DNA from: an uncultured Thermotogae bacterium | GTDB lineage: Bacteria > Bipolaricaulota > Bipolaricaulia > UBA7950 > UBA9294 | DNA length: 35,045 nt | Direction of reading: 5' to 3' | NCBI GenBank assembly: GCA_964416685.1 | Contig: CAYQFN010000001.1 | Coordinates: 1 to 35,045 of the forward strand | Shown here: piece after piece, positions 1-35,045 of the stretch | Layout: each line of letters opens with the position of its first letter | Numbering within the stretch: position 1 is the stretch's first letter | Made by a program: the position numbers and the translations under genes | Notes under the pieces: model-generated | What the model saw: the letters and a program-made list of their open reading frames with translations, nothing else | The model's database searches: none | Told to the model about the DNA's origin: nothing

Positions 1-462
1 GTGCGCATAAGCGCCAGTCGCTGCTTCATTCCACCGGATAGTTCCACTGGATACAGCTCTTCAAAGCTACTCAACCCAAAGCGCACGAAGAGGCCCTTCG
101 CCTCGCAGATCGCGTCCCGTTGGGATCGACGATCGACTTGGGCGAAGAGGAGCGCATTGGCGAGCGCGTGCGCCACAGGAGGAGGGTGTCGCTCTGTGGC
201 ATGTAAGCCACCTGGCCACCTAGGCTCCCATTCTACCTCCAAAGGCAATCTCACCGGAGTCGAACGGGATCATCCCCGCAAGAATCTTGAGGAGCGTCGT
301 CTTCCCGCATCCGGACGGACCTATGAGCACTGTGAAGCTGCCGTGCGCGATCTTTAGTGAAACACGATTGAGAACGACAAGCCTCCTCGCGCTGGTGGAA
401 AACGATTTGCTGACAGCCACAGCCGCCAATGCGGTTGAAATCAATCTCTCTTGTTCGCTCAT
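1..462 (-). pseudogene. ABC transporter ATP-binding protein, NitT/TauT (SsuB/TauB-like) family; reading frame broken twice; 3' end cut by the window edge
   Basis: Minus ORF 462->220 starts MSEQ and carries Walker A GPSGCGKTT, then ends at TAG 222-220. Hand translation of the other two minus frames continues the same protein. About 220->170 reads GGQVAYMPQSDTLLLWRT. About 175->1 reads LANALLFAQVDRR...GLSSFEELYPVELSGGMKQRLALMR, the YPxxLSGGMxQR signature region. Confidence 0.55.
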
Positions 463-592
463 CTATGGTTCTCCGGGGCTCGTGGTTGAGAAGAAGGTTC
501 TAAGCACTGCATCTTCTTCGCCTTATTCTACTCCCACTCCTGCTCTCGCGCAGGCTATCATTGATCGCTCTTGTGATCTTCGCGTTTCAGTC

Positions 593-621
593 TTGCTTTG
601 CATCCCGTACCTAGCTATACT
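593..621 (+). promoter_or_regulatory. Candidate sigma70-type promoter for the sugar ABC cluster
   Basis: TTGCTT (593-598), a 17-nt spacer, then TATACT (616-621), about 40 nt upstream of the 663 start. Pattern match only. Confidence 0.3.
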
Positions 622-662
622 AAAAAGGTATTACAGTTAAGGACGAGGGATCGGAGGGCGCT

Positions 663-1514
663 TTGGATTCCAGATATATTGTCGATAAGAACTTCCTGCG
701 ACAGCGTACGTATCGGTTTCTCCTCTACATTCTACTGTTTGCCGGTTGCGCGATCATGCTCCTCCCATTCTTCTGGATGGTGACCACGTCTCTGAAGACA
801 AGCTCTGAGGTGATGCAATTCCCACCAAAGTGGATTCCTTCTCATCTACAGTGGATTAATTACATCAAGGCATGGAATGCTGCGCCGTTTGGATACTACT
901 TCTTTAACAGCTTCTTCATCGCTATCATAACGACGATCGGCGACGTAATCACGAGCATCCTTGCCGCGTATGCCTTTGCCAAGATGCGGTTCTTCGGTAA
1001 AAATGTTCTGTTCTCCATCATGCTGGGAACGTTGATGATACCAGGGGAGATGCTCCTCGTTCCCAACTACGTAACGATCACACGCCTGCACTGGTATGAT
1101 CATTACCAGGCGCTGATCATCCCTTGGCTGGCATCGGTCTTCGGAATATTCCTCTTGCGGCAGTTCTTCCGTTCGATCCCCGATGAATTACTCGACGCCG
1201 CGCGTATAGATGGATGTTCCCGGTTCAGGTTCCTGTGGAAGATCGTTGTGCCTCTGTCCAAACCAGCGATCACGACCGTCGCCCTCCTCAAGTTTATCGG
1301 AAGTTGGAACGCCTTCTTGTGGGTCTTGATCATGACAAGCAGTCCTAAGATGCGCACTGTTCCAGTCGGATTAACATACTTCAGTTCGGATATAGGGACT
1401 GTCTATGAGCAGTTGATGGCCGCGGCTGTCCTAGCAATCATCCCTATTCTCATTTTGTTCTTCTTCACACAAAAGCAATTTATTCAAGGAGTAGCGAGGA
1501 CTGGGATTAAGTAG
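663..1514 (+). CDS. Carbohydrate ABC transporter permease (MalG/UgpE-type, CUT1)
   Basis: 283-aa polytopic membrane protein with the EAA loop DELLDAARIDGCSRFRFLWKIVVPLSKP. TTG start at 663 is preceded by GGAGGG (653-658). Confidence 0.85.
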   Translation: MDSRYIVDKNFLRQRTYRFLLYILLFAGCAIMLLPFFWMVTTSLKTSSEVMQFPPKWIPSHLQWINYIKAWNAAPFGYYFFNSFFIAIITTIGDVITSILAAYAFAKMRFFGKNVLFSIMLGTLMIPGEMLLVPNYVTITRLHWYDHYQALIIPWLASVFGIFLLRQFFRSIPDELLDAARIDGCSRFRFLWKIVVPLSKPAITTVALLKFIGSWNAFLWVLIMTSSPKMRTVPVGLTYFSSDIGTVYEQLMAAAVLAIIPILILFFFTQKQFIQGVARTGIK

Positions 1515-1607
1515 TACGGACAAGAAGAACATGTAGGAGGTGATAATTGGCAAGCTTACGAGGAACTAGAAGGCAGTAAATCAGGAAACACTATCTAAGG
1601 AGGCTGC

Positions 1608-2843
1608 ATGATGAAAAGCTGGAAAGTCTTAAGCATTGGGATGATCTTCGTATTTCTGTTTGGGCTGTTTGCGTTTGCAGATGACGCAGTAACAATCACG
1701 TTCTGGCACGCCATGAGTTCCAGGCATCAGCCGAATTTGCAGAAGCTAGCCGATGACTTCATGGCCGAGAACCCAAATATCACAGTTAATCTTGTCTACC
1801 AGGGTAACTACGGAGCTCTGCAGCAGAAGATCAACGCTGCCGTAACTGCGGGGAATCCTCCTACGATGGCGCAGATGTACGAGAACTGGACCACGCCGCT
1901 TGTCGACGTCCTCTATCCGATCGGTCCCCAGATGACAGATGAGGAAAAAGCGGACATCATTGACGGTCTCGTAGGGAGCAACACATACAACGGCGTCCTG
2001 ACAACTGTTCCGTTCAACAAGAGCATTATGGTCCTCTACTATCGCAAGGACCTCGTGCCTACTCCGCCGAAGACGTGGGCTGAGTACCTGCAGATGGCCA
2101 AGGATCTAACGGTGGATAAGGATGGGGACGGTGTGATCGATCAGTTTGGAACGGCATTCCGCCCATCGGCTAACCCAGAGCAGTTCTTCACTTTGCTCAA
2201 GGAAGCCGGCGGGTCCATTCTAAATAAGGATTGGACTGAGGTCACGCTGAATAATGATAAAGGGTTGCAAGCAATGCAGTTTGCGGCGAGCATTGCCCCA
2301 TATTCGCTTATTACCAGCGGCTACCTCAGCGACCCGTTTGCCGCTGGGCAAATATGCATGTTTATCGATACTTCTGCTGGTTACTACTACAACAATAAGG
2401 CAGCCGAGACCGGCGGATTCGAAATGGGGGTTTCCCGCGTTCCAGCGGGGCCAGCGAACCAAAAGTCGATGATCCAAGGGACCAATATTGCGGTGTTCGA
2501 CATGAACCAGACCCAGGCACAGAAGGATGCTGCCGTCAAGTTTGCCATCTTCCTGTTGCGCCCGGAGAACACTGTCTACTGGGCGGAGAAGGGTGGCTAT
2601 CAGCCCGTAACCAAGTCTGCTTATGAGACGAAAGAGTGGGAGGACTTCGTTGCCAGTCATCCCTATCAACAGGCGATGTCTGCGCAGATGCTTGATGGCT
2701 TCTCACAGATTCTCCATCCAAACTATGGGGATATGCGCCAAGTAATCGGTACCGCATTTGAAGAGGTCATGGTGGGAGAGGCAACGCCGCAAGCTGCATT
2801 GGACGACGCTGCTATCCAGATTCAGGATCTGCTAACAGAGTAG
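1608..2843 (+). CDS. Extracellular solute-binding protein, family 1 (sugar ABC binding protein)
   Basis: 411 aa. Signal peptide MMKSWKVLSIGMIFVFLFGLFAFA|DD with no lipobox Cys. The start TITFWHAM...QGNYGALQQKI is typical of CUT1 binding proteins. AAGGAGG lies upstream of the ATG. Confidence 0.85.
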   Translation: MMKSWKVLSIGMIFVFLFGLFAFADDAVTITFWHAMSSRHQPNLQKLADDFMAENPNITVNLVYQGNYGALQQKINAAVTAGNPPTMAQMYENWTTPLVDVLYPIGPQMTDEEKADIIDGLVGSNTYNGVLTTVPFNKSIMVLYYRKDLVPTPPKTWAEYLQMAKDLTVDKDGDGVIDQFGTAFRPSANPEQFFTLLKEAGGSILNKDWTEVTLNNDKGLQAMQFAASIAPYSLITSGYLSDPFAAGQICMFIDTSAGYYYNNKAAETGGFEMGVSRVPAGPANQKSMIQGTNIAVFDMNQTQAQKDAAVKFAIFLLRPENTVYWAEKGGYQPVTKSAYETKEWEDFVASHPYQQAMSAQMLDGFSQILHPNYGDMRQVIGTAFEEVMVGEATPQAALDDAAIQIQDLLTE

Positions 2844-2851
2844 AATCACTA

Positions 2852-2880
2852 GGTCCGGGGCATCCCCCCGGACCTTTTCT
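2852..2880 (+). terminator. Intrinsic terminator/attenuator hairpin immediately after the binding-protein gene
   Basis: GGTCCGGGG (2852-2860) pairs with CCCCGGACC (2866-2874) around a 5-nt loop, followed by TTTTCTT. Confidence 0.55.
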
Positions 2881-2895
2881 TGCATCGAGGGGAAG

Positions 2896-3840
2896 ATGAC
2901 CAACACAGAGCCTAAGAAGAGACGGCGACTAACGATCCCCGCTGAGTGGAGGACTTCGTCGTACTGGAAGGATACGGGGATGGCCTACCTATACATCGTG
3001 CCCGCCTTAGCCATTCTAGGCGCCTTCGTATTCTATCCTTTTTTCTCGGCGTTCAGGCTGAGCCTATTCAAGTGGAATATGATTCGGCCACCAGGGACCT
3101 ACATTGGCCTGGGAAACTATACGTATATCCTCCACGACAAGTACTTCTGGCGCGCGCTGTGGCACACGTTCTACTACGTGGGCATCAATGTGCCGGTGAC
3201 GTTGATCATTGCCCTCTTTGTGGCCACACTCCTCAACAAGAAGCTGAAGTTCCTCACCTTTGCTCGCACTTCGTACTTTCTGGCCTACATCACCCCACTC
3301 GTTGCTGTGTCAATGGTCTGGAAATGGATCTACAACTGGCAGTACGGGCTCCTCAACTATATTCTCAGTCTCTTTGGGGTGCCAATGATTGACTGGCTAA
3401 ACGACACTCGTTTCGCCATTCCTGCAGTAATTATCATGAGTGTCTGGCGTTTTGTTGGTTATGAAGCGCTGATCCTCCTTGCTGGTCTACAGGGAATAGA
3501 TAAAATGTACTACGAGGCAGCAAAGATCGACGGGGCATCCGAGTTTCAAGCATGGCGGAAGATCACTGTTCCCCTGCTGACACCGCAGATTTTCTTTGTG
3601 TTCATCATCTCCCTCATTGGTTCATTCAAGGTATACACTGAGATCTACGTTCTATTTAGCGGAACATCAGGCAGGCTTCGGAGCGCGGAGAGCCTAGTTT
3701 ATTATATCATGAATACCGGTTTCTTTGGTACTCAGCACATGGGGCGAGCCTCTGCTGCATCAGTTATTTTGTTCTTCATAATCTTCGTATTCACCCTATT
3801 CCAAATGCAGATCACGCAGAAGCGGGTTCATTATCAATAA
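2896..3840 (+). CDS. Carbohydrate ABC transporter permease (MalF/UgpA-type, CUT1)
   Basis: 314-aa polytopic protein with the EAA loop YYEAAKIDGASEFQAWRKITVPLLTP. Confidence 0.85.
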   Translation: MTNTEPKKRRRLTIPAEWRTSSYWKDTGMAYLYIVPALAILGAFVFYPFFSAFRLSLFKWNMIRPPGTYIGLGNYTYILHDKYFWRALWHTFYYVGINVPVTLIIALFVATLLNKKLKFLTFARTSYFLAYITPLVAVSMVWKWIYNWQYGLLNYILSLFGVPMIDWLNDTRFAIPAVIIMSVWRFVGYEALILLAGLQGIDKMYYEAAKIDGASEFQAWRKITVPLLTPQIFFVFIISLIGSFKVYTEIYVLFSGTSGRLRSAESLVYYIMNTGFFGTQHMGRASAASVILFFIIFVFTLFQMQITQKRVHYQ

Positions 3841-3902
3841 GAAGATATTTGCATTACCCGCTTGCATCATCATACCATATGCCAAAGCTGTGGGAGGGAA
3901 TT

Positions 3903-4910
3903 ATGAGTAGATTCATCGACAGACTGCTCGATCGCCGCCCGGAACGAGATGATGACTCGCCCAGACCGGCCTGGAAGGTGGCGAGCTGGGTTGGCTGGCT
4001 AGTGATCGGTGTGATTGTTGTCATCTATCTACTAACCGGGATTTACACAGTTGGCCCATCAGAGGAGGGATTGGTCAAGCGTTTTGGTCGTTATGTGTCG
4101 ACCGTTGGTCCCGGTATGCACTATCACTTGCCATCGCCAATTGAGAGCGTGGTTAGGGTGAACGTGCTGGGGGTGCGCAAGGAGGAGATAGGTTTCCGAA
4201 CGGTCTCTCCCGCTCCCAACCCGCGTTACCAAACGGTCGGGATGGAAGCGCTCATGCTCACCGGCGATGGGAATATTGCCCATGTAGAGGTCGTCGTGCA
4301 GTACCGGGTGAAGGATGCGCAACAATTCGCGTTCAACCTGATCGATTCTCGTGCCATTGTTAAGGAAAGCGCTGAGGCTGTTCTGCGGGAGCAGGTGGCG
4401 ACAAAGACGCTCGACGAAACGTTGACTGAACAGCGCGATGTGATAGCTACCAACACAATGACTTCGTTGCAGGCGTTGCTTGATACCTATGGGACGGGAA
4501 TCTTCATCGATAACGTCCAACTCCAAGATGTTAAGCCGCCAGCCGAGGTTGTCTCGGCGTTCGACGATGTCAACAGTGCGCGTCAGGACAAGGATAAACT
4601 GATCAATGAGGCAGACAAGTATTCGCTCGACATTCTTCCGCGCGCCCGTGGCCAGGCTCAGGAGATTGCCAATCAAGCCGAGGCGTACAAGCAAGAGCGG
4701 ATCAAGCGGGCAGAGGGCGATGTCTCCCGGTTTCTGGAGGTTCTCAAGAAGTATGAGCTCGGTCCCGAGGTGACGAGGACTCGTATGTACATCGAGACGA
4801 TGGAAGACATCCTTCCCGGGATGGAGAAGATCATCCTCCCACAGGAGGGAACCGGGGTGTTGAAGCTGCTGGATCTCGATCAGCTTCTAAAGAAGGGGGC
4901 GACGCAATGA
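3903..4910 (+). CDS. hflK: SPFH/band-7 membrane protease modulator HflK
   Basis: N-terminal TM (WLVIGVIVVIYLLTGIY), an SPFH core (GPGMHYHLPSPIESVVRVNV...) and a coiled-coil C-terminus. GGGAGGG (3892-3898) precedes ATG 3903; the longer ORF from 3849 has no such site. The stop overlaps the hflC start (ATGA 4907-4910). Confidence 0.8.
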   Translation: MSRFIDRLLDRRPERDDDSPRPAWKVASWVGWLVIGVIVVIYLLTGIYTVGPSEEGLVKRFGRYVSTVGPGMHYHLPSPIESVVRVNVLGVRKEEIGFRTVSPAPNPRYQTVGMEALMLTGDGNIAHVEVVVQYRVKDAQQFAFNLIDSRAIVKESAEAVLREQVATKTLDETLTEQRDVIATNTMTSLQALLDTYGTGIFIDNVQLQDVKPPAEVVSAFDDVNSARQDKDKLINEADKYSLDILPRARGQAQEIANQAEAYKQERIKRAEGDVSRFLEVLKKYELGPEVTRTRMYIETMEDILPGMEKIILPQEGTGVLKLLDLDQLLKKGATQ

Positions 4911-5776
4911 AAAAGCTCATAGTGTTCGGAGGTGTTGTTGTTCTGCTAGTCATTGCTTATAGCCTCTTCACCTTCACGGTCGATGAGACACAAAATGCGG
5001 CGGTTCTGCGCTTTGGCAAGATTATCAGAGTCGTAGAGGAACCCGGTCTGCACTTCAAGGTGCCGTTCATTAATAACGTGGTCTACCTTGAGGACAGGAT
5101 TCTGAATTACGACATTCAGCCGCGCGATATCTTAACCTCCGACCAGAAGCGGTTAACTGTTGACAACTATGCCATTTGGCGGGTGGGCAAGCCACAGATC
5201 TTCATCGAAGCAAATGGCGGAAACATCGCCAGTGCTCAGGCCCGCATCGACGATATCGTGTATTCCGATCTGCGCGACATCCTCGCCAAACACACGTTGG
5301 ACGAGATAGTCTCTGCCAAGCGGCTGGAATACCTGCATCAGGTGACCGCCCTCAGCAAAGGAAAGCTGCAGGCATTTGGCATCGATCTTATCGACGTGCG
5401 CATCAAGCGCGCTGATCTTCCAAGTGAGATCGAGCAGGCTGTATACGGCCGAATGCGTTCAGAGCGCGAGAGGATTGCGGCACAGCTACGGGCTGAAGGC
5501 GAAGAACAGGCAAAACAGATTACCTCAAACGCCGATAAGGAGAAGGAGATCATCCTCGCCGAGGCAAACAAGGCGGCAGAAACGGTCAAAGGAGAGGGTG
5601 ATGCCCAGGCGCTCGAGATATACGCCGACGCCTACAACCAAGATCCTGAATTCTACCGATTCTGGCGCAGTTTAGAGTCGTACAAGACAGCACTAAAGGA
5701 CAACACGAGCATCGTGCTCACTAACGATTCTGACTATCTGCGTTTCCTAAACACGATGAAAGCTGAACAACCCTAG
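4907..5776 (+). CDS. hflC: SPFH/band-7 membrane protease modulator HflC
   Basis: 289 aa. N-terminal TM, then TVDETQNAAVLRFGKIIRVVEEPGLHFKVPFI and RIKRADLP...RMRSERERIAAQLRAEGEE, typical of HflC. Translationally coupled to hflK. Confidence 0.85.
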   Translation: MKKLIVFGGVVVLLVIAYSLFTFTVDETQNAAVLRFGKIIRVVEEPGLHFKVPFINNVVYLEDRILNYDIQPRDILTSDQKRLTVDNYAIWRVGKPQIFIEANGGNIASAQARIDDIVYSDLRDILAKHTLDEIVSAKRLEYLHQVTALSKGKLQAFGIDLIDVRIKRADLPSEIEQAVYGRMRSERERIAAQLRAEGEEQAKQITSNADKEKEIILAEANKAAETVKGEGDAQALEIYADAYNQDPEFYRFWRSLESYKTALKDNTSIVLTNDSDYLRFLNTMKAEQP

Positions 5777-5908
5777 CCGACAGAGCCTGTTGCGCAAGTC
5801 CTGTTTTCTGCTCGTCTTGAAGCTTGAATCCTGGTTTCAAGCATTTAGCATCTCGCGAGTGCAGTATCTGAAAAAGGATTTATTGCGTCTTCCAGGGGCG
5901 TACAGATC

Positions 5909-5975
5909 GTTGAAAAATCGAGAGATAGGAAGATTGAATGGTCGGGAGATTGGAAAGTTCACTCACTCAACCGAT
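5909..5975. repeat. Copy A of the 8-bp phased ATTG/CAAT dyad repeat family
   Basis: Units GTTGAAAA ATCGAGAG ATAGGAAG ATTGAATG GTCGGGAG ATTGGAAA, then the inverted half TTCACTCACTCAACC. GATAGGAAGATTGA...ATTGGAAAG..CACTCAA aligns with copy B at 18160-18200. Confidence 0.6.
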
Positions 5976-6115
5976 TATTCGGCTCTTTGTCGTTTCGCCT
6001 GCCTGTGCCAGCGCCTGTCTGCATCCGAAGGACAGGCAGAAGGCAGACAGGAGTGGGTAAGCAAAGACAAAGGGTCAAGGCTCTCACAGAGCCAAGTGCT
6101 TTACCACGAAGAACA

Positions 6116-6157
6116 CTTGGGGTGTAGTAACCGGTCCTGTTTACTACCCCCCCGAGG
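6116..6157. repeat. REP/MITE-like ~40-nt palindromic element, copy 1
   Basis: CTTGGGGTGTAGTAA-CCGGTCCTGT-TTACTACCCCCCCGAGG. Its reverse complement aligns almost base for base with the element at 12831-12870. Confidence 0.7.
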
Positions 6158-6204
6158 AGTCAAAGAACAAAGCGCTTGATTCCATTCTCTTAGTTGGATG
6201 AGAT

Positions 6205-6231
6205 ATAGTAACTGATCCTGTTTGGTACCCC
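6205..6231. repeat. REP/MITE-like element, degenerate copy 2
   Basis: ATAGTAACTGATCCTGTTTGGTACCCC versus GTAGTAACCGGTCCTGTTTACTACCCC in copy 1, about 22 of 27 identical by eye. A further half-site CTACTACACCCC lies at about 6504-6515. Confidence 0.5.
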
Positions 6232-6242
6232 TTCTGAGATGA

Positions 6243-6452
6243 TCAGCCTGTAATTTTTGCCAGCATGTCCACGCGGTAGCCGCAGTCCAGGCACAAATCT
6301 TTGTGCTCACCTGGTTGATGATGCTCTAGCTTGAGCCGAATTCCAACCTTCGCGCTCTTCGTGCCCTTCGTGGTGAATTCTCTTGGGCATTCGTCTCTGG
6401 TGATCTCAACGTTAGGTTGCCCACTCAAAATGATACGGAACCAGTGATTCAA
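6243..6452 (-). CDS. Hypothetical small protein (69 aa), possibly a gene remnant
   Basis: ORF with a TTG start and a weak RBS. Contains EHHQPGEHKDLCLDCG (a His/Cys cluster). It is bounded upstream by in-frame TAG TAG inside a REP half-site and followed immediately by REP copy 2. I recognise no family. Confidence 0.2.
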   Translation of the reverse strand: MNHWFRIILSGQPNVEITRDECPREFTTKGTKSAKVGIRLKLEHHQPGEHKDLCLDCGYRVDMLAKITG

Positions 6453-6716
6453 TCCTGCTGTCTCTCTCTGCGTGCTGGCAGGTCTAGCAATAGAATAGCG
6501 GGCCTACTACACCCCTAAGCGTCCCCGCAAAGCTTCTGTGTTGCAGGATAAGGGCTTTGCATAACAGTCTGTGCAGTAACCTCTTATGACTACATTCGAG
6601 CGCTGGCGAAGGGGCTGAAATCTCTTTGTTGTCCTGGGTGTGCGTGAATCACGAAACTTCTCGTCGCTCTCCGTGTAGATTCTAGCGATCCAAACAAGAC
6701 ACAGGGGGCATTTAAG

Positions 6717-7511
6717 ATGAAGCGAGCAATGGTTCTTGGCATGACATTCGGCCTGCTTTTGCTGTTTGGTATTGCAGCGAGCGCAGGAACAGAGGAAGCT
6801 CTGTTTTCTCCAGGCAACTACTATCTGATTTCGATCGGAGCGGTGGCTGGAGAGGTGACATCGCTTGTTCAAACGGGGCAAGCAAAGGGCTTCACGGTAA
6901 TCGTTCTCAATGATGACGAAATCTCCGCCTACCGGGGGACCGAGCAGACACAGGAGGTTGAATCCGATCTCATAGGCACACCATCTTTGCTCTATGTCGA
7001 TGGAGGCCGTTTCTTGTTACGTGTACAGGGGGATGAGTTTGATTACGAAGTGCGCCCGGGGGCGAAGGGGTACGATCTCGTCCTCATTCCTCATGAAGAC
7101 ATGACCGCATCTGATCTTGTCACCAACGTATTAGCCCCTCTACAGGAGATGGGGGTCGTAGGTGATGAGGTCGATATGGAGTACAGTACCTTCATCCTCA
7201 ATCCAGAGAAGTCCGAGGCTCCGCCGGCGGGAGTGGCGATAGATTCCAAGCTTTACAACCTCATGATCGCTCCCGACTGGCTCGCTGCGGCGGCAAGAAT
7301 GAACCTAGCTCGCACCGGTCTTCGGGTGAGCGCCATCGCGGAAAAGGTTCCAGCAGGCGCTGTACCTGAGCAGTTTGCACCGTATGTCGTCAGCGAAACG
7401 GAGACACTCGCCAAGCTCCTGCTGCCGATCGAAGATCTCGTGTCGTTGGCAAGTGATACCGCCATCGGATACGTACGCCCTCCGTACCAGCCACAACCGG
7501 CCATGCCATAA
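6717..7511 (+). CDS. Secreted hypothetical protein with a C-terminal subtilase-prodomain-like segment
   Basis: 264 aa. Signal peptide MKRAMVLGMTFGLLLLFGIAASA. The C-terminus ...LLLPIEDLVSLASDTAIGYVRPPYQPQP parallels ...KVSVPLSQLSTIVNQISGISFIRGPYKPYP just upstream of the catalytic domain of the next gene. The stop lies 9 nt before that gene. Confidence 0.7.
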   Translation: MKRAMVLGMTFGLLLLFGIAASAGTEEALFSPGNYYLISIGAVAGEVTSLVQTGQAKGFTVIVLNDDEISAYRGTEQTQEVESDLIGTPSLLYVDGGRFLLRVQGDEFDYEVRPGAKGYDLVLIPHEDMTASDLVTNVLAPLQEMGVVGDEVDMEYSTFILNPEKSEAPPAGVAIDSKLYNLMIAPDWLAAAARMNLARTGLRVSAIAEKVPAGAVPEQFAPYVVSETETLAKLLLPIEDLVSLASDTAIGYVRPPYQPQPAMP

Positions 7512-7520
7512 GGGGAGACC

Positions 7521-10500
7521 ATGAAACGCATACTAATACTTTTGCTGATCCTATCTGCTCTCGCTGTTCCAGCCTTTTCCGCAGCACCGCTCTCAGTAGG
7601 GGTCGACCAGACCACACGCAGTGACTGGAATGCTATTGTCGCGTCATTCGAGGAAAACACGCGCATCAAGGTCAACCTTCATCCGTATCCTGAGAACAGT
7701 CTCGCCCAGCAGGCAGTGATCGAGAAAACGACCCGCGCGGGGAAGATCAACCTGATCATGCTGAGAAACGACTGGGCGCGCAGCTTGCAGCGTTACACAA
7801 TCGACTTAAGTCACTACGAGCAGCGTCTAACGGATGCTGGCGCGAAGCTGATGTATGTGAGCGGCCAGCCGCTTGGAGTGATCATCCCGTTTGCTCCCGA
7901 CTGGTTCCTTGCGCTCATCGCCTGGCCAGGGAATCCTGAGGATGCGATTTCGTTCCTCTCTTCATTGACCGCTGGGCCAACCTTTGCCACGCCGGCGCCG
8001 TCTAAGGTGAGCCCGGAGGCGATGATCAAGTCGTTCGCCACGACGAAGATCGCTCGTTCCGAGCACAATCCGAAACTCGATGGTTCCCTGGAAGCGCTCC
8101 TCGGGGCGGTGCAGTCAACGGTCGGTCCGATGACCGCTAACTTCATGAGTAGGCTTCCAGTGCAAGCCCAGACTGCGTTGAGCGGGTTGGCAAAGCTCTA
8201 CGGGATTCCGTTTTCCGCCGCGACATCGACAGTAACAGTGGTCCTAGAGACACAAGGCGGACGTACGAGCAGCGCAAGCGTGGCGGCTCTATCCGCATTG
8301 GGCGTGAGTAAATCGTCAATAGAGGCATCAGCAAGCCTGATCAAGGTAAGCGTGCCCCTGTCACAACTCTCAACAATCGTCAATCAAATCAGCGGGATAT
8401 CCTTCATCAGGGGGCCGTACAAGCCGTATCCATTGTCGATCACCGGTCAGGGGATCCACGCGATCAATGCTGATGTGTTGCACGCTTCCGGTGTCACTGG
8501 GAGTGGGGTGAAAGTAGCGATCATCGATCTCGGCTTCGCCGGACTATCGCAGGCACAGTCGCGAGGAGACATCCCCGTGTCGGTGCAGCAGTACGATGTA
8601 ACCGGGACGGGGCTCACCAGTGGGATCAGCCACGGGACCGCTGTAGCAGAGATCTTGCACGAGATCGCGCCCGATGCGCAGCTCTATCTGATCAAGATCG
8701 CCGATGAGGTGGACCTCGATCAGGCGGTCACCTACTGCCTGAACAACGGAATCAAGATTATCAGCCATTCTCTGGGATGGTACAACACCAATTTCTACGA
8801 CGGAACGGGGACAGTCGCCGACATCGCCAAGCGGGCGATTCAAGGAGGCATCCTATGGGTGAACGCCGCTGGGAACGAGGCGCAGAGCCACTGGGAAGGA
8901 ACCTTTAGAGATAACAATTCAGATGGGTGGAACGACCAGTCGGTCAGTTTCTCTGCCAGTGCCGGGCAACAGATCATCCTGTACATGACGTGGAACGATT
9001 GGCCGAAGGCTTCTTCCGACTACGACCTCTACCTGTATGATCCATCGAACAACGTTGTCGCCTCCTCGACAAAGCACCAAACGGGGACAGAGGAGCCGAC
9101 CGAGTCGATCATCACCACCGCCAGTTCCAGTGGCACCTACCACATAAAGGTGAAGGGGACCGGTGGCAAGAAGATCGAGATCTACAACTTGTACCAGAAT
9201 CTGTCGCCAGCGATCGCCTCAAGTTCGATCCTCGCGCCGGGAAACGTAGACCAGGTCGTTACAGTTGGCGCGATTGATTACCACCACTACTCGTCTGGTT
9301 CGCAGGAACCGTATAGCTCGCAAGGGCCGACGAACGACGGTCGAGCAAAGCCTGACCTGTGCGCACCGGACAACGTCACGACCGGTACAAGCCCGTATAC
9401 GACCTTTGCTGGAACATCTGGAGCCACCCCGCACGTCAGCGGCGCGGCAGCACTGTTACTATCTGAAAACCCGTCCATGTCCGAATCTGCTCTACGAAGC
9501 GAGCTCCTCTCCGAGACCGTCTCTATGGGCTCACCGTACATCTACGGACACGGAAGATTGGTCCTCACGCCGATTGCAGCGCCTAATCAGTCACCGCATG
9601 CGGCCTTCAACATGAGCACATCCTCGACGGCCGTGGGATCATCCGTCTCGTTCAACGCTTCAGCATCGTCGGATAGCGACGGAAGCATCGTAAACTACGC
9701 GTGGCAGTTCGGCGACGGAGCTTCAGCCTCCGGGGTGACAACACAGCACGCATATGCTACGACTGGAACGTTCACCGTTCGCCTTACCGTCAGAGACAAC
9801 GACGGAGCTACGGATACGACGCAGCAGCAGGTGCACGTCTCTACCGCGGCCAAGGCTGACCTAGTGGTAGCGGGAATCACCCACTCTCCGGCACAGCCGA
9901 CGATTGGAGCGAACATTACATTCCTCGTCAATGTAAAAAACCAAGGAACAAGTAACGCTTCGCAATTCCGTGTCAAGCTTAGTGGAAACGGATCGAGCGT
10001 GAACAAGTACGTCACGTCATTGTCCGCTGGCGGATCGACCAATATCTCGCTCGTCCTACCACTGACTCAATCTCCAGAGACGTTCACAGTCACTGTCGAC
10101 GATACGAACCAGGTTCCAGAGTCGAACGAGGCCAACAACCAGGGCCAAGAAACGGTGCAGCAAGGCTCGCAGCCAGTGGCTGCCGATGCCGGTGGGCCGT
10201 ACTCTGGGGCTCCCGGACATGCAATTACGTTCAACGGCTCTGGTTCTAGTGGTCCGATCAGCGATTACACGTGGAACTTTGGCGATGGAGGAAGCGCGCA
10301 TGGCGTCAATCCGACGCACGCTTACGCAAGCGCTGGCACGTACACAGTGACGCTCACGGTGACGGGGACGGGGACCCGCGATACGGACACAGCGCCTGTG
10401 ACGATCAGTGCCCCAGCTCCTAGCGCAGGCGCCTGGATTAGTCCGGTCGGGTACACTGATTCAAGTAGGTTATACCTCTACCCAGAGAGAGCCTACGACG

Positions 10501-12578
10501 ACAATCCAGATAGCGCTGCCTTTACGCGCATCGGACTGCGCCAATTCGTCTGGACGACTCCGCTTGAGCTAAGACTGAGCGCGCCGACACAATGCGACGG
10601 CGTTAGGTTCATGGTATCGGATGATTATGGCGCGTGGGCCTACAGCACGATCGTTGTGGATGTCTATGCGGGCCATAGCTGGACAAATGTATATAAAGCA
10701 CCGGTTTCCGAGGGCACCTGGAAAACGGTATCGTTTAGCGCAAGAGCTATCAGTGCAATGAGGATAACGGCTAGGCGAAACAGCGTGCCCAGGGACATCA
10801 AATTCTACATCAATGAAGCTCAGTTTCATCAGCTTGGTAGCGCTCCCGGACCTGCCAACCAGCCTCCGAGTGCAGCGTTCTCGTACTCACCGAGTTCTCC
10901 CAATGTTGGACAGCAAGTGACGTTCAACGGGTCGAGTTCTGGCGATTCTGACGGATCGATCGTCTCTTATCAATGGAACTTCGGCGATGGGACAGGAGGC
11001 AGTGGAGCGGTTGTGCAACACGCCTACGCCAGCAGCGGAACGTACCAGGCTCGCTTGACAGTCATCGACAACGACGGTGCAAGTAACGCGGCTACGCATA
11101 ATGTGACGGTTGCGCAGGCAGCCCCTGGGCTCTCCATTCAGCTTTCGCTTCCCAAATCGTTGTATCAAGTGGGCGAGGCGATACTAATCAATTACACATT
11201 GAACCGTGAAGCATACGTCTACATCTGTGAGGCGGACGCCAGTGGTAAGTTAAGTCTCCTCTACCCGAACTACATCGAGCGGAACAACCGCGTTTCGGCG
11301 GGGACACATAGCCTCCCGAGCGGTGGATATACCTTGCGAGTGAGTGAACCAACAGGAAACGAGACTCTGTACGCATTTGCTGCGACGAGTCCTCTTCCCA
11401 ATTTTCCAACGCAGTTCTCCGGGTCGTTCCCTGTTCTCAGCTATAATCCACCCAGCTTCCGCAACAGTGTCCTGCAGACGATGCAGTCGCAGTTGCCGCC
11501 GGGCGAATACGCCGAGGACTCGCTTGGATTGAGTGTCATAGCGCAAGCCCAGAGCACCGGAACGCTGTGGGTGAGGTCTTCGCCGCAAGGGGCCTCGGTT
11601 ACGATCGATGGCTCGTTCGTGGGTACGACACCAACGCAAGTCACGACAACGGTGGGAACGCACACTGTGAGCATCTCTCTCTCCGGTTATCAGGGCGAAA
11701 CCCGCCAGGCTCCGGTCTACGCCGGACGGACGACCACGGTGCAAGTTCTCTTGCAACCGCAGAGTGTGGGCCCCAGCGCGACGTTCACTGTGAATCCAAC
11801 AGAGGCGACAGTTGGACAGGGGATACTGTTTGACGCCAGTGGTTCAACCGCACCGAGTGGCTGGATCGTCTCCTATAGCTGGGACTTCGGCGATGGAAGC
11901 AGTGCTGCTGGCGTGCAGGCCGTACACGCCTACGCAGCGCCCGGTACGTACACTGTCCGCCTCCTTGTAAGCGACAATCAGGGGAGCACGGCGATGGCGC
12001 AGGCGAGCGTGCCGATCAGCGGTGGATGGATGCCGCCACCTCCCACGGTGGGAGCTCCCGCAATGGGGAATACTCCCGGGATCTTTGTGTGGGGCACGGA
12101 CACGTGGCACATCACGGTGAACGCCGGTGCTGGCTGGATGAGCCCACACAGCTACCGCTTGGAGCTTAGAACCGATGGCTCCTTCCAAGGAGTGAACCAG
12201 TCGACGAGTGGTGGGGTTGTTCCTCTCGGGGTTATTCCCACACCGACAGAGGGCGGCAAGACACTCGTGTTTAACGGGAGCCTACAGGCGGGGAGTGCGG
12301 ACTACACATTCACTGTTCCTAATTCCAAGAGCGTGTGGATGAGCCTGAAGCTGGACATCAACGGAGATGGAACACTTGATGAGTCAGAGAGCTTCGTGTA
12401 CTTGCGGACAATGATGGTCCATCCGCCGGTGGCCCCGTTTGTAGTAGGGCTGCCGAGCGGAAGCAGCGGTCCGCTCGTGCCGAGCATGAACTTCCGTGTG
12501 GGAAGGGGATTGACCTACACATCGAGCGTACGATTCATCATGTGGATGACCTCAATCAACACGCTGGAAGGACACTGA
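7521..12578 (+). CDS. Giant secreted multidomain subtilisin-like serine protease (peptidase S8), 1685 aa
   Basis: Signal peptide MKRILILLLILSALAVPAFSA. Catalytic residues: Asp in VKVAIIDLGF (gat 8526-8528), His in SHGTAVAE (cac 8631-8633), Asn in AAGNEA (8874-8876), Ser in GTSGATPHVSGAAALL (tct 9417-9419). Four PKD-like repeats (W.FGDG...H.Y...G.Y.V.L.V.D) lie at about 9587-9843, 10172-10410, 10858-11112 and 11770-12020. Other modules: CARDB-like (~9856-10160, ...ESNEANN), discoidin/galactose-binding-like (~10425-10840), DUF4384-like (~11125-11400) and PEGA-like (~11560-11755). Confidence 0.9.
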   Translation: MKRILILLLILSALAVPAFSAAPLSVGVDQTTRSDWNAIVASFEENTRIKVNLHPYPENSLAQQAVIEKTTRAGKINLIMLRNDWARSLQRYTIDLSHYEQRLTDAGAKLMYVSGQPLGVIIPFAPDWFLALIAWPGNPEDAISFLSSLTAGPTFATPAPSKVSPEAMIKSFATTKIARSEHNPKLDGSLEALLGAVQSTVGPMTANFMSRLPVQAQTALSGLAKLYGIPFSAATSTVTVVLETQGGRTSSASVAALSALGVSKSSIEASASLIKVSVPLSQLSTIVNQISGISFIRGPYKPYPLSITGQGIHAINADVLHASGVTGSGVKVAIIDLGFAGLSQAQSRGDIPVSVQQYDVTGTGLTSGISHGTAVAEILHEIAPDAQLYLIKIADEVDLDQAVTYCLNNGIKIISHSLGWYNTNFYDGTGTVADIAKRAIQGGILWVNAAGNEAQSHWEGTFRDNNSDGWNDQSVSFSASAGQQIILYMTWNDWPKASSDYDLYLYDPSNNVVASSTKHQTGTEEPTESIITTASSSGTYHIKVKGTGGKKIEIYNLYQNLSPAIASSSILAPGNVDQVVTVGAIDYHHYSSGSQEPYSSQGPTNDGRAKPDLCAPDNVTTGTSPYTTFAGTSGATPHVSGAAALLLSENPSMSESALRSELLSETVSMGSPYIYGHGRLVLTPIAAPNQSPHAAFNMSTSSTAVGSSVSFNASASSDSDGSIVNYAWQFGDGASASGVTTQHAYATTGTFTVRLTVRDNDGATDTTQQQVHVSTAAKADLVVAGITHSPAQPTIGANITFLVNVKNQGTSNASQFRVKLSGNGSSVNKYVTSLSAGGSTNISLVLPLTQSPETFTVTVDDTNQVPESNEANNQGQETVQQGSQPVAADAGGPYSGAPGHAITFNGSGSSGPISDYTWNFGDGGSAHGVNPTHAYASAGTYTVTLTVTGTGTRDTDTAPVTISAPAPSAGAWISPVGYTDSSRLYLYPERAYDDNPDSAAFTRIGLRQFVWTTPLELRLSAPTQCDGVRFMVSDDYGAWAYSTIVVDVYAGHSWTNVYKAPVSEGTWKTVSFSARAISAMRITARRNSVPRDIKFYINEAQFHQLGSAPGPANQPPSAAFSYSPSSPNVGQQVTFNGSSSGDSDGSIVSYQWNFGDGTGGSGAVVQHAYASSGTYQARLTVIDNDGASNAATHNVTVAQAAPGLSIQLSLPKSLYQVGEAILINYTLNREAYVYICEADASGKLSLLYPNYIERNNRVSAGTHSLPSGGYTLRVSEPTGNETLYAFAATSPLPNFPTQFSGSFPVLSYNPPSFRNSVLQTMQSQLPPGEYAEDSLGLSVIAQAQSTGTLWVRSSPQGASVTIDGSFVGTTPTQVTTTVGTHTVSISLSGYQGETRQAPVYAGRTTTVQVLLQPQSVGPSATFTVNPTEATVGQGILFDASGSTAPSGWIVSYSWDFGDGSSAAGVQAVHAYAAPGTYTVRLLVSDNQGSTAMAQASVPISGGWMPPPPTVGAPAMGNTPGIFVWGTDTWHITVNAGAGWMSPHSYRLELRTDGSFQGVNQSTSGGVVPLGVIPTPTEGGKTLVFNGSLQAGSADYTFTVPNSKSVWMSLKLDINGDGTLDESESFVYLRTMMVHPPVAPFVVGLPSGSSGPLVPSMNFRVGRGLTYTSSVRFIMWMTSINTLEGH

Positions 12579-12592
12579 TCAGCAACAATCAA

Positions 12593-12622
12593 GGGGCCGC
12601 CTCGCGCGGCCCCATTTTCTCT
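12593..12622 (+). terminator. Rho-independent terminator of the protease gene
   Basis: GGGGCCGC (12593-12600) pairs with GCGGCCCC (12606-12613) around a 5-nt loop, followed by ATTTTCTCTT. Confidence 0.7.
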
Positions 12623-12692
12623 TCCATCTTCCAGCCCATTGTGGCACGCTCACTAGCAATGCTCCTGTTTACAGAAGGGTAGGTACAGGAGC

Positions 12693-13095
12693 CAGGTGAT
12701 CGGGCGAGTGATCTCGGTTGATGAGGACAGCGCAGCGTTAGCTGAGGAAGCGAAGCTGGACGGGTGCTATGTGTTGAAGACGGATCTCAAGAAGGAAGTA
12801 GCATCCAAAGAGACGATCCACGCGAGGTACTCGGGGGCGTAGTAAATGGGGACGACTACTACACCCCCAAGGATCTAGCATTGGTGGAGTAGTCGTTCCG
12901 CACCAGCAAGCCCGTTACCCTGAAGATACGGCCGGTGTATGTGGACTGAGTCACACACCCGTGGTCATGTATTCGTGGTGATGCTCTCTACCTGATCATC
13001 GCTGAGTTGGCGCGCTGCTGGCATGAGCTAGATATAACGGTCAATGAGGGCTCAAACAGCTTGACGCCATCTGTATCACGCTGCTGTTGGTGAAG
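12693..13095 (+). pseudogene. C-terminal remnant of an IS4/IS1634-type DDE transposase (multiple stops and frameshifts)
   Basis: Hand translation gives QVIGRVISVDEDSAALAEEAKLDGCYVLKTDLKKEVASKETIHARY, then a 38-nt insert, then KDLALVE*SFRTSKPVTLKIRPVYVD*. HTRGHVFVVML follows in a shifted frame, then YLIIAELARCWHELDITVNEG. The Y-x7-E-x6-K spacing (YKDLALVExSFRTSK) fits the YREK-type signature region. The N-terminal catalytic part is absent. Confidence 0.65.
12831..12870. repeat. REP/MITE-like palindromic element inserted in the transposase remnant
   Basis: CTCGGGGGCGTAGTA-AATGGGGACGAC-TACTACACCCCCAAGG. The stem is GGGGGCGTAGTA (12833-12844) with TACTACACCCCC (12857-12868). It interrupts ...HARY|KDLALVE... 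and its 38 nt break the frame. Confidence 0.7.
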
Positions 13096-13411
13096 AGGGA
13101 AGTGACCAGCAAGATTCCCCGTATACGCCTTCAGTCGCCTATCCTCGCCTCAATTCACGGGAACATCCATTGAATCTCCTGCACGGGTTGATTCCCCGCC
13201 CCTTCGGGCGTGCTTCTTGGAAAGCCTCTTGATACACCGTTCGCTTGCAGTGGGGTACTTCACTATCGTGCCTAATTGATCAGTCTTCTGGGACACAACC
13301 ATCTTTTCCATCCGCCCTGCCAGCAGCGTGACTTCCGCATCCCTGTGCGTTATCATGCACCGCCCGTCATCATACAAATGAGCGGAGCAAATCAGCGAGG
13401 GTGAAAGAGCG

Positions 13412-15055
13412 ATGGACTTTGATCACAGCTTGCAGGCGTTACTTACTGGGAAGAATGTTGTCAACAACCCAACCCGAGAATCACAAATCGAAGATGCCGT
13501 AAAGAACAAAGAGGCGTTCGTTAGCGCCTGCGGAGCGCTTGCCACATGGACCCCGGTGGAATCCACCGGACGCAGCCCGCTCGACACCCTCACTGTTCGT
13601 CGTGCGAAGAGCGAAGGCGACATCGATTGGGATTCGCCAAACAACATTCCAATCGACGAAGAGACGTTCGACATGGTTATCGAGGACGCGCTCGCCACGC
13701 TCAATCGCAAGGAGAGGATCTACATCACCGACCGTGTCCTCGGCGCGGATTCCGCATATGCTCTTCCCGTTAAGACGATCACCGATCGAGCTCTCACCGC
13801 CCTGTTCACCGACAACATGTTCCGGCCCATTCCATCGGATATTGAGCGCAGCATCTTCGCCGATCGCCCGTTTGTCATGCTCGTCCTCCCTTACGACAAG
13901 CTCGATCCGAAGCGCTATGAGGGTCGCCTGCGCATCGATCCGCGCCTCGGTGGAACATCAACGATGGTCATTGGCATGGACTACGATCGCAGGATTGGAG
14001 TCGTCTACGGATCAGCTTACGGAGGATCGGTGAAGAAGTTGATGTTCACCGTGATGAACTACCTCCTCCCCGGGGAGGGGATCTTGCCGCTGCACTGCTC
14101 GGCAAACGAAGGAGAGAACGCAGATTCCGCACTCCTCCTCGGCCTCTCCGGAACCGGAAAGACGACCCTCTCCGCCGACCCGCGCCGCTCCCTTCTCGGC
14201 GACGACGAGCACGGATGGAGCGATGACGGGATCGCGAACTTCGAGAACGGCTGCTACGCCAAGCTGATCGACCTCGATCGGAAGAAGGAGCCGGAGATCT
14301 ACAACGCGGTCATGCACAAGGATGACTACCGCAAGCACGGGGCGATCGTAGAGAACGCAATGTTCTATCCCAACGGAGAATTTGACTTATACGACGACCG
14401 CCTCACACCAAACTCCCGCGCCTCCTACCCGCTCACCTACCTCTCCAACATCAAGGCGTCGTCCACCGCGGGACATCCAAAGACGATCCTCTTCCTCACA
14501 GCCGATGCCAACGGTGTCATTCCCCCGATCTCCAAACTGAATCGCGAACAGGCGATGCTCTGGTTCCTGATGGGCTACACCAGCAAGCTAGCGGGGACGG
14601 AGACCGGAATCGTCGAGCCGAAATCCACCTTCTCCCGCTTTTTCGGTGAGCCGTTCATGCCGCGCAACCCGGACGTATACGCGCGCCTCCTCGGCGAGAA
14701 GATGGAGAAGTACGGGACAATCGTTTACCTAGTGAACACAGGCTGGAGCGGGGGCCCGTACGGGGTCGGAAAGCGAATGGACATCAACCTTACGCGCGCG
14801 ATGGTCCACGCTGCCCTCACCGGCGAGCTTGCAACTGTCGATTACGATGAGAACGAGACCTTCCACGTGCTCGTCCCTCGTACTTGCCCCGATGTCCCGC
14901 AAGAGATCCTCAACCCAAGAAACACGTGGGAAGATAAAGCAGCTTACGATGCGCGCGCTGCGAAGCTCGCCTCCGAGTTCGCCGCTCATTTCGATAAGGC
15001 TTACGGAAACAAGGGGATCGAAGAGGCGATCATCCATCAGTGCCCAGGAAAGTGA
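13412..15055 (+). CDS. pckA: Phosphoenolpyruvate carboxykinase (ATP)
   Basis: 547 aa with LLLGLSGTGKTTLSADP (P-loop), GDDEHGW, FENGCYAK and NTGWSGGPYGVGKRM, all hallmarks of ATP-dependent PckA. Confidence 0.93.
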   Translation: MDFDHSLQALLTGKNVVNNPTRESQIEDAVKNKEAFVSACGALATWTPVESTGRSPLDTLTVRRAKSEGDIDWDSPNNIPIDEETFDMVIEDALATLNRKERIYITDRVLGADSAYALPVKTITDRALTALFTDNMFRPIPSDIERSIFADRPFVMLVLPYDKLDPKRYEGRLRIDPRLGGTSTMVIGMDYDRRIGVVYGSAYGGSVKKLMFTVMNYLLPGEGILPLHCSANEGENADSALLLGLSGTGKTTLSADPRRSLLGDDEHGWSDDGIANFENGCYAKLIDLDRKKEPEIYNAVMHKDDYRKHGAIVENAMFYPNGEFDLYDDRLTPNSRASYPLTYLSNIKASSTAGHPKTILFLTADANGVIPPISKLNREQAMLWFLMGYTSKLAGTETGIVEPKSTFSRFFGEPFMPRNPDVYARLLGEKMEKYGTIVYLVNTGWSGGPYGVGKRMDINLTRAMVHAALTGELATVDYDENETFHVLVPRTCPDVPQEILNPRNTWEDKAAYDARAAKLASEFAAHFDKAYGNKGIEEAIIHQCPGK

Positions 15056-15358
15056 ACAGTCTGAGACTGTCCATCGTTTCGAGTGGTTGACGAAATCCTG
15101 ACCGCCAATGACAAGACGCTGTCCTCTCGCCCATTCGCTGCGCTCTTCTGAGCCGCTAAGGGAAAGAGGGAGCACACGCGGAGGTGGGAAGGATTTCCCT
15201 GGCGCACTTGCATGCGGAGGTGAAAGCCTCTATTCGGTGTTCGGACTCGCTTTCGCAACCCGCATTGAGCAGAGGCCTGAATGGACACCAGAAGATAGGA
15301 GACTAGCCTCTGTTGGATTCTCTTTCGTCTTCTACGTGTTTTTCCGCGCCCTACTTTG

Positions 15359-15898
15359 TCAGACCCCGGATTGCAGGATGATCTTCGTTACGTTCTGTAC
15401 CCAGAAGCTCCCCGCGGAGGTGGTATTGTACTCGGCGTTGCTCACGGCGCCATCTTCCGGGAGTACAGCGATGCGAAACCCCATCTGCCAAGCGGGCACC
15501 TCCACATCATCGAACGCGTAGGCGAGGATCATCGGATAATCTGGGTCCTCCACCCGCTCCCGATCGATCGACAGATCATAGCCGTCGGCAGCGACGACAC
15601 GGATGGAGGTGTAATCAACCTCGGAACCGATGAGATCGCTCAAGCGCACTCCGGTATAGGTACCCTTGTCACGCCAGTTGTTGAACTGGTTCTGGTATGT
15701 TCCCTCCCGCTTCAGCGTCGGCATGCGCTTCATCATGGGGAGTGTTACCGTGCGAGTGGTCCCCTCCAAACTGACGATCTCGATCCCCGGCGAATCGACG
15801 TGCAGTGCGGTGCGAATGACGAATGAGGCGATCACGGCCACGATCAGAACGATGAAGCCAACAAGGTACCAGCGCCTAAGATGCGTATTTACAGCCAT
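15359..15898 (-). CDS. Membrane-anchored protein with one extracytoplasmic SUOX/YedY-fold (molybdopterin-oxidoreductase-like) domain
   Basis: 179 aa. N-terminal anchor WYLVGFIVLIVAVIASFVI, then GTYTGVRLSDLIG...IRVVAADGYDLSI...PMILAYAFDDVEVP...GFRIAVLPEDG...FWVQNVTKIIL. There is no Cys at the position of the Moco ligand. The start overlaps the ecfT stop by 10 nt. Confidence 0.7.
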   Translation of the reverse strand: MAVNTHLRRWYLVGFIVLIVAVIASFVIRTALHVDSPGIEIVSLEGTTRTVTLPMMKRMPTLKREGTYQNQFNNWRDKGTYTGVRLSDLIGSEVDYTSIRVVAADGYDLSIDRERVEDPDYPMILAYAFDDVEVPAWQMGFRIAVLPEDGAVSNAEYNTTSAGSFWVQNVTKIILQSGV

Positions 15899-16656
15899 GC
15901 ATACCTCCTAGCGACTATAGTTACACCGATCAACAATAAACAGAGGACAATAACGGCCCAGTCGAAACTCCCCCAACGGCTCTCCTGCGCTGTGGTCCGC
16001 CGTGGATGAAGCCCGAAGCAGCGCCCCTTCATGGAGATCGCGATGCTGTCCACGCGCGTTAACCCCGAGACGAGCACCGGGAGGAAGGTATAGCGGAGCG
16101 CGCGACGCAAGCTGGAGAAGCTGCGGATCGAGGGAGAGAGGCCACGTACACGCTGCGCCTCCCGCACTGTTTTGAGCTCCTGGCGGAAGAACGGCACGAA
16201 GCGCAGCGCGAGAACGAGGATGAACCCATAGCGATACGGGATCCCCAAGCGAATCAGTGCGTGGGCGAAGCGGTCGGGATCGGTCACCATCACAAATAGC
16301 ATGCTCGATGAGAGGATAACGAGGAAACGCAATGCCATCTGCGCGCCGAACAGGAGCCCGCGATCGGTGATGTCTATCCCGAGAGAGAAGAGAGTCTCTC
16401 CATCGTGGATAGAGACCGCCTGCGCCACAAACAGGAAGGCGGCGAAGATAAAGACGAAGCGCGTGCTGCGCAGGAACAGGTTCTCTCCAGATAACGTCGC
16501 AAGCGTGAACACGAGGACAAGGGCCCCCAGTTTGATCAGCACCCCCGGCGCAGCGAGAACGGCAAACAGAAAGCCGAACAGCAGCGCCAGGTTCGCCTCA
16601 GGGGAGGCCCGGTGAAGGCCCCTCGTCCCGGCGGAGTAGGAGATGTGTGAGATCAT
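15889..16656 (-). CDS. ecfT: ECF transporter transmembrane (T) component, CbiQ/EcfT/YkoC family
   Basis: 255 aa from ATG 16656, which overlaps the ATPase stop (ATGA at 16653-16656). GLHRASPEANL at the N-terminus, polytopic, with the coupling region LALRFVPFFRQELKTVREAQRVRG. The longer 325-aa ORF extension is arginine-rich read-through and was rejected. Confidence 0.8.
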   Translation of the reverse strand: MISHISYSAGTRGLHRASPEANLALLFGFLFAVLAAPGVLIKLGALVLVFTLATLSGENLFLRSTRFVFIFAAFLFVAQAVSIHDGETLFSLGIDITDRGLLFGAQMALRFLVILSSSMLFVMVTDPDRFAHALIRLGIPYRYGFILVLALRFVPFFRQELKTVREAQRVRGLSPSIRSFSSLRRALRYTFLPVLVSGLTRVDSIAISMKGRCFGLHPRRTTAQESRWGSFDWAVIVLCLLLIGVTIVARRYAWL

Positions 16657-18089
16657 ATCGGTTCGCCCTCCCAGTAGCCGGGAGTGAACGCTTCCTTCCC
16701 CATCGTTCGCAGCCGTGCGCTCACCGTTTCTGGATCTCCGCTCAGCGGCCGCTCGTCCAAATACAAGATCCGGTCGCACAGGGAGTTGACGAGCGGAATG
16801 TCGTGTGAAACAAGGAGGATCACCGCTCCCCTCTCTCGCGCAGCGAGGATCTTGGAGATTATCCAAGCGACGTTCGCCCGATCCTGTCCGATGAACGGCT
16901 CGTCGAGGAGGAGGAGATCGGGCTCGCGCACCAGCGTCGTCGCCAGTGTCAAGCGTCGCTGCTCTCCCAAGCTGAGCGAGAGGGGAGGAGCGTCCTCCAA
17001 GCCGGCCAGGTTCGCATCATCGAGAAAACGGTGAAGGTCATCGTCGTTGACCACTCCTTCGATCCCAAACTCCCCTCTCACACTGCGCTCGAAGATCTGC
17101 TGATGCGGGTGCTGGAACAGGTAACCGAGGACGCCCCTTGTGGGGCGAATTATCCGTCCACGACAAGGTTTTTCCAGACCTGCAATGAGGCGGAGGAGCG
17201 TCGTCTTCCCGCCCCCGTTTGGGCCGATGATCCCCAGTATCTCCCCCGGCTCCACGCTGAGCGAAAGGTCTTGGAAAAGAGGATCTTCACTGTAGCCGAA
17301 CATGAGGCCTTCAACCCGCAATGGCGCGGCCTCAGAGCACCTCACCGGTGCGGGAAGATCGAGGTTCTCGTGGGCGCGCAGCCCGAGAGCCAGCAGATCC
17401 TCGCGATGCCTGGTCACGCGCCTGGTGACGATCTTGCCCTCGTCCATCACCAGCACCCGCGGGGAGAGCGGAAGGAGAGGGGCGAGGCGATGCTCGACCA
17501 CCATCAGGGTGCGCCCCTCGCGATCACGCAGCTGGCGCAGGAGGTCGAACACCGCCTTTGCCCCTTCCGGGTCGAGGTTGGCGGTCGGTTCGTCGAGCAG
17601 GATCGTGCGCGGAGCCATCGCCAGGATCGAGGCAATTGCCAGGCGCTGTTTCTCCCCGCCAGAGAGGGTCATCGTCGTCCGCTCCGCCAAGTGCGCGATC
17701 CCTACGAAGTCCAGTGACTCCTCTACCCGGTTGACAACCTCGCTTCGCGAAAGGCAGAGGTTCTCCGGGCCGAAGGCGACCTCCTGCCATACGTTGAGCG
17801 TGCAGATCTGTGCATCCGGATCTTGCTGGATCAGTCCGAGACAGGTGGCGATGCGCGCGGGGTCGGATGTCCACACCGACTCTCCGTCGAGCCTGATACC
17901 GCCCGATACCGCGGCCGGGATCATCCCCGGGATGAATCCGGCCAGCGCTCTGCACAATGTAGACTTGCCGCACCCGGACGGCCCGGTGATAGCGATGACC
18001 TCGCCGCTTTCGATCGTCTCTGACAGGCGGTCGATCGCCGGGCGCACTCGATCCCGATATTGTATGGTAAGATTATCGATCTCGATCAT
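16653..18089 (-). CDS. Fused double ABC ATPase (EcfA1-EcfA2 in one chain, YkoD-like)
   Basis: 478 aa with two complete cassettes. Walker A GPSGCGKST and GPNGGGKTT, signatures LSGGEKQRLAIA and LSLGEQRRLTLA, Walker B ILLDEPTANLD and LLLDEPFIGQD. Confidence 0.88.
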   Translation of the reverse strand: MIEIDNLTIQYRDRVRPAIDRLSETIESGEVIAITGPSGCGKSTLCRALAGFIPGMIPAAVSGGIRLDGESVWTSDPARIATCLGLIQQDPDAQICTLNVWQEVAFGPENLCLSRSEVVNRVEESLDFVGIAHLAERTTMTLSGGEKQRLAIASILAMAPRTILLDEPTANLDPEGAKAVFDLLRQLRDREGRTLMVVEHRLAPLLPLSPRVLVMDEGKIVTRRVTRHREDLLALGLRAHENLDLPAPVRCSEAAPLRVEGLMFGYSEDPLFQDLSLSVEPGEILGIIGPNGGGKTTLLRLIAGLEKPCRGRIIRPTRGVLGYLFQHPHQQIFERSVRGEFGIEGVVNDDDLHRFLDDANLAGLEDAPPLSLSLGEQRRLTLATTLVREPDLLLLDEPFIGQDRANVAWIISKILAARERGAVILLVSHDIPLVNSLCDRILYLDERPLSGDPETVSARLRTMGKEAFTPGYWEGEPI

Positions 18090-18144
18090 CAGTCTTCCAG
18101 ATTCCGTTTCAGAAACCCTGTCGCAAGACCACAGGGAATCTTAA

Positions 18145-18224
18145 GTTGAATGATTGTGGGATAGGATGATTGAGAGATTGGGAAGTCAAATCACTCAATC
18201 TCTCAGTCGCTAAATCACTCAATC
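18145..18224. repeat. Copy B of the 8-bp phased ATTG/CAAT dyad repeat family
   Basis: GTTGAATG ATTGTGGG ATAGGATG ATTGAGAG ATTGGGAA | GTCAAATC ACTCAATC TCTCAGTC GCTAAATC ACTCAATC. That is five forward and five inverted 8-nt units inside the 143-nt gap between the S-fusion gene and the ATPase gene. Confidence 0.7.
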
Positions 18225-18232
18225 CCGTCCGT

Positions 18233-19276
18233 CTATCGCACGACAATCCGGCTCACCTTCCTCACCCAATATGCTCCATCGTATCTCCCAGCGATCAGGC
18301 GCAGGCGCCCGTTATCCAGGGCAATGATCATCTGCTTGTCGCTGATGGCTGCGGACAGGTCAAAGCTCACCTGATAGCCGTCATCGGCGATTACCAGCAC
18401 GGTCTGCGCCCCCTCCTGCGGCCTTCCCTTCTCCAGGATGAGCGAGAGCGGGATCCCGGTGTACGCCTGCGGGGGCGCGTAGGTGGAACTGCCGCGAAGC
18501 TCGGCGACGATGCTCAGCGCACGGTCCTCCCAATCCGAATAGCGGAAGGTGTAGGGCGATGATACAGCGCCTTCAATGCGTGCGCTGTCTGGGGAAGAGA
18601 AGGGGGCATAGACGGATGTGTAGTAGTAAACGCCTCCTGCGAGGAGAGCAAGGATCGTGGTGAGGGTGAGGAGGCGTCGCCACCAGGAAGATGGACGCGG
18701 GATTGGCCCGTCTTCTCTCCTTGGCACGAGGCGCGAGGCGATCAGGAAGCGGCGGATGTCCCACCCCAGGTAGCCGCCGAAGAAGGCGCCGGAGACGAAA
18801 GAGAGGCCGACCATCACCAGGATGAACGCCGGCGTCACCCCCGACAGGTAGATGGCCTGAAAGATGAACACGTTCGATGCCGAAGCGACGCCAGCGGTGA
18901 ACATCGTCAACGCCAGCGACTGACGGCGCGAGATCCCCATACCGAGGTCGATCAACAGCCCCTCTACCAGGGAGATGAGGACAATCACCACCCCGTGTGT
19001 CCCGCCAGAGAGGAGCTCGATCGCTCCCTTAGTCACCCCAGTCAGCGTCCCCGCCCCGAACCTCCCGATGAGCAGGCGGGCGAGGATTGGCCACAGGATG
19101 TGCAGCCCAGCGATCAACTGCCCCGCCCCGAATGGGACCCCGAACAGGCGATTGATCAGGTTTCCGATGTAGCCGACGTAGGTAGAGAGGACGCCGCCGA
19201 TCGACGCGAGGAGGGCCACCAAGACAATCTCACGCACATCCAGTAGTGGCCGCTTCTCTCTCGTCTCTGTGCTCAT
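18233..19276 (-). CDS. ECF S-component-like (YkoE/ThiW-like) membrane core fused to a C-terminal extracytoplasmic SUOX/YedY-fold domain
   Basis: 347 aa. Residues ~1-190 form a glycine-rich polytopic core (GAGQLIAGLHILWPILARLLIGRFGAGTLTGVTKGAIELLSGGTHGVVIVLISLVEGLLIDLG). An extra TM follows (LLTLTTILALLAGGVYYY), then YTGIPLSLILEKG...VLVIADDGYQVSF...MIIALDNGRLRLIAGRYDGAYWVRKVSRIVV. A GGGAG RBS sits between the upstream TAA and ATG 19276. Confidence 0.7.
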   Translation of the reverse strand: MSTETREKRPLLDVREIVLVALLASIGGVLSTYVGYIGNLINRLFGVPFGAGQLIAGLHILWPILARLLIGRFGAGTLTGVTKGAIELLSGGTHGVVIVLISLVEGLLIDLGMGISRRQSLALTMFTAGVASASNVFIFQAIYLSGVTPAFILVMVGLSFVSGAFFGGYLGWDIRRFLIASRLVPRREDGPIPRPSSWWRRLLTLTTILALLAGGVYYYTSVYAPFSSPDSARIEGAVSSPYTFRYSDWEDRALSIVAELRGSSTYAPPQAYTGIPLSLILEKGRPQEGAQTVLVIADDGYQVSFDLSAAISDKQMIIALDNGRLRLIAGRYDGAYWVRKVSRIVVR

Positions 19277-19286
19277 CCATACTCCC

Positions 19287-20771
19287 TTATGGGAGTTCGA
19301 CCTCGATCGAAGAGAGGAACTTCACGCTCTTGACGGTTGTCCCCCTCGGAAAGACGACGGAATCGTCGTATACGAAGCGCATGTACCCATCCTGCTCGGG
19401 ATCGAGGAAGGCGCCGTCCTTCTTGAAGGCAACGATGAATCTGTCATCGTGAGCAATCACCTGTGATGTGATGGATTGCTTGTACCCGTCCTTCGCAATC
19501 AGGGTGATCATGTAGCCGGATGCGGCTAAAGAATCGTTGAAATCAGCATCATCGTAGTGGATTCCCTGCTCCGACTCGGGAGCACGATCATCATCGACAT
19601 AGGCAATGAGCCGCCACAGCGGAAGCCCGGTGTAGGTGTGGGTCACTCCCTTACTGGTCACAGTCACGCTGGAGGCGTGGCAGGGGCAGCCGACACCGCC
19701 TTCCAACTCGCTGCGGGAGAAGGTCCGCGTGATCGCGCCGTTCATCTCAAGCGAGTAGTCGACGTAGGTACCGAGGACATCGATCCGCGACACCATCTTC
19801 GCAGAGACAGCTCCTTCAAAGCGAGGATTATTCTCGCCGACCAGCACGACGCGGAGCGGACCGGGATCGTAGGGCATATAGGACCCGTTCTCCTTGTACG
19901 CAAGGATCCATGTTCCCTGCGAGCGGTCGAGGAGCTTACCCGCCTTGTAGTTCATGGAATAACCATCCGCAGCTGTAACACGGATGGTCGTGTCGGCGGA
20001 TACGTTACCGATCAGCGTCGCCATGGGCACGCCGGTGTAGGACGCTGTGTAGTCCACCCCTACTGCATTTACGAACGTTCCCTTGGCTGTTACGACATCA
20101 AGTGTTTCCAGGTCAGCGATCGTGTAGTCCCTGCTCGTATCGCCAATGACCACGGTCAGGCTCCTTGCCGGGGTGACCACTGTGGTGTCCTCTACGGTCG
20201 TCTGCGTGGGGAGAGCCCCGCCGTCGTAGTTTACGATCAGGTAAGCGACGTCCTTCACCATGAGACCGGTGGATGATGCCCGGCCTGAATAGTAGTGGGA
20301 CAGGCTCTCGCCGAACGAGTTGAGCATGTCCTCGTTTGAGAAACGCTCATCCTGCGGGAGGAGCACGAAGATCGGTGAGCCGCTGAATCCGCCTTCACCG
20401 TCCTTGGAATCAGCGAGTATAGCCTCCCCGGCCAGGGTAGTGTCGTAGATGACGTCATAGGGCACCTGTTGGTAGTAGCCGTCCGTCGCTACCACAGCGA
20501 GCAGATCCCCCTCGCCCATCCCACCGACAGCGCTGAGCAGGTCACTGATCAGCACGCCGGAGTAGGTGTGCGCATCCTTCCAGTTCTCATTGTCCGTGTT
20601 GAAGACCGGGCCCTGGTAAGCGACGGTCCCGGTGACCTGCGAAGCGTTCGCGAAACCCACCTCCACGACCTGATTTCCCTTCTGTACGAAAACACTGATC
20701 CCTGTCCCGGCAAACACTGTTGTGCATAACCCTAGCACTAATACCAACAACGCAGTTGCAAGTTTTTTCAC
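19287..20771 (-). CDS. Secreted protein with three tandem SUOX/YedY-fold (molybdopterin-oxidoreductase-like) domains
   Basis: 494 aa from GTG 20771, which follows GGAGGGAG with a 6-nt spacer. Signal peptide VKKLATALLVLVLGLCTTVFA. Three repeats: YSGVLISDLL..AVVATDGYYQ, YTGVPMATLIG..VTAADGYSM..WILAYKENG..PLRVVLVG, and YTGLPLWRLIAY..TLIAKDGYKQ..FIVAFKKDG. Confidence 0.7.
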   Translation of the reverse strand: MKKLATALLVLVLGLCTTVFAGTGISVFVQKGNQVVEVGFANASQVTGTVAYQGPVFNTDNENWKDAHTYSGVLISDLLSAVGGMGEGDLLAVVATDGYYQQVPYDVIYDTTLAGEAILADSKDGEGGFSGSPIFVLLPQDERFSNEDMLNSFGESLSHYYSGRASSTGLMVKDVAYLIVNYDGGALPTQTTVEDTTVVTPARSLTVVIGDTSRDYTIADLETLDVVTAKGTFVNAVGVDYTASYTGVPMATLIGNVSADTTIRVTAADGYSMNYKAGKLLDRSQGTWILAYKENGSYMPYDPGPLRVVLVGENNPRFEGAVSAKMVSRIDVLGTYVDYSLEMNGAITRTFSRSELEGGVGCPCHASSVTVTSKGVTHTYTGLPLWRLIAYVDDDRAPESEQGIHYDDADFNDSLAASGYMITLIAKDGYKQSITSQVIAHDDRFIVAFKKDGAFLDPEQDGYMRFVYDDSVVFPRGTTVKSVKFLSSIEVELP

Positions 20772-21379
20772 TATCGTCTCCCTCCTGCATGATGATTGAG
20801 CAATTATCATAGGGCTTAAGGCTAATGGGATGAGGAATGCATCTGGAAGCCCTGATACTGCCAGCCTAATGATCATACTGCCCCTTTATGTGAGGCGCCT
20901 TGCGTAAGTGGGCATAAACAGGGAACTCTAGCAACAGATGATGCGCATTCGCTCCCCTTTTCAATTACGGAAGGCGCAACCGTTTCCAATTACACCCTAT
21001 CGCCCGCCTTCCCTAGACTGATCCGTAGGAAGCACGGGTCGGAGAACCGACAACGCAAGACTACCGCTGCCGAGGGTACATTTCAAGCAGTGGCGGCATC
21101 TTTGCAAAGGACAATAGCAAGTACTAGAATAGTGCTATTGCCGCTCGTACGCTGTGCAAGGGAGATTGGCGTGTGCGAAGATTTGAAATAGAAAGCGCTA
21201 TCGTACCTTGCCAGATATAGTTCAGGCATGCTGGCAACAGTGGACACGAACGGAGCGCATGCCGGGAGCAGTGGAGTACATGCGCCCAGACGAGATGGAA
21301 CCGCATTTGTTCGAGCGCTAGGCTCTACCGAGAAGAAAGTAGTTAAACGAGGTATACTTGCAGAAACGGAGGTGGCAGA

Positions 21380-21589
21380 ATGCCTAGTTTTCCCAGATTT
21401 CTGTTTCGCGTGAAGGATAGACACATAGAGGAAGAGGCGAAGAAGATGGTCGCCAGTTTCGGGATTAAGGATATCGAGATCCGGCGCGATGACACTATCA
21501 AGGACGCGTGGTTAGAGGACAACGAGGCACTTAAGACAACCTATGGACTAGAGGATATCCGCGAATACCTGGAGAACCTGGTCTCGTAA
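21380..21589 (+). CDS. Hypothetical small acidic protein (69 aa)
   Basis: ATG 21380 follows a strong GGAGGTGG (21368-21375). I recognise no family (…IKDIEIRRDDTIKDAWLEDNEALKTTYGLEDIREYLENLVS). An internal ATG at 21446 is an alternative start. Confidence 0.4.
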   Translation: MPSFPRFLFRVKDRHIEEEAKKMVASFGIKDIEIRRDDTIKDAWLEDNEALKTTYGLEDIREYLENLVS

Positions 21590-21692
21590 TTGAGTGATTG
21601 AATGATTGAGTGATTGAGTGGTTATATCATTCAATGATTGATGGTTGGCCTCTACAATCGCTCAATCTCCTGCTCACTCAATCACTCAATTC
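21589..21692. repeat. Copy C (longest) of the 8-bp phased ATTG/CAAT dyad repeat family
   Basis: Thirteen consecutive 8-nt units: ATTGAGTG ATTGAATG ATTGAGTG ATTGAGTG GTTATATC ATTCAATG ATTGATGG TTGGCCTC TACAATCG CTCAATCT CCTGCTCA CTCAATCA CTCAATTC. It fills the whole gap between the convergent stops at 21587-21589 and 21695-21697. Confidence 0.8.
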
Positions 21693-21694
21693 TT

Positions 21695-22918
21695 TCAGTT
21701 TAGTCGCGCCCGCAGTCGAGCAGAGATGTAGTCGATTCCCCATACGGTAATCACAATAAGGAGCATCATCATCCCTGCGCTGCGGTAGTCTGAGACCTTC
21801 ATGTACTGGTACAGACTCTGCCCGATACCCCCACCACCGACGATACCGATGATCGTCGCCATACGTACGTTGATGTCCCAGCGATAGAGAGTAAATGAAA
21901 GGTATGGATTGATAATTTGGGGAATGATCCCGTACATGATTACCTGTAGCCTATTTCCTCCCGCGGCTCGGATTGCTTCTACCGGGCCGGGATCGATCGA
22001 CTCCAACCGCTCGGAGTAGAGTTTGGTCAGATCGGCGATCGAGTGAACAAAGAGCGCCAACACGCCCGGGAAGGCCCCTACGCGCACCCACACCAGGAAG
22101 ATAATCGCCCAAATGATTGCGTCGATCGACCGGGTGATGCTGATCACCACCCGAACTACAGTATAGATCGTACGCCCAATGATCCCCTGAGCAAGATTGC
22201 GTGCTGCCAGGAAGCTCAGTGGAACAGCGACCACAATGGCGAAGATCGTTGCCATGAACGCCATGTAGATCGTGACTATGAGGAGACGCACCCCGCTTCC
22301 GAGAAGACTGAAGTCGGGGTTCAACAGCCGGACCCATATCCTGCGCGTCTTGCCCGCCCTTGTGAACAGGTAATACAGGTTCACGTCGGTCACTCCAATC
22401 GCAGCGAGGAGAGTCAATACGCCAATCAGGGCAAGCGCAATCTTCCAGCTTGTTCGATACCAAGGTAGCCGCTTCTCCTCCACCTTAGCCGCACTGACGG
22501 CGTACAGGTGAGTCACCCGGTCATGCCACGGTTCTTGTTGGGAAGAGAAGAAAAACGAGATGAGAGATAGCGGAGCAATGTGCCACAGGAGATAGCGCAT
22601 CAAGTGATCTACAATCCCGCCTCCCTTTCCACATGATGAGAGCCTAACTCCAAGAAAATGCATCCCAAGAGAGACGCCGAAGTTCTCCCACACGGCAGCG
22701 ATCTCCACTGCAACGATGAGCATGACCCACCAAGGAAGAGTAACGTAACTTCCCGTTCCAAGGGCAAACCTGTTCCAGCAGTAGGAGGCCATTGTCCATA
22801 AGTAGGATACGGCAATAAGGTCTGTAAGAAAGACCAGCGACCGACGGCGAATCACCTGGAAACGCTTGCCATAATCGGGACTATCGGTCATGAATCCGGC
22901 ATGGTAATGGTCCTGCAT
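21695..22918 (-). CDS. phnE: Phosphonate-type ABC transporter permease PhnE with an N-terminal RDD-like membrane domain
   Basis: 407 aa. The C-terminal ~260 aa is PhnE-like (PLSFLAARNL...RSIDAIIWAIIFLVWVRVGAFPGVLALFVHSIADLTKLYSERLESIDPGPVEAIRAAGG...YRWDINVRMATIIGIVGGGGIG). The N-terminal ~150 aa carries RRRSLVFLTDLI and SLGMHFLGVRLS, which resemble RDD-family motifs. Confidence 0.8.
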   Translation of the reverse strand: MQDHYHAGFMTDSPDYGKRFQVIRRRSLVFLTDLIAVSYLWTMASYCWNRFALGTGSYVTLPWWVMLIVAVEIAAVWENFGVSLGMHFLGVRLSSCGKGGGIVDHLMRYLLWHIAPLSLISFFFSSQQEPWHDRVTHLYAVSAAKVEEKRLPWYRTSWKIALALIGVLTLLAAIGVTDVNLYYLFTRAGKTRRIWVRLLNPDFSLLGSGVRLLIVTIYMAFMATIFAIVVAVPLSFLAARNLAQGIIGRTIYTVVRVVISITRSIDAIIWAIIFLVWVRVGAFPGVLALFVHSIADLTKLYSERLESIDPGPVEAIRAAGGNRLQVIMYGIIPQIINPYLSFTLYRWDINVRMATIIGIVGGGGIGQSLYQYMKVSDYRSAGMMMLLIVITVWGIDYISARLRARLN

Positions 22919-24240
22919 CAGTTGATCTTCTCCCTCACCCGACCGCTCAGGTAATCAAGGAACCAGACAACCACGACGATGACGGCGATTACAGCCGCTA
23001 CTTGATTCCAAGCATTGTCAATGCGCCCCACCTGTCCCTTGTAGTAGAAGAGCAGGCGTCCAATCCCTCCTCCTCCGACAAGAGAGATGACCGTGGCCAT
23101 ACGCAGGTTAATGTCCCAGCGATACAGGGTAAATGCAAGGAAGGAGGGAACTACTTGAGGAATGACGCCGTACATGATTACCTGCCAGCGTCGCGCCCCG
23201 CTGGAGGCTATCGCCTCCAGAGGACCGGGATCGATCCCTTCCACCTGCTCAGAGTACAGCTTGCCCAATGCCGCGATCGTGTGCACTGCAAGGGCCAATA
23301 CACCTGCGAACGGACCGAACCCTACCCAGATGGCAAAGACAATCCCCCACAACAGTGATTCGATCGAGCGCACAACGTTGAAGAACCCGCGCATTATCCA
23401 GTAGATCGCCCAGCCCAGCGGACTGAATCCCATCATGTTTCGTGCGCCTAAGAAGCTTAAGGGGAATGCAATAATTCCTCCTAATGCTGTTGCCAAGAGG
23501 GCCATAAAAAGGGATTGAAGGAGGCCAGCGAATATCGATGCCGGTAGATCAGGATTGGCGTTGACTGCAAGTTCTGGGTCTGGGGTGAACATGTGTGTAA
23601 AATCGGGTGTCACCAGGGCCTTCCACATATAGGCACTCCTGGGAGCACGCTCAATCAACGCGGAGATGCTAATCTGGGTGACCAACCAGCCAACCCAGAC
23701 GGTTAGAACGATGAGAAAGATTGCCACTGCCCCACGGTATGTCTTGTACCACGAACGCGGGGCGACAACCGGCATCTCTTCCTTCACGTCCTTGACCCGG
23801 AACATCCCGGTGCTGCTCATCTTGTCGTGCAGAAGCTTGTTCTTCCGATCGGAGCTGAACAGGGTAACGGGCAATGAGAGTAGAGAAATGTGCCACCACA
23901 GATATCGGCGCAGGCGCTGGGCGCGCGTTGGATACTGATAGTCTTGCGTTAACACCCTTAATCCGAATAGGCTCAGTCCAATGCTCTGCGCAAAGGCGTG
24001 GCCAATAGCAGCTAACTCGAGCGTGCCCAGGATGACAATTGGCCAACCCCAACTGGGCACGGTGAGGCGACCGTAGAAGTGAATCTCCGTGTACCAATAA
24101 CGATTAAGAAGGAAGACAATTTCATAAGCGATGAAGCCCCACAGGGCCCAGTCCACGAAGAACGCCCCAAACCTCGTCTTCAGTGCGCCAAAACGAGTGA
24201 GACGTTTACCGGACTTCAACTTGCTCGGCTTCGTCGCCAT
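22918..24240 (-). CDS. phnE: Phosphonate-type ABC transporter permease PhnE with an N-terminal RDD-like membrane domain
   Basis: 440 aa. PhnE core (PLSFLGARNMM...RSIESLLWGIVFAIWVGFGPFAGVLALAVHTIAALGKLYSEQVEGIDPGPLEAIASSGA...YRWDINLRMATVISLVGGGGIG). The N-terminus has TRFGAFFVDWALWG and SIGLSLFGLRVL (RDD-like). ATG 24240 lies 35 nt inside the end of phnC. Confidence 0.8.
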   Translation of the reverse strand: MATKPSKLKSGKRLTRFGALKTRFGAFFVDWALWGFIAYEIVFLLNRYWYTEIHFYGRLTVPSWGWPIVILGTLELAAIGHAFAQSIGLSLFGLRVLTQDYQYPTRAQRLRRYLWWHISLLSLPVTLFSSDRKNKLLHDKMSSTGMFRVKDVKEEMPVVAPRSWYKTYRGAVAIFLIVLTVWVGWLVTQISISALIERAPRSAYMWKALVTPDFTHMFTPDPELAVNANPDLPASIFAGLLQSLFMALLATALGGIIAFPLSFLGARNMMGFSPLGWAIYWIMRGFFNVVRSIESLLWGIVFAIWVGFGPFAGVLALAVHTIAALGKLYSEQVEGIDPGPLEAIASSGARRWQVIMYGVIPQVVPSFLAFTLYRWDINLRMATVISLVGGGGIGRLLFYYKGQVGRIDNAWNQVAAVIAVIVVVVWFLDYLSGRVREKIN

Positions 24241-24976
24241 AGATCTCCTTGAAGCGCGCCTCGTCGATCTCGGAGGGAAGTCCCTCGAACACGATCTCGC
24301 CGTCTTTCAAAGCCAGAATGCGTGTGCCGTATCTTCGGGCCAGCGATAGGAAATGCAAGCTGGTGATGACGGTAACACCATCCTCCTGGTTCATCTGCTC
24401 TAGGTACTTCATCACCGAGTGCGATGTTGCCGGATCGAGAGCGGAGACCGGCTCATCGGCCATAAGCAAGTCAGGTTCTTGCATTAGTGCACGCGCGATT
24501 CCCACGCGCTGTTGCTGCCCACCGGAAAGCTCATCGGCACGCTTGTACGCCTGATCCGTAATTCCCACTCGCTCAAGATTCTTGAACGCCATCTCGATGT
24601 CCTCGCGAGGAAACTTATGGATTGCCGAGAGCCATGGGCTGACATAACCGAGCCGGCCAGCAAGGACATTGGTTAACACCGACGAGCGTTTGACCAGATT
24701 GAACTGCTGAAAGATCATCCCCATCTTGCGCCTGATGCGCAGAAGCTCCCGCGACGAGGCCGCGGTCACATCGATTCCTTCAAAGAGAATCTTCCCAGCT
24801 GTCGGCTCGATCAACCGGTTGATGCACCGAAGAAGCGTCGACTTTCCCGAACCGGAAAGACCGATTACGACCAGAAATTCGCCCTTCTTGACGGTGAAAC
24901 TGATATCGTTCAGTGCTCGCACCTCGCCACGCGCGTACACCTTGGATAGATGCTCAATAACAAGTTGTTCGGCCAT
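24206..24976 (-). CDS. phnC: Phosphonate-type ABC transporter ATP-binding protein PhnC
   Basis: 256 aa. GLSGSGKSTLLRCINRLIEPTAGKI, LSGGQQQRVGIARAL, LLMADEPVSALDP. The overall pattern is typical of PhnC. Confidence 0.85.
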   Translation of the reverse strand: MAEQLVIEHLSKVYARGEVRALNDISFTVKKGEFLVVIGLSGSGKSTLLRCINRLIEPTAGKILFEGIDVTAASSRELLRIRRKMGMIFQQFNLVKRSSVLTNVLAGRLGYVSPWLSAIHKFPREDIEMAFKNLERVGITDQAYKRADELSGGQQQRVGIARALMQEPDLLMADEPVSALDPATSHSVMKYLEQMNQEDGVTVITSLHFLSLARRYGTRILALKDGEIVFEGLPSEIDEARFKEIYGDEAEQVEVR

Positions 24977-24988
24977 ATCCTAGTCCTT

Positions 24989-25020
24989 AAAAAAAGAATG
25001 GGAGGGGATTCTCCCCTCCC
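24989..25020 (-). terminator. Intrinsic terminator/attenuator between phnD and phnC
   Basis: Perfect hairpin GGGAGGGGA-TTC-TCCCCTCCC (25000-25020). On the minus strand it is followed by ATTCTTTTTTT (the A-run at 24989-24995 on plus). Confidence 0.7.
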
Positions 25021-25058
25021 ATAAGTTTATTCGGCTAAACCCTGAATCACAAGCTAGT

Positions 25059-26060
25059 CTAGCGTTCCGGAATGGGCAGACCAAGGATCGTGCGGTATCC
25101 GTCGTAGAACGAGTCGTCGATCTCAGCTACTGAATCCCACTCGTAGAAGTTCGAATCGCCCCACAGAGCCTTCATCGTGTCGTCCTGGAACTGAGCCTCA
25201 ACGGCGGCGACGATCTTGTCCGCGACATCCTTAGGGAAGTCCGGACCGAATGCCATGCAGTCGTTAGGGATCGGTCCAATTGTGTCAACGACACTGATGT
25301 CCGTGAGAACGGTGTCCTCATCGTAGGTCTTGTGCACTGCATGACGCAGGTCAACACACCTGCCGCGCAGGCCATCACGGAAGAGCTGGTTGTTGTAGCG
25401 GTCCCAGATCCACAGCTCGGGGTCGTCGCCGTACTTCCACTGCAGGCTGCAACCAGCGGGAGGCACAGGAGGGGAACCATAACCGGTGCAGAAGTCGCCC
25501 TGTCCTTCGATGAGCGCGACCATGGAGTTAGTGTGTCCACCGCTCTCCACGATGTTACTGAACGTGATCCCTTCTCTCTTGAAGACCATGTTTGGGAAGA
25601 CATACCCGGATGTGGAACCGGTGTCGTTGTAGATCCAGACCTTGCCCTGTAGATCAGCGAGCGACTTGATGCCGGAATCGCGACGTGCATAGATGCTGGC
25701 GAAGTAGTACGGATATCCGTAGCGCACCGAACCGAGTCGCGGACTGACGTTTCCGTTTGTCCGGTCGTATATACGGATGTACTGATCGGTCGTTGGAATG
25801 CCGAACGTGTCGCCCTCGGAGGCGGCGAACGCCTCGATCATTGCCGTATAGTCAGCCTGTAGGCTGGCTACCACATAAAGTCCTGTCCTGTTGTAGATAT
25901 CCTCGGCAATCTTCTCCCCGATCGCCTGTACGGTCGCTCCCTCTGTGGATGGAACGAGGAGCATGTAGATTGGGTGAGCCTTCGTCCCAATCTCCTGTGC
26001 AAAGCCCAGAATTCCTAGCGCCAAAACGGCCACTAGGGCCAATACTGCAATCCTCCGCAT
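25059..26060 (-). CDS. phnD: PhnD-family phosphonate/phosphite/phosphate ABC substrate-binding protein
   Basis: 333 aa. Signal peptide MRRIAVLALVAVLALGILGFA without a lipobox Cys. HPIYMLLVPS...ADYTAMIEAFAASEGD...GSTSGYVFP is PhnD-like. GGAGGTGG RBS. First gene of the phn cluster. Confidence 0.75.
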   Translation of the reverse strand: MRRIAVLALVAVLALGILGFAQEIGTKAHPIYMLLVPSTEGATVQAIGEKIAEDIYNRTGLYVVASLQADYTAMIEAFAASEGDTFGIPTTDQYIRIYDRTNGNVSPRLGSVRYGYPYYFASIYARRDSGIKSLADLQGKVWIYNDTGSTSGYVFPNMVFKREGITFSNIVESGGHTNSMVALIEGQGDFCTGYGSPPVPPAGCSLQWKYGDDPELWIWDRYNNQLFRDGLRGRCVDLRHAVHKTYDEDTVLTDISVVDTIGPIPNDCMAFGPDFPKDVADKIVAAVEAQFQDDTMKALWGDSNFYEWDSVAEIDDSFYDGYRTILGLPIPER

Positions 26061-26206
26061 ACTGCCACCTCCTATAGGTTTAGAGCACCCTCCAGAGGAT
26101 AAGTGCCACTCCTTTTTCTGTGTACGTGTGACACCTCCTCTGACCTTTTACTACTACCGTTATCATAGGATTTCCCGTTCGACAAGTCAACTCTGGAGCC
26201 AGCCAA

Positions 26207-27100
26207 CTACTCGCGTTTGTAGGGCTTGCCGAGCGCTTTTGGAAAACGCACCCGCCCGATCGCTCCGGCCACAACAAGGAGTGTAACGATGTAGGGGAGC
26301 ATCTCCACAAATTGCCATGGAATCGGCTTGGACGGCAGTGTCTTGATCCACGTGGCCAGGCTCTGGAAGAAACCGAAAATCAATCCACCGAGTAGGGCGA
26401 GGAGCGGATTCAATCCGCTAAAGACGACCGTCGCCAACGCGATGAATCCTCTTCCTGCAGAGATATCCTTGGTCACTGAACCGAACCAGGCGATGCTCAT
26501 GTACGCTCCGCCGAGCCCTGCGAGCACGCCGCCGAATGTGGTTGCCAGGAGGCGGACAAGGTTAACGTTGATCCCGGCGACATCTGCCGCCTCAGGGTTC
26601 TCACCCGCTGCCTTCAGAATTAGGCCGGCGCGTGTCCGTTTAAGGAACCAGTAGACAATGAACGGTATGACTAAGGCCACGAAGATAATCGGACTAAGTG
26701 CGCCGATCGGCGTCTGTAACTTGGGAATCTGTGCCGCTTTACTGACGGCATGGAACCCTGGAGCACCGAGCTTGATCAGCCCGAAGGCAACAAATCCGGC
26801 TCCAAACAGGTTAATTCCAATGCCGGCGATCATTTGATCGCCCTTCCAGTACGTGGTAATCACTGAGAAGATAAGGCTAATTAACGCACCAACGAGCATT
26901 CCAGCGAATAATCCTGCGATTGGTCCTCCAGCCTCCGCCCCAAGCGCCCCGGCGAGTGCACTAACAAGGATGATGCCTTCAAGGCCGATGTTGAACAGCC
27001 CGGCCGTTTCACCAATGACCTCACCGACTGCTGTCAGGGTGATTGGGACCATAGCGTGAAGTGAAATACGAAGCAGATCAAGTAGAAAGCCCCAATTCAT
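26207..27100 (-). CDS. ABC transporter permease, BMP-associated (NupQ/YufQ/RnsD-like)
   Basis: 297-aa polytopic protein. TAVGEVIGETAGLFNIGLEGIIL is typical of this permease family. ATGA overlap with the upstream permease gene (27097-27100). Confidence 0.82.
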   Translation of the reverse strand: MNWGFLLDLLRISLHAMVPITLTAVGEVIGETAGLFNIGLEGIILVSALAGALGAEAGGPIAGLFAGMLVGALISLIFSVITTYWKGDQMIAGIGINLFGAGFVAFGLIKLGAPGFHAVSKAAQIPKLQTPIGALSPIIFVALVIPFIVYWFLKRTRAGLILKAAGENPEAADVAGINVNLVRLLATTFGGVLAGLGGAYMSIAWFGSVTKDISAGRGFIALATVVFSGLNPLLALLGGLIFGFFQSLATWIKTLPSKPIPWQFVEMLPYIVTLLVVAGAIGRVRFPKALGKPYKRE

Positions 27101-28221
27101 GCCGATCGCCTCCTAAACATGCCCCTCAGATTACTCCATGATGAGCGTGCCACGCGGAATATCCGGATCAGTTCAGGGATGGCCATGGTAAGGACAATCA
27201 CTCCCTCGACGACGCGCACCATCTCCAGAGGTACGCCGGCGGTGAACTGCATCATCCGTCCTCCCGCGGTGAGGCCGCCGAAGAAGAGTGCCGCAATGAG
27301 GATCCCTATCGGGTGATTGCGCCCAACCATGGCCACAGCCATTCCATCGAAGCCAGCGTTCAGCAACTGCGGCATCCCGCTGATGATTGCGTACGTTGGC
27401 GGGTTGCCCATAACGATCGTTGCCCCGGCAAGGCCGGCGCTAAACCCTCCAAGGATGAACGCCAAAAACATCGTTCGCTTGCTCTTTATTCCGCCATAAC
27501 GAGCCGCAGATGGATTCAACCCAGCAGCACGGACCTCGTAGCCGGTCACTGTGTGCCAGAGAAGGAAGTAGATAATGATCGCGAACACTACCGCTGCAAG
27601 AATTGACCATGATAGATCAGTTCCCCGTATTAGAATCGGGAAACGAGCGCTCTTCGGAATGCTTATCGTCTTCTCTCCGCGCATTGGATCAACAAGGACG
27701 AAGGCAACCATGTAGAACGTGAGGAAGCGAGCGATCCAGTTGAACATAATCGTCGAGATAACCTCGTTCACTCCACGAGTTATCTTGAGAATCGCCGGTC
27801 CCAAGCTCCAGATAGCACCGGCAAACATGGCGAAGATCAGGCCTACGATTAAGTGCAGGCCGGTCGGCAAGGTAAAGTATCCCACCATCACCGCCGCTAC
27901 TGCACCGATGTACACCTGCCCCTCTGCTCCGATATTGGTCATACCCGCACGCACACCGATGGAGAATGTAAGTGCTGTTAAGATGAGCGGCACGGCGCGC
28001 GCGGCTGAACTGGCCCATCCGTAGGTATCCCCATACGCCCCTTGTAGCAGAGCACTATATGCCTTCCACGGGTTGTATCCCCAGATGAGCATCAAAATCG
28101 CTCCAACGAGCAGACCGACCACGGCAGCAAGCAATGACTCTATTACTGGATTAAGCCCGGTTAGTGTGCGATGAACGATCTTCTCCTTCTGGGGCACGGT
28201 TCCTGTTGACTCTTGGCTCAT
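27097..28221 (-). CDS. ABC transporter permease, BMP-associated (NupP/YufP/RnsC-like)
   Basis: 374-aa polytopic protein with FSIGVRAGMTNIGAEGQVYIGA. ATGA overlap with the ATPase gene (28218-28221). Confidence 0.82.
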   Translation of the reverse strand: MSQESTGTVPQKEKIVHRTLTGLNPVIESLLAAVVGLLVGAILMLIWGYNPWKAYSALLQGAYGDTYGWASSAARAVPLILTALTFSIGVRAGMTNIGAEGQVYIGAVAAVMVGYFTLPTGLHLIVGLIFAMFAGAIWSLGPAILKITRGVNEVISTIMFNWIARFLTFYMVAFVLVDPMRGEKTISIPKSARFPILIRGTDLSWSILAAVVFAIIIYFLLWHTVTGYEVRAAGLNPSAARYGGIKSKRTMFLAFILGGFSAGLAGATIVMGNPPTYAIISGMPQLLNAGFDGMAVAMVGRNHPIGILIAALFFGGLTAGGRMMQFTAGVPLEMVRVVEGVIVLTMAIPELIRIFRVARSSWSNLRGMFRRRSA

Positions 28222-29828
28222 GCTGCCCCCTCTTTAACAGGTACTCCGCCCATCAGCATACCGATCGCCTCACGATCGAGATCCTTGGGCGAAGCAATTG
28301 TCATAAATCTTCCTTCGTACATGATAGCAACCCGATCGGAGAGTGCCAGAACCTCATCGAGATCCGCGGACACTAGTAGTATAGCGCGTCCCTTGTTTCT
28401 CATCTCCACCAGCAGATCACGAATGTACTGAGCGGCTCCGATGTCAAGACCGCGCGTCGGTTGAGAAGCAACTATTATTTGCGGATCCTTGGCTAGCTCT
28501 CGTCCTACGATTAGTTTCTGTTGATTCCCTCCCGACAGGCTCTTTGCCGGAGCGCTCGGCCCCGTGGCTCTGATGTCGAATCGATCCATTAGTTCTCGCA
28601 CGTGTTGGTTGACCTTTCGCCAGCGCAGAAAGGACATCGGGCCCCTGAACTCATCCCAGCGCTGTACTCCGAGGATCGCGTTCTCTGCCAGGGTGAACGG
28701 GAGGACGAGGCCAAGGCGCCAGCGGTCCTCGGGGATGTGGGCGACGCCGAGCATGTAGATCTCGCGCGGATCGAGGCCGAGAATGTTCTTCCCCTTTATC
28801 GACGCCTCCCCTGACTTGGCCAAACGCAGGCCGGTCAGCGCCTCAACCAACTCCGACTGTCCGTTACCTTCCACACCGGCGACGCCGAAGATCTCCCCGC
28901 CGTAGACCTCGAACGAGAGGTTATCTACCGCCACTTCGCCCGTATTCCCCTTGACCGTGAGGCCCTTGACCTCGAGGACAGGGCGTTCAGTCCGAACGGA
29001 CGCCCTCTCCTGCTTTGCCGTTGGCAGCCCCTTATCCTGCAACTCCACAGCGTTTCCCGCCTCATTGAGAGCCTTTCCGACCATCAACTGCGCCAGCTGC
29101 TCTTTCGACGCTTGATCTGTTGGCACATCACCAACCATCTCTCCATGCCGCAATACGACAACTCGATCGGTGACCGAACCAACCTCTTTAAGCTTATGGG
29201 TTATCAGGATGATCGATTTATCCTGTTCCTTCAGCTTGCGCAAGAGGGAGAAGAGTTCGTCAACTTCCAGTGGTGTCAACACCGACGTCGGTTCATCCAG
29301 GATCAGCAGATCGATGTCGCGAGAGAGGACCTTTAGGATCTCCACGCGCTGCTGCTCCCCGACAGCGAGCTTCTCCACCGGCACATCGAGTGGAACGCGC
29401 AGCCCGCTCTCCTTCATCAGCTGTTCCAATTTCTTCTTGGTCGCCGATAGATGTATCTGGCTGAAGGGCCTCTCGTGGCTGAGAGCGACATTCTCTGCGG
29501 CGTTGAACGTTCCAACGAGGGCGAAGTGTTGGTAAACCATCCCAATGCCGAAATTAAGCGCCTCCCGCGGGCTCTTGAAGCGCACTGGACCATGAGGTGA
29601 AATGACACGTCCCTTAGTCGGCGGCAGGAGTCCGGAGAGAATCTTCGTGAACGTCGTCTTCCCCGCTCCGTTCTCCCCCAACAGGCCGACAATCTCCCCG
29701 CGGTGGATCTCCAGGTCGGCCTCTTTCAGCGCCACTGTTCCGTTGGAGTAGACCTTGGTGATCCCTTCTGCACGCAGGTAATACTTGGGAACAGGGTTGT
29801 CTTTCGTTGAGTTATTGCTGTCTGTCAT
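28218..29828 (-). CDS. Double-cassette ABC ATPase of a BMP-family (nucleoside/simple sugar type) importer
   Basis: 536 aa. Walker A GENGAGKTT, signature VGEQQRVEILKVL, Walker B LLILDEPTSVL. The second cassette has GVEGNGQSEL, LSGGNQQKLIVGREL and a degenerate Walker B. Confidence 0.88.
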   Translation of the reverse strand: MTDSNNSTKDNPVPKYYLRAEGITKVYSNGTVALKEADLEIHRGEIVGLLGENGAGKTTFTKILSGLLPPTKGRVISPHGPVRFKSPREALNFGIGMVYQHFALVGTFNAAENVALSHERPFSQIHLSATKKKLEQLMKESGLRVPLDVPVEKLAVGEQQRVEILKVLSRDIDLLILDEPTSVLTPLEVDELFSLLRKLKEQDKSIILITHKLKEVGSVTDRVVVLRHGEMVGDVPTDQASKEQLAQLMVGKALNEAGNAVELQDKGLPTAKQERASVRTERPVLEVKGLTVKGNTGEVAVDNLSFEVYGGEIFGVAGVEGNGQSELVEALTGLRLAKSGEASIKGKNILGLDPREIYMLGVAHIPEDRWRLGLVLPFTLAENAILGVQRWDEFRGPMSFLRWRKVNQHVRELMDRFDIRATGPSAPAKSLSGGNQQKLIVGRELAKDPQIIVASQPTRGLDIGAAQYIRDLLVEMRNKGRAILLVSADLDEVLALSDRVAIMYEGRFMTIASPKDLDREAIGMLMGGVPVKEGAA

Positions 29829-29850
29829 GAACTACTCCTGAGGTGGCTAT

Positions 29851-29895
29851 AGTAAGGAGAAAGAAGGGAAGGGAGGAGAGCATCCTCCCTTTCCC
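29851..29895 (-). terminator. Hairpin attenuator/terminator after the BMP binding-protein gene
   Basis: On the minus strand, GGGAAAGGGAGGA-tgctc-TCCTCCCTTCCC is followed by TTCTTTCTCCTT. It lies between the binding-protein stop (29922) and the ATPase start (29828). Confidence 0.45.
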
Positions 29896-29921
29896 CATCG
29901 TAGTCAACGCTTGTTCAAGCT

Positions 29922-31091
29922 CTACGGCGCACCGAGAGTGTACTCCGCTCGAACGGCAGCCATCTCGTCACTGGTATTCGCAGTCGGGACAACGATGTCA
30001 CCGGAGAGGATACCGGCTTCTAGCTCATCAATAGCGTTCCAGATGTAGGCAGGAACCGTAGCCCGGTCCTGTGCCCAGTTAGCGATGATGTTGTAAAAAT
30101 CGTCGGACTTAACGGCTCCACCGGCGATACCAAAGTCGATAAAGTCAGCTAACTGCGACAGGCCACTGATGGCTACCCCATTTTCCTTCAGACCGAGGCT
30201 GACGATACCGCCCTGGAACGTTCCATCGAGGACGCTCTTAACAGCGCTGTAGCAGGCGTTATCAACCCTTTTCATACCGCTGGCAAGAGCGTGATAACCG
30301 TTACCCATCCAGTCCTGATCGGAATCGACACCAAAGTAGTACGGAGCACCGAAGGTTGTACCAGCATTGGTATGTGCCTCAGAGATCGCTTGTAGGTCGC
30401 CGACACCGAGCGGACCGGCGACGTTATACACACCAACAGCACCCTGAGCGAGCATCGCCTCTGTAGCGGCCTTGCCCTGAGCGATGTCACTGAACGTCCC
30501 CGTGTATGTGTACAGAAGGCCTACATCAGCGGTCTTTCCCGTTACTTCCGCATACTTCTTCAGTCCCCAATCCATTCCAAAACGGAATCCCGCTTCAAAG
30601 TGATATAGGGTAGGAATCTCGATGCCGAGAACTATCCCAGCGTACTTGTAGTCATTCTCAGCCGCGGCCATCGCTGCCAAGGCACCGATAAGCGCGGACT
30701 GCTCGTTCTCGCGGAAGACGATGCTCATCACGTTCGGCGCATCAACGACAGAGTCAATGATGGCGAACTTCTGATTCGGGAACTCTTCAGCGGCTGCGGT
30801 CAACGCATCACCGAGAAGGAAACCGATACAGAGAATGAGATCATAGTCTCCGGTGCGGGCCATGTTTCTTAGATTAGGCAGATAGTCAGCTGCGGTTGAA
30901 CTCTGCGCAACATCCATCTCCAGACCGAAGTCCTTTGCCGCCTGATCGGTTCCCTTGAAGCCCATGTCATTGAACGAGAGGTCTCCCCGTCCACCGACGT
31001 CGAGCACGATACCGACCTTTTTTGCATTCGCCAGTCCAGCAAGGGAAATCCCCAGCACAAGAACCAGCAATAGGACCAATACTTTCTTCAC
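29922..31091 (-). CDS. BMP-family (Med/PnrA/NupN-like) ABC substrate-binding protein
   Basis: 389 aa from GTG 31091, which follows GGAGG with a 6-nt spacer. Signal peptide VKKVLVLLLVLVLGISLAGLANA without a lipobox Cys. VGIVLDVGGRGDLSFNDMGFKG and FAIIDSVVD are typical of the BMP family. Confidence 0.85.
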   Translation of the reverse strand: MKKVLVLLLVLVLGISLAGLANAKKVGIVLDVGGRGDLSFNDMGFKGTDQAAKDFGLEMDVAQSSTAADYLPNLRNMARTGDYDLILCIGFLLGDALTAAAEEFPNQKFAIIDSVVDAPNVMSIVFRENEQSALIGALAAMAAAENDYKYAGIVLGIEIPTLYHFEAGFRFGMDWGLKKYAEVTGKTADVGLLYTYTGTFSDIAQGKAATEAMLAQGAVGVYNVAGPLGVGDLQAISEAHTNAGTTFGAPYYFGVDSDQDWMGNGYHALASGMKRVDNACYSAVKSVLDGTFQGGIVSLGLKENGVAISGLSQLADFIDFGIAGGAVKSDDFYNIIANWAQDRATVPAYIWNAIDELEAGILSGDIVVPTANTSDEMAAVRAEYTLGAP

Positions 31092-31250
31092 GAATGCCTC
31101 CTTTTCTCTTTTGCGGTGTCGGACCGTCCAACACCGTGTCCACAATTATTATTCTACACCGCAATCCTAGCAAAAACAAAACTATACGCATGGGGCCGCG
31201 CTATTTCAGCCTGTTGCTCGGCGTGATTGGTAGATTTGTGAGCGAGGTGA

Positions 31251-32342
31251 ATGTTGTGTAACCTTCTCTCCGCAATGACAGGTATCAGTTGGCTGGACTA
31301 TTCGTTGATGGGCAATGAGGCGTGGCGCTACGGAGCGGTCATCCTTATCTTTCTTGCTTCTTTCCTTCTGTATCGCCTTGCACGCGCCCTTTCAACGCGG
31401 GCGAAGGCGCGCACAAACGAGAAGAGCAGTCGTCAAGCAACAATCGCAGCAGCTCTCAGCCTTCTCCGCGGAGGCCTCCCTATTCTCTCCATTTGGATTT
31501 CCATTCGCTTGTTTCGCATTCCAGAATCGGTGAAGGTAATCATAGATCGCCTTTTCTTAGCAATCTTCACCCTGTTAATTATCTATTTGCTTGCCAAAGC
31601 GGTAGATACAATGGTCGCTATTCTCAAAAAACGCGCGGAAAAGACACCATCCTCCCTTGACGACCAGCTTGTCCCTCTCGCAGGAAAAGTGACTAAAGGC
31701 CTCATATGGGGGATCGGGCTTCTTCTCTTCTTCCAAAATGTCCTTGGCTACAACGTCTCCGGCCTGATAGCAGGCCTAGGGGTAGGCGGAGTGGCGGTTG
31801 CGTTCGCTGCGCAGGACATGATCGCCAACATCTTCGGCGCAGTGATGATTTTCGTTGATCGCCCGTTCAACGTGGGAGATGCAATAAGCATGGAGGGATA
31901 TGAGGGGGCGATCGAGACGATCGGCCTGCGCTCCACGCGCGTGCGCACCTGGGATGGTACACTTGTTGTGATACCGAACAGAACTGTCGCCTCCGCCAAC
32001 ATTACCAACCTTGCCGCTCGCCCCACCCGCCGCACGAACTTCACTATCGGCCTTGTCTACGATACATCGACGGAAAAGCTCGAACGCGCCCTCTCTATAC
32101 TGCGCAAGATCCTGTCCGAGCACCCGTCGACCGCACAATCACGTGCCTACTTCAACCGCTTCGGCGACTTCTCGCTCAACATTCTTGTGCAGCACTGGTG
32201 CAAGGAGATGGACTACGAGGTCTACCTGCGCGCACTAGAGGAGATGAACCTGGAGATAAAAAGGCAGTTTGAGAAAGAGGGAATCGAGTTCGCCTTCCCA
32301 ACCCAGACGATCGAGATAAAGGATACTCGCATCACCAAGTGA
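31251..32342 (+). CDS. Mechanosensitive ion channel, MscS family
   Basis: 363 aa. Pore and beta-domain motif GLGVGGVAVAFAAQDMIANIFGAVMIFVDRPFNVGDAI...GAIETIGLRSTRVRTWDGTLVVIPN. Confidence 0.88.
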   Translation: MLCNLLSAMTGISWLDYSLMGNEAWRYGAVILIFLASFLLYRLARALSTRAKARTNEKSSRQATIAAALSLLRGGLPILSIWISIRLFRIPESVKVIIDRLFLAIFTLLIIYLLAKAVDTMVAILKKRAEKTPSSLDDQLVPLAGKVTKGLIWGIGLLLFFQNVLGYNVSGLIAGLGVGGVAVAFAAQDMIANIFGAVMIFVDRPFNVGDAISMEGYEGAIETIGLRSTRVRTWDGTLVVIPNRTVASANITNLAARPTRRTNFTIGLVYDTSTEKLERALSILRKILSEHPSTAQSRAYFNRFGDFSLNILVQHWCKEMDYEVYLRALEEMNLEIKRQFEKEGIEFAFPTQTIEIKDTRITK

Positions 32343-32441
32343 CAACTGAGCGTAATGGTCATGCCTGTTCACAATCTGTTGTAAGTGTGACAGAGATATT
32401 TGCAATTGATTATTGTAAATTCACTATTTTACTGACTAGCT

Positions 32442-32477
32442 ATTCGTGTAACTTACATGATTCGTGGCATTCGTGAT
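32442..32477 (+). repeat. Array 1 of phased 9-bp ATTCGYG units
   Basis: ATTCGTGTA ACTTACATG ATTCGTGGC ATTCGTGAT, starting at 32442, 32451, 32460 and 32469. It is preceded by four 7-nt ATT-phased units (ATTGATT ATTGTAA ATTCACT ATTTTAC, 32405-32432). Confidence 0.7.
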
Positions 32478-32535
32478 TATCCGTTGCCAGCCTACCCAAG
32501 TGGACTTACCAGTAGCGCCATTTTGTACTTGACAT

Positions 32536-32562
32536 CGCGAATTACGCGAATCACACGAATGA
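32536..32562 (-). repeat. Array 2 of phased 9-bp ATTCGYG units (inverted orientation)
   Basis: The plus strand reads CGCGAATTA CGCGAATCA CACGAATGA (32536, 32545, 32554). This is the reverse complement of TCATTCGTG TGATTCGCG TAATTCGCG. Confidence 0.7.
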
Positions 32563-32713
32563 GACCGTGGGTAATCCCTGCTCGTCTCATTGGTCTGGCT
32601 CAGCATAAGCTGTCCCTGGGTTAGAGAGGGATACCTAGTTAATACGTACACTTGATCATCGAAGGCACTGTAGGCATGTTCAGACTTTCACGCTCTGTGT
32701 TTCCATTGAAGAT

Positions 32714-32749
32714 ATTCGTGCGATTTGTACTATTCGCGCGATTCGTGAT
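32714..32749 (+). repeat. Array 3 of phased 9-bp ATTCGYG units
   Basis: ATTCGTGCG ATTTGTACT ATTCGCGCG ATTCGTGAT, starting at 32714, 32723, 32732 and 32741. Confidence 0.7.
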
Positions 32750-32907
32750 ATTCAGCTGTCAGCCACTCCGGTATCGCCGGGTAGAGAGGAGGCGCGCATT
32801 GTTTAGGGCGTTGACTTCTCCCCGCATTCGTCTTGGGGGGATCAATGCCTGGTTGCCCACTCACAACGATAGGGCACAATATGAACCGGTGCCGATTCCC
32901 GGCTATA

Positions 32908-33768
32908 ATGACCACACCGATGAAATTACTTATCTATTCTAAAGCCCTTTATTCGAGCTGGGTCTACTACAGCGCCGATCGCATCCTATTTGACGCCGGC
33001 GAGGGAGCAAGCTCAATCCTTGGCAACAAGGCGTTTGCCATCAAGCGGGTGTTCCTTTCTCACGGTCATGCTGACCACATCGCTGGCCTCGTCTCGCTTG
33101 TCAATATTCGCAACAACGCGATGGGGGATAAGGAGAAGGAGCTCATCATTTACTACCCCAAGGGAAACTACCTTATCTCCGAGATGATTAATTTCATCTC
33201 TCGCACGAACAAGCGGTTGAACTACGCCCTGGAATGGGTCCCGCTGGAAGCGGGAGACCGCATCGAGCTGCTCGGCGGGCAGCTTCCGCGTTACATCGAG
33301 ACCTTTCCTACCGTGCACACGTACAGCGAGACATCCCTTGGGTACAACATTGTCGAGGTTCGTCACCGCTTGAAGACTGAACTTGCCGGCGCATCGCAGG
33401 CGGTGATCATCAGGCTGGTCAGAGAGAAAGGGAGGGAAGCGGTGAGTGAGACCTACCACCAGCGGCTCTTCTCCTACGGGGGGGATTCGGTCCCGATCAA
33501 ACCGGCCTATATCGAGGGGACGGAGGTCCTCTGCCACGATACGACCTTCCTCAACGAGGAGGACCGCAAGGAATACAAGCACGCTACCCTCGCCGAAGCG
33601 ATCGACGTAGCGCGCAAGGCAGGCGTCAAGAAGGAGCTGATCTGCCTGCACATTTCCACTCGCTACAAGGCCAAGGTGAAGGAAATCGCCGCAGCTAGCG
33701 GTCGCTACGACGGTCTCGATTTCAAGGTTACGTTCGTCCCGCCCGGGCGTGTGTTCACTGTAGAGTGA
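32908..33768 (+). CDS. MBL-fold metallo-hydrolase (RNase Z/ElaC-like size and layout)
   Basis: HGHADHIAGL (HxHxDH) follows ILFDAGEG, with later His/Asp ligand candidates (TVHTY, CHDTTF). The start is uncertain: ATG 32908 or 32920 is preferred over the TTG at 32833, and no strong RBS is present. Confidence 0.7.
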   Translation: MTTPMKLLIYSKALYSSWVYYSADRILFDAGEGASSILGNKAFAIKRVFLSHGHADHIAGLVSLVNIRNNAMGDKEKELIIYYPKGNYLISEMINFISRTNKRLNYALEWVPLEAGDRIELLGGQLPRYIETFPTVHTYSETSLGYNIVEVRHRLKTELAGASQAVIIRLVREKGREAVSETYHQRLFSYGGDSVPIKPAYIEGTEVLCHDTTFLNEEDRKEYKHATLAEAIDVARKAGVKKELICLHISTRYKAKVKEIAAASGRYDGLDFKVTFVPPGRVFTVE

Positions 33769-33769
33769 A

Positions 33770-34921
33770 GTGGCCAGAGTGCGGTTCCATTCTTTCTTGG
33801 TGCGGCTGAAACCTCGCACGGCCACGCAGGTTGCGTTTTATATTACTCTTCTGTTGTTGTTAATTCTTCTTGCCACTCATCTCCTGTCGGCGAGAGAACT
33901 TCCCGCAACGATCGACTGGCGTCTGCTCGTTCTTTTGGGATCGTTCATGCTCATCTCCGAGGGATTGAAGCTAACAGGTTTCATGGATTGGATTGCCGCG
34001 AGAATGGCCGGTGCCGGTCACAGCTTGAGCAAGCTACACTTGCTACTGTTGATGGGGGCGTTCATCCTGGCGATGCTCATCACCAATGATGCCGCCCTGT
34101 TTGCGGTCATCCCATTCACCATTGCTCTTGCCCAGCGCGTGAAACTAGACCTTCGCCGTATAGTAATCTACGAGATCATCGCGGTAAACCTAGGAAGCGC
34201 ATTAACGCCATGGGGAAACCCGCAAAACCTGTTCATTTACCACTACTACCACCTCTCTCCTGGTGCGTTCTTTCATCAGAGTTATCCCTTCGTACTCATC
34301 AGCCTTGCCACACTTTTACTGCTTTCATTCTTGACGCTTGGCCCTGGCAAGAGAAGAGGGCTTGACAGCACGACAGGGGAGAACGGTGAACCGCTGGTCT
34401 TCTGGGATAAGACGGCGATTCTGCTGAGCGTCTTCGTATTGCTGGTCCTCAGCGTCCTGCATATTGTCCCCGTATCCATCTCAGCCGGACTCCTCGTTCT
34501 CTACATGGGAATCGCACTGCGGAGCGGTCTATGTCGGCTCGACTGGTGGCTGTTGGGGACCTTTCTCCTTCTCTTCCCCACAATGAGCTGGTTGGGGAGC
34601 GCGCTCACGCGTGCGCTTGGAGGTTATCTTGGTGGCCCACTCGCTGTGTACGGGGCAGGGATCGGGATCTCTCAGCTGATCAGCAACGTTCCCGCTGTGA
34701 TGCTCCTCTCTCACGTCACGGAGGATTGGCGCAGCCTGTTCTACGGGGTGAACCTCGGCGGCCTGGGGACGGTGGTGGCCTCGTTTGCTAACCTGATCGG
34801 CATGAGCCTTTACCTGAAGGGGGTAAAAGACGACTGGAAGGGCTTTCTATTTGAGGCGCTCATCTGGAACGTGCTTCTGTTGATAATCCTAGGCGGAATC
34901 TTCGTGCTGATTATTGGTTGA
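33770..34921 (+). CDS. ArsB/NhaD-superfamily anion permease (CitMHS/SLC13-like)
   Basis: 383-aa polytopic protein. ITNDAALFAVIPFTIALA, LGSALTPWGNPQNLFIY and SNVPAVMLL are hairpin-loop motifs typical of this superfamily. GTG start 2 nt after the upstream stop. Confidence 0.75.
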   Translation: MARVRFHSFLVRLKPRTATQVAFYITLLLLLILLATHLLSARELPATIDWRLLVLLGSFMLISEGLKLTGFMDWIAARMAGAGHSLSKLHLLLLMGAFILAMLITNDAALFAVIPFTIALAQRVKLDLRRIVIYEIIAVNLGSALTPWGNPQNLFIYHYYHLSPGAFFHQSYPFVLISLATLLLLSFLTLGPGKRRGLDSTTGENGEPLVFWDKTAILLSVFVLLVLSVLHIVPVSISAGLLVLYMGIALRSGLCRLDWWLLGTFLLLFPTMSWLGSALTRALGGYLGGPLAVYGAGIGISQLISNVPAVMLLSHVTEDWRSLFYGVNLGGLGTVVASFANLIGMSLYLKGVKDDWKGFLFEALIWNVLLLIILGGIFVLIIG

Positions 34922-35045
34922 TAGTTGGCTGCATAACTAGCGGATCATTAGTGGCAAAACACTATAGTTGTTATCCACGAAGAATTTAGCCTTGAAATTT
35001 AACTATCGTGAGCGTACACTATAAGTCGGTGATTGGTATGAGAGA

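Follow-up and report, generated by a model that had tools for sequence, protein, structure and literature searches.

Within the window, a stretch of 35,045 nucleotides, lies a tight cluster of five open reading frames on the minus strand. From P1 to P5, they encode an exported protein with three tandem domains, an S component fused to a fourth copy of the domain, a fused double ATPase, a T component and an anchored protein with a fifth copy (Table 1). Successive genes are separated by 10 and 143 nt at the first two junctions and overlap by 4 and 10 nt at the last two. A first-pass annotation had described five packed genes of this content; the coordinates and all four spacings were reproduced exactly, and profile and structure searches backed the gene content. 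The gene set is established. The gene for P1 starts at a GTG codon at position 20771, preceded by an SD sequence (GGAGGG), and its product of 494 amino acids is called identically in public collections. The 143-nt gap looks like a lineage-specific insertion, since the genes for P2 and P3 overlap in the majority of relatives. No phosphoesterase or kinase is encoded in the window.

Table 1. Features of the operon and its upstream region, in window positions.
Feature	Position	Strand	Basis or remarks
Moco/Tuco riboswitch aptamer RF01055, without P3 stem	20938..21056	-	Rfam search
P1, three tandem SUOX/PruR-like domains, exported	19287..20771	-	Oxidored_molyb, E 4.6e-15; family HMM
P1 domain 1	20202..20711	-	aa ~21-190; A-T-D-G-Y; N-W-K at the position of the Cys loop of SUOX enzymes
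P1 domain 2	19737..20159	-	aa ~205-345; best Oxidored_molyb stretch (Pfam)
P1 domain 3	19290..19736	-	aa ~346-494; conserved G-C-P-C-H, aa 361-365, nt 19677-19691
P2, YkoE-family S component + TM7 + SUOX/PruR-like domain	18233..19276	-	Pfam, profiles, AF2, Foldseek
P2 S core, six TM helices	18701..19240	-	aa 13-192; profile, AF2, Foldseek
P2 extra TM helix 7	18611..18685	-	aa 198-222; AF2 secondary structure and pLDDT
P2 extracytoplasmic SUOX/PruR-like domain	18236..18595	-	aa 228-347
Intergenic P2/P3	18090..18232		143 nt; holds copies of the palindromic repeat GATTGAGTGATT
P3, fused double ECF-type ABC ATPase (A-A')	16653..18089	-	two ABC_tran domains, E 1.7e-55
P4, CbiQ/EcfT T component	15889..16656	-	Pfam CbiQ, E 1.1e-27, aa 12-219
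P5, N-terminal signal anchor + one PruR-like domain	15359..15898	-	family alignment, AF2, Foldseek

The N-terminal part of P2, proposed in the first-pass annotation to be an S component, was YkoE-like by all three approaches. The Pfam family ABC_cobalt (PF09819) matched residues 15-132 with an E-value of 4e-16 (59.7 bits against a cutoff of 25.2), and the P2 family profile matched YkoE (5EDL) at E 3.4e-10. The AF2 model of the entire P2 (pLDDT 80) was matched by Foldseek to 5EDL (TMt 0.79), SorA, YedY and, through the C-terminal domain, PruR. An Arg-rich linker (residues 181-197), modeled with low confidence and placed in the cytoplasm by the positive-inside rule, precedes the extra TM helix; we consider the topology logic established. 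In the C-terminal domain, the family alignment displayed invariant residues at Y272, G274, D299-G300-Y301 and W337 and no conserved Cys. The Oxidored_molyb match expected at this end of the protein was found, although weak (residues 270-321), and the family profile also matched SoxC (2XTS) at E 7e-4. More than 380 homologues of the same length were identified.

Both of the ABC_tran domains anticipated in P3 (478 amino acids) and the CbiQ domain anticipated in P4 were recovered. P3 scored 241.9 against the TIGR01166 cbiO cutoff of 211.8 and approximately 266-269 bits against ECF_ATPase_1/2. P4 matched TIGR02454 at E 5e-19, which is under the equivalog cutoff, and its coupling-helix motifs (...ALRFVP... 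and ...AQRVRG...), as read from the sequence, met the Ala-Arg-Gly-type criterion. An Oxidored_molyb match had also been expected for P5. None was obtained from Pfam, but the AF2 model (pLDDT 90.9) displayed the PruR/SUOX fold and Foldseek identified PruR 7KOM as the best PDB match (E 7e-8, TMt 0.75). The top Foldseek matches were the PruR structures 7KOM, 7RKB (with neopterin) and 7KOS, with TMt values of 0.68-0.76. Invariant in the P5 family alignment were Q-N-Q-F-x-N-W, A-x-D-G-Y, R113, R115, W137 and S-A-G-S-x-W.

The family HMM of P5 yielded three matches in P1 (30, 35 and 7.7 bits) and one in P2, and the HMM of the P2 C-terminal domain yielded three matches in P1 and one in P5. Pfam gave only two stretches of Oxidored_molyb in P1 instead of the three predicted in the first-pass annotation, and the third copy was recognized with the family HMMs. 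The count of five domain copies in the operon is supported by these independent HMMs. The motifs A-x-D-G-Y and Y-[ST]-G were invariant or near-invariant across all copies. A C-terminal Trp was invariant in the P2 and P5 families and absent from all three domains of P1. The export signal of P1 is predicted to be of the Sec type (KK), possibly that of a lipoprotein (LGLC). No twin-arginine (RR) motif was observed in the sequences of P1, P2 or P5.

The alignment of the domain profile with SorA spanned the entire Moco domain of the latter (E 6.6e-12, chain residues 67-222), and the Foldseek probability was 1.0 for the P2 and P5 models against SorA, SO, YedY and nitrate reductase. Thus, the SUOX fold assigned earlier to the five domains is upheld by profiles, HMMs and AF2/Foldseek. 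In this alignment, the SorA loop with Cys104 ('qcs') is an insertion that has no counterpart in the domain profile, which implies that the hairpin with the Mo-ligating Cys is deleted in the operon domains; no conserved Cys was found at the Mo-ligand position in the P2 or P5 families. The earlier comparison with YedY and sulfite oxidase is therefore correct for the fold but not for the enzyme type. The operon domains are truncated SUOX folds without the Mo-ligating Cys, and among solved structures the PruR proteins, which bind pterins in the periplasm, are closest to them. In sequence alignments, for which there are no superposition or ligand data, the P-W that PruR has in place of the Mo-Cys aligns with N-W of P5, and A-L-N-D-Y of PruR aligns with the invariant A-x-D-G-Y. 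In PruR, N102 and Y104 contact the pterin, the C-terminal Trp stacks on it, monapterin- and neopterin-type pterins are bound, and the cleft, being truncated, reportedly cannot accommodate the full Moco (PMC11194511). The same may hold for the domains described here; a smaller pterin is then a possible ligand.

A total of 161 genomic relatives were found. The complete five-gene order was present in 34 loci, all from Bipolaricaulota, and most of the other relatives were cut by contig ends. The genes for P2, P3 and P4 were adjacent in every locus with enough flank. The conserved linkage that the first-pass annotation had set as a check is thus borne out, and it is far beyond chance. In 18 loci from Bacillota and Thermoplasmata, a metallophosphoesterase fused to a P5-type domain is encoded directly upstream of the S-fusion gene, with all five catalytic motifs intact in these two domains of life. 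Genes resembling purple acid phosphatases were located upstream in 5 further loci, and a gene for an APH-like kinase downstream in 8 loci. The downstream genes in Bacillota and Thermoplasmata often encode this kinase, ModD, ModE-N, XdhC or a molybdopterin oxidoreductase. One locus (L061) contains ModD (209 bits, over the cutoff), ModE-N and a molybdopterin oxidoreductase downstream of the operon, and another (L063) an XdhC-family Moco chaperone domain.

The Rfam scan of the window gave RF01055 as its sole match (67.8 bits against a gathering cutoff of 36, E 1.9e-14), full length over model positions 1-135 and located 166 nt upstream of the P1 gene; there was no TPP riboswitch. This riboswitch, which we regard as the decisive functional clue, had been overlooked in the first-pass annotation. 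The P3 stem (not to be confused with protein P3) is missing, with model positions 59-73 deleted in the alignment, and it is absent from every aligned relative. RF01055 without this stem was also observed upstream of homologous operons in 9 loci of Bacillota and in one further locus (L003). Moco/Tuco was the only riboswitch class identified, in 12 loci from two phyla, and no THF, TPP or preQ1 riboswitches were found. A correlation of the variants without the P3 stem with genes for Tuco and MPT has been described (PMC2408646), and by the absence of the stem the window riboswitch belongs to the proposed Tuco class; the correlation is published but not biochemical, and the ligand specificity is inferred. 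In the five-gene loci of Bipolaricaulota, a regulator with an XRE-HTH and a tandem-TOBE (Mop-like) domain usually stands in place of the riboswitch, and in 21 Bipolaricaulota loci its gene opens the operon. The tandem TOBE matched best to 3D31, the regulatory domain of ModC/WtpC, at E 4.8e-4, followed by ModG at E 0.011 and Mop at E 0.019.

The combination of this riboswitch with pterin-binding-like domains makes the operon a candidate for the first microbial importer of molybdopterin-type cofactor material. We suggest, with a probability of approximately 0.5, that the locus encodes a dedicated group-I ECF importer for Moco/Tuco salvage, which would capture a pterin of the molybdopterin family and take it up, the identity of the ligand being inferred. 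According to this explanation, the operon is part of the tungsten/molybdenum-cofactor regulon. The riboswitch without the P3 stem would let the operon be expressed when the cofactor is scarce, a direction of regulation inferred from the behavior of the riboswitch class. Outside the cell, the five PruR-like domains would bind a pterin shed by other cells, the candidates being MPT, cPMP, Moco/Tuco or a dephosphorylated or de-nucleotidylated derivative. The predicted antenna would consist of three domains on the exported P1, one on the membrane-anchored P5 and one tethered by a TM helix to the S component. The hand-over from these domains to the YkoE-family S core is likewise inferred; toppling of the core, powered by the CbiQ-type T component and the double ATPase, would then release the ligand into the cytoplasm. 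In the Bacillota and Thermoplasmata relatives, the extracellular metallophosphoesterase fusion may first trim a phosphoester, and the APH-like kinase may re-phosphorylate the compound after import. Counting against this explanation are the small cleft reported for PruR, the lack of a phosphoesterase or kinase gene in the window, the missing C-terminal Trp in the P1 domains and the merely correlative basis of the Tuco assignment.

The same regulatory context could also indicate uptake of the metal. Transport of molybdate and tungstate is the classical setting of the TOBE regulator and ModD, and metal uptake fits them equally well. In an ECF importer for tungstate, molybdate or a thio-oxyanion, the degenerate SUOX domains, together with the phosphatase domains of the relatives, would capture the oxyanion and feed it to the S component. 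Consistent with this, modABC and tupABC are common targets of Moco/Tuco riboswitches, the tandem TOBE domains match 3D31, ModG and Mop, ModD and ModE-N adjoin the operon in L061, and P5 and P1 domain 3 contain several invariant Arg and a conserved GCPCH motif, respectively. ECF systems with extracytoplasmic accessory proteins, such as NikK/NikL, are otherwise metal systems, and PAP-type phosphatases are inhibited by bound tungstate and molybdate. Such an importer would represent a fourth, mechanistically unrelated class of oxyanion transporters. We nevertheless consider it unlikely, as it leaves unexplained the intact phosphoesterase motifs in 18 loci, the linked cytoplasmic APH-like kinase and the PruR pterin-contact positions kept in the capture domains. 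Furthermore, the S core belongs with YkoE (thiamine/HMP) and not with the metal-type CbiM/NikM, and we know of no SUOX-fold protein without Moco that binds an oxyanion. Import of molybdopterin-type cofactor material is therefore preferred, and tungstate import is less likely.

A ligand unrelated to Moco, such as a folate or methanopterin precursor, a PruR-like signaling pterin or another heterocycle, would make the link to Mo and W indirect. PruR takes monapterin- and neopterin-type pterins in a cleft too short for Moco, the substrate of the YkoE family is a pyrimidine vitamin moiety, and pterins are abundant outside cells. However, this is hard to reconcile with Moco/Tuco as the sole riboswitch class in 12 loci of two phyla, and the TOBE, ModD, ModE-N, XdhC and molybdopterin-oxidoreductase neighbors point to Mo/W cofactor metabolism, which renders the proposal improbable. 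The first-pass annotation had considered two roles for the exposed domains, a capture antenna and extracytoplasmic redox processing. The latter would require true Moco/Tuco oxidoreductases, similar to MsrP/YedY or sulfite dehydrogenase, that process the substrate before uptake; the resemblance to Oxidored_molyb and SoxC in the Pfam and NCBIfam searches agrees with this, and Moco-dependent enzymes are sometimes preceded by Moco riboswitches. However, the Mo-ligating Cys loop is deleted with no conserved Cys at the position, and the signals are of the Sec type or anchors and not Tat, so that no pre-loading of a cofactor is possible. In addition, the operon encodes no dimerization domain, heme domain or other electron-transfer partner, and the closest structures are of the non-enzymatic PruR. 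We therefore favor the capture antenna on account of the Cys loss, the export signals and the likeness to PruR, and give redox processing hardly any credence.

Moco and Tuco are regarded as made by every cell that uses them. Only in nematodes is uptake known, and there merely as a phenomenon. The searchable literature yielded neither an importer for Moco/Tuco or pterin precursors from bacteria or archaea nor a description of such a tethered-domain ECF system. If Moco/Tuco salvage is the function, it would imply cross-feeding of Mo/W cofactors among strict anaerobes, and the extracellular phosphoesterase and intracellular kinase of the relatives would complete a salvage route of dephosphorylation, import and rephosphorylation. 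A riboswitch-controlled importer would make cofactor sharing testable in syntrophic tungsten-dependent anaerobes of digesters, sediments and the subsurface. We tentatively propose, at slightly less than even odds, that the locus represents both the first dedicated prokaryotic uptake system for MPT/cPMP/Moco/Tuco and the first ECF S component with a tethered binding domain and a multi-domain antenna.

ECF transporters are textbook-defined as working without extracytoplasmic binding proteins. The operon meets the other group-I criteria, namely a CbiQ/EcfT T component, two ATPase domains and a six-helix S component with its own T and A genes, but it departs from this one by its five exposed SUOX-like domains, one of which is fused to the S component. 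A covalently tethered binding domain with four further copies changes the textbook picture, and the family provides a natural system for testing how a toppling S component can receive its ligand. NikMNQO/CbiMNQO with NikK/NikL/CbiN are group-I systems that also break the rule through exposed proteins. They differ in the S family (CbiM/NikM instead of YkoE-like), the accessory folds and the substrates (Ni2+/Co2+), and to our knowledge none has an accessory domain fused to the S component. In OpuA and GlnPQ, binding domains tethered to the permease raise the local ligand concentration, the same concept as in P2, but these are type I transporters with periplasmic-binding-protein folds, unlike the ECF/type III architecture and SUOX-like fold observed here.

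The thiamine/HMP transporter YkoEDC(F) (5EDL) shares the PF09819 S family and the T and ATPase genes beside the S gene. It has a TPP riboswitch and a YkoF partner, whereas this operon has neither (no YkoF-like gene was found); control in the new family lies with a riboswitch of the Moco/Tuco class or with a TOBE regulator. The S component of the operon has an additional TM helix and extracytoplasmic domain, and two more exported proteins display the same fold. ModABC, TupABC and WtpABC have the regulatory neighborhood in common (Moco/Tuco riboswitch, TOBE/Mop, ModD, ModE), but they are canonical SBP-dependent type-I ABC systems, and the S, T and SUOX-like parts of the operon have no homologues among their components. 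With the SUOX enzymes (sulfite oxidase, SorA, YedY/MsrP), the domains share the Moco fold but neither the Mo-Cys nor Tat export. PruR (7KOM, 7RKB, 7KOS; PMC11194511) resembles P5 in being a small, exported, Cys-less truncated SUOX fold, although no more than 14-22% of the sequence is identical. In Proteobacteria, PruR has a single domain and works in signaling together with the c-di-GMP enzyme DcpA, whereas the domains in this system are partnered with ECF S, T and A components, occur in tandem or fused to a transporter subunit or phosphoesterase, and are found in anaerobic Bipolaricaulota, Bacillota and Thermoplasmata. Whether the substrate is a pterin or an oxyanion, the newly recognized PruR-type 'degenerate SUOX' binding fold extends from proteobacterial signaling to transport in three other phyla.

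It is firmly supported that the operon encodes a dedicated ECF importer, that it belongs to the Mo/W-cofactor regulon, and that the importer has five extracytoplasmic domains similar to PruR (periplasmic pterin-binding proteins with a Cys-less, truncated SUOX fold), with a tether linking one of these domains to the S component. The five minus-strand open reading frames proposed in the first-pass annotation (P1 to P5) were found in place, and recomputing their spacings gave the same 10-nt gap, 143-nt gap, 4-nt overlap and 10-nt overlap. The first protein, P1, is exported and carries three SUOX-like domains; public collections contain the identical 494-aa gene call, and the gene starts at a GTG codon at position 20771, with the Shine-Dalgarno sequence GGAGGG ahead of it. 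The profile matches expected by the first-pass annotation were obtained for P1 to P4 with Pfam and NCBIfam. P1 matched Oxidored_molyb (E 4.6e-15, Pfam). In P2, the S-component fusion, residues 15-132 matched the YkoE family ABC_cobalt (PF09819) and residues 270-321 gave a weak Oxidored_molyb match in Pfam. P3 contains two ABC_tran domains with best matches to ECF/CbiO-type ATPases (Pfam, NCBIfam), and P4 matched CbiQ (E 1.1e-27, Pfam). No Pfam family matched P5, the N-terminally anchored protein with one SUOX-like domain, and a single-sequence search of PDB with P1 returned no matches.

An S component joined through an additional transmembrane helix to a copy of the repeated domain had been proposed for P2, and both parts were recovered. 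The P2 family profile matched YkoE (5EDL) over residues 13-192 (E 3.4e-10) and SoxC with the C-terminal domain (E 7e-4). The AF2 model (pLDDT 80 overall, about 90 in the C-domain) displays six core helices, a disordered Arg-rich linker, helix 7 (residues 198-222) and a beta-rich domain. In Foldseek, the core aligned to 5EDL (TMt 0.79), and the C-domain matched SorA, YedY, nitrate reductase, SoxC and the PruR pterin-binding proteins. The N and C termini of ECF S components are both cytoplasmic and one helix has been added here, and the C-domain is therefore inferred to be located outside the cell.

The SUOX-type fold suggested for the repeated domain agrees with these structural matches and with a profile of all copies, which spans the entire Moco domain of SorA (chain 67-222, E 6.6e-12); the predicted number of five copies was confirmed by independent HMMs. 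The segment with the Mo-ligating Cys104 of SorA is an insertion relative to the profile, so the operon domains lack the Cys hairpin through deletion. No conserved Cys was found at the Mo-ligand position in the family alignments of P2 or P5. The export signals of the operon proteins are all of the Sec type or anchors, never Tat, and the domains are therefore inferred to be exported unfolded, without cofactor. We conclude that the SUOX-like domains are binding modules rather than Moco enzymes, with the ligand being inferred.

For P5 (model pLDDT 90.9), the best PDB matches were the PruR structures 7KOM (E 7e-8, TMt 0.75), 7RKB (with neopterin) and 7KOS, and PruR structures ranked above, or interleaved with, SUOX enzymes. 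The pterin ring in PruR is held by the Asn and Tyr of an A-L-N-D-Y motif and by a C-terminal Trp (PMC11194511). In the sequence alignment, the invariant A-x-D-G-Y of the operon domains was aligned with A-L-N-D-Y, and the N-W of P5 with the P-W that replaces the Cys in PruR. The invariant C-terminal Trp is kept in P2 and P5 and is absent from all three P1 domains. The third P1 domain contains a G-C-P-C-H motif, with conservation of 90% or more across 33 homologues, at a site other than that of the canonical SUOX Cys; possible roles are contact with a metal or dithiolene, or a redox CxC.

A single Rfam element was identified in the window, a Moco/Tuco riboswitch (Tuco, tungsten cofactor) that ends 166 nt ahead of the first start codon and had been overlooked in the sequence-only reading. 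It lacks the P3 stem, and nearly all such P3-less variants accompany genes for MPT biosynthesis or the tungsten cofactor (Regulski et al., PMC2408646). A covariance model built on six P3-less elements placed a P3-less aptamer ahead of the homologous operon in the Bipolaricaulota locus L003, and also in the Bacillota loci L046, L047, L048, L050, L056, L079, L069, L075 and L067. MFE folding of the leader gave no useful information (z = -0.96), and no consensus terminator was found between aptamer and start codon. In the Syntrophomonadales locus L053, a P3-less riboswitch is located on the strand opposite to a run of ECF, kinase and TrmO-like genes and is not followed by a minus-strand open reading frame, which may reflect antisense control or rearrangement.

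Positions of features in the window and in homologous loci
Feature	Position	Strand	Details
Moco/Tuco riboswitch RF01055	window 20938-21056	operon strand (-)	Rfam 67.8 bits (threshold 36), E 1.9e-14
G-C-P-C-H motif, P1 domain 3	window 19677-19691		P1 residues 361-365
Palindromic repeat cluster	window 18168-18224		intergenic, inside the 143-nt operon gap
Palindromic repeat cluster	window 21588-21691		intergenic
Small open reading frame	window ~21381-21590	+	69 aa
PhnE-like ABC permeases	window 21695-24240		two, adjoining
Secreted subtilase (S8)	window 7521-12578		1685 aa
Genes downstream of ECF genes	L061:11191-15083		APH-like kinase, ModD, ModE-N regulator, Fdh-like molybdopterin oxidoreductase
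Genes downstream of ECF genes	L063:7267-9175		DUF364/DUF4213 ('heavy-metal chelation'), GGACT, XdhC-family Rossmann domain (Moco chaperone)
P3-less riboswitch	L053:12584-12703	minus	Syntrophomonadales
Surface 5'-nucleotidase/cyclic phosphodiesterase gene	L053:13253-15062		after riboswitch

The S-fusion family is small and specialised: clustering at 90% leaves more than 380 members, each about 345 aa long, and an exhaustive HMMER scan of 1.84 billion representatives gave only 249 matches with E ≤ 1e-3, 47 of them with E ≤ 1e-30. The scan also returned a few unfused S cores (about 190 aa) and a few stand-alone anchored domains (about 180 aa), some of which may be fragments. Relatives such as P0264-P0273 have 450-460 aa and two matched stretches, which suggests that they carry an additional domain. 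A genome scan identified 161 loci in Bipolaricaulota, Bacillota (including Syntrophomonas, Pelotomaculum and Dethiobacteria) and Thermoplasmata/Methanomassiliicoccales. The genes for P2, P3 and P4 are neighbours wherever the contig allows, and the linkage across genomes on which the first-pass annotation had made its reading depend extends to the full order P1-P2-P3-P4-P5 in 34 loci, most others being interrupted by contig ends. In one complete Bipolaricaulota chromosome, a P5 homologue adjoining a Y1 transposase is located about 750 kb from P2-P3-P4 (compare loci L081, CP070725.1 246408-266941, and L044), and the S-fusion locus lacks both P1 and P5. Thus, the accessory proteins can be unlinked.

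In 21 Bipolaricaulota loci without the riboswitch, a gene encoding an XRE-type HTH and tandem TOBE domains abuts or overlaps the P1 start. The best matches of the TOBE domains were the ModC/WtpC regulatory domain (3D31), ModG and Mop. At this operon, an RNA that senses the cofactor and a protein regulator of the Mop type are thus inferred to be interchangeable. In 18 loci from Bacillota and Thermoplasmata, the gene immediately upstream of the S-fusion encodes a calcineurin-like metallophosphoesterase that bears a signal, is fused to a P5-type domain and has all five catalytic motifs (GD, GD, GNHD, H, GHxH) strictly conserved; where an aptamer was found, this gene is usually the first after the riboswitch. 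Purple-acid-phosphatase-like genes are located upstream in five further loci, and an APH/RIO-like kinase gene just downstream in eight loci from Bacillota and archaea. The ModD downstream of the ECF genes in L061 scored 209 bits, above the cutoff. In a Pfam census of 100 further flanking open reading frames from the non-Bipolaricaulota loci, Oxidored_molyb was the commonest and only enriched family, and no recurrent Moco-biosynthesis genes were observed.

A homologue search of the window identified no kinase, phosphoesterase or TOBE regulator of these types. The window flanks encode a PhnCDE-like ABC system with RDD fusions, a Bmp nucleoside ABC system, PEPCK, an S8/PKD protease, MscS and CitMHS; they are unrelated to Mo/W and were rejected as functional clues. 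The PhnE-like permeases have long N-terminal extensions, with an RDD domain in the second (Pfam E 5.8e-8); the genes after them encode a PhnC-like ATPase and a binding protein of the phosphonate type. The subtilase contains CARDB, four PKD, DUF4384 and PEGA domains; the gene ahead of it encodes a 264-aa protein that has a signal peptide and matches no family. A palindromic repeat, GATTGAGTGATT/AATCACTCAATC, occurs 16 times with at most 2 mismatches, as compared to 3.2 expected. The 143-nt operon gap is confined to the closest relatives and thus looks like a small REP/MITE-like insertion. The small open reading frame (MPSFPRFLFRVKDRH...), unassigned and read by eye, has the repeat array on one side and the region upstream of the riboswitch on the other.

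We infer, with a probability of about 0.5, that the substrate is a molybdopterin-family pterin, since only this reading covers the fold, the S core, the phosphoesterase, the kinase and XdhC together; the MPT-synthesis status of the carrier genomes is undetermined. Counted in its favour were the pterin-binding fold with its contact positions retained, an S core that resembles YkoE and is of the vitamin type, an extracellular phosphoesterase that is catalytically intact and joined to a capture domain, the linked cytoplasmic kinase and the XdhC neighbour. The substrate would be dephosphorylated outside, imported and rephosphorylated inside, a familiar logic of cofactor salvage. Published work on PruR describes a cleft too short to take intact Moco, and the operon domains may in fact bind cPMP or a trimmed form. 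As a caveat, the P1 domains lack the stacking Trp, and the G-C-P-C-H motif remains unexplained.

The main rival, uptake of tungstate or molybdate, is possible but doubtful: the regulatory context of riboswitch, TOBE, ModD and ModE on which it draws suits a molybdopterin-type substrate equally well, and uptake of these oxyanions offers no explanation for the pterin-like pocket, the phosphoesterase or the kinase. Import of a pterin unrelated to Moco was considered improbable. That the SUOX-like proteins are genuine extracytoplasmic Moco enzymes is hardly credible; active enzymes of the MsrP/sulfite-oxidase type were rejected because the Cys loop is missing and the signals are not of the Tat type, and the extracytoplasmic redox processing raised as an option in the first-pass annotation is disfavoured on the same grounds. 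A thiamine/HMP transporter, YkoEDC proper, was also rejected, as a TPP riboswitch and YkoF are both lacking and the riboswitch that is present is of the Moco type.

In RegPrecise-based surveys, mod and tup are the only transporters given under Moco riboswitches, and a 2026 review describes the route of pterins across membranes as unknown. We found no such importer described in the literature on ECF or YkoE proteins with Moco, molybdenum, tungstate or pterin transport, within an incomplete coverage of journals. The operon is neither a YkoEDC thiamine system nor a PruR-DcpA signalling pair, and its proteins are not SUOX enzymes. By its machinery it is a member of the ECF class, yet it fails the criterion of that class that there is no extracytoplasmic binding protein, and this breach is the point of interest.

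Follow-up and report, generated by a model that had tools for sequence, protein, structure and literature searches.

A predicted group-I ECF importer in Bipolaricaulota whose S component is fused to a putative outward-facing SUOX/PruR-like domain

The operon and its fused S component

The stretch of DNA analysed here (the window, 35,045 nucleotides in length) derives from a Bipolaricaulota bacterium and carries, on its minus strand, the operon of an ECF ABC importer. The features of this operon are listed in the order in which they are read:

20938..21056, minus strand: predicted aptamer of the Moco/Tuco riboswitch family RF01055, without the P3 stem; 67.8 bits (gathering score 36), E 1.9e-14
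19287..20771, minus strand: secreted accessory protein with signal peptide and three SUOX/PruR-like domains; likely GTG start at 20771, 494 aa
18233..19276, minus strand: S component fused to a seventh transmembrane helix (TM7) and a predicted outward SUOX/PruR-like domain, 347 aa; intact ORF with ATG start
18737..19240, minus strand: six-helix S-component core of the YkoE family, residues ~13-180 (Pfam, AlphaFold, Foldseek)
18674..18760, minus strand: Arg-rich, predicted cytoplasmic loop between TM6 and TM7, residues 173-201; 8 Arg, low pLDDT
18611..18685, minus strand: added helix TM7, residues 198-222 (AlphaFold helix)
18236..18601, minus strand: SUOX-fold domain of ~125 aa, predicted to be extracytoplasmic, residues 226-347 (AlphaFold, Foldseek, profile)
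18090..18232, minus strand: spacer of 143 nt between the S and ATPase genes, with ATTGAGTG repeats and a predicted hairpin
16653..18089, minus strand: fused EcfA-EcfA' ATPase, 478 aa; two ABC_tran domains, ECF_ATPase_1 and ECF_ATPase_2 at ~1e-80
15889..16656, minus strand: T component of the EcfT/CbiQ type, 255 aa; PF02361 with E 2.4e-27, likely start ATG 16656
15359..15898, minus strand: 179-aa protein with N-terminal membrane anchor and one SUOX/PruR-like domain (domain profile E 7.8e-9)

The S gene belongs to a dedicated group-I ECF module together with EcfA/A' and EcfT. The start of the T component overlaps the stop codon of the ATPase as ATGA, and the gene of the 179-aa protein, which displays the motifs YTGV, DGY and FWV, overlaps the T gene by 10 nt. 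For the secreted protein the longest ORF extends to an ATG at 20876 (529 aa); a ribosome-binding site, GGAGGG, precedes the GTG at 20771, from which the N-terminus reads MKKLATALLVLVLGLCTTVFAG. This protein matches PF00174 (E 6.4e-15, 55.6 bits), and its domain copies map to residues ~94-156, 248-368 and 401-500 in the numbering of the 529-aa form. Apart from the C-terminal domain of the S protein, the operon hence holds four further copies of the same domain, three in the secreted protein and one that is membrane-anchored. In almost all loci a gene for the secreted protein precedes the S gene, and a gene of the 179-aa type (identified by domain-profile or phmmer match) is kept after EcfT in most Bipolaricaulota loci.

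The ATTGAGTG repeat is matched 9 times in the window, as compared to 0.5 matches expected, and the hairpin of the spacer 18090..18232 has a predicted MFE of -43.2 kcal/mol (z -2.27). This spacer may set different expression levels for the S gene and for the module that follows. A simple scan of the operon for promoter and terminator recognised no terminator and was otherwise uninformative.

The protein encoded at 18233..19276 consists of three parts: a YkoE-family core, an Arg-rich loop followed by TM7, and a SUOX-fold domain devoid of Cys. An earlier note, made from the letters of the window alone, had described an S-component-like core joined to a soluble domain, and both are indeed found in one intact and conserved ORF, the core matching PF09819 and the C-terminus adopting a predicted SUOX fold. 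The same note had considered that the ORF might be two genes joined through a sequencing error, with the junction at 18700-18760. Nothing in the data favours such an artefact, whether of sequencing or of assembly, and we regard its probability as negligible. Database search returned 380 homologs, of which the best 120 all measure 334-361 aa and align over their whole length, and the uninterrupted fusion was located by tblastn in at least 125 species-representative genomes of Bipolaricaulota, Bacillota and Thermoplasmata. The continuous ORF is kept across three phyla and two domains of life and recurs in hundreds of assemblies that were made independently and come from four data sources; sequence conservation among the homologs includes the junction loop and TM7, and the operon order around the fusion gene is identical in the 80 loci examined, where these reach far enough downstream. 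Two related loci even show the opposite of an artificial fusion, namely a gene broken by frameshifts, and no other split cases were seen: in L087 it is interrupted as a frameshift overlap, and in L017 the locus is fragmented. We conclude that the fusion is real and ancient and not an assembly error.

With its 347 aa, the protein departs from the small stand-alone S component of ~20-25 kDa, in agreement with the remark in the earlier note that a fused extracytoplasmic domain would be unusual. Among relatives the domain also occurs as a separate lipoprotein or anchored protein adjoining the transporter, as would be expected from the Rosetta-stone comparison proposed there, and a two-domain fused class of ~450 aa is present as well. 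Among candidates for a naturally split S core, P0133, from an archaeon, is a genuine S component of 189 aa encoded on a 3-kb contig without informative neighbours, and a further candidate, P0137, lies on a contig of 1.1 kb. P0125 was rejected as a natural split core, its sequence ending at the contig end, as was L087 in view of its frameshift overlap.

Core, topology and C-terminal domain of the fusion protein

Residues 15-132 match PF09819 (ABC_cobalt, YkoE family) with E 4e-16 and 59.7 bits, against a gathering score of 25.2, and a profile of 31 sequences matches B. subtilis YkoE (5edl) over residues 13-191 (E 6.5e-10). The AlphaFold model (pLDDT 80.8, pTM 0.60) contains the six core helices at residues 14-45, 50-70, 75-89, 97-114, 121-143 and 149-180, and Foldseek aligns its N-terminal part to 5edl with E 1.6e-6 and a TM-score on the target of 0.76. 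The six-helix ECF S unit suspected in residues ~1-190 is thereby confirmed, as is its resemblance to YkoE; the resemblance to ThiW that had been suggested alongside was rejected, since no match links the core to ThiW.

The YkoEDC thiamine/HMP transporter of B. subtilis shares with the system described here the Pfam family and the fold (residues ~13-190), as well as a dedicated, riboswitch-controlled group-I operon with fused double ATPase and T component. However, YkoE stands alone with its six helices (~200 aa) and is controlled by a THI-box riboswitch, whereas the fusion protein has a seventh helix, an outward domain and a predicted Moco/Tuco riboswitch. Thiamine is coordinated in YkoE by Y46, W49, E77, Q95 and D131 (PMC5037267). 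These residues align with A56, H59, E87, E105 and Q140 of the fusion protein; only the Glu is common to both, and the remaining four positions hold other residues that are conserved within the family. H59, E87, E105 and Q140 are invariant there and A56 is at least 90% conserved; the basic or polar core residues R43, R67, K83 and H94 are, like H59, invariant too. That one of five thiamine-pocket residues is kept while all five positions are conserved within the family suggests a substrate different from that of YkoE. Judged by sequence, the core of the fusion family is a small and separate subfamily, since a phmmer search with it finds only 174 cluster representatives among 1.84 billion.

The stretch RREDGPIPRPSSWWRR (residues 186-201) lies inside the loop 173-201, which is probably flexible because of its low pLDDT. 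The loop with its 8 Arg is followed by the helix 198-222, in accordance with the extra hydrophobic helix that had been expected after the positively charged stretch; L212 and G214 are invariant in TM7, and the segment is hydrophobic in all homologs. In solved S components both termini are cytoplasmic, and one extra helix would therefore place the C-terminal domain outside. Across 31 homologs the predicted cytoplasmic loops (N-terminus, L2-3, L4-5, L6-7) carry a mean of 15.4 Lys+Arg as opposed to 2.0 in the predicted outer loops, with a mean of 7.2 in the TM6-TM7 loop alone. Copies of the domain in the same operons are furnished with Sec signal peptides, lipoboxes or N-terminal anchors. The charge distribution, in agreement with these exported paralogous copies, thus supports the predicted position of the SUOX-like domain outside the cell, as proposed in the earlier note.

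Residues 226-347 are beta-rich and modelled with a pLDDT of ~85-93. Foldseek matches this domain to SorA, YedY, nitrate reductase, SoxC and chicken sulfite oxidase (E 3e-6 to 1e-3), and the domain profile reaches SoxC and SorA with E 5e-6, which upholds its description as SUOX-like. The PF00174 match is weak in this protein (E 0.002; 18.3 bits where the gathering score is 24); for some homologs a PF00174 match is precomputed. With the SUOX molybdoenzymes (sulfite oxidase, SorA, SoxC, YedY/MsrP; PF00174) the domain shares the fold and the motifs GxV at the start, YxGVPL and RLxxPG...G..WV. However, it is not a SUOX enzyme, since it lacks the Mo-coordinating Cys and the dimerisation and haem domains, has about half the size, and scores below the Pfam threshold. 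In place of the Mo-ligand Cys of YedY, the alignment shows a variable residue after an invariant AEL; the domain in the window contains no Cys, and no Cys is invariant among 16 or 31 homologs. A catalytic SUOX role was rejected on this ground. The invariant motifs are AELxG, YxG, DGY and GxxWV, with Y301 (DGY), W337 (WV), E259 and D299 as invariant residues; an invariant Lys or Arg typical of phosphate binding is absent from the alignment of the domain.

According to the model, the closest small structural relatives are the PruR pterin-binding proteins (7rkb, 7kom, 7kos and 7kou; Foldseek E 2e-4 to 1e-3, TM-score ~0.6 on the target). PruR is periplasmic, has no Mo-ligand Cys and binds pterins; in A. 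tumefaciens PruR the pterin ring is sandwiched by Y104 and W160 with a hydrogen bond from N102. The PruR cleft is said not to be long enough to take up full Moco, a PW motif occupies the former Cys position, and pruR forms an operon with dcpA (PMC11194511). Y301 and W337 are plausible candidates for the equivalents of Y104 and W160. When PDB sequences were searched, by profile and by single sequence, with the C-terminal domain, the 529-aa paralog, an accessory domain from Bacillota and E. coli YedY, a PruR chain was never reached. PruR and the domain described here are both small SUOX-fold domains of ~125-150 aa without the Mo-ligand Cys, the one exported and the other predicted to be so. In contrast, PruR is a free periplasmic protein of Proteobacteria with a signalling role, encoded together with the c-di-GMP enzyme DcpA, whereas the domain described here has AELxG and a variable residue in place of PW, is fused to or located beside a transporter in Bipolaricaulota, Bacillota and Thermoplasmata, and has ECF neighbours and no GGDEF/EAL protein. 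As PruR demonstrates, extracytoplasmic binding of a pterin ring is possible with a degenerate SUOX fold.

It may be asked whether the outward domain hands over a ligand at all, or whether it acts as a sensor or regulatory module, as a protective chaperone, or as a docking site for the secreted multi-domain protein, in which case the S core would capture the substrate by itself. S components normally bind with nM affinity and without helper proteins (for YkoE, a Kd of 4.5 nM), the pocket residues of the S core are invariant, and PruR, the closest small structural relative, acts by protein-protein signalling to DcpA; moreover, the model, with its pTM of 0.60, does not place the domain against the core with confidence. 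However, the occurrence of the domain in secreted, anchored, lipoprotein and fused copies follows the pattern of substrate-binding proteins of ABC importers, no signalling output domain is present, and a class with two fused domains (~450 aa) exists. A function other than that of a receptor appears improbable to us.

Regulation and neighbouring genes

The riboswitch aptamer is complete (model positions 1-135) and lies on the same strand, ~165 nt ahead of the GTG at 20771; in the RF01055 alignment the model positions of the P3 stem are deleted. The P3-lacking type correlates with tungsten-cofactor metabolism, and Moco/Tuco riboswitches commonly control modABC, tupABC-type transporters and moaABCDE (Regulski et al. 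2008, PMC2408646). The operon shares with these regulons the aptamer family, in the P3-less variant that is the tungsten-cofactor-associated type; in contrast, neither an ECF transporter nor a SUOX-like receptor is among their controlled genes in the literature searched. The same riboswitch precedes the operon in one Bipolaricaulota and three Bacillota loci (L003, L061, L064, L070); relatives from Syntrophomonas and Eubacteriales are among its carriers. It was found in just 5 related loci plus the window, and most loci are without it. At the position of the riboswitch, 21 Bipolaricaulota loci lacking it encode an HTH regulator with a weak TOBE/Mop domain. TOBE/Mop is the classic sensor domain for molybdate and tungstate. 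Control by the predicted Moco/Tuco riboswitch would tie the ligand to the Mo/W cofactor pool, since an operon shut off in this manner is expected to supply something that feeds this pool. Taken together, the riboswitch, the TOBE-type regulator and the SUOX/PruR fold point to the Mo/W cofactor pool.

Genes for molybdenum metabolism were sought among all ORFs of the window and 83 loci by phmmer with E. coli ModA/B, MoaA-E, MoeA/B and MobA/B. In L061, modA and modB adjoin the riboswitch and the operon, and ModB-like permeases lie near the operon in L042 and L059; moa, moe and mob genes were not detected within 6 kb of any locus. Nearly all Thermoplasmata loci, and three Bacillota loci, encode immediately ahead of the S gene an exported Metallophos protein with intact motifs, fused to the same SUOX-like domain, whose nearest relatives are GpdQ and cyclic-nucleotide phosphodiesterases. 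An APH/RIO-like kinase without hydrophobic segments adjoins the operon in 19 archaeal loci, where it is on the opposite strand, and in 4 Bacillota loci. Within Thermoplasmata this adjacency could be inherited synteny; its occurrence in Bacillota argues against that. Both phosphodiesterase and kinase are absent from the Bipolaricaulota operons, the window included. When 685 ORFs were clustered for recurrent neighbours, most of those that recur (MatE, AspRS, ATP-grasp, DUF11) were dismissed as lineage synteny, and the HTH-TOBE regulator and the kinase alone were retained. In L087, ThiD-like and AIRS-family genes are located a few kb downstream.

A substrate unrelated to Mo/W, such as thiamine/HMP or another pterin (folate, or of the neopterin/monapterin type), would make the riboswitch link secondary. 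Database names such as 'ABC-type thiamin/hydroxymethylpyrimidine transport system permease' (JGI), the binding of non-Moco pterins by PruR (PMC11194511), the lack of the riboswitch in most loci, and the ThiD-like and AIRS-family genes of L087 would all be in keeping with it. However, Rfam scans of the window and of 13 related loci detected neither a TPP riboswitch (THI-box) nor a THF riboswitch, the residues with which YkoE binds thiamine are not conserved, the Moco riboswitch precedes the operon in two phyla, and the adjacency of modAB as well as the TOBE-type regulator indicate Mo/W. We deem such a substrate very unlikely.

A more serious competitor, which we still consider unlikely, is an ECF importer for the oxyanions tungstate and/or molybdate, with the Cys-less SUOX-like domains as oxyanion receptors and the S core as the part that takes the ion across the membrane. 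Transporters of the modABC or tupABC type are common targets of Moco/Tuco riboswitches (PMC2408646), and the regulator that relatives encode in place of the riboswitch bears a weak TOBE/Mop domain. Regulation does not separate a pterin from an oxyanion, since molybdate/tungstate transporters, no less than the moa genes, are classic targets of Moco riboswitches and TOBE regulators. An oxyanion might also be accommodated by the invariant R43, R67, K83, H59 and H94 of the S core, and in the C-terminal domain by the invariant E259 and D299, in a domain without the invariant Lys or Arg typical of phosphate binding; WtpA likewise binds its oxyanion through carboxylates. The Bipolaricaulota operons, moreover, do without phosphodiesterase and kinase. 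Against this stands the lack of precedent, as we know of no SUOX-fold protein that binds a free oxyanion without Moco. S components of PF09819 are known for organic substrates, and ECF metal uptake uses units of the CbiMN/NikMN type. L061 already encodes a Mod-type transporter beside the operon. An exported phosphodiesterase-domain fusion and a cytoplasmic kinase would be senseless for an inorganic ion; an organic phosphoester is favoured over an ion because this phosphodiesterase is fused to the same domain and the kinase is adjacent.

Proposed mechanism and implications

To our knowledge, Moco and pterins are the sole ligands of the SUOX fold. A pterin-type ligand is favoured for this reason, together with the variable Cys position and the invariant Tyr (DGY) and Trp (WV). 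Based on this dataset, we hypothesize that the operon encodes an ECF importer which salvages a molybdopterin-type (Mo/W) cofactor, or a precursor of it, and which has tethered receptor domains for the pterin, a proposal to which we would give an even chance.

This data may suggest a possible mechanism in which the fusion protein is the substrate-capture (S) subunit of the dedicated group-I ECF ABC importer. Its six-helix core would reside in the membrane and retain its own conserved binding pocket, while the flexible Arg-rich cytoplasmic loop and the seventh helix would bring the chain back out, so that the PruR-like SUOX-fold domain, which has no Mo-binding Cys, faces the outside. There it may act, together with the four paralogous copies, as one of several tethered receptors that catch a scarce and labile ligand and pass it to the pocket of the S core. 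The S core would then topple against EcfT and release the ligand inside, driven by ATP hydrolysis in EcfA-A'. The ligand is most likely of the molybdopterin type, i.e. Moco or W-co, metal-free molybdopterin, a precursor or a breakdown product, and the system would serve cofactor salvage in strict anaerobes. In archaea and Bacillota, the exported phosphodiesterase fusion may trim dinucleotide or phosphorylated forms outside, and the small cytoplasmic kinase may phosphorylate the product again once it is inside, as happens in other routes of vitamin salvage. Architecture, conservation, the riboswitch and the gene content of the operon are what was observed; we infer topology, receptor role, substrate identity and the roles of phosphodiesterase and kinase from sequence and context.

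By the textbook definition, ECF (type III) importers have no binding protein outside the cytoplasm. This rule is challenged by a conserved family whose S unit is tethered to a predicted outward receptor domain, a family that also raises the mechanical question of how a toppling S unit works with a seventh helix attached. Among type I ABC importers, OpuA and GlnPQ have substrate-binding domains that are fused to the permease or anchored by lipid or transmembrane segments. The present system resembles them in that receptor domains are tethered to the translocator and that free, anchored and fused versions coexist; it differs in that OpuA and GlnPQ are type I importers with canonical SBP folds, whereas the fusion system is of the ECF type (type III) with a SUOX-like receptor fold. 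No description of such an ECF-SUOX-like system was found in the literature searched.

We know of no transporter for Moco, molybdopterin or cPMP in any organism, and the literature searched describes none. Uptake of dietary Moco by animals has been reported. The operon may represent the first dedicated prokaryotic uptake system for molybdopterin-type cofactors, in which Moco, W-co or molybdopterin set free by other cells would be bound by exported SUOX-like apo-domains, imported by the ECF module and trapped by the kinase; we think this conceivable, with the balance tipped somewhat against it.

The riboswitch and the wider operon turn an odd architecture into a functional hypothesis. On either reading of the substrate, the annotations 'thiamin/HMP permease' and 'molybdopterin-dependent oxidoreductase' are uninformative or wrong. 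Should the substrate be tungstate or molybdate, the system would add a fourth class to the importers of Mo/W oxyanions, with a structure unrelated to the others. Should it be a pterin, the operon provides a testable transporter candidate and suggests cofactor cross-feeding among strict anaerobes (Bipolaricaulota, syntrophs, Thermoplasmata). If the proposed salvage of a molybdopterin-type cofactor holds true, it would break the rule that ECF import proceeds without extracytoplasmic binding domains; it would also mean that members of anoxic communities feed one another with Mo/W cofactors, and that some of the hosts might be Moco auxotrophs.

Architecture and membrane topology of the fused S protein

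Residues 15–132 of the fused S protein match the Pfam family PF09819 (YkoE, a thiamine ECF S component) with E 4e-16, well over threshold, and a profile of 31 sequences aligns residues 13–191 to B. subtilis YkoE (5edl sequence; E 6.5e-10). An AlphaFold model computed from the same 31-sequence alignment (mean pLDDT 80.8) displays the six helices of the core, a segment of poor order at 181–197, an extra helix (TM7) at 198–222, and a beta-rich domain at 231–346 with a pLDDT of about 85–93. This confirms the six-helix S-unit core that an earlier note had read from the DNA alone, together with the additional helix behind the positively charged stretch RREDGPIPRPSSWWRR (residues 186–201); a likeness of the core to ThiW, also proposed there, found no support. 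Foldseek searches against the PDB lead from the N-terminal part to 5edl (YkoE), and from the C-terminal part to the sulfite-oxidase (SUOX) family, namely SorA, YedY/MsrP, nitrate reductase, SoxC and sulfite oxidases, as well as to the PruR pterin-binding proteins (approximately 145 aa), which cover nearly the whole domain at a target-normalised TM-score of about 0.6. By sequence alone the window's domain stays below the threshold of PF00174 (18.3 vs. 24 bits); a profile of 16 diverse domains of this type matches SoxC and SorA (E 5e-6). The SUOX-like C-terminal domain of the earlier note (about 130 aa there, about 125 aa here) is thus recovered by structure and by profile.

The topology was deduced by the positive-inside rule on the 31-homolog alignment. 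Mean Lys+Arg content is 3.8 at the N-terminus, 2.1 in loop TM2–3, 2.3 in TM4–5 and 7.2 in TM6–7, as compared to 1.0 in TM1–2, 1.0 in TM3–4 and 0 in TM5–6. In published S-component structures both termini lie inside. The charge pattern corresponds to this orientation plus one additional crossing, and we infer that residues 226–347 are located on the outer side of the cytoplasmic membrane. Exported copies of the domain provide a second, independent argument: the window's operon encodes three in a protein with signal peptide and one in an N-terminally anchored 179-aa protein, an archaeal contig carries a lipoprotein version (P0301) directly 3′ of the fused S gene, and further copies reside on exported phosphodiesterases. 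The outside placement suggested earlier is supported by both lines.

Distribution of the fusion and its operon

Of 380 homologs in the protein database, the best 120 measure 334–361 aa and align over the full query, at identities down to 56%. When one genome was scanned for each GTDB species, 125 proved to encode a relative. Hosts are Bipolaricaulota, Bacillota (Syntrophomonadaceae, Dethiobacteria, Fermentithermobacillaceae, Eubacteriales) and Thermoplasmata archaea (38–45% identity). In the 80 retained loci the match spans both halves, except in a few genes that a contig end or frameshifts interrupt. The only broken genes are those of L017 (5965–7020), with many frameshifts and a fragmented ATPase gene, and L087 (8250–9333), where two frames overlap by 47 nt in a single MAG. 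Both are likely pseudogenes or errors of assembly, not a natural division into two genes. The earlier note had also raised the joining of two genes by sequencing error, which the unbroken fusion in the best 120 of the 380 homologs contradicts. With full-length homologs in all three host groups, and the TM6–TM7 loop and TM7 conserved in the alignment, an assembly artefact is excluded.

Of 1.84 billion cluster representatives searched exhaustively by HMMER with the S core alone, just 174 matched, and the closer ones are for the most part fused. P0147 and P0153 (about 450–455 aa) carry S core, TM7 and two tandem outward domains, and in P0198 (717 aa) the S core is fused straight to the double ATPase without an outward domain. 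True stand-alone relatives occur at ≤42% identity, e.g. the solitary archaeal gene P0133.

The genomes nearest to the window are Candidatus Bipolaricaulota MAGs (≤85% amino-acid identity). Many Bipolaricaulota-like contigs (L003, L004, L007–L011 and many more) are titled 'uncultured Thermotogae bacterium'; they encode close homologs and share synteny with Bipolaricaulota MAGs, and are probably Bipolaricaulota bins under a wrong taxonomic label.

In the window, a single compact cluster extends over 15359–21056 on the minus strand:

Genes and elements of the operon in the window, in transcription order
20938–21056, minus: Moco/Tuco (molybdenum/tungsten cofactor) riboswitch aptamer, first element
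19287–20876, minus: secreted protein (longest ORF; likely GTG start at 20771)
18233–19276, minus: fused S protein, 347 aa, 10 nt 3′ of the secreted-protein gene
16653–18089, minus: fused double ABC ATPase of ECF type, between the S and T genes
15889–16656, minus: EcfT/CbiQ component, start ATG overlapping the ATPase stop codon
15359–15898, minus: membrane-anchored 179-aa protein, 10-nt overlap with the T gene

GGAGGG precedes the GTG at 20771, from which the secreted protein would start with MKKLATALLVLVLGLCTTVFAG and be as long as its homologs, at 494 aa. Labelled by domain profiles made from the window proteins, the 80 loci display a consistent order: multi-domain SUOX-like exported protein(s), fused S gene, EcfAA′, EcfT. 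Bipolaricaulota loci add the small anchored SUOX-like protein after EcfT.

In the window, an 8-nt-period motif, ATTGAGTG(ATT), occurs in both orientations (9 matches vs. 0.5 expected), clustered in two intergenic regions (18169–18223 and 21589–21690). The 143-nt spacer between S and ATPase genes is one of these and is predicted to form a hairpin (MFE −43.2 kcal/mol, z −2.27); it could be an element for mRNA stability or processing, or a small genomic repeat. A phosphonate-type binding protein and an ATPase (24206–26060) are encoded upstream of a tandem pair of PhnE-like ABC permeases (21695–22918 and 22918–24240, minus). Each permease has an N-terminal membrane extension of some 200 aa, which in one of them is an RDD domain; this architecture is unusual and bears no relation to the fused S protein. 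At 7521–12578 (plus), a predicted surface protein of 1685 aa combines subtilase, CARDB, four PKD, DUF4384 and PEGA domains.

Riboswitch and protein regulator at the same position

The Moco riboswitch family RF01055 is the sole Rfam family over threshold in the window, with 67.8 bits at 20938–21056 on the minus strand (gathering score 36), directly 5′ of the operon. Its alignment lacks stem P3, and Moco RNAs of this kind go with tungsten-cofactor metabolism (Regulski et al., 2008; PMC2408646). Rfam, together with a covariance model derived from the matches, located the element before the operon in four other loci (L003 of Bipolaricaulota, L061 and L070 of Syntrophomonas, L064 of Eubacteriales) and in none of the remaining ones. 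In L061, a modA-modB(-modC) cluster lies immediately 5′ of the riboswitch. The L070 contig holds a second P3-less Moco riboswitch (9713–9832, 75 bits) just 3′ of the ECF operon. Behind it come a 91-aa ORF with no match in Pfam and then the contig end; tandem P3-less Moco RNAs are described in S. wolfei (Regulski et al., 2008; PMC2408646).

In 21 riboswitch-less Bipolaricaulota loci, one with an S protein 82% identical to the window's, an XRE-type HTH regulator takes the riboswitch's place immediately 5′ of the operon:

XRE-type HTH regulators
L002, 3629–4498
L024, 3759–4484
L030, 273–1031
18 other Bipolaricaulota loci

The C-terminal half displays weak TOBE/Mop matches: the L024 regulator reaches 23.3 bits against TOBE_2 (threshold 21), and comparison with Mop and with the C-terminal domains of ModC or WtpC gives E 0.002–0.008. 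Two devices of Mo/W homeostasis thus occupy the same position in close relatives, which looks like a swap between RNA and protein regulator on one operon.

The ligand is part of the Mo/W cofactor economy, as read from such gene context; a substrate without Mo/W relation appears unlikely. A serious alternative, though clearly the less probable one, is uptake of tungstate or molybdate, since these regulators are the classical ones of oxyanion transporters. In E. coli, moaABCDE is under both ModE, a TOBE/Mop regulator, and the Moco riboswitch (PMC2408646), and the regulation found here therefore suits molybdopterin supply equally to metal supply.

Proposed ligand and mechanism

A molybdopterin-type compound is our favoured ligand, at about even confidence. 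The sole known ligands of the SUOX fold are Moco and pterins, and ECF systems with PF09819-type S units import organic cofactors. Invariant in the outward domain are G236, E259, L260, G262, Y272, G274, P286, D299-G300-Y301, G334 and W337-V338. The Mo-ligating Cys of SUOX aligns to a variable residue right after the invariant AEL, and the window's domain contains no Cys at all and is therefore no molybdoenzyme. PruR is a Cys-less periplasmic SUOX fold that binds the pterin ring between the SUOX-conserved Tyr and a C-terminal Trp (PMC11194511), and Y301 and W337 are plausible counterparts by analogy. For an oxyanion importer, the invariant Glu and Asp could ligate the metal oxyanion. That the domain serves as sensor, chaperone or docking module instead of a hand-off receptor is improbable, if less so than a substrate foreign to Mo/W.

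At the five thiamine-binding positions of YkoE (Y46/W49/E77/Q95/D131), the S core has A56/H59/E87/E105/Q140; four are invariant and one is ≥90% conserved in the family, and only one of the five is the same residue as in YkoE. Substrate binding by the core itself is therefore still probable, with a substrate other than thiamine.

Thermoplasmata and some Bacillota carry a Metallophos phosphoesterase fused to a SUOX-like domain immediately 5′ of the S gene; these archaeal and Bacillota loci also encode an APH/RIO-like (Bud32-like) kinase of about 240 aa next to EcfT (19 archaeal and 4 Bacillota loci, and L081):

Metallophos–SUOX/PruR-like fusions, immediately 5′ of the fused S gene
L064, 4199–5950
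L078, 4508–5989
L053, 4491–6005
about 18 other loci

APH/RIO/Bud32-like kinases
L053, 9169–9891, minus
L078, 9276–10007, minus
L064, 9817–10677, minus
L050, 10191–10946, plus
L061, 6483–7044, plus
L081, 5521–6306, plus

The fusions have intact catalytic motifs in sequence and, where full-length, N-terminal signal peptides, often with lipobox; among characterised proteins they come closest to the glycerophosphodiesterase GpdQ and to cyclic-nucleotide phosphodiesterases. L087 (3309–4877) has a purple-acid-phosphatase-like version instead. The kinase contains GD...N and DFE motifs, stays under every curated threshold and, lacking a hydrophobic segment, should be cytoplasmic; it is a candidate salvage kinase. 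Exported phosphodiesterase plus cytoplasmic kinase is a signature of phosphorylated-cofactor salvage, a pattern established for thiamine, riboflavin and NAD, and thus favours molybdopterin. Absence of both from Bipolaricaulota operons speaks for tungstate/molybdate uptake. A further point for the molybdopterin reading is that the hosts are strict anaerobes and live where reduced pterins could survive.

Each part taken singly is of a kind already known, from the YkoE-family S component and the ECF module to the SUOX/PruR fold and the Moco riboswitch. Public databases name the fused S protein 'ECF transporter S component' or 'thiamin/HMP permease', and the domain proteins 'molybdopterin-dependent oxidoreductase'. 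The combination of these parts is not known: to our knowledge, no S component has a C-terminal additional helix and extracytoplasmic domain, no ECF system is accompanied by whole families of binding domains outside the cell, and no ECF operon is controlled by a Moco riboswitch, and the full-text literature searched, which covers few subscription journals, describes none of these.

Sequence, predicted structure and gene context suggest a group-I ECF importer whose receptors are tethered. A ligand in short supply would be enriched at the membrane by the S unit's outward domain together with the anchored 179-aa protein and the secreted protein with its three domains, which would then hand it to the S-core pocket. 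During toppling of the core against EcfT, the flexible cytoplasmic loop of about 29 residues could allow TM7 to stay upright.
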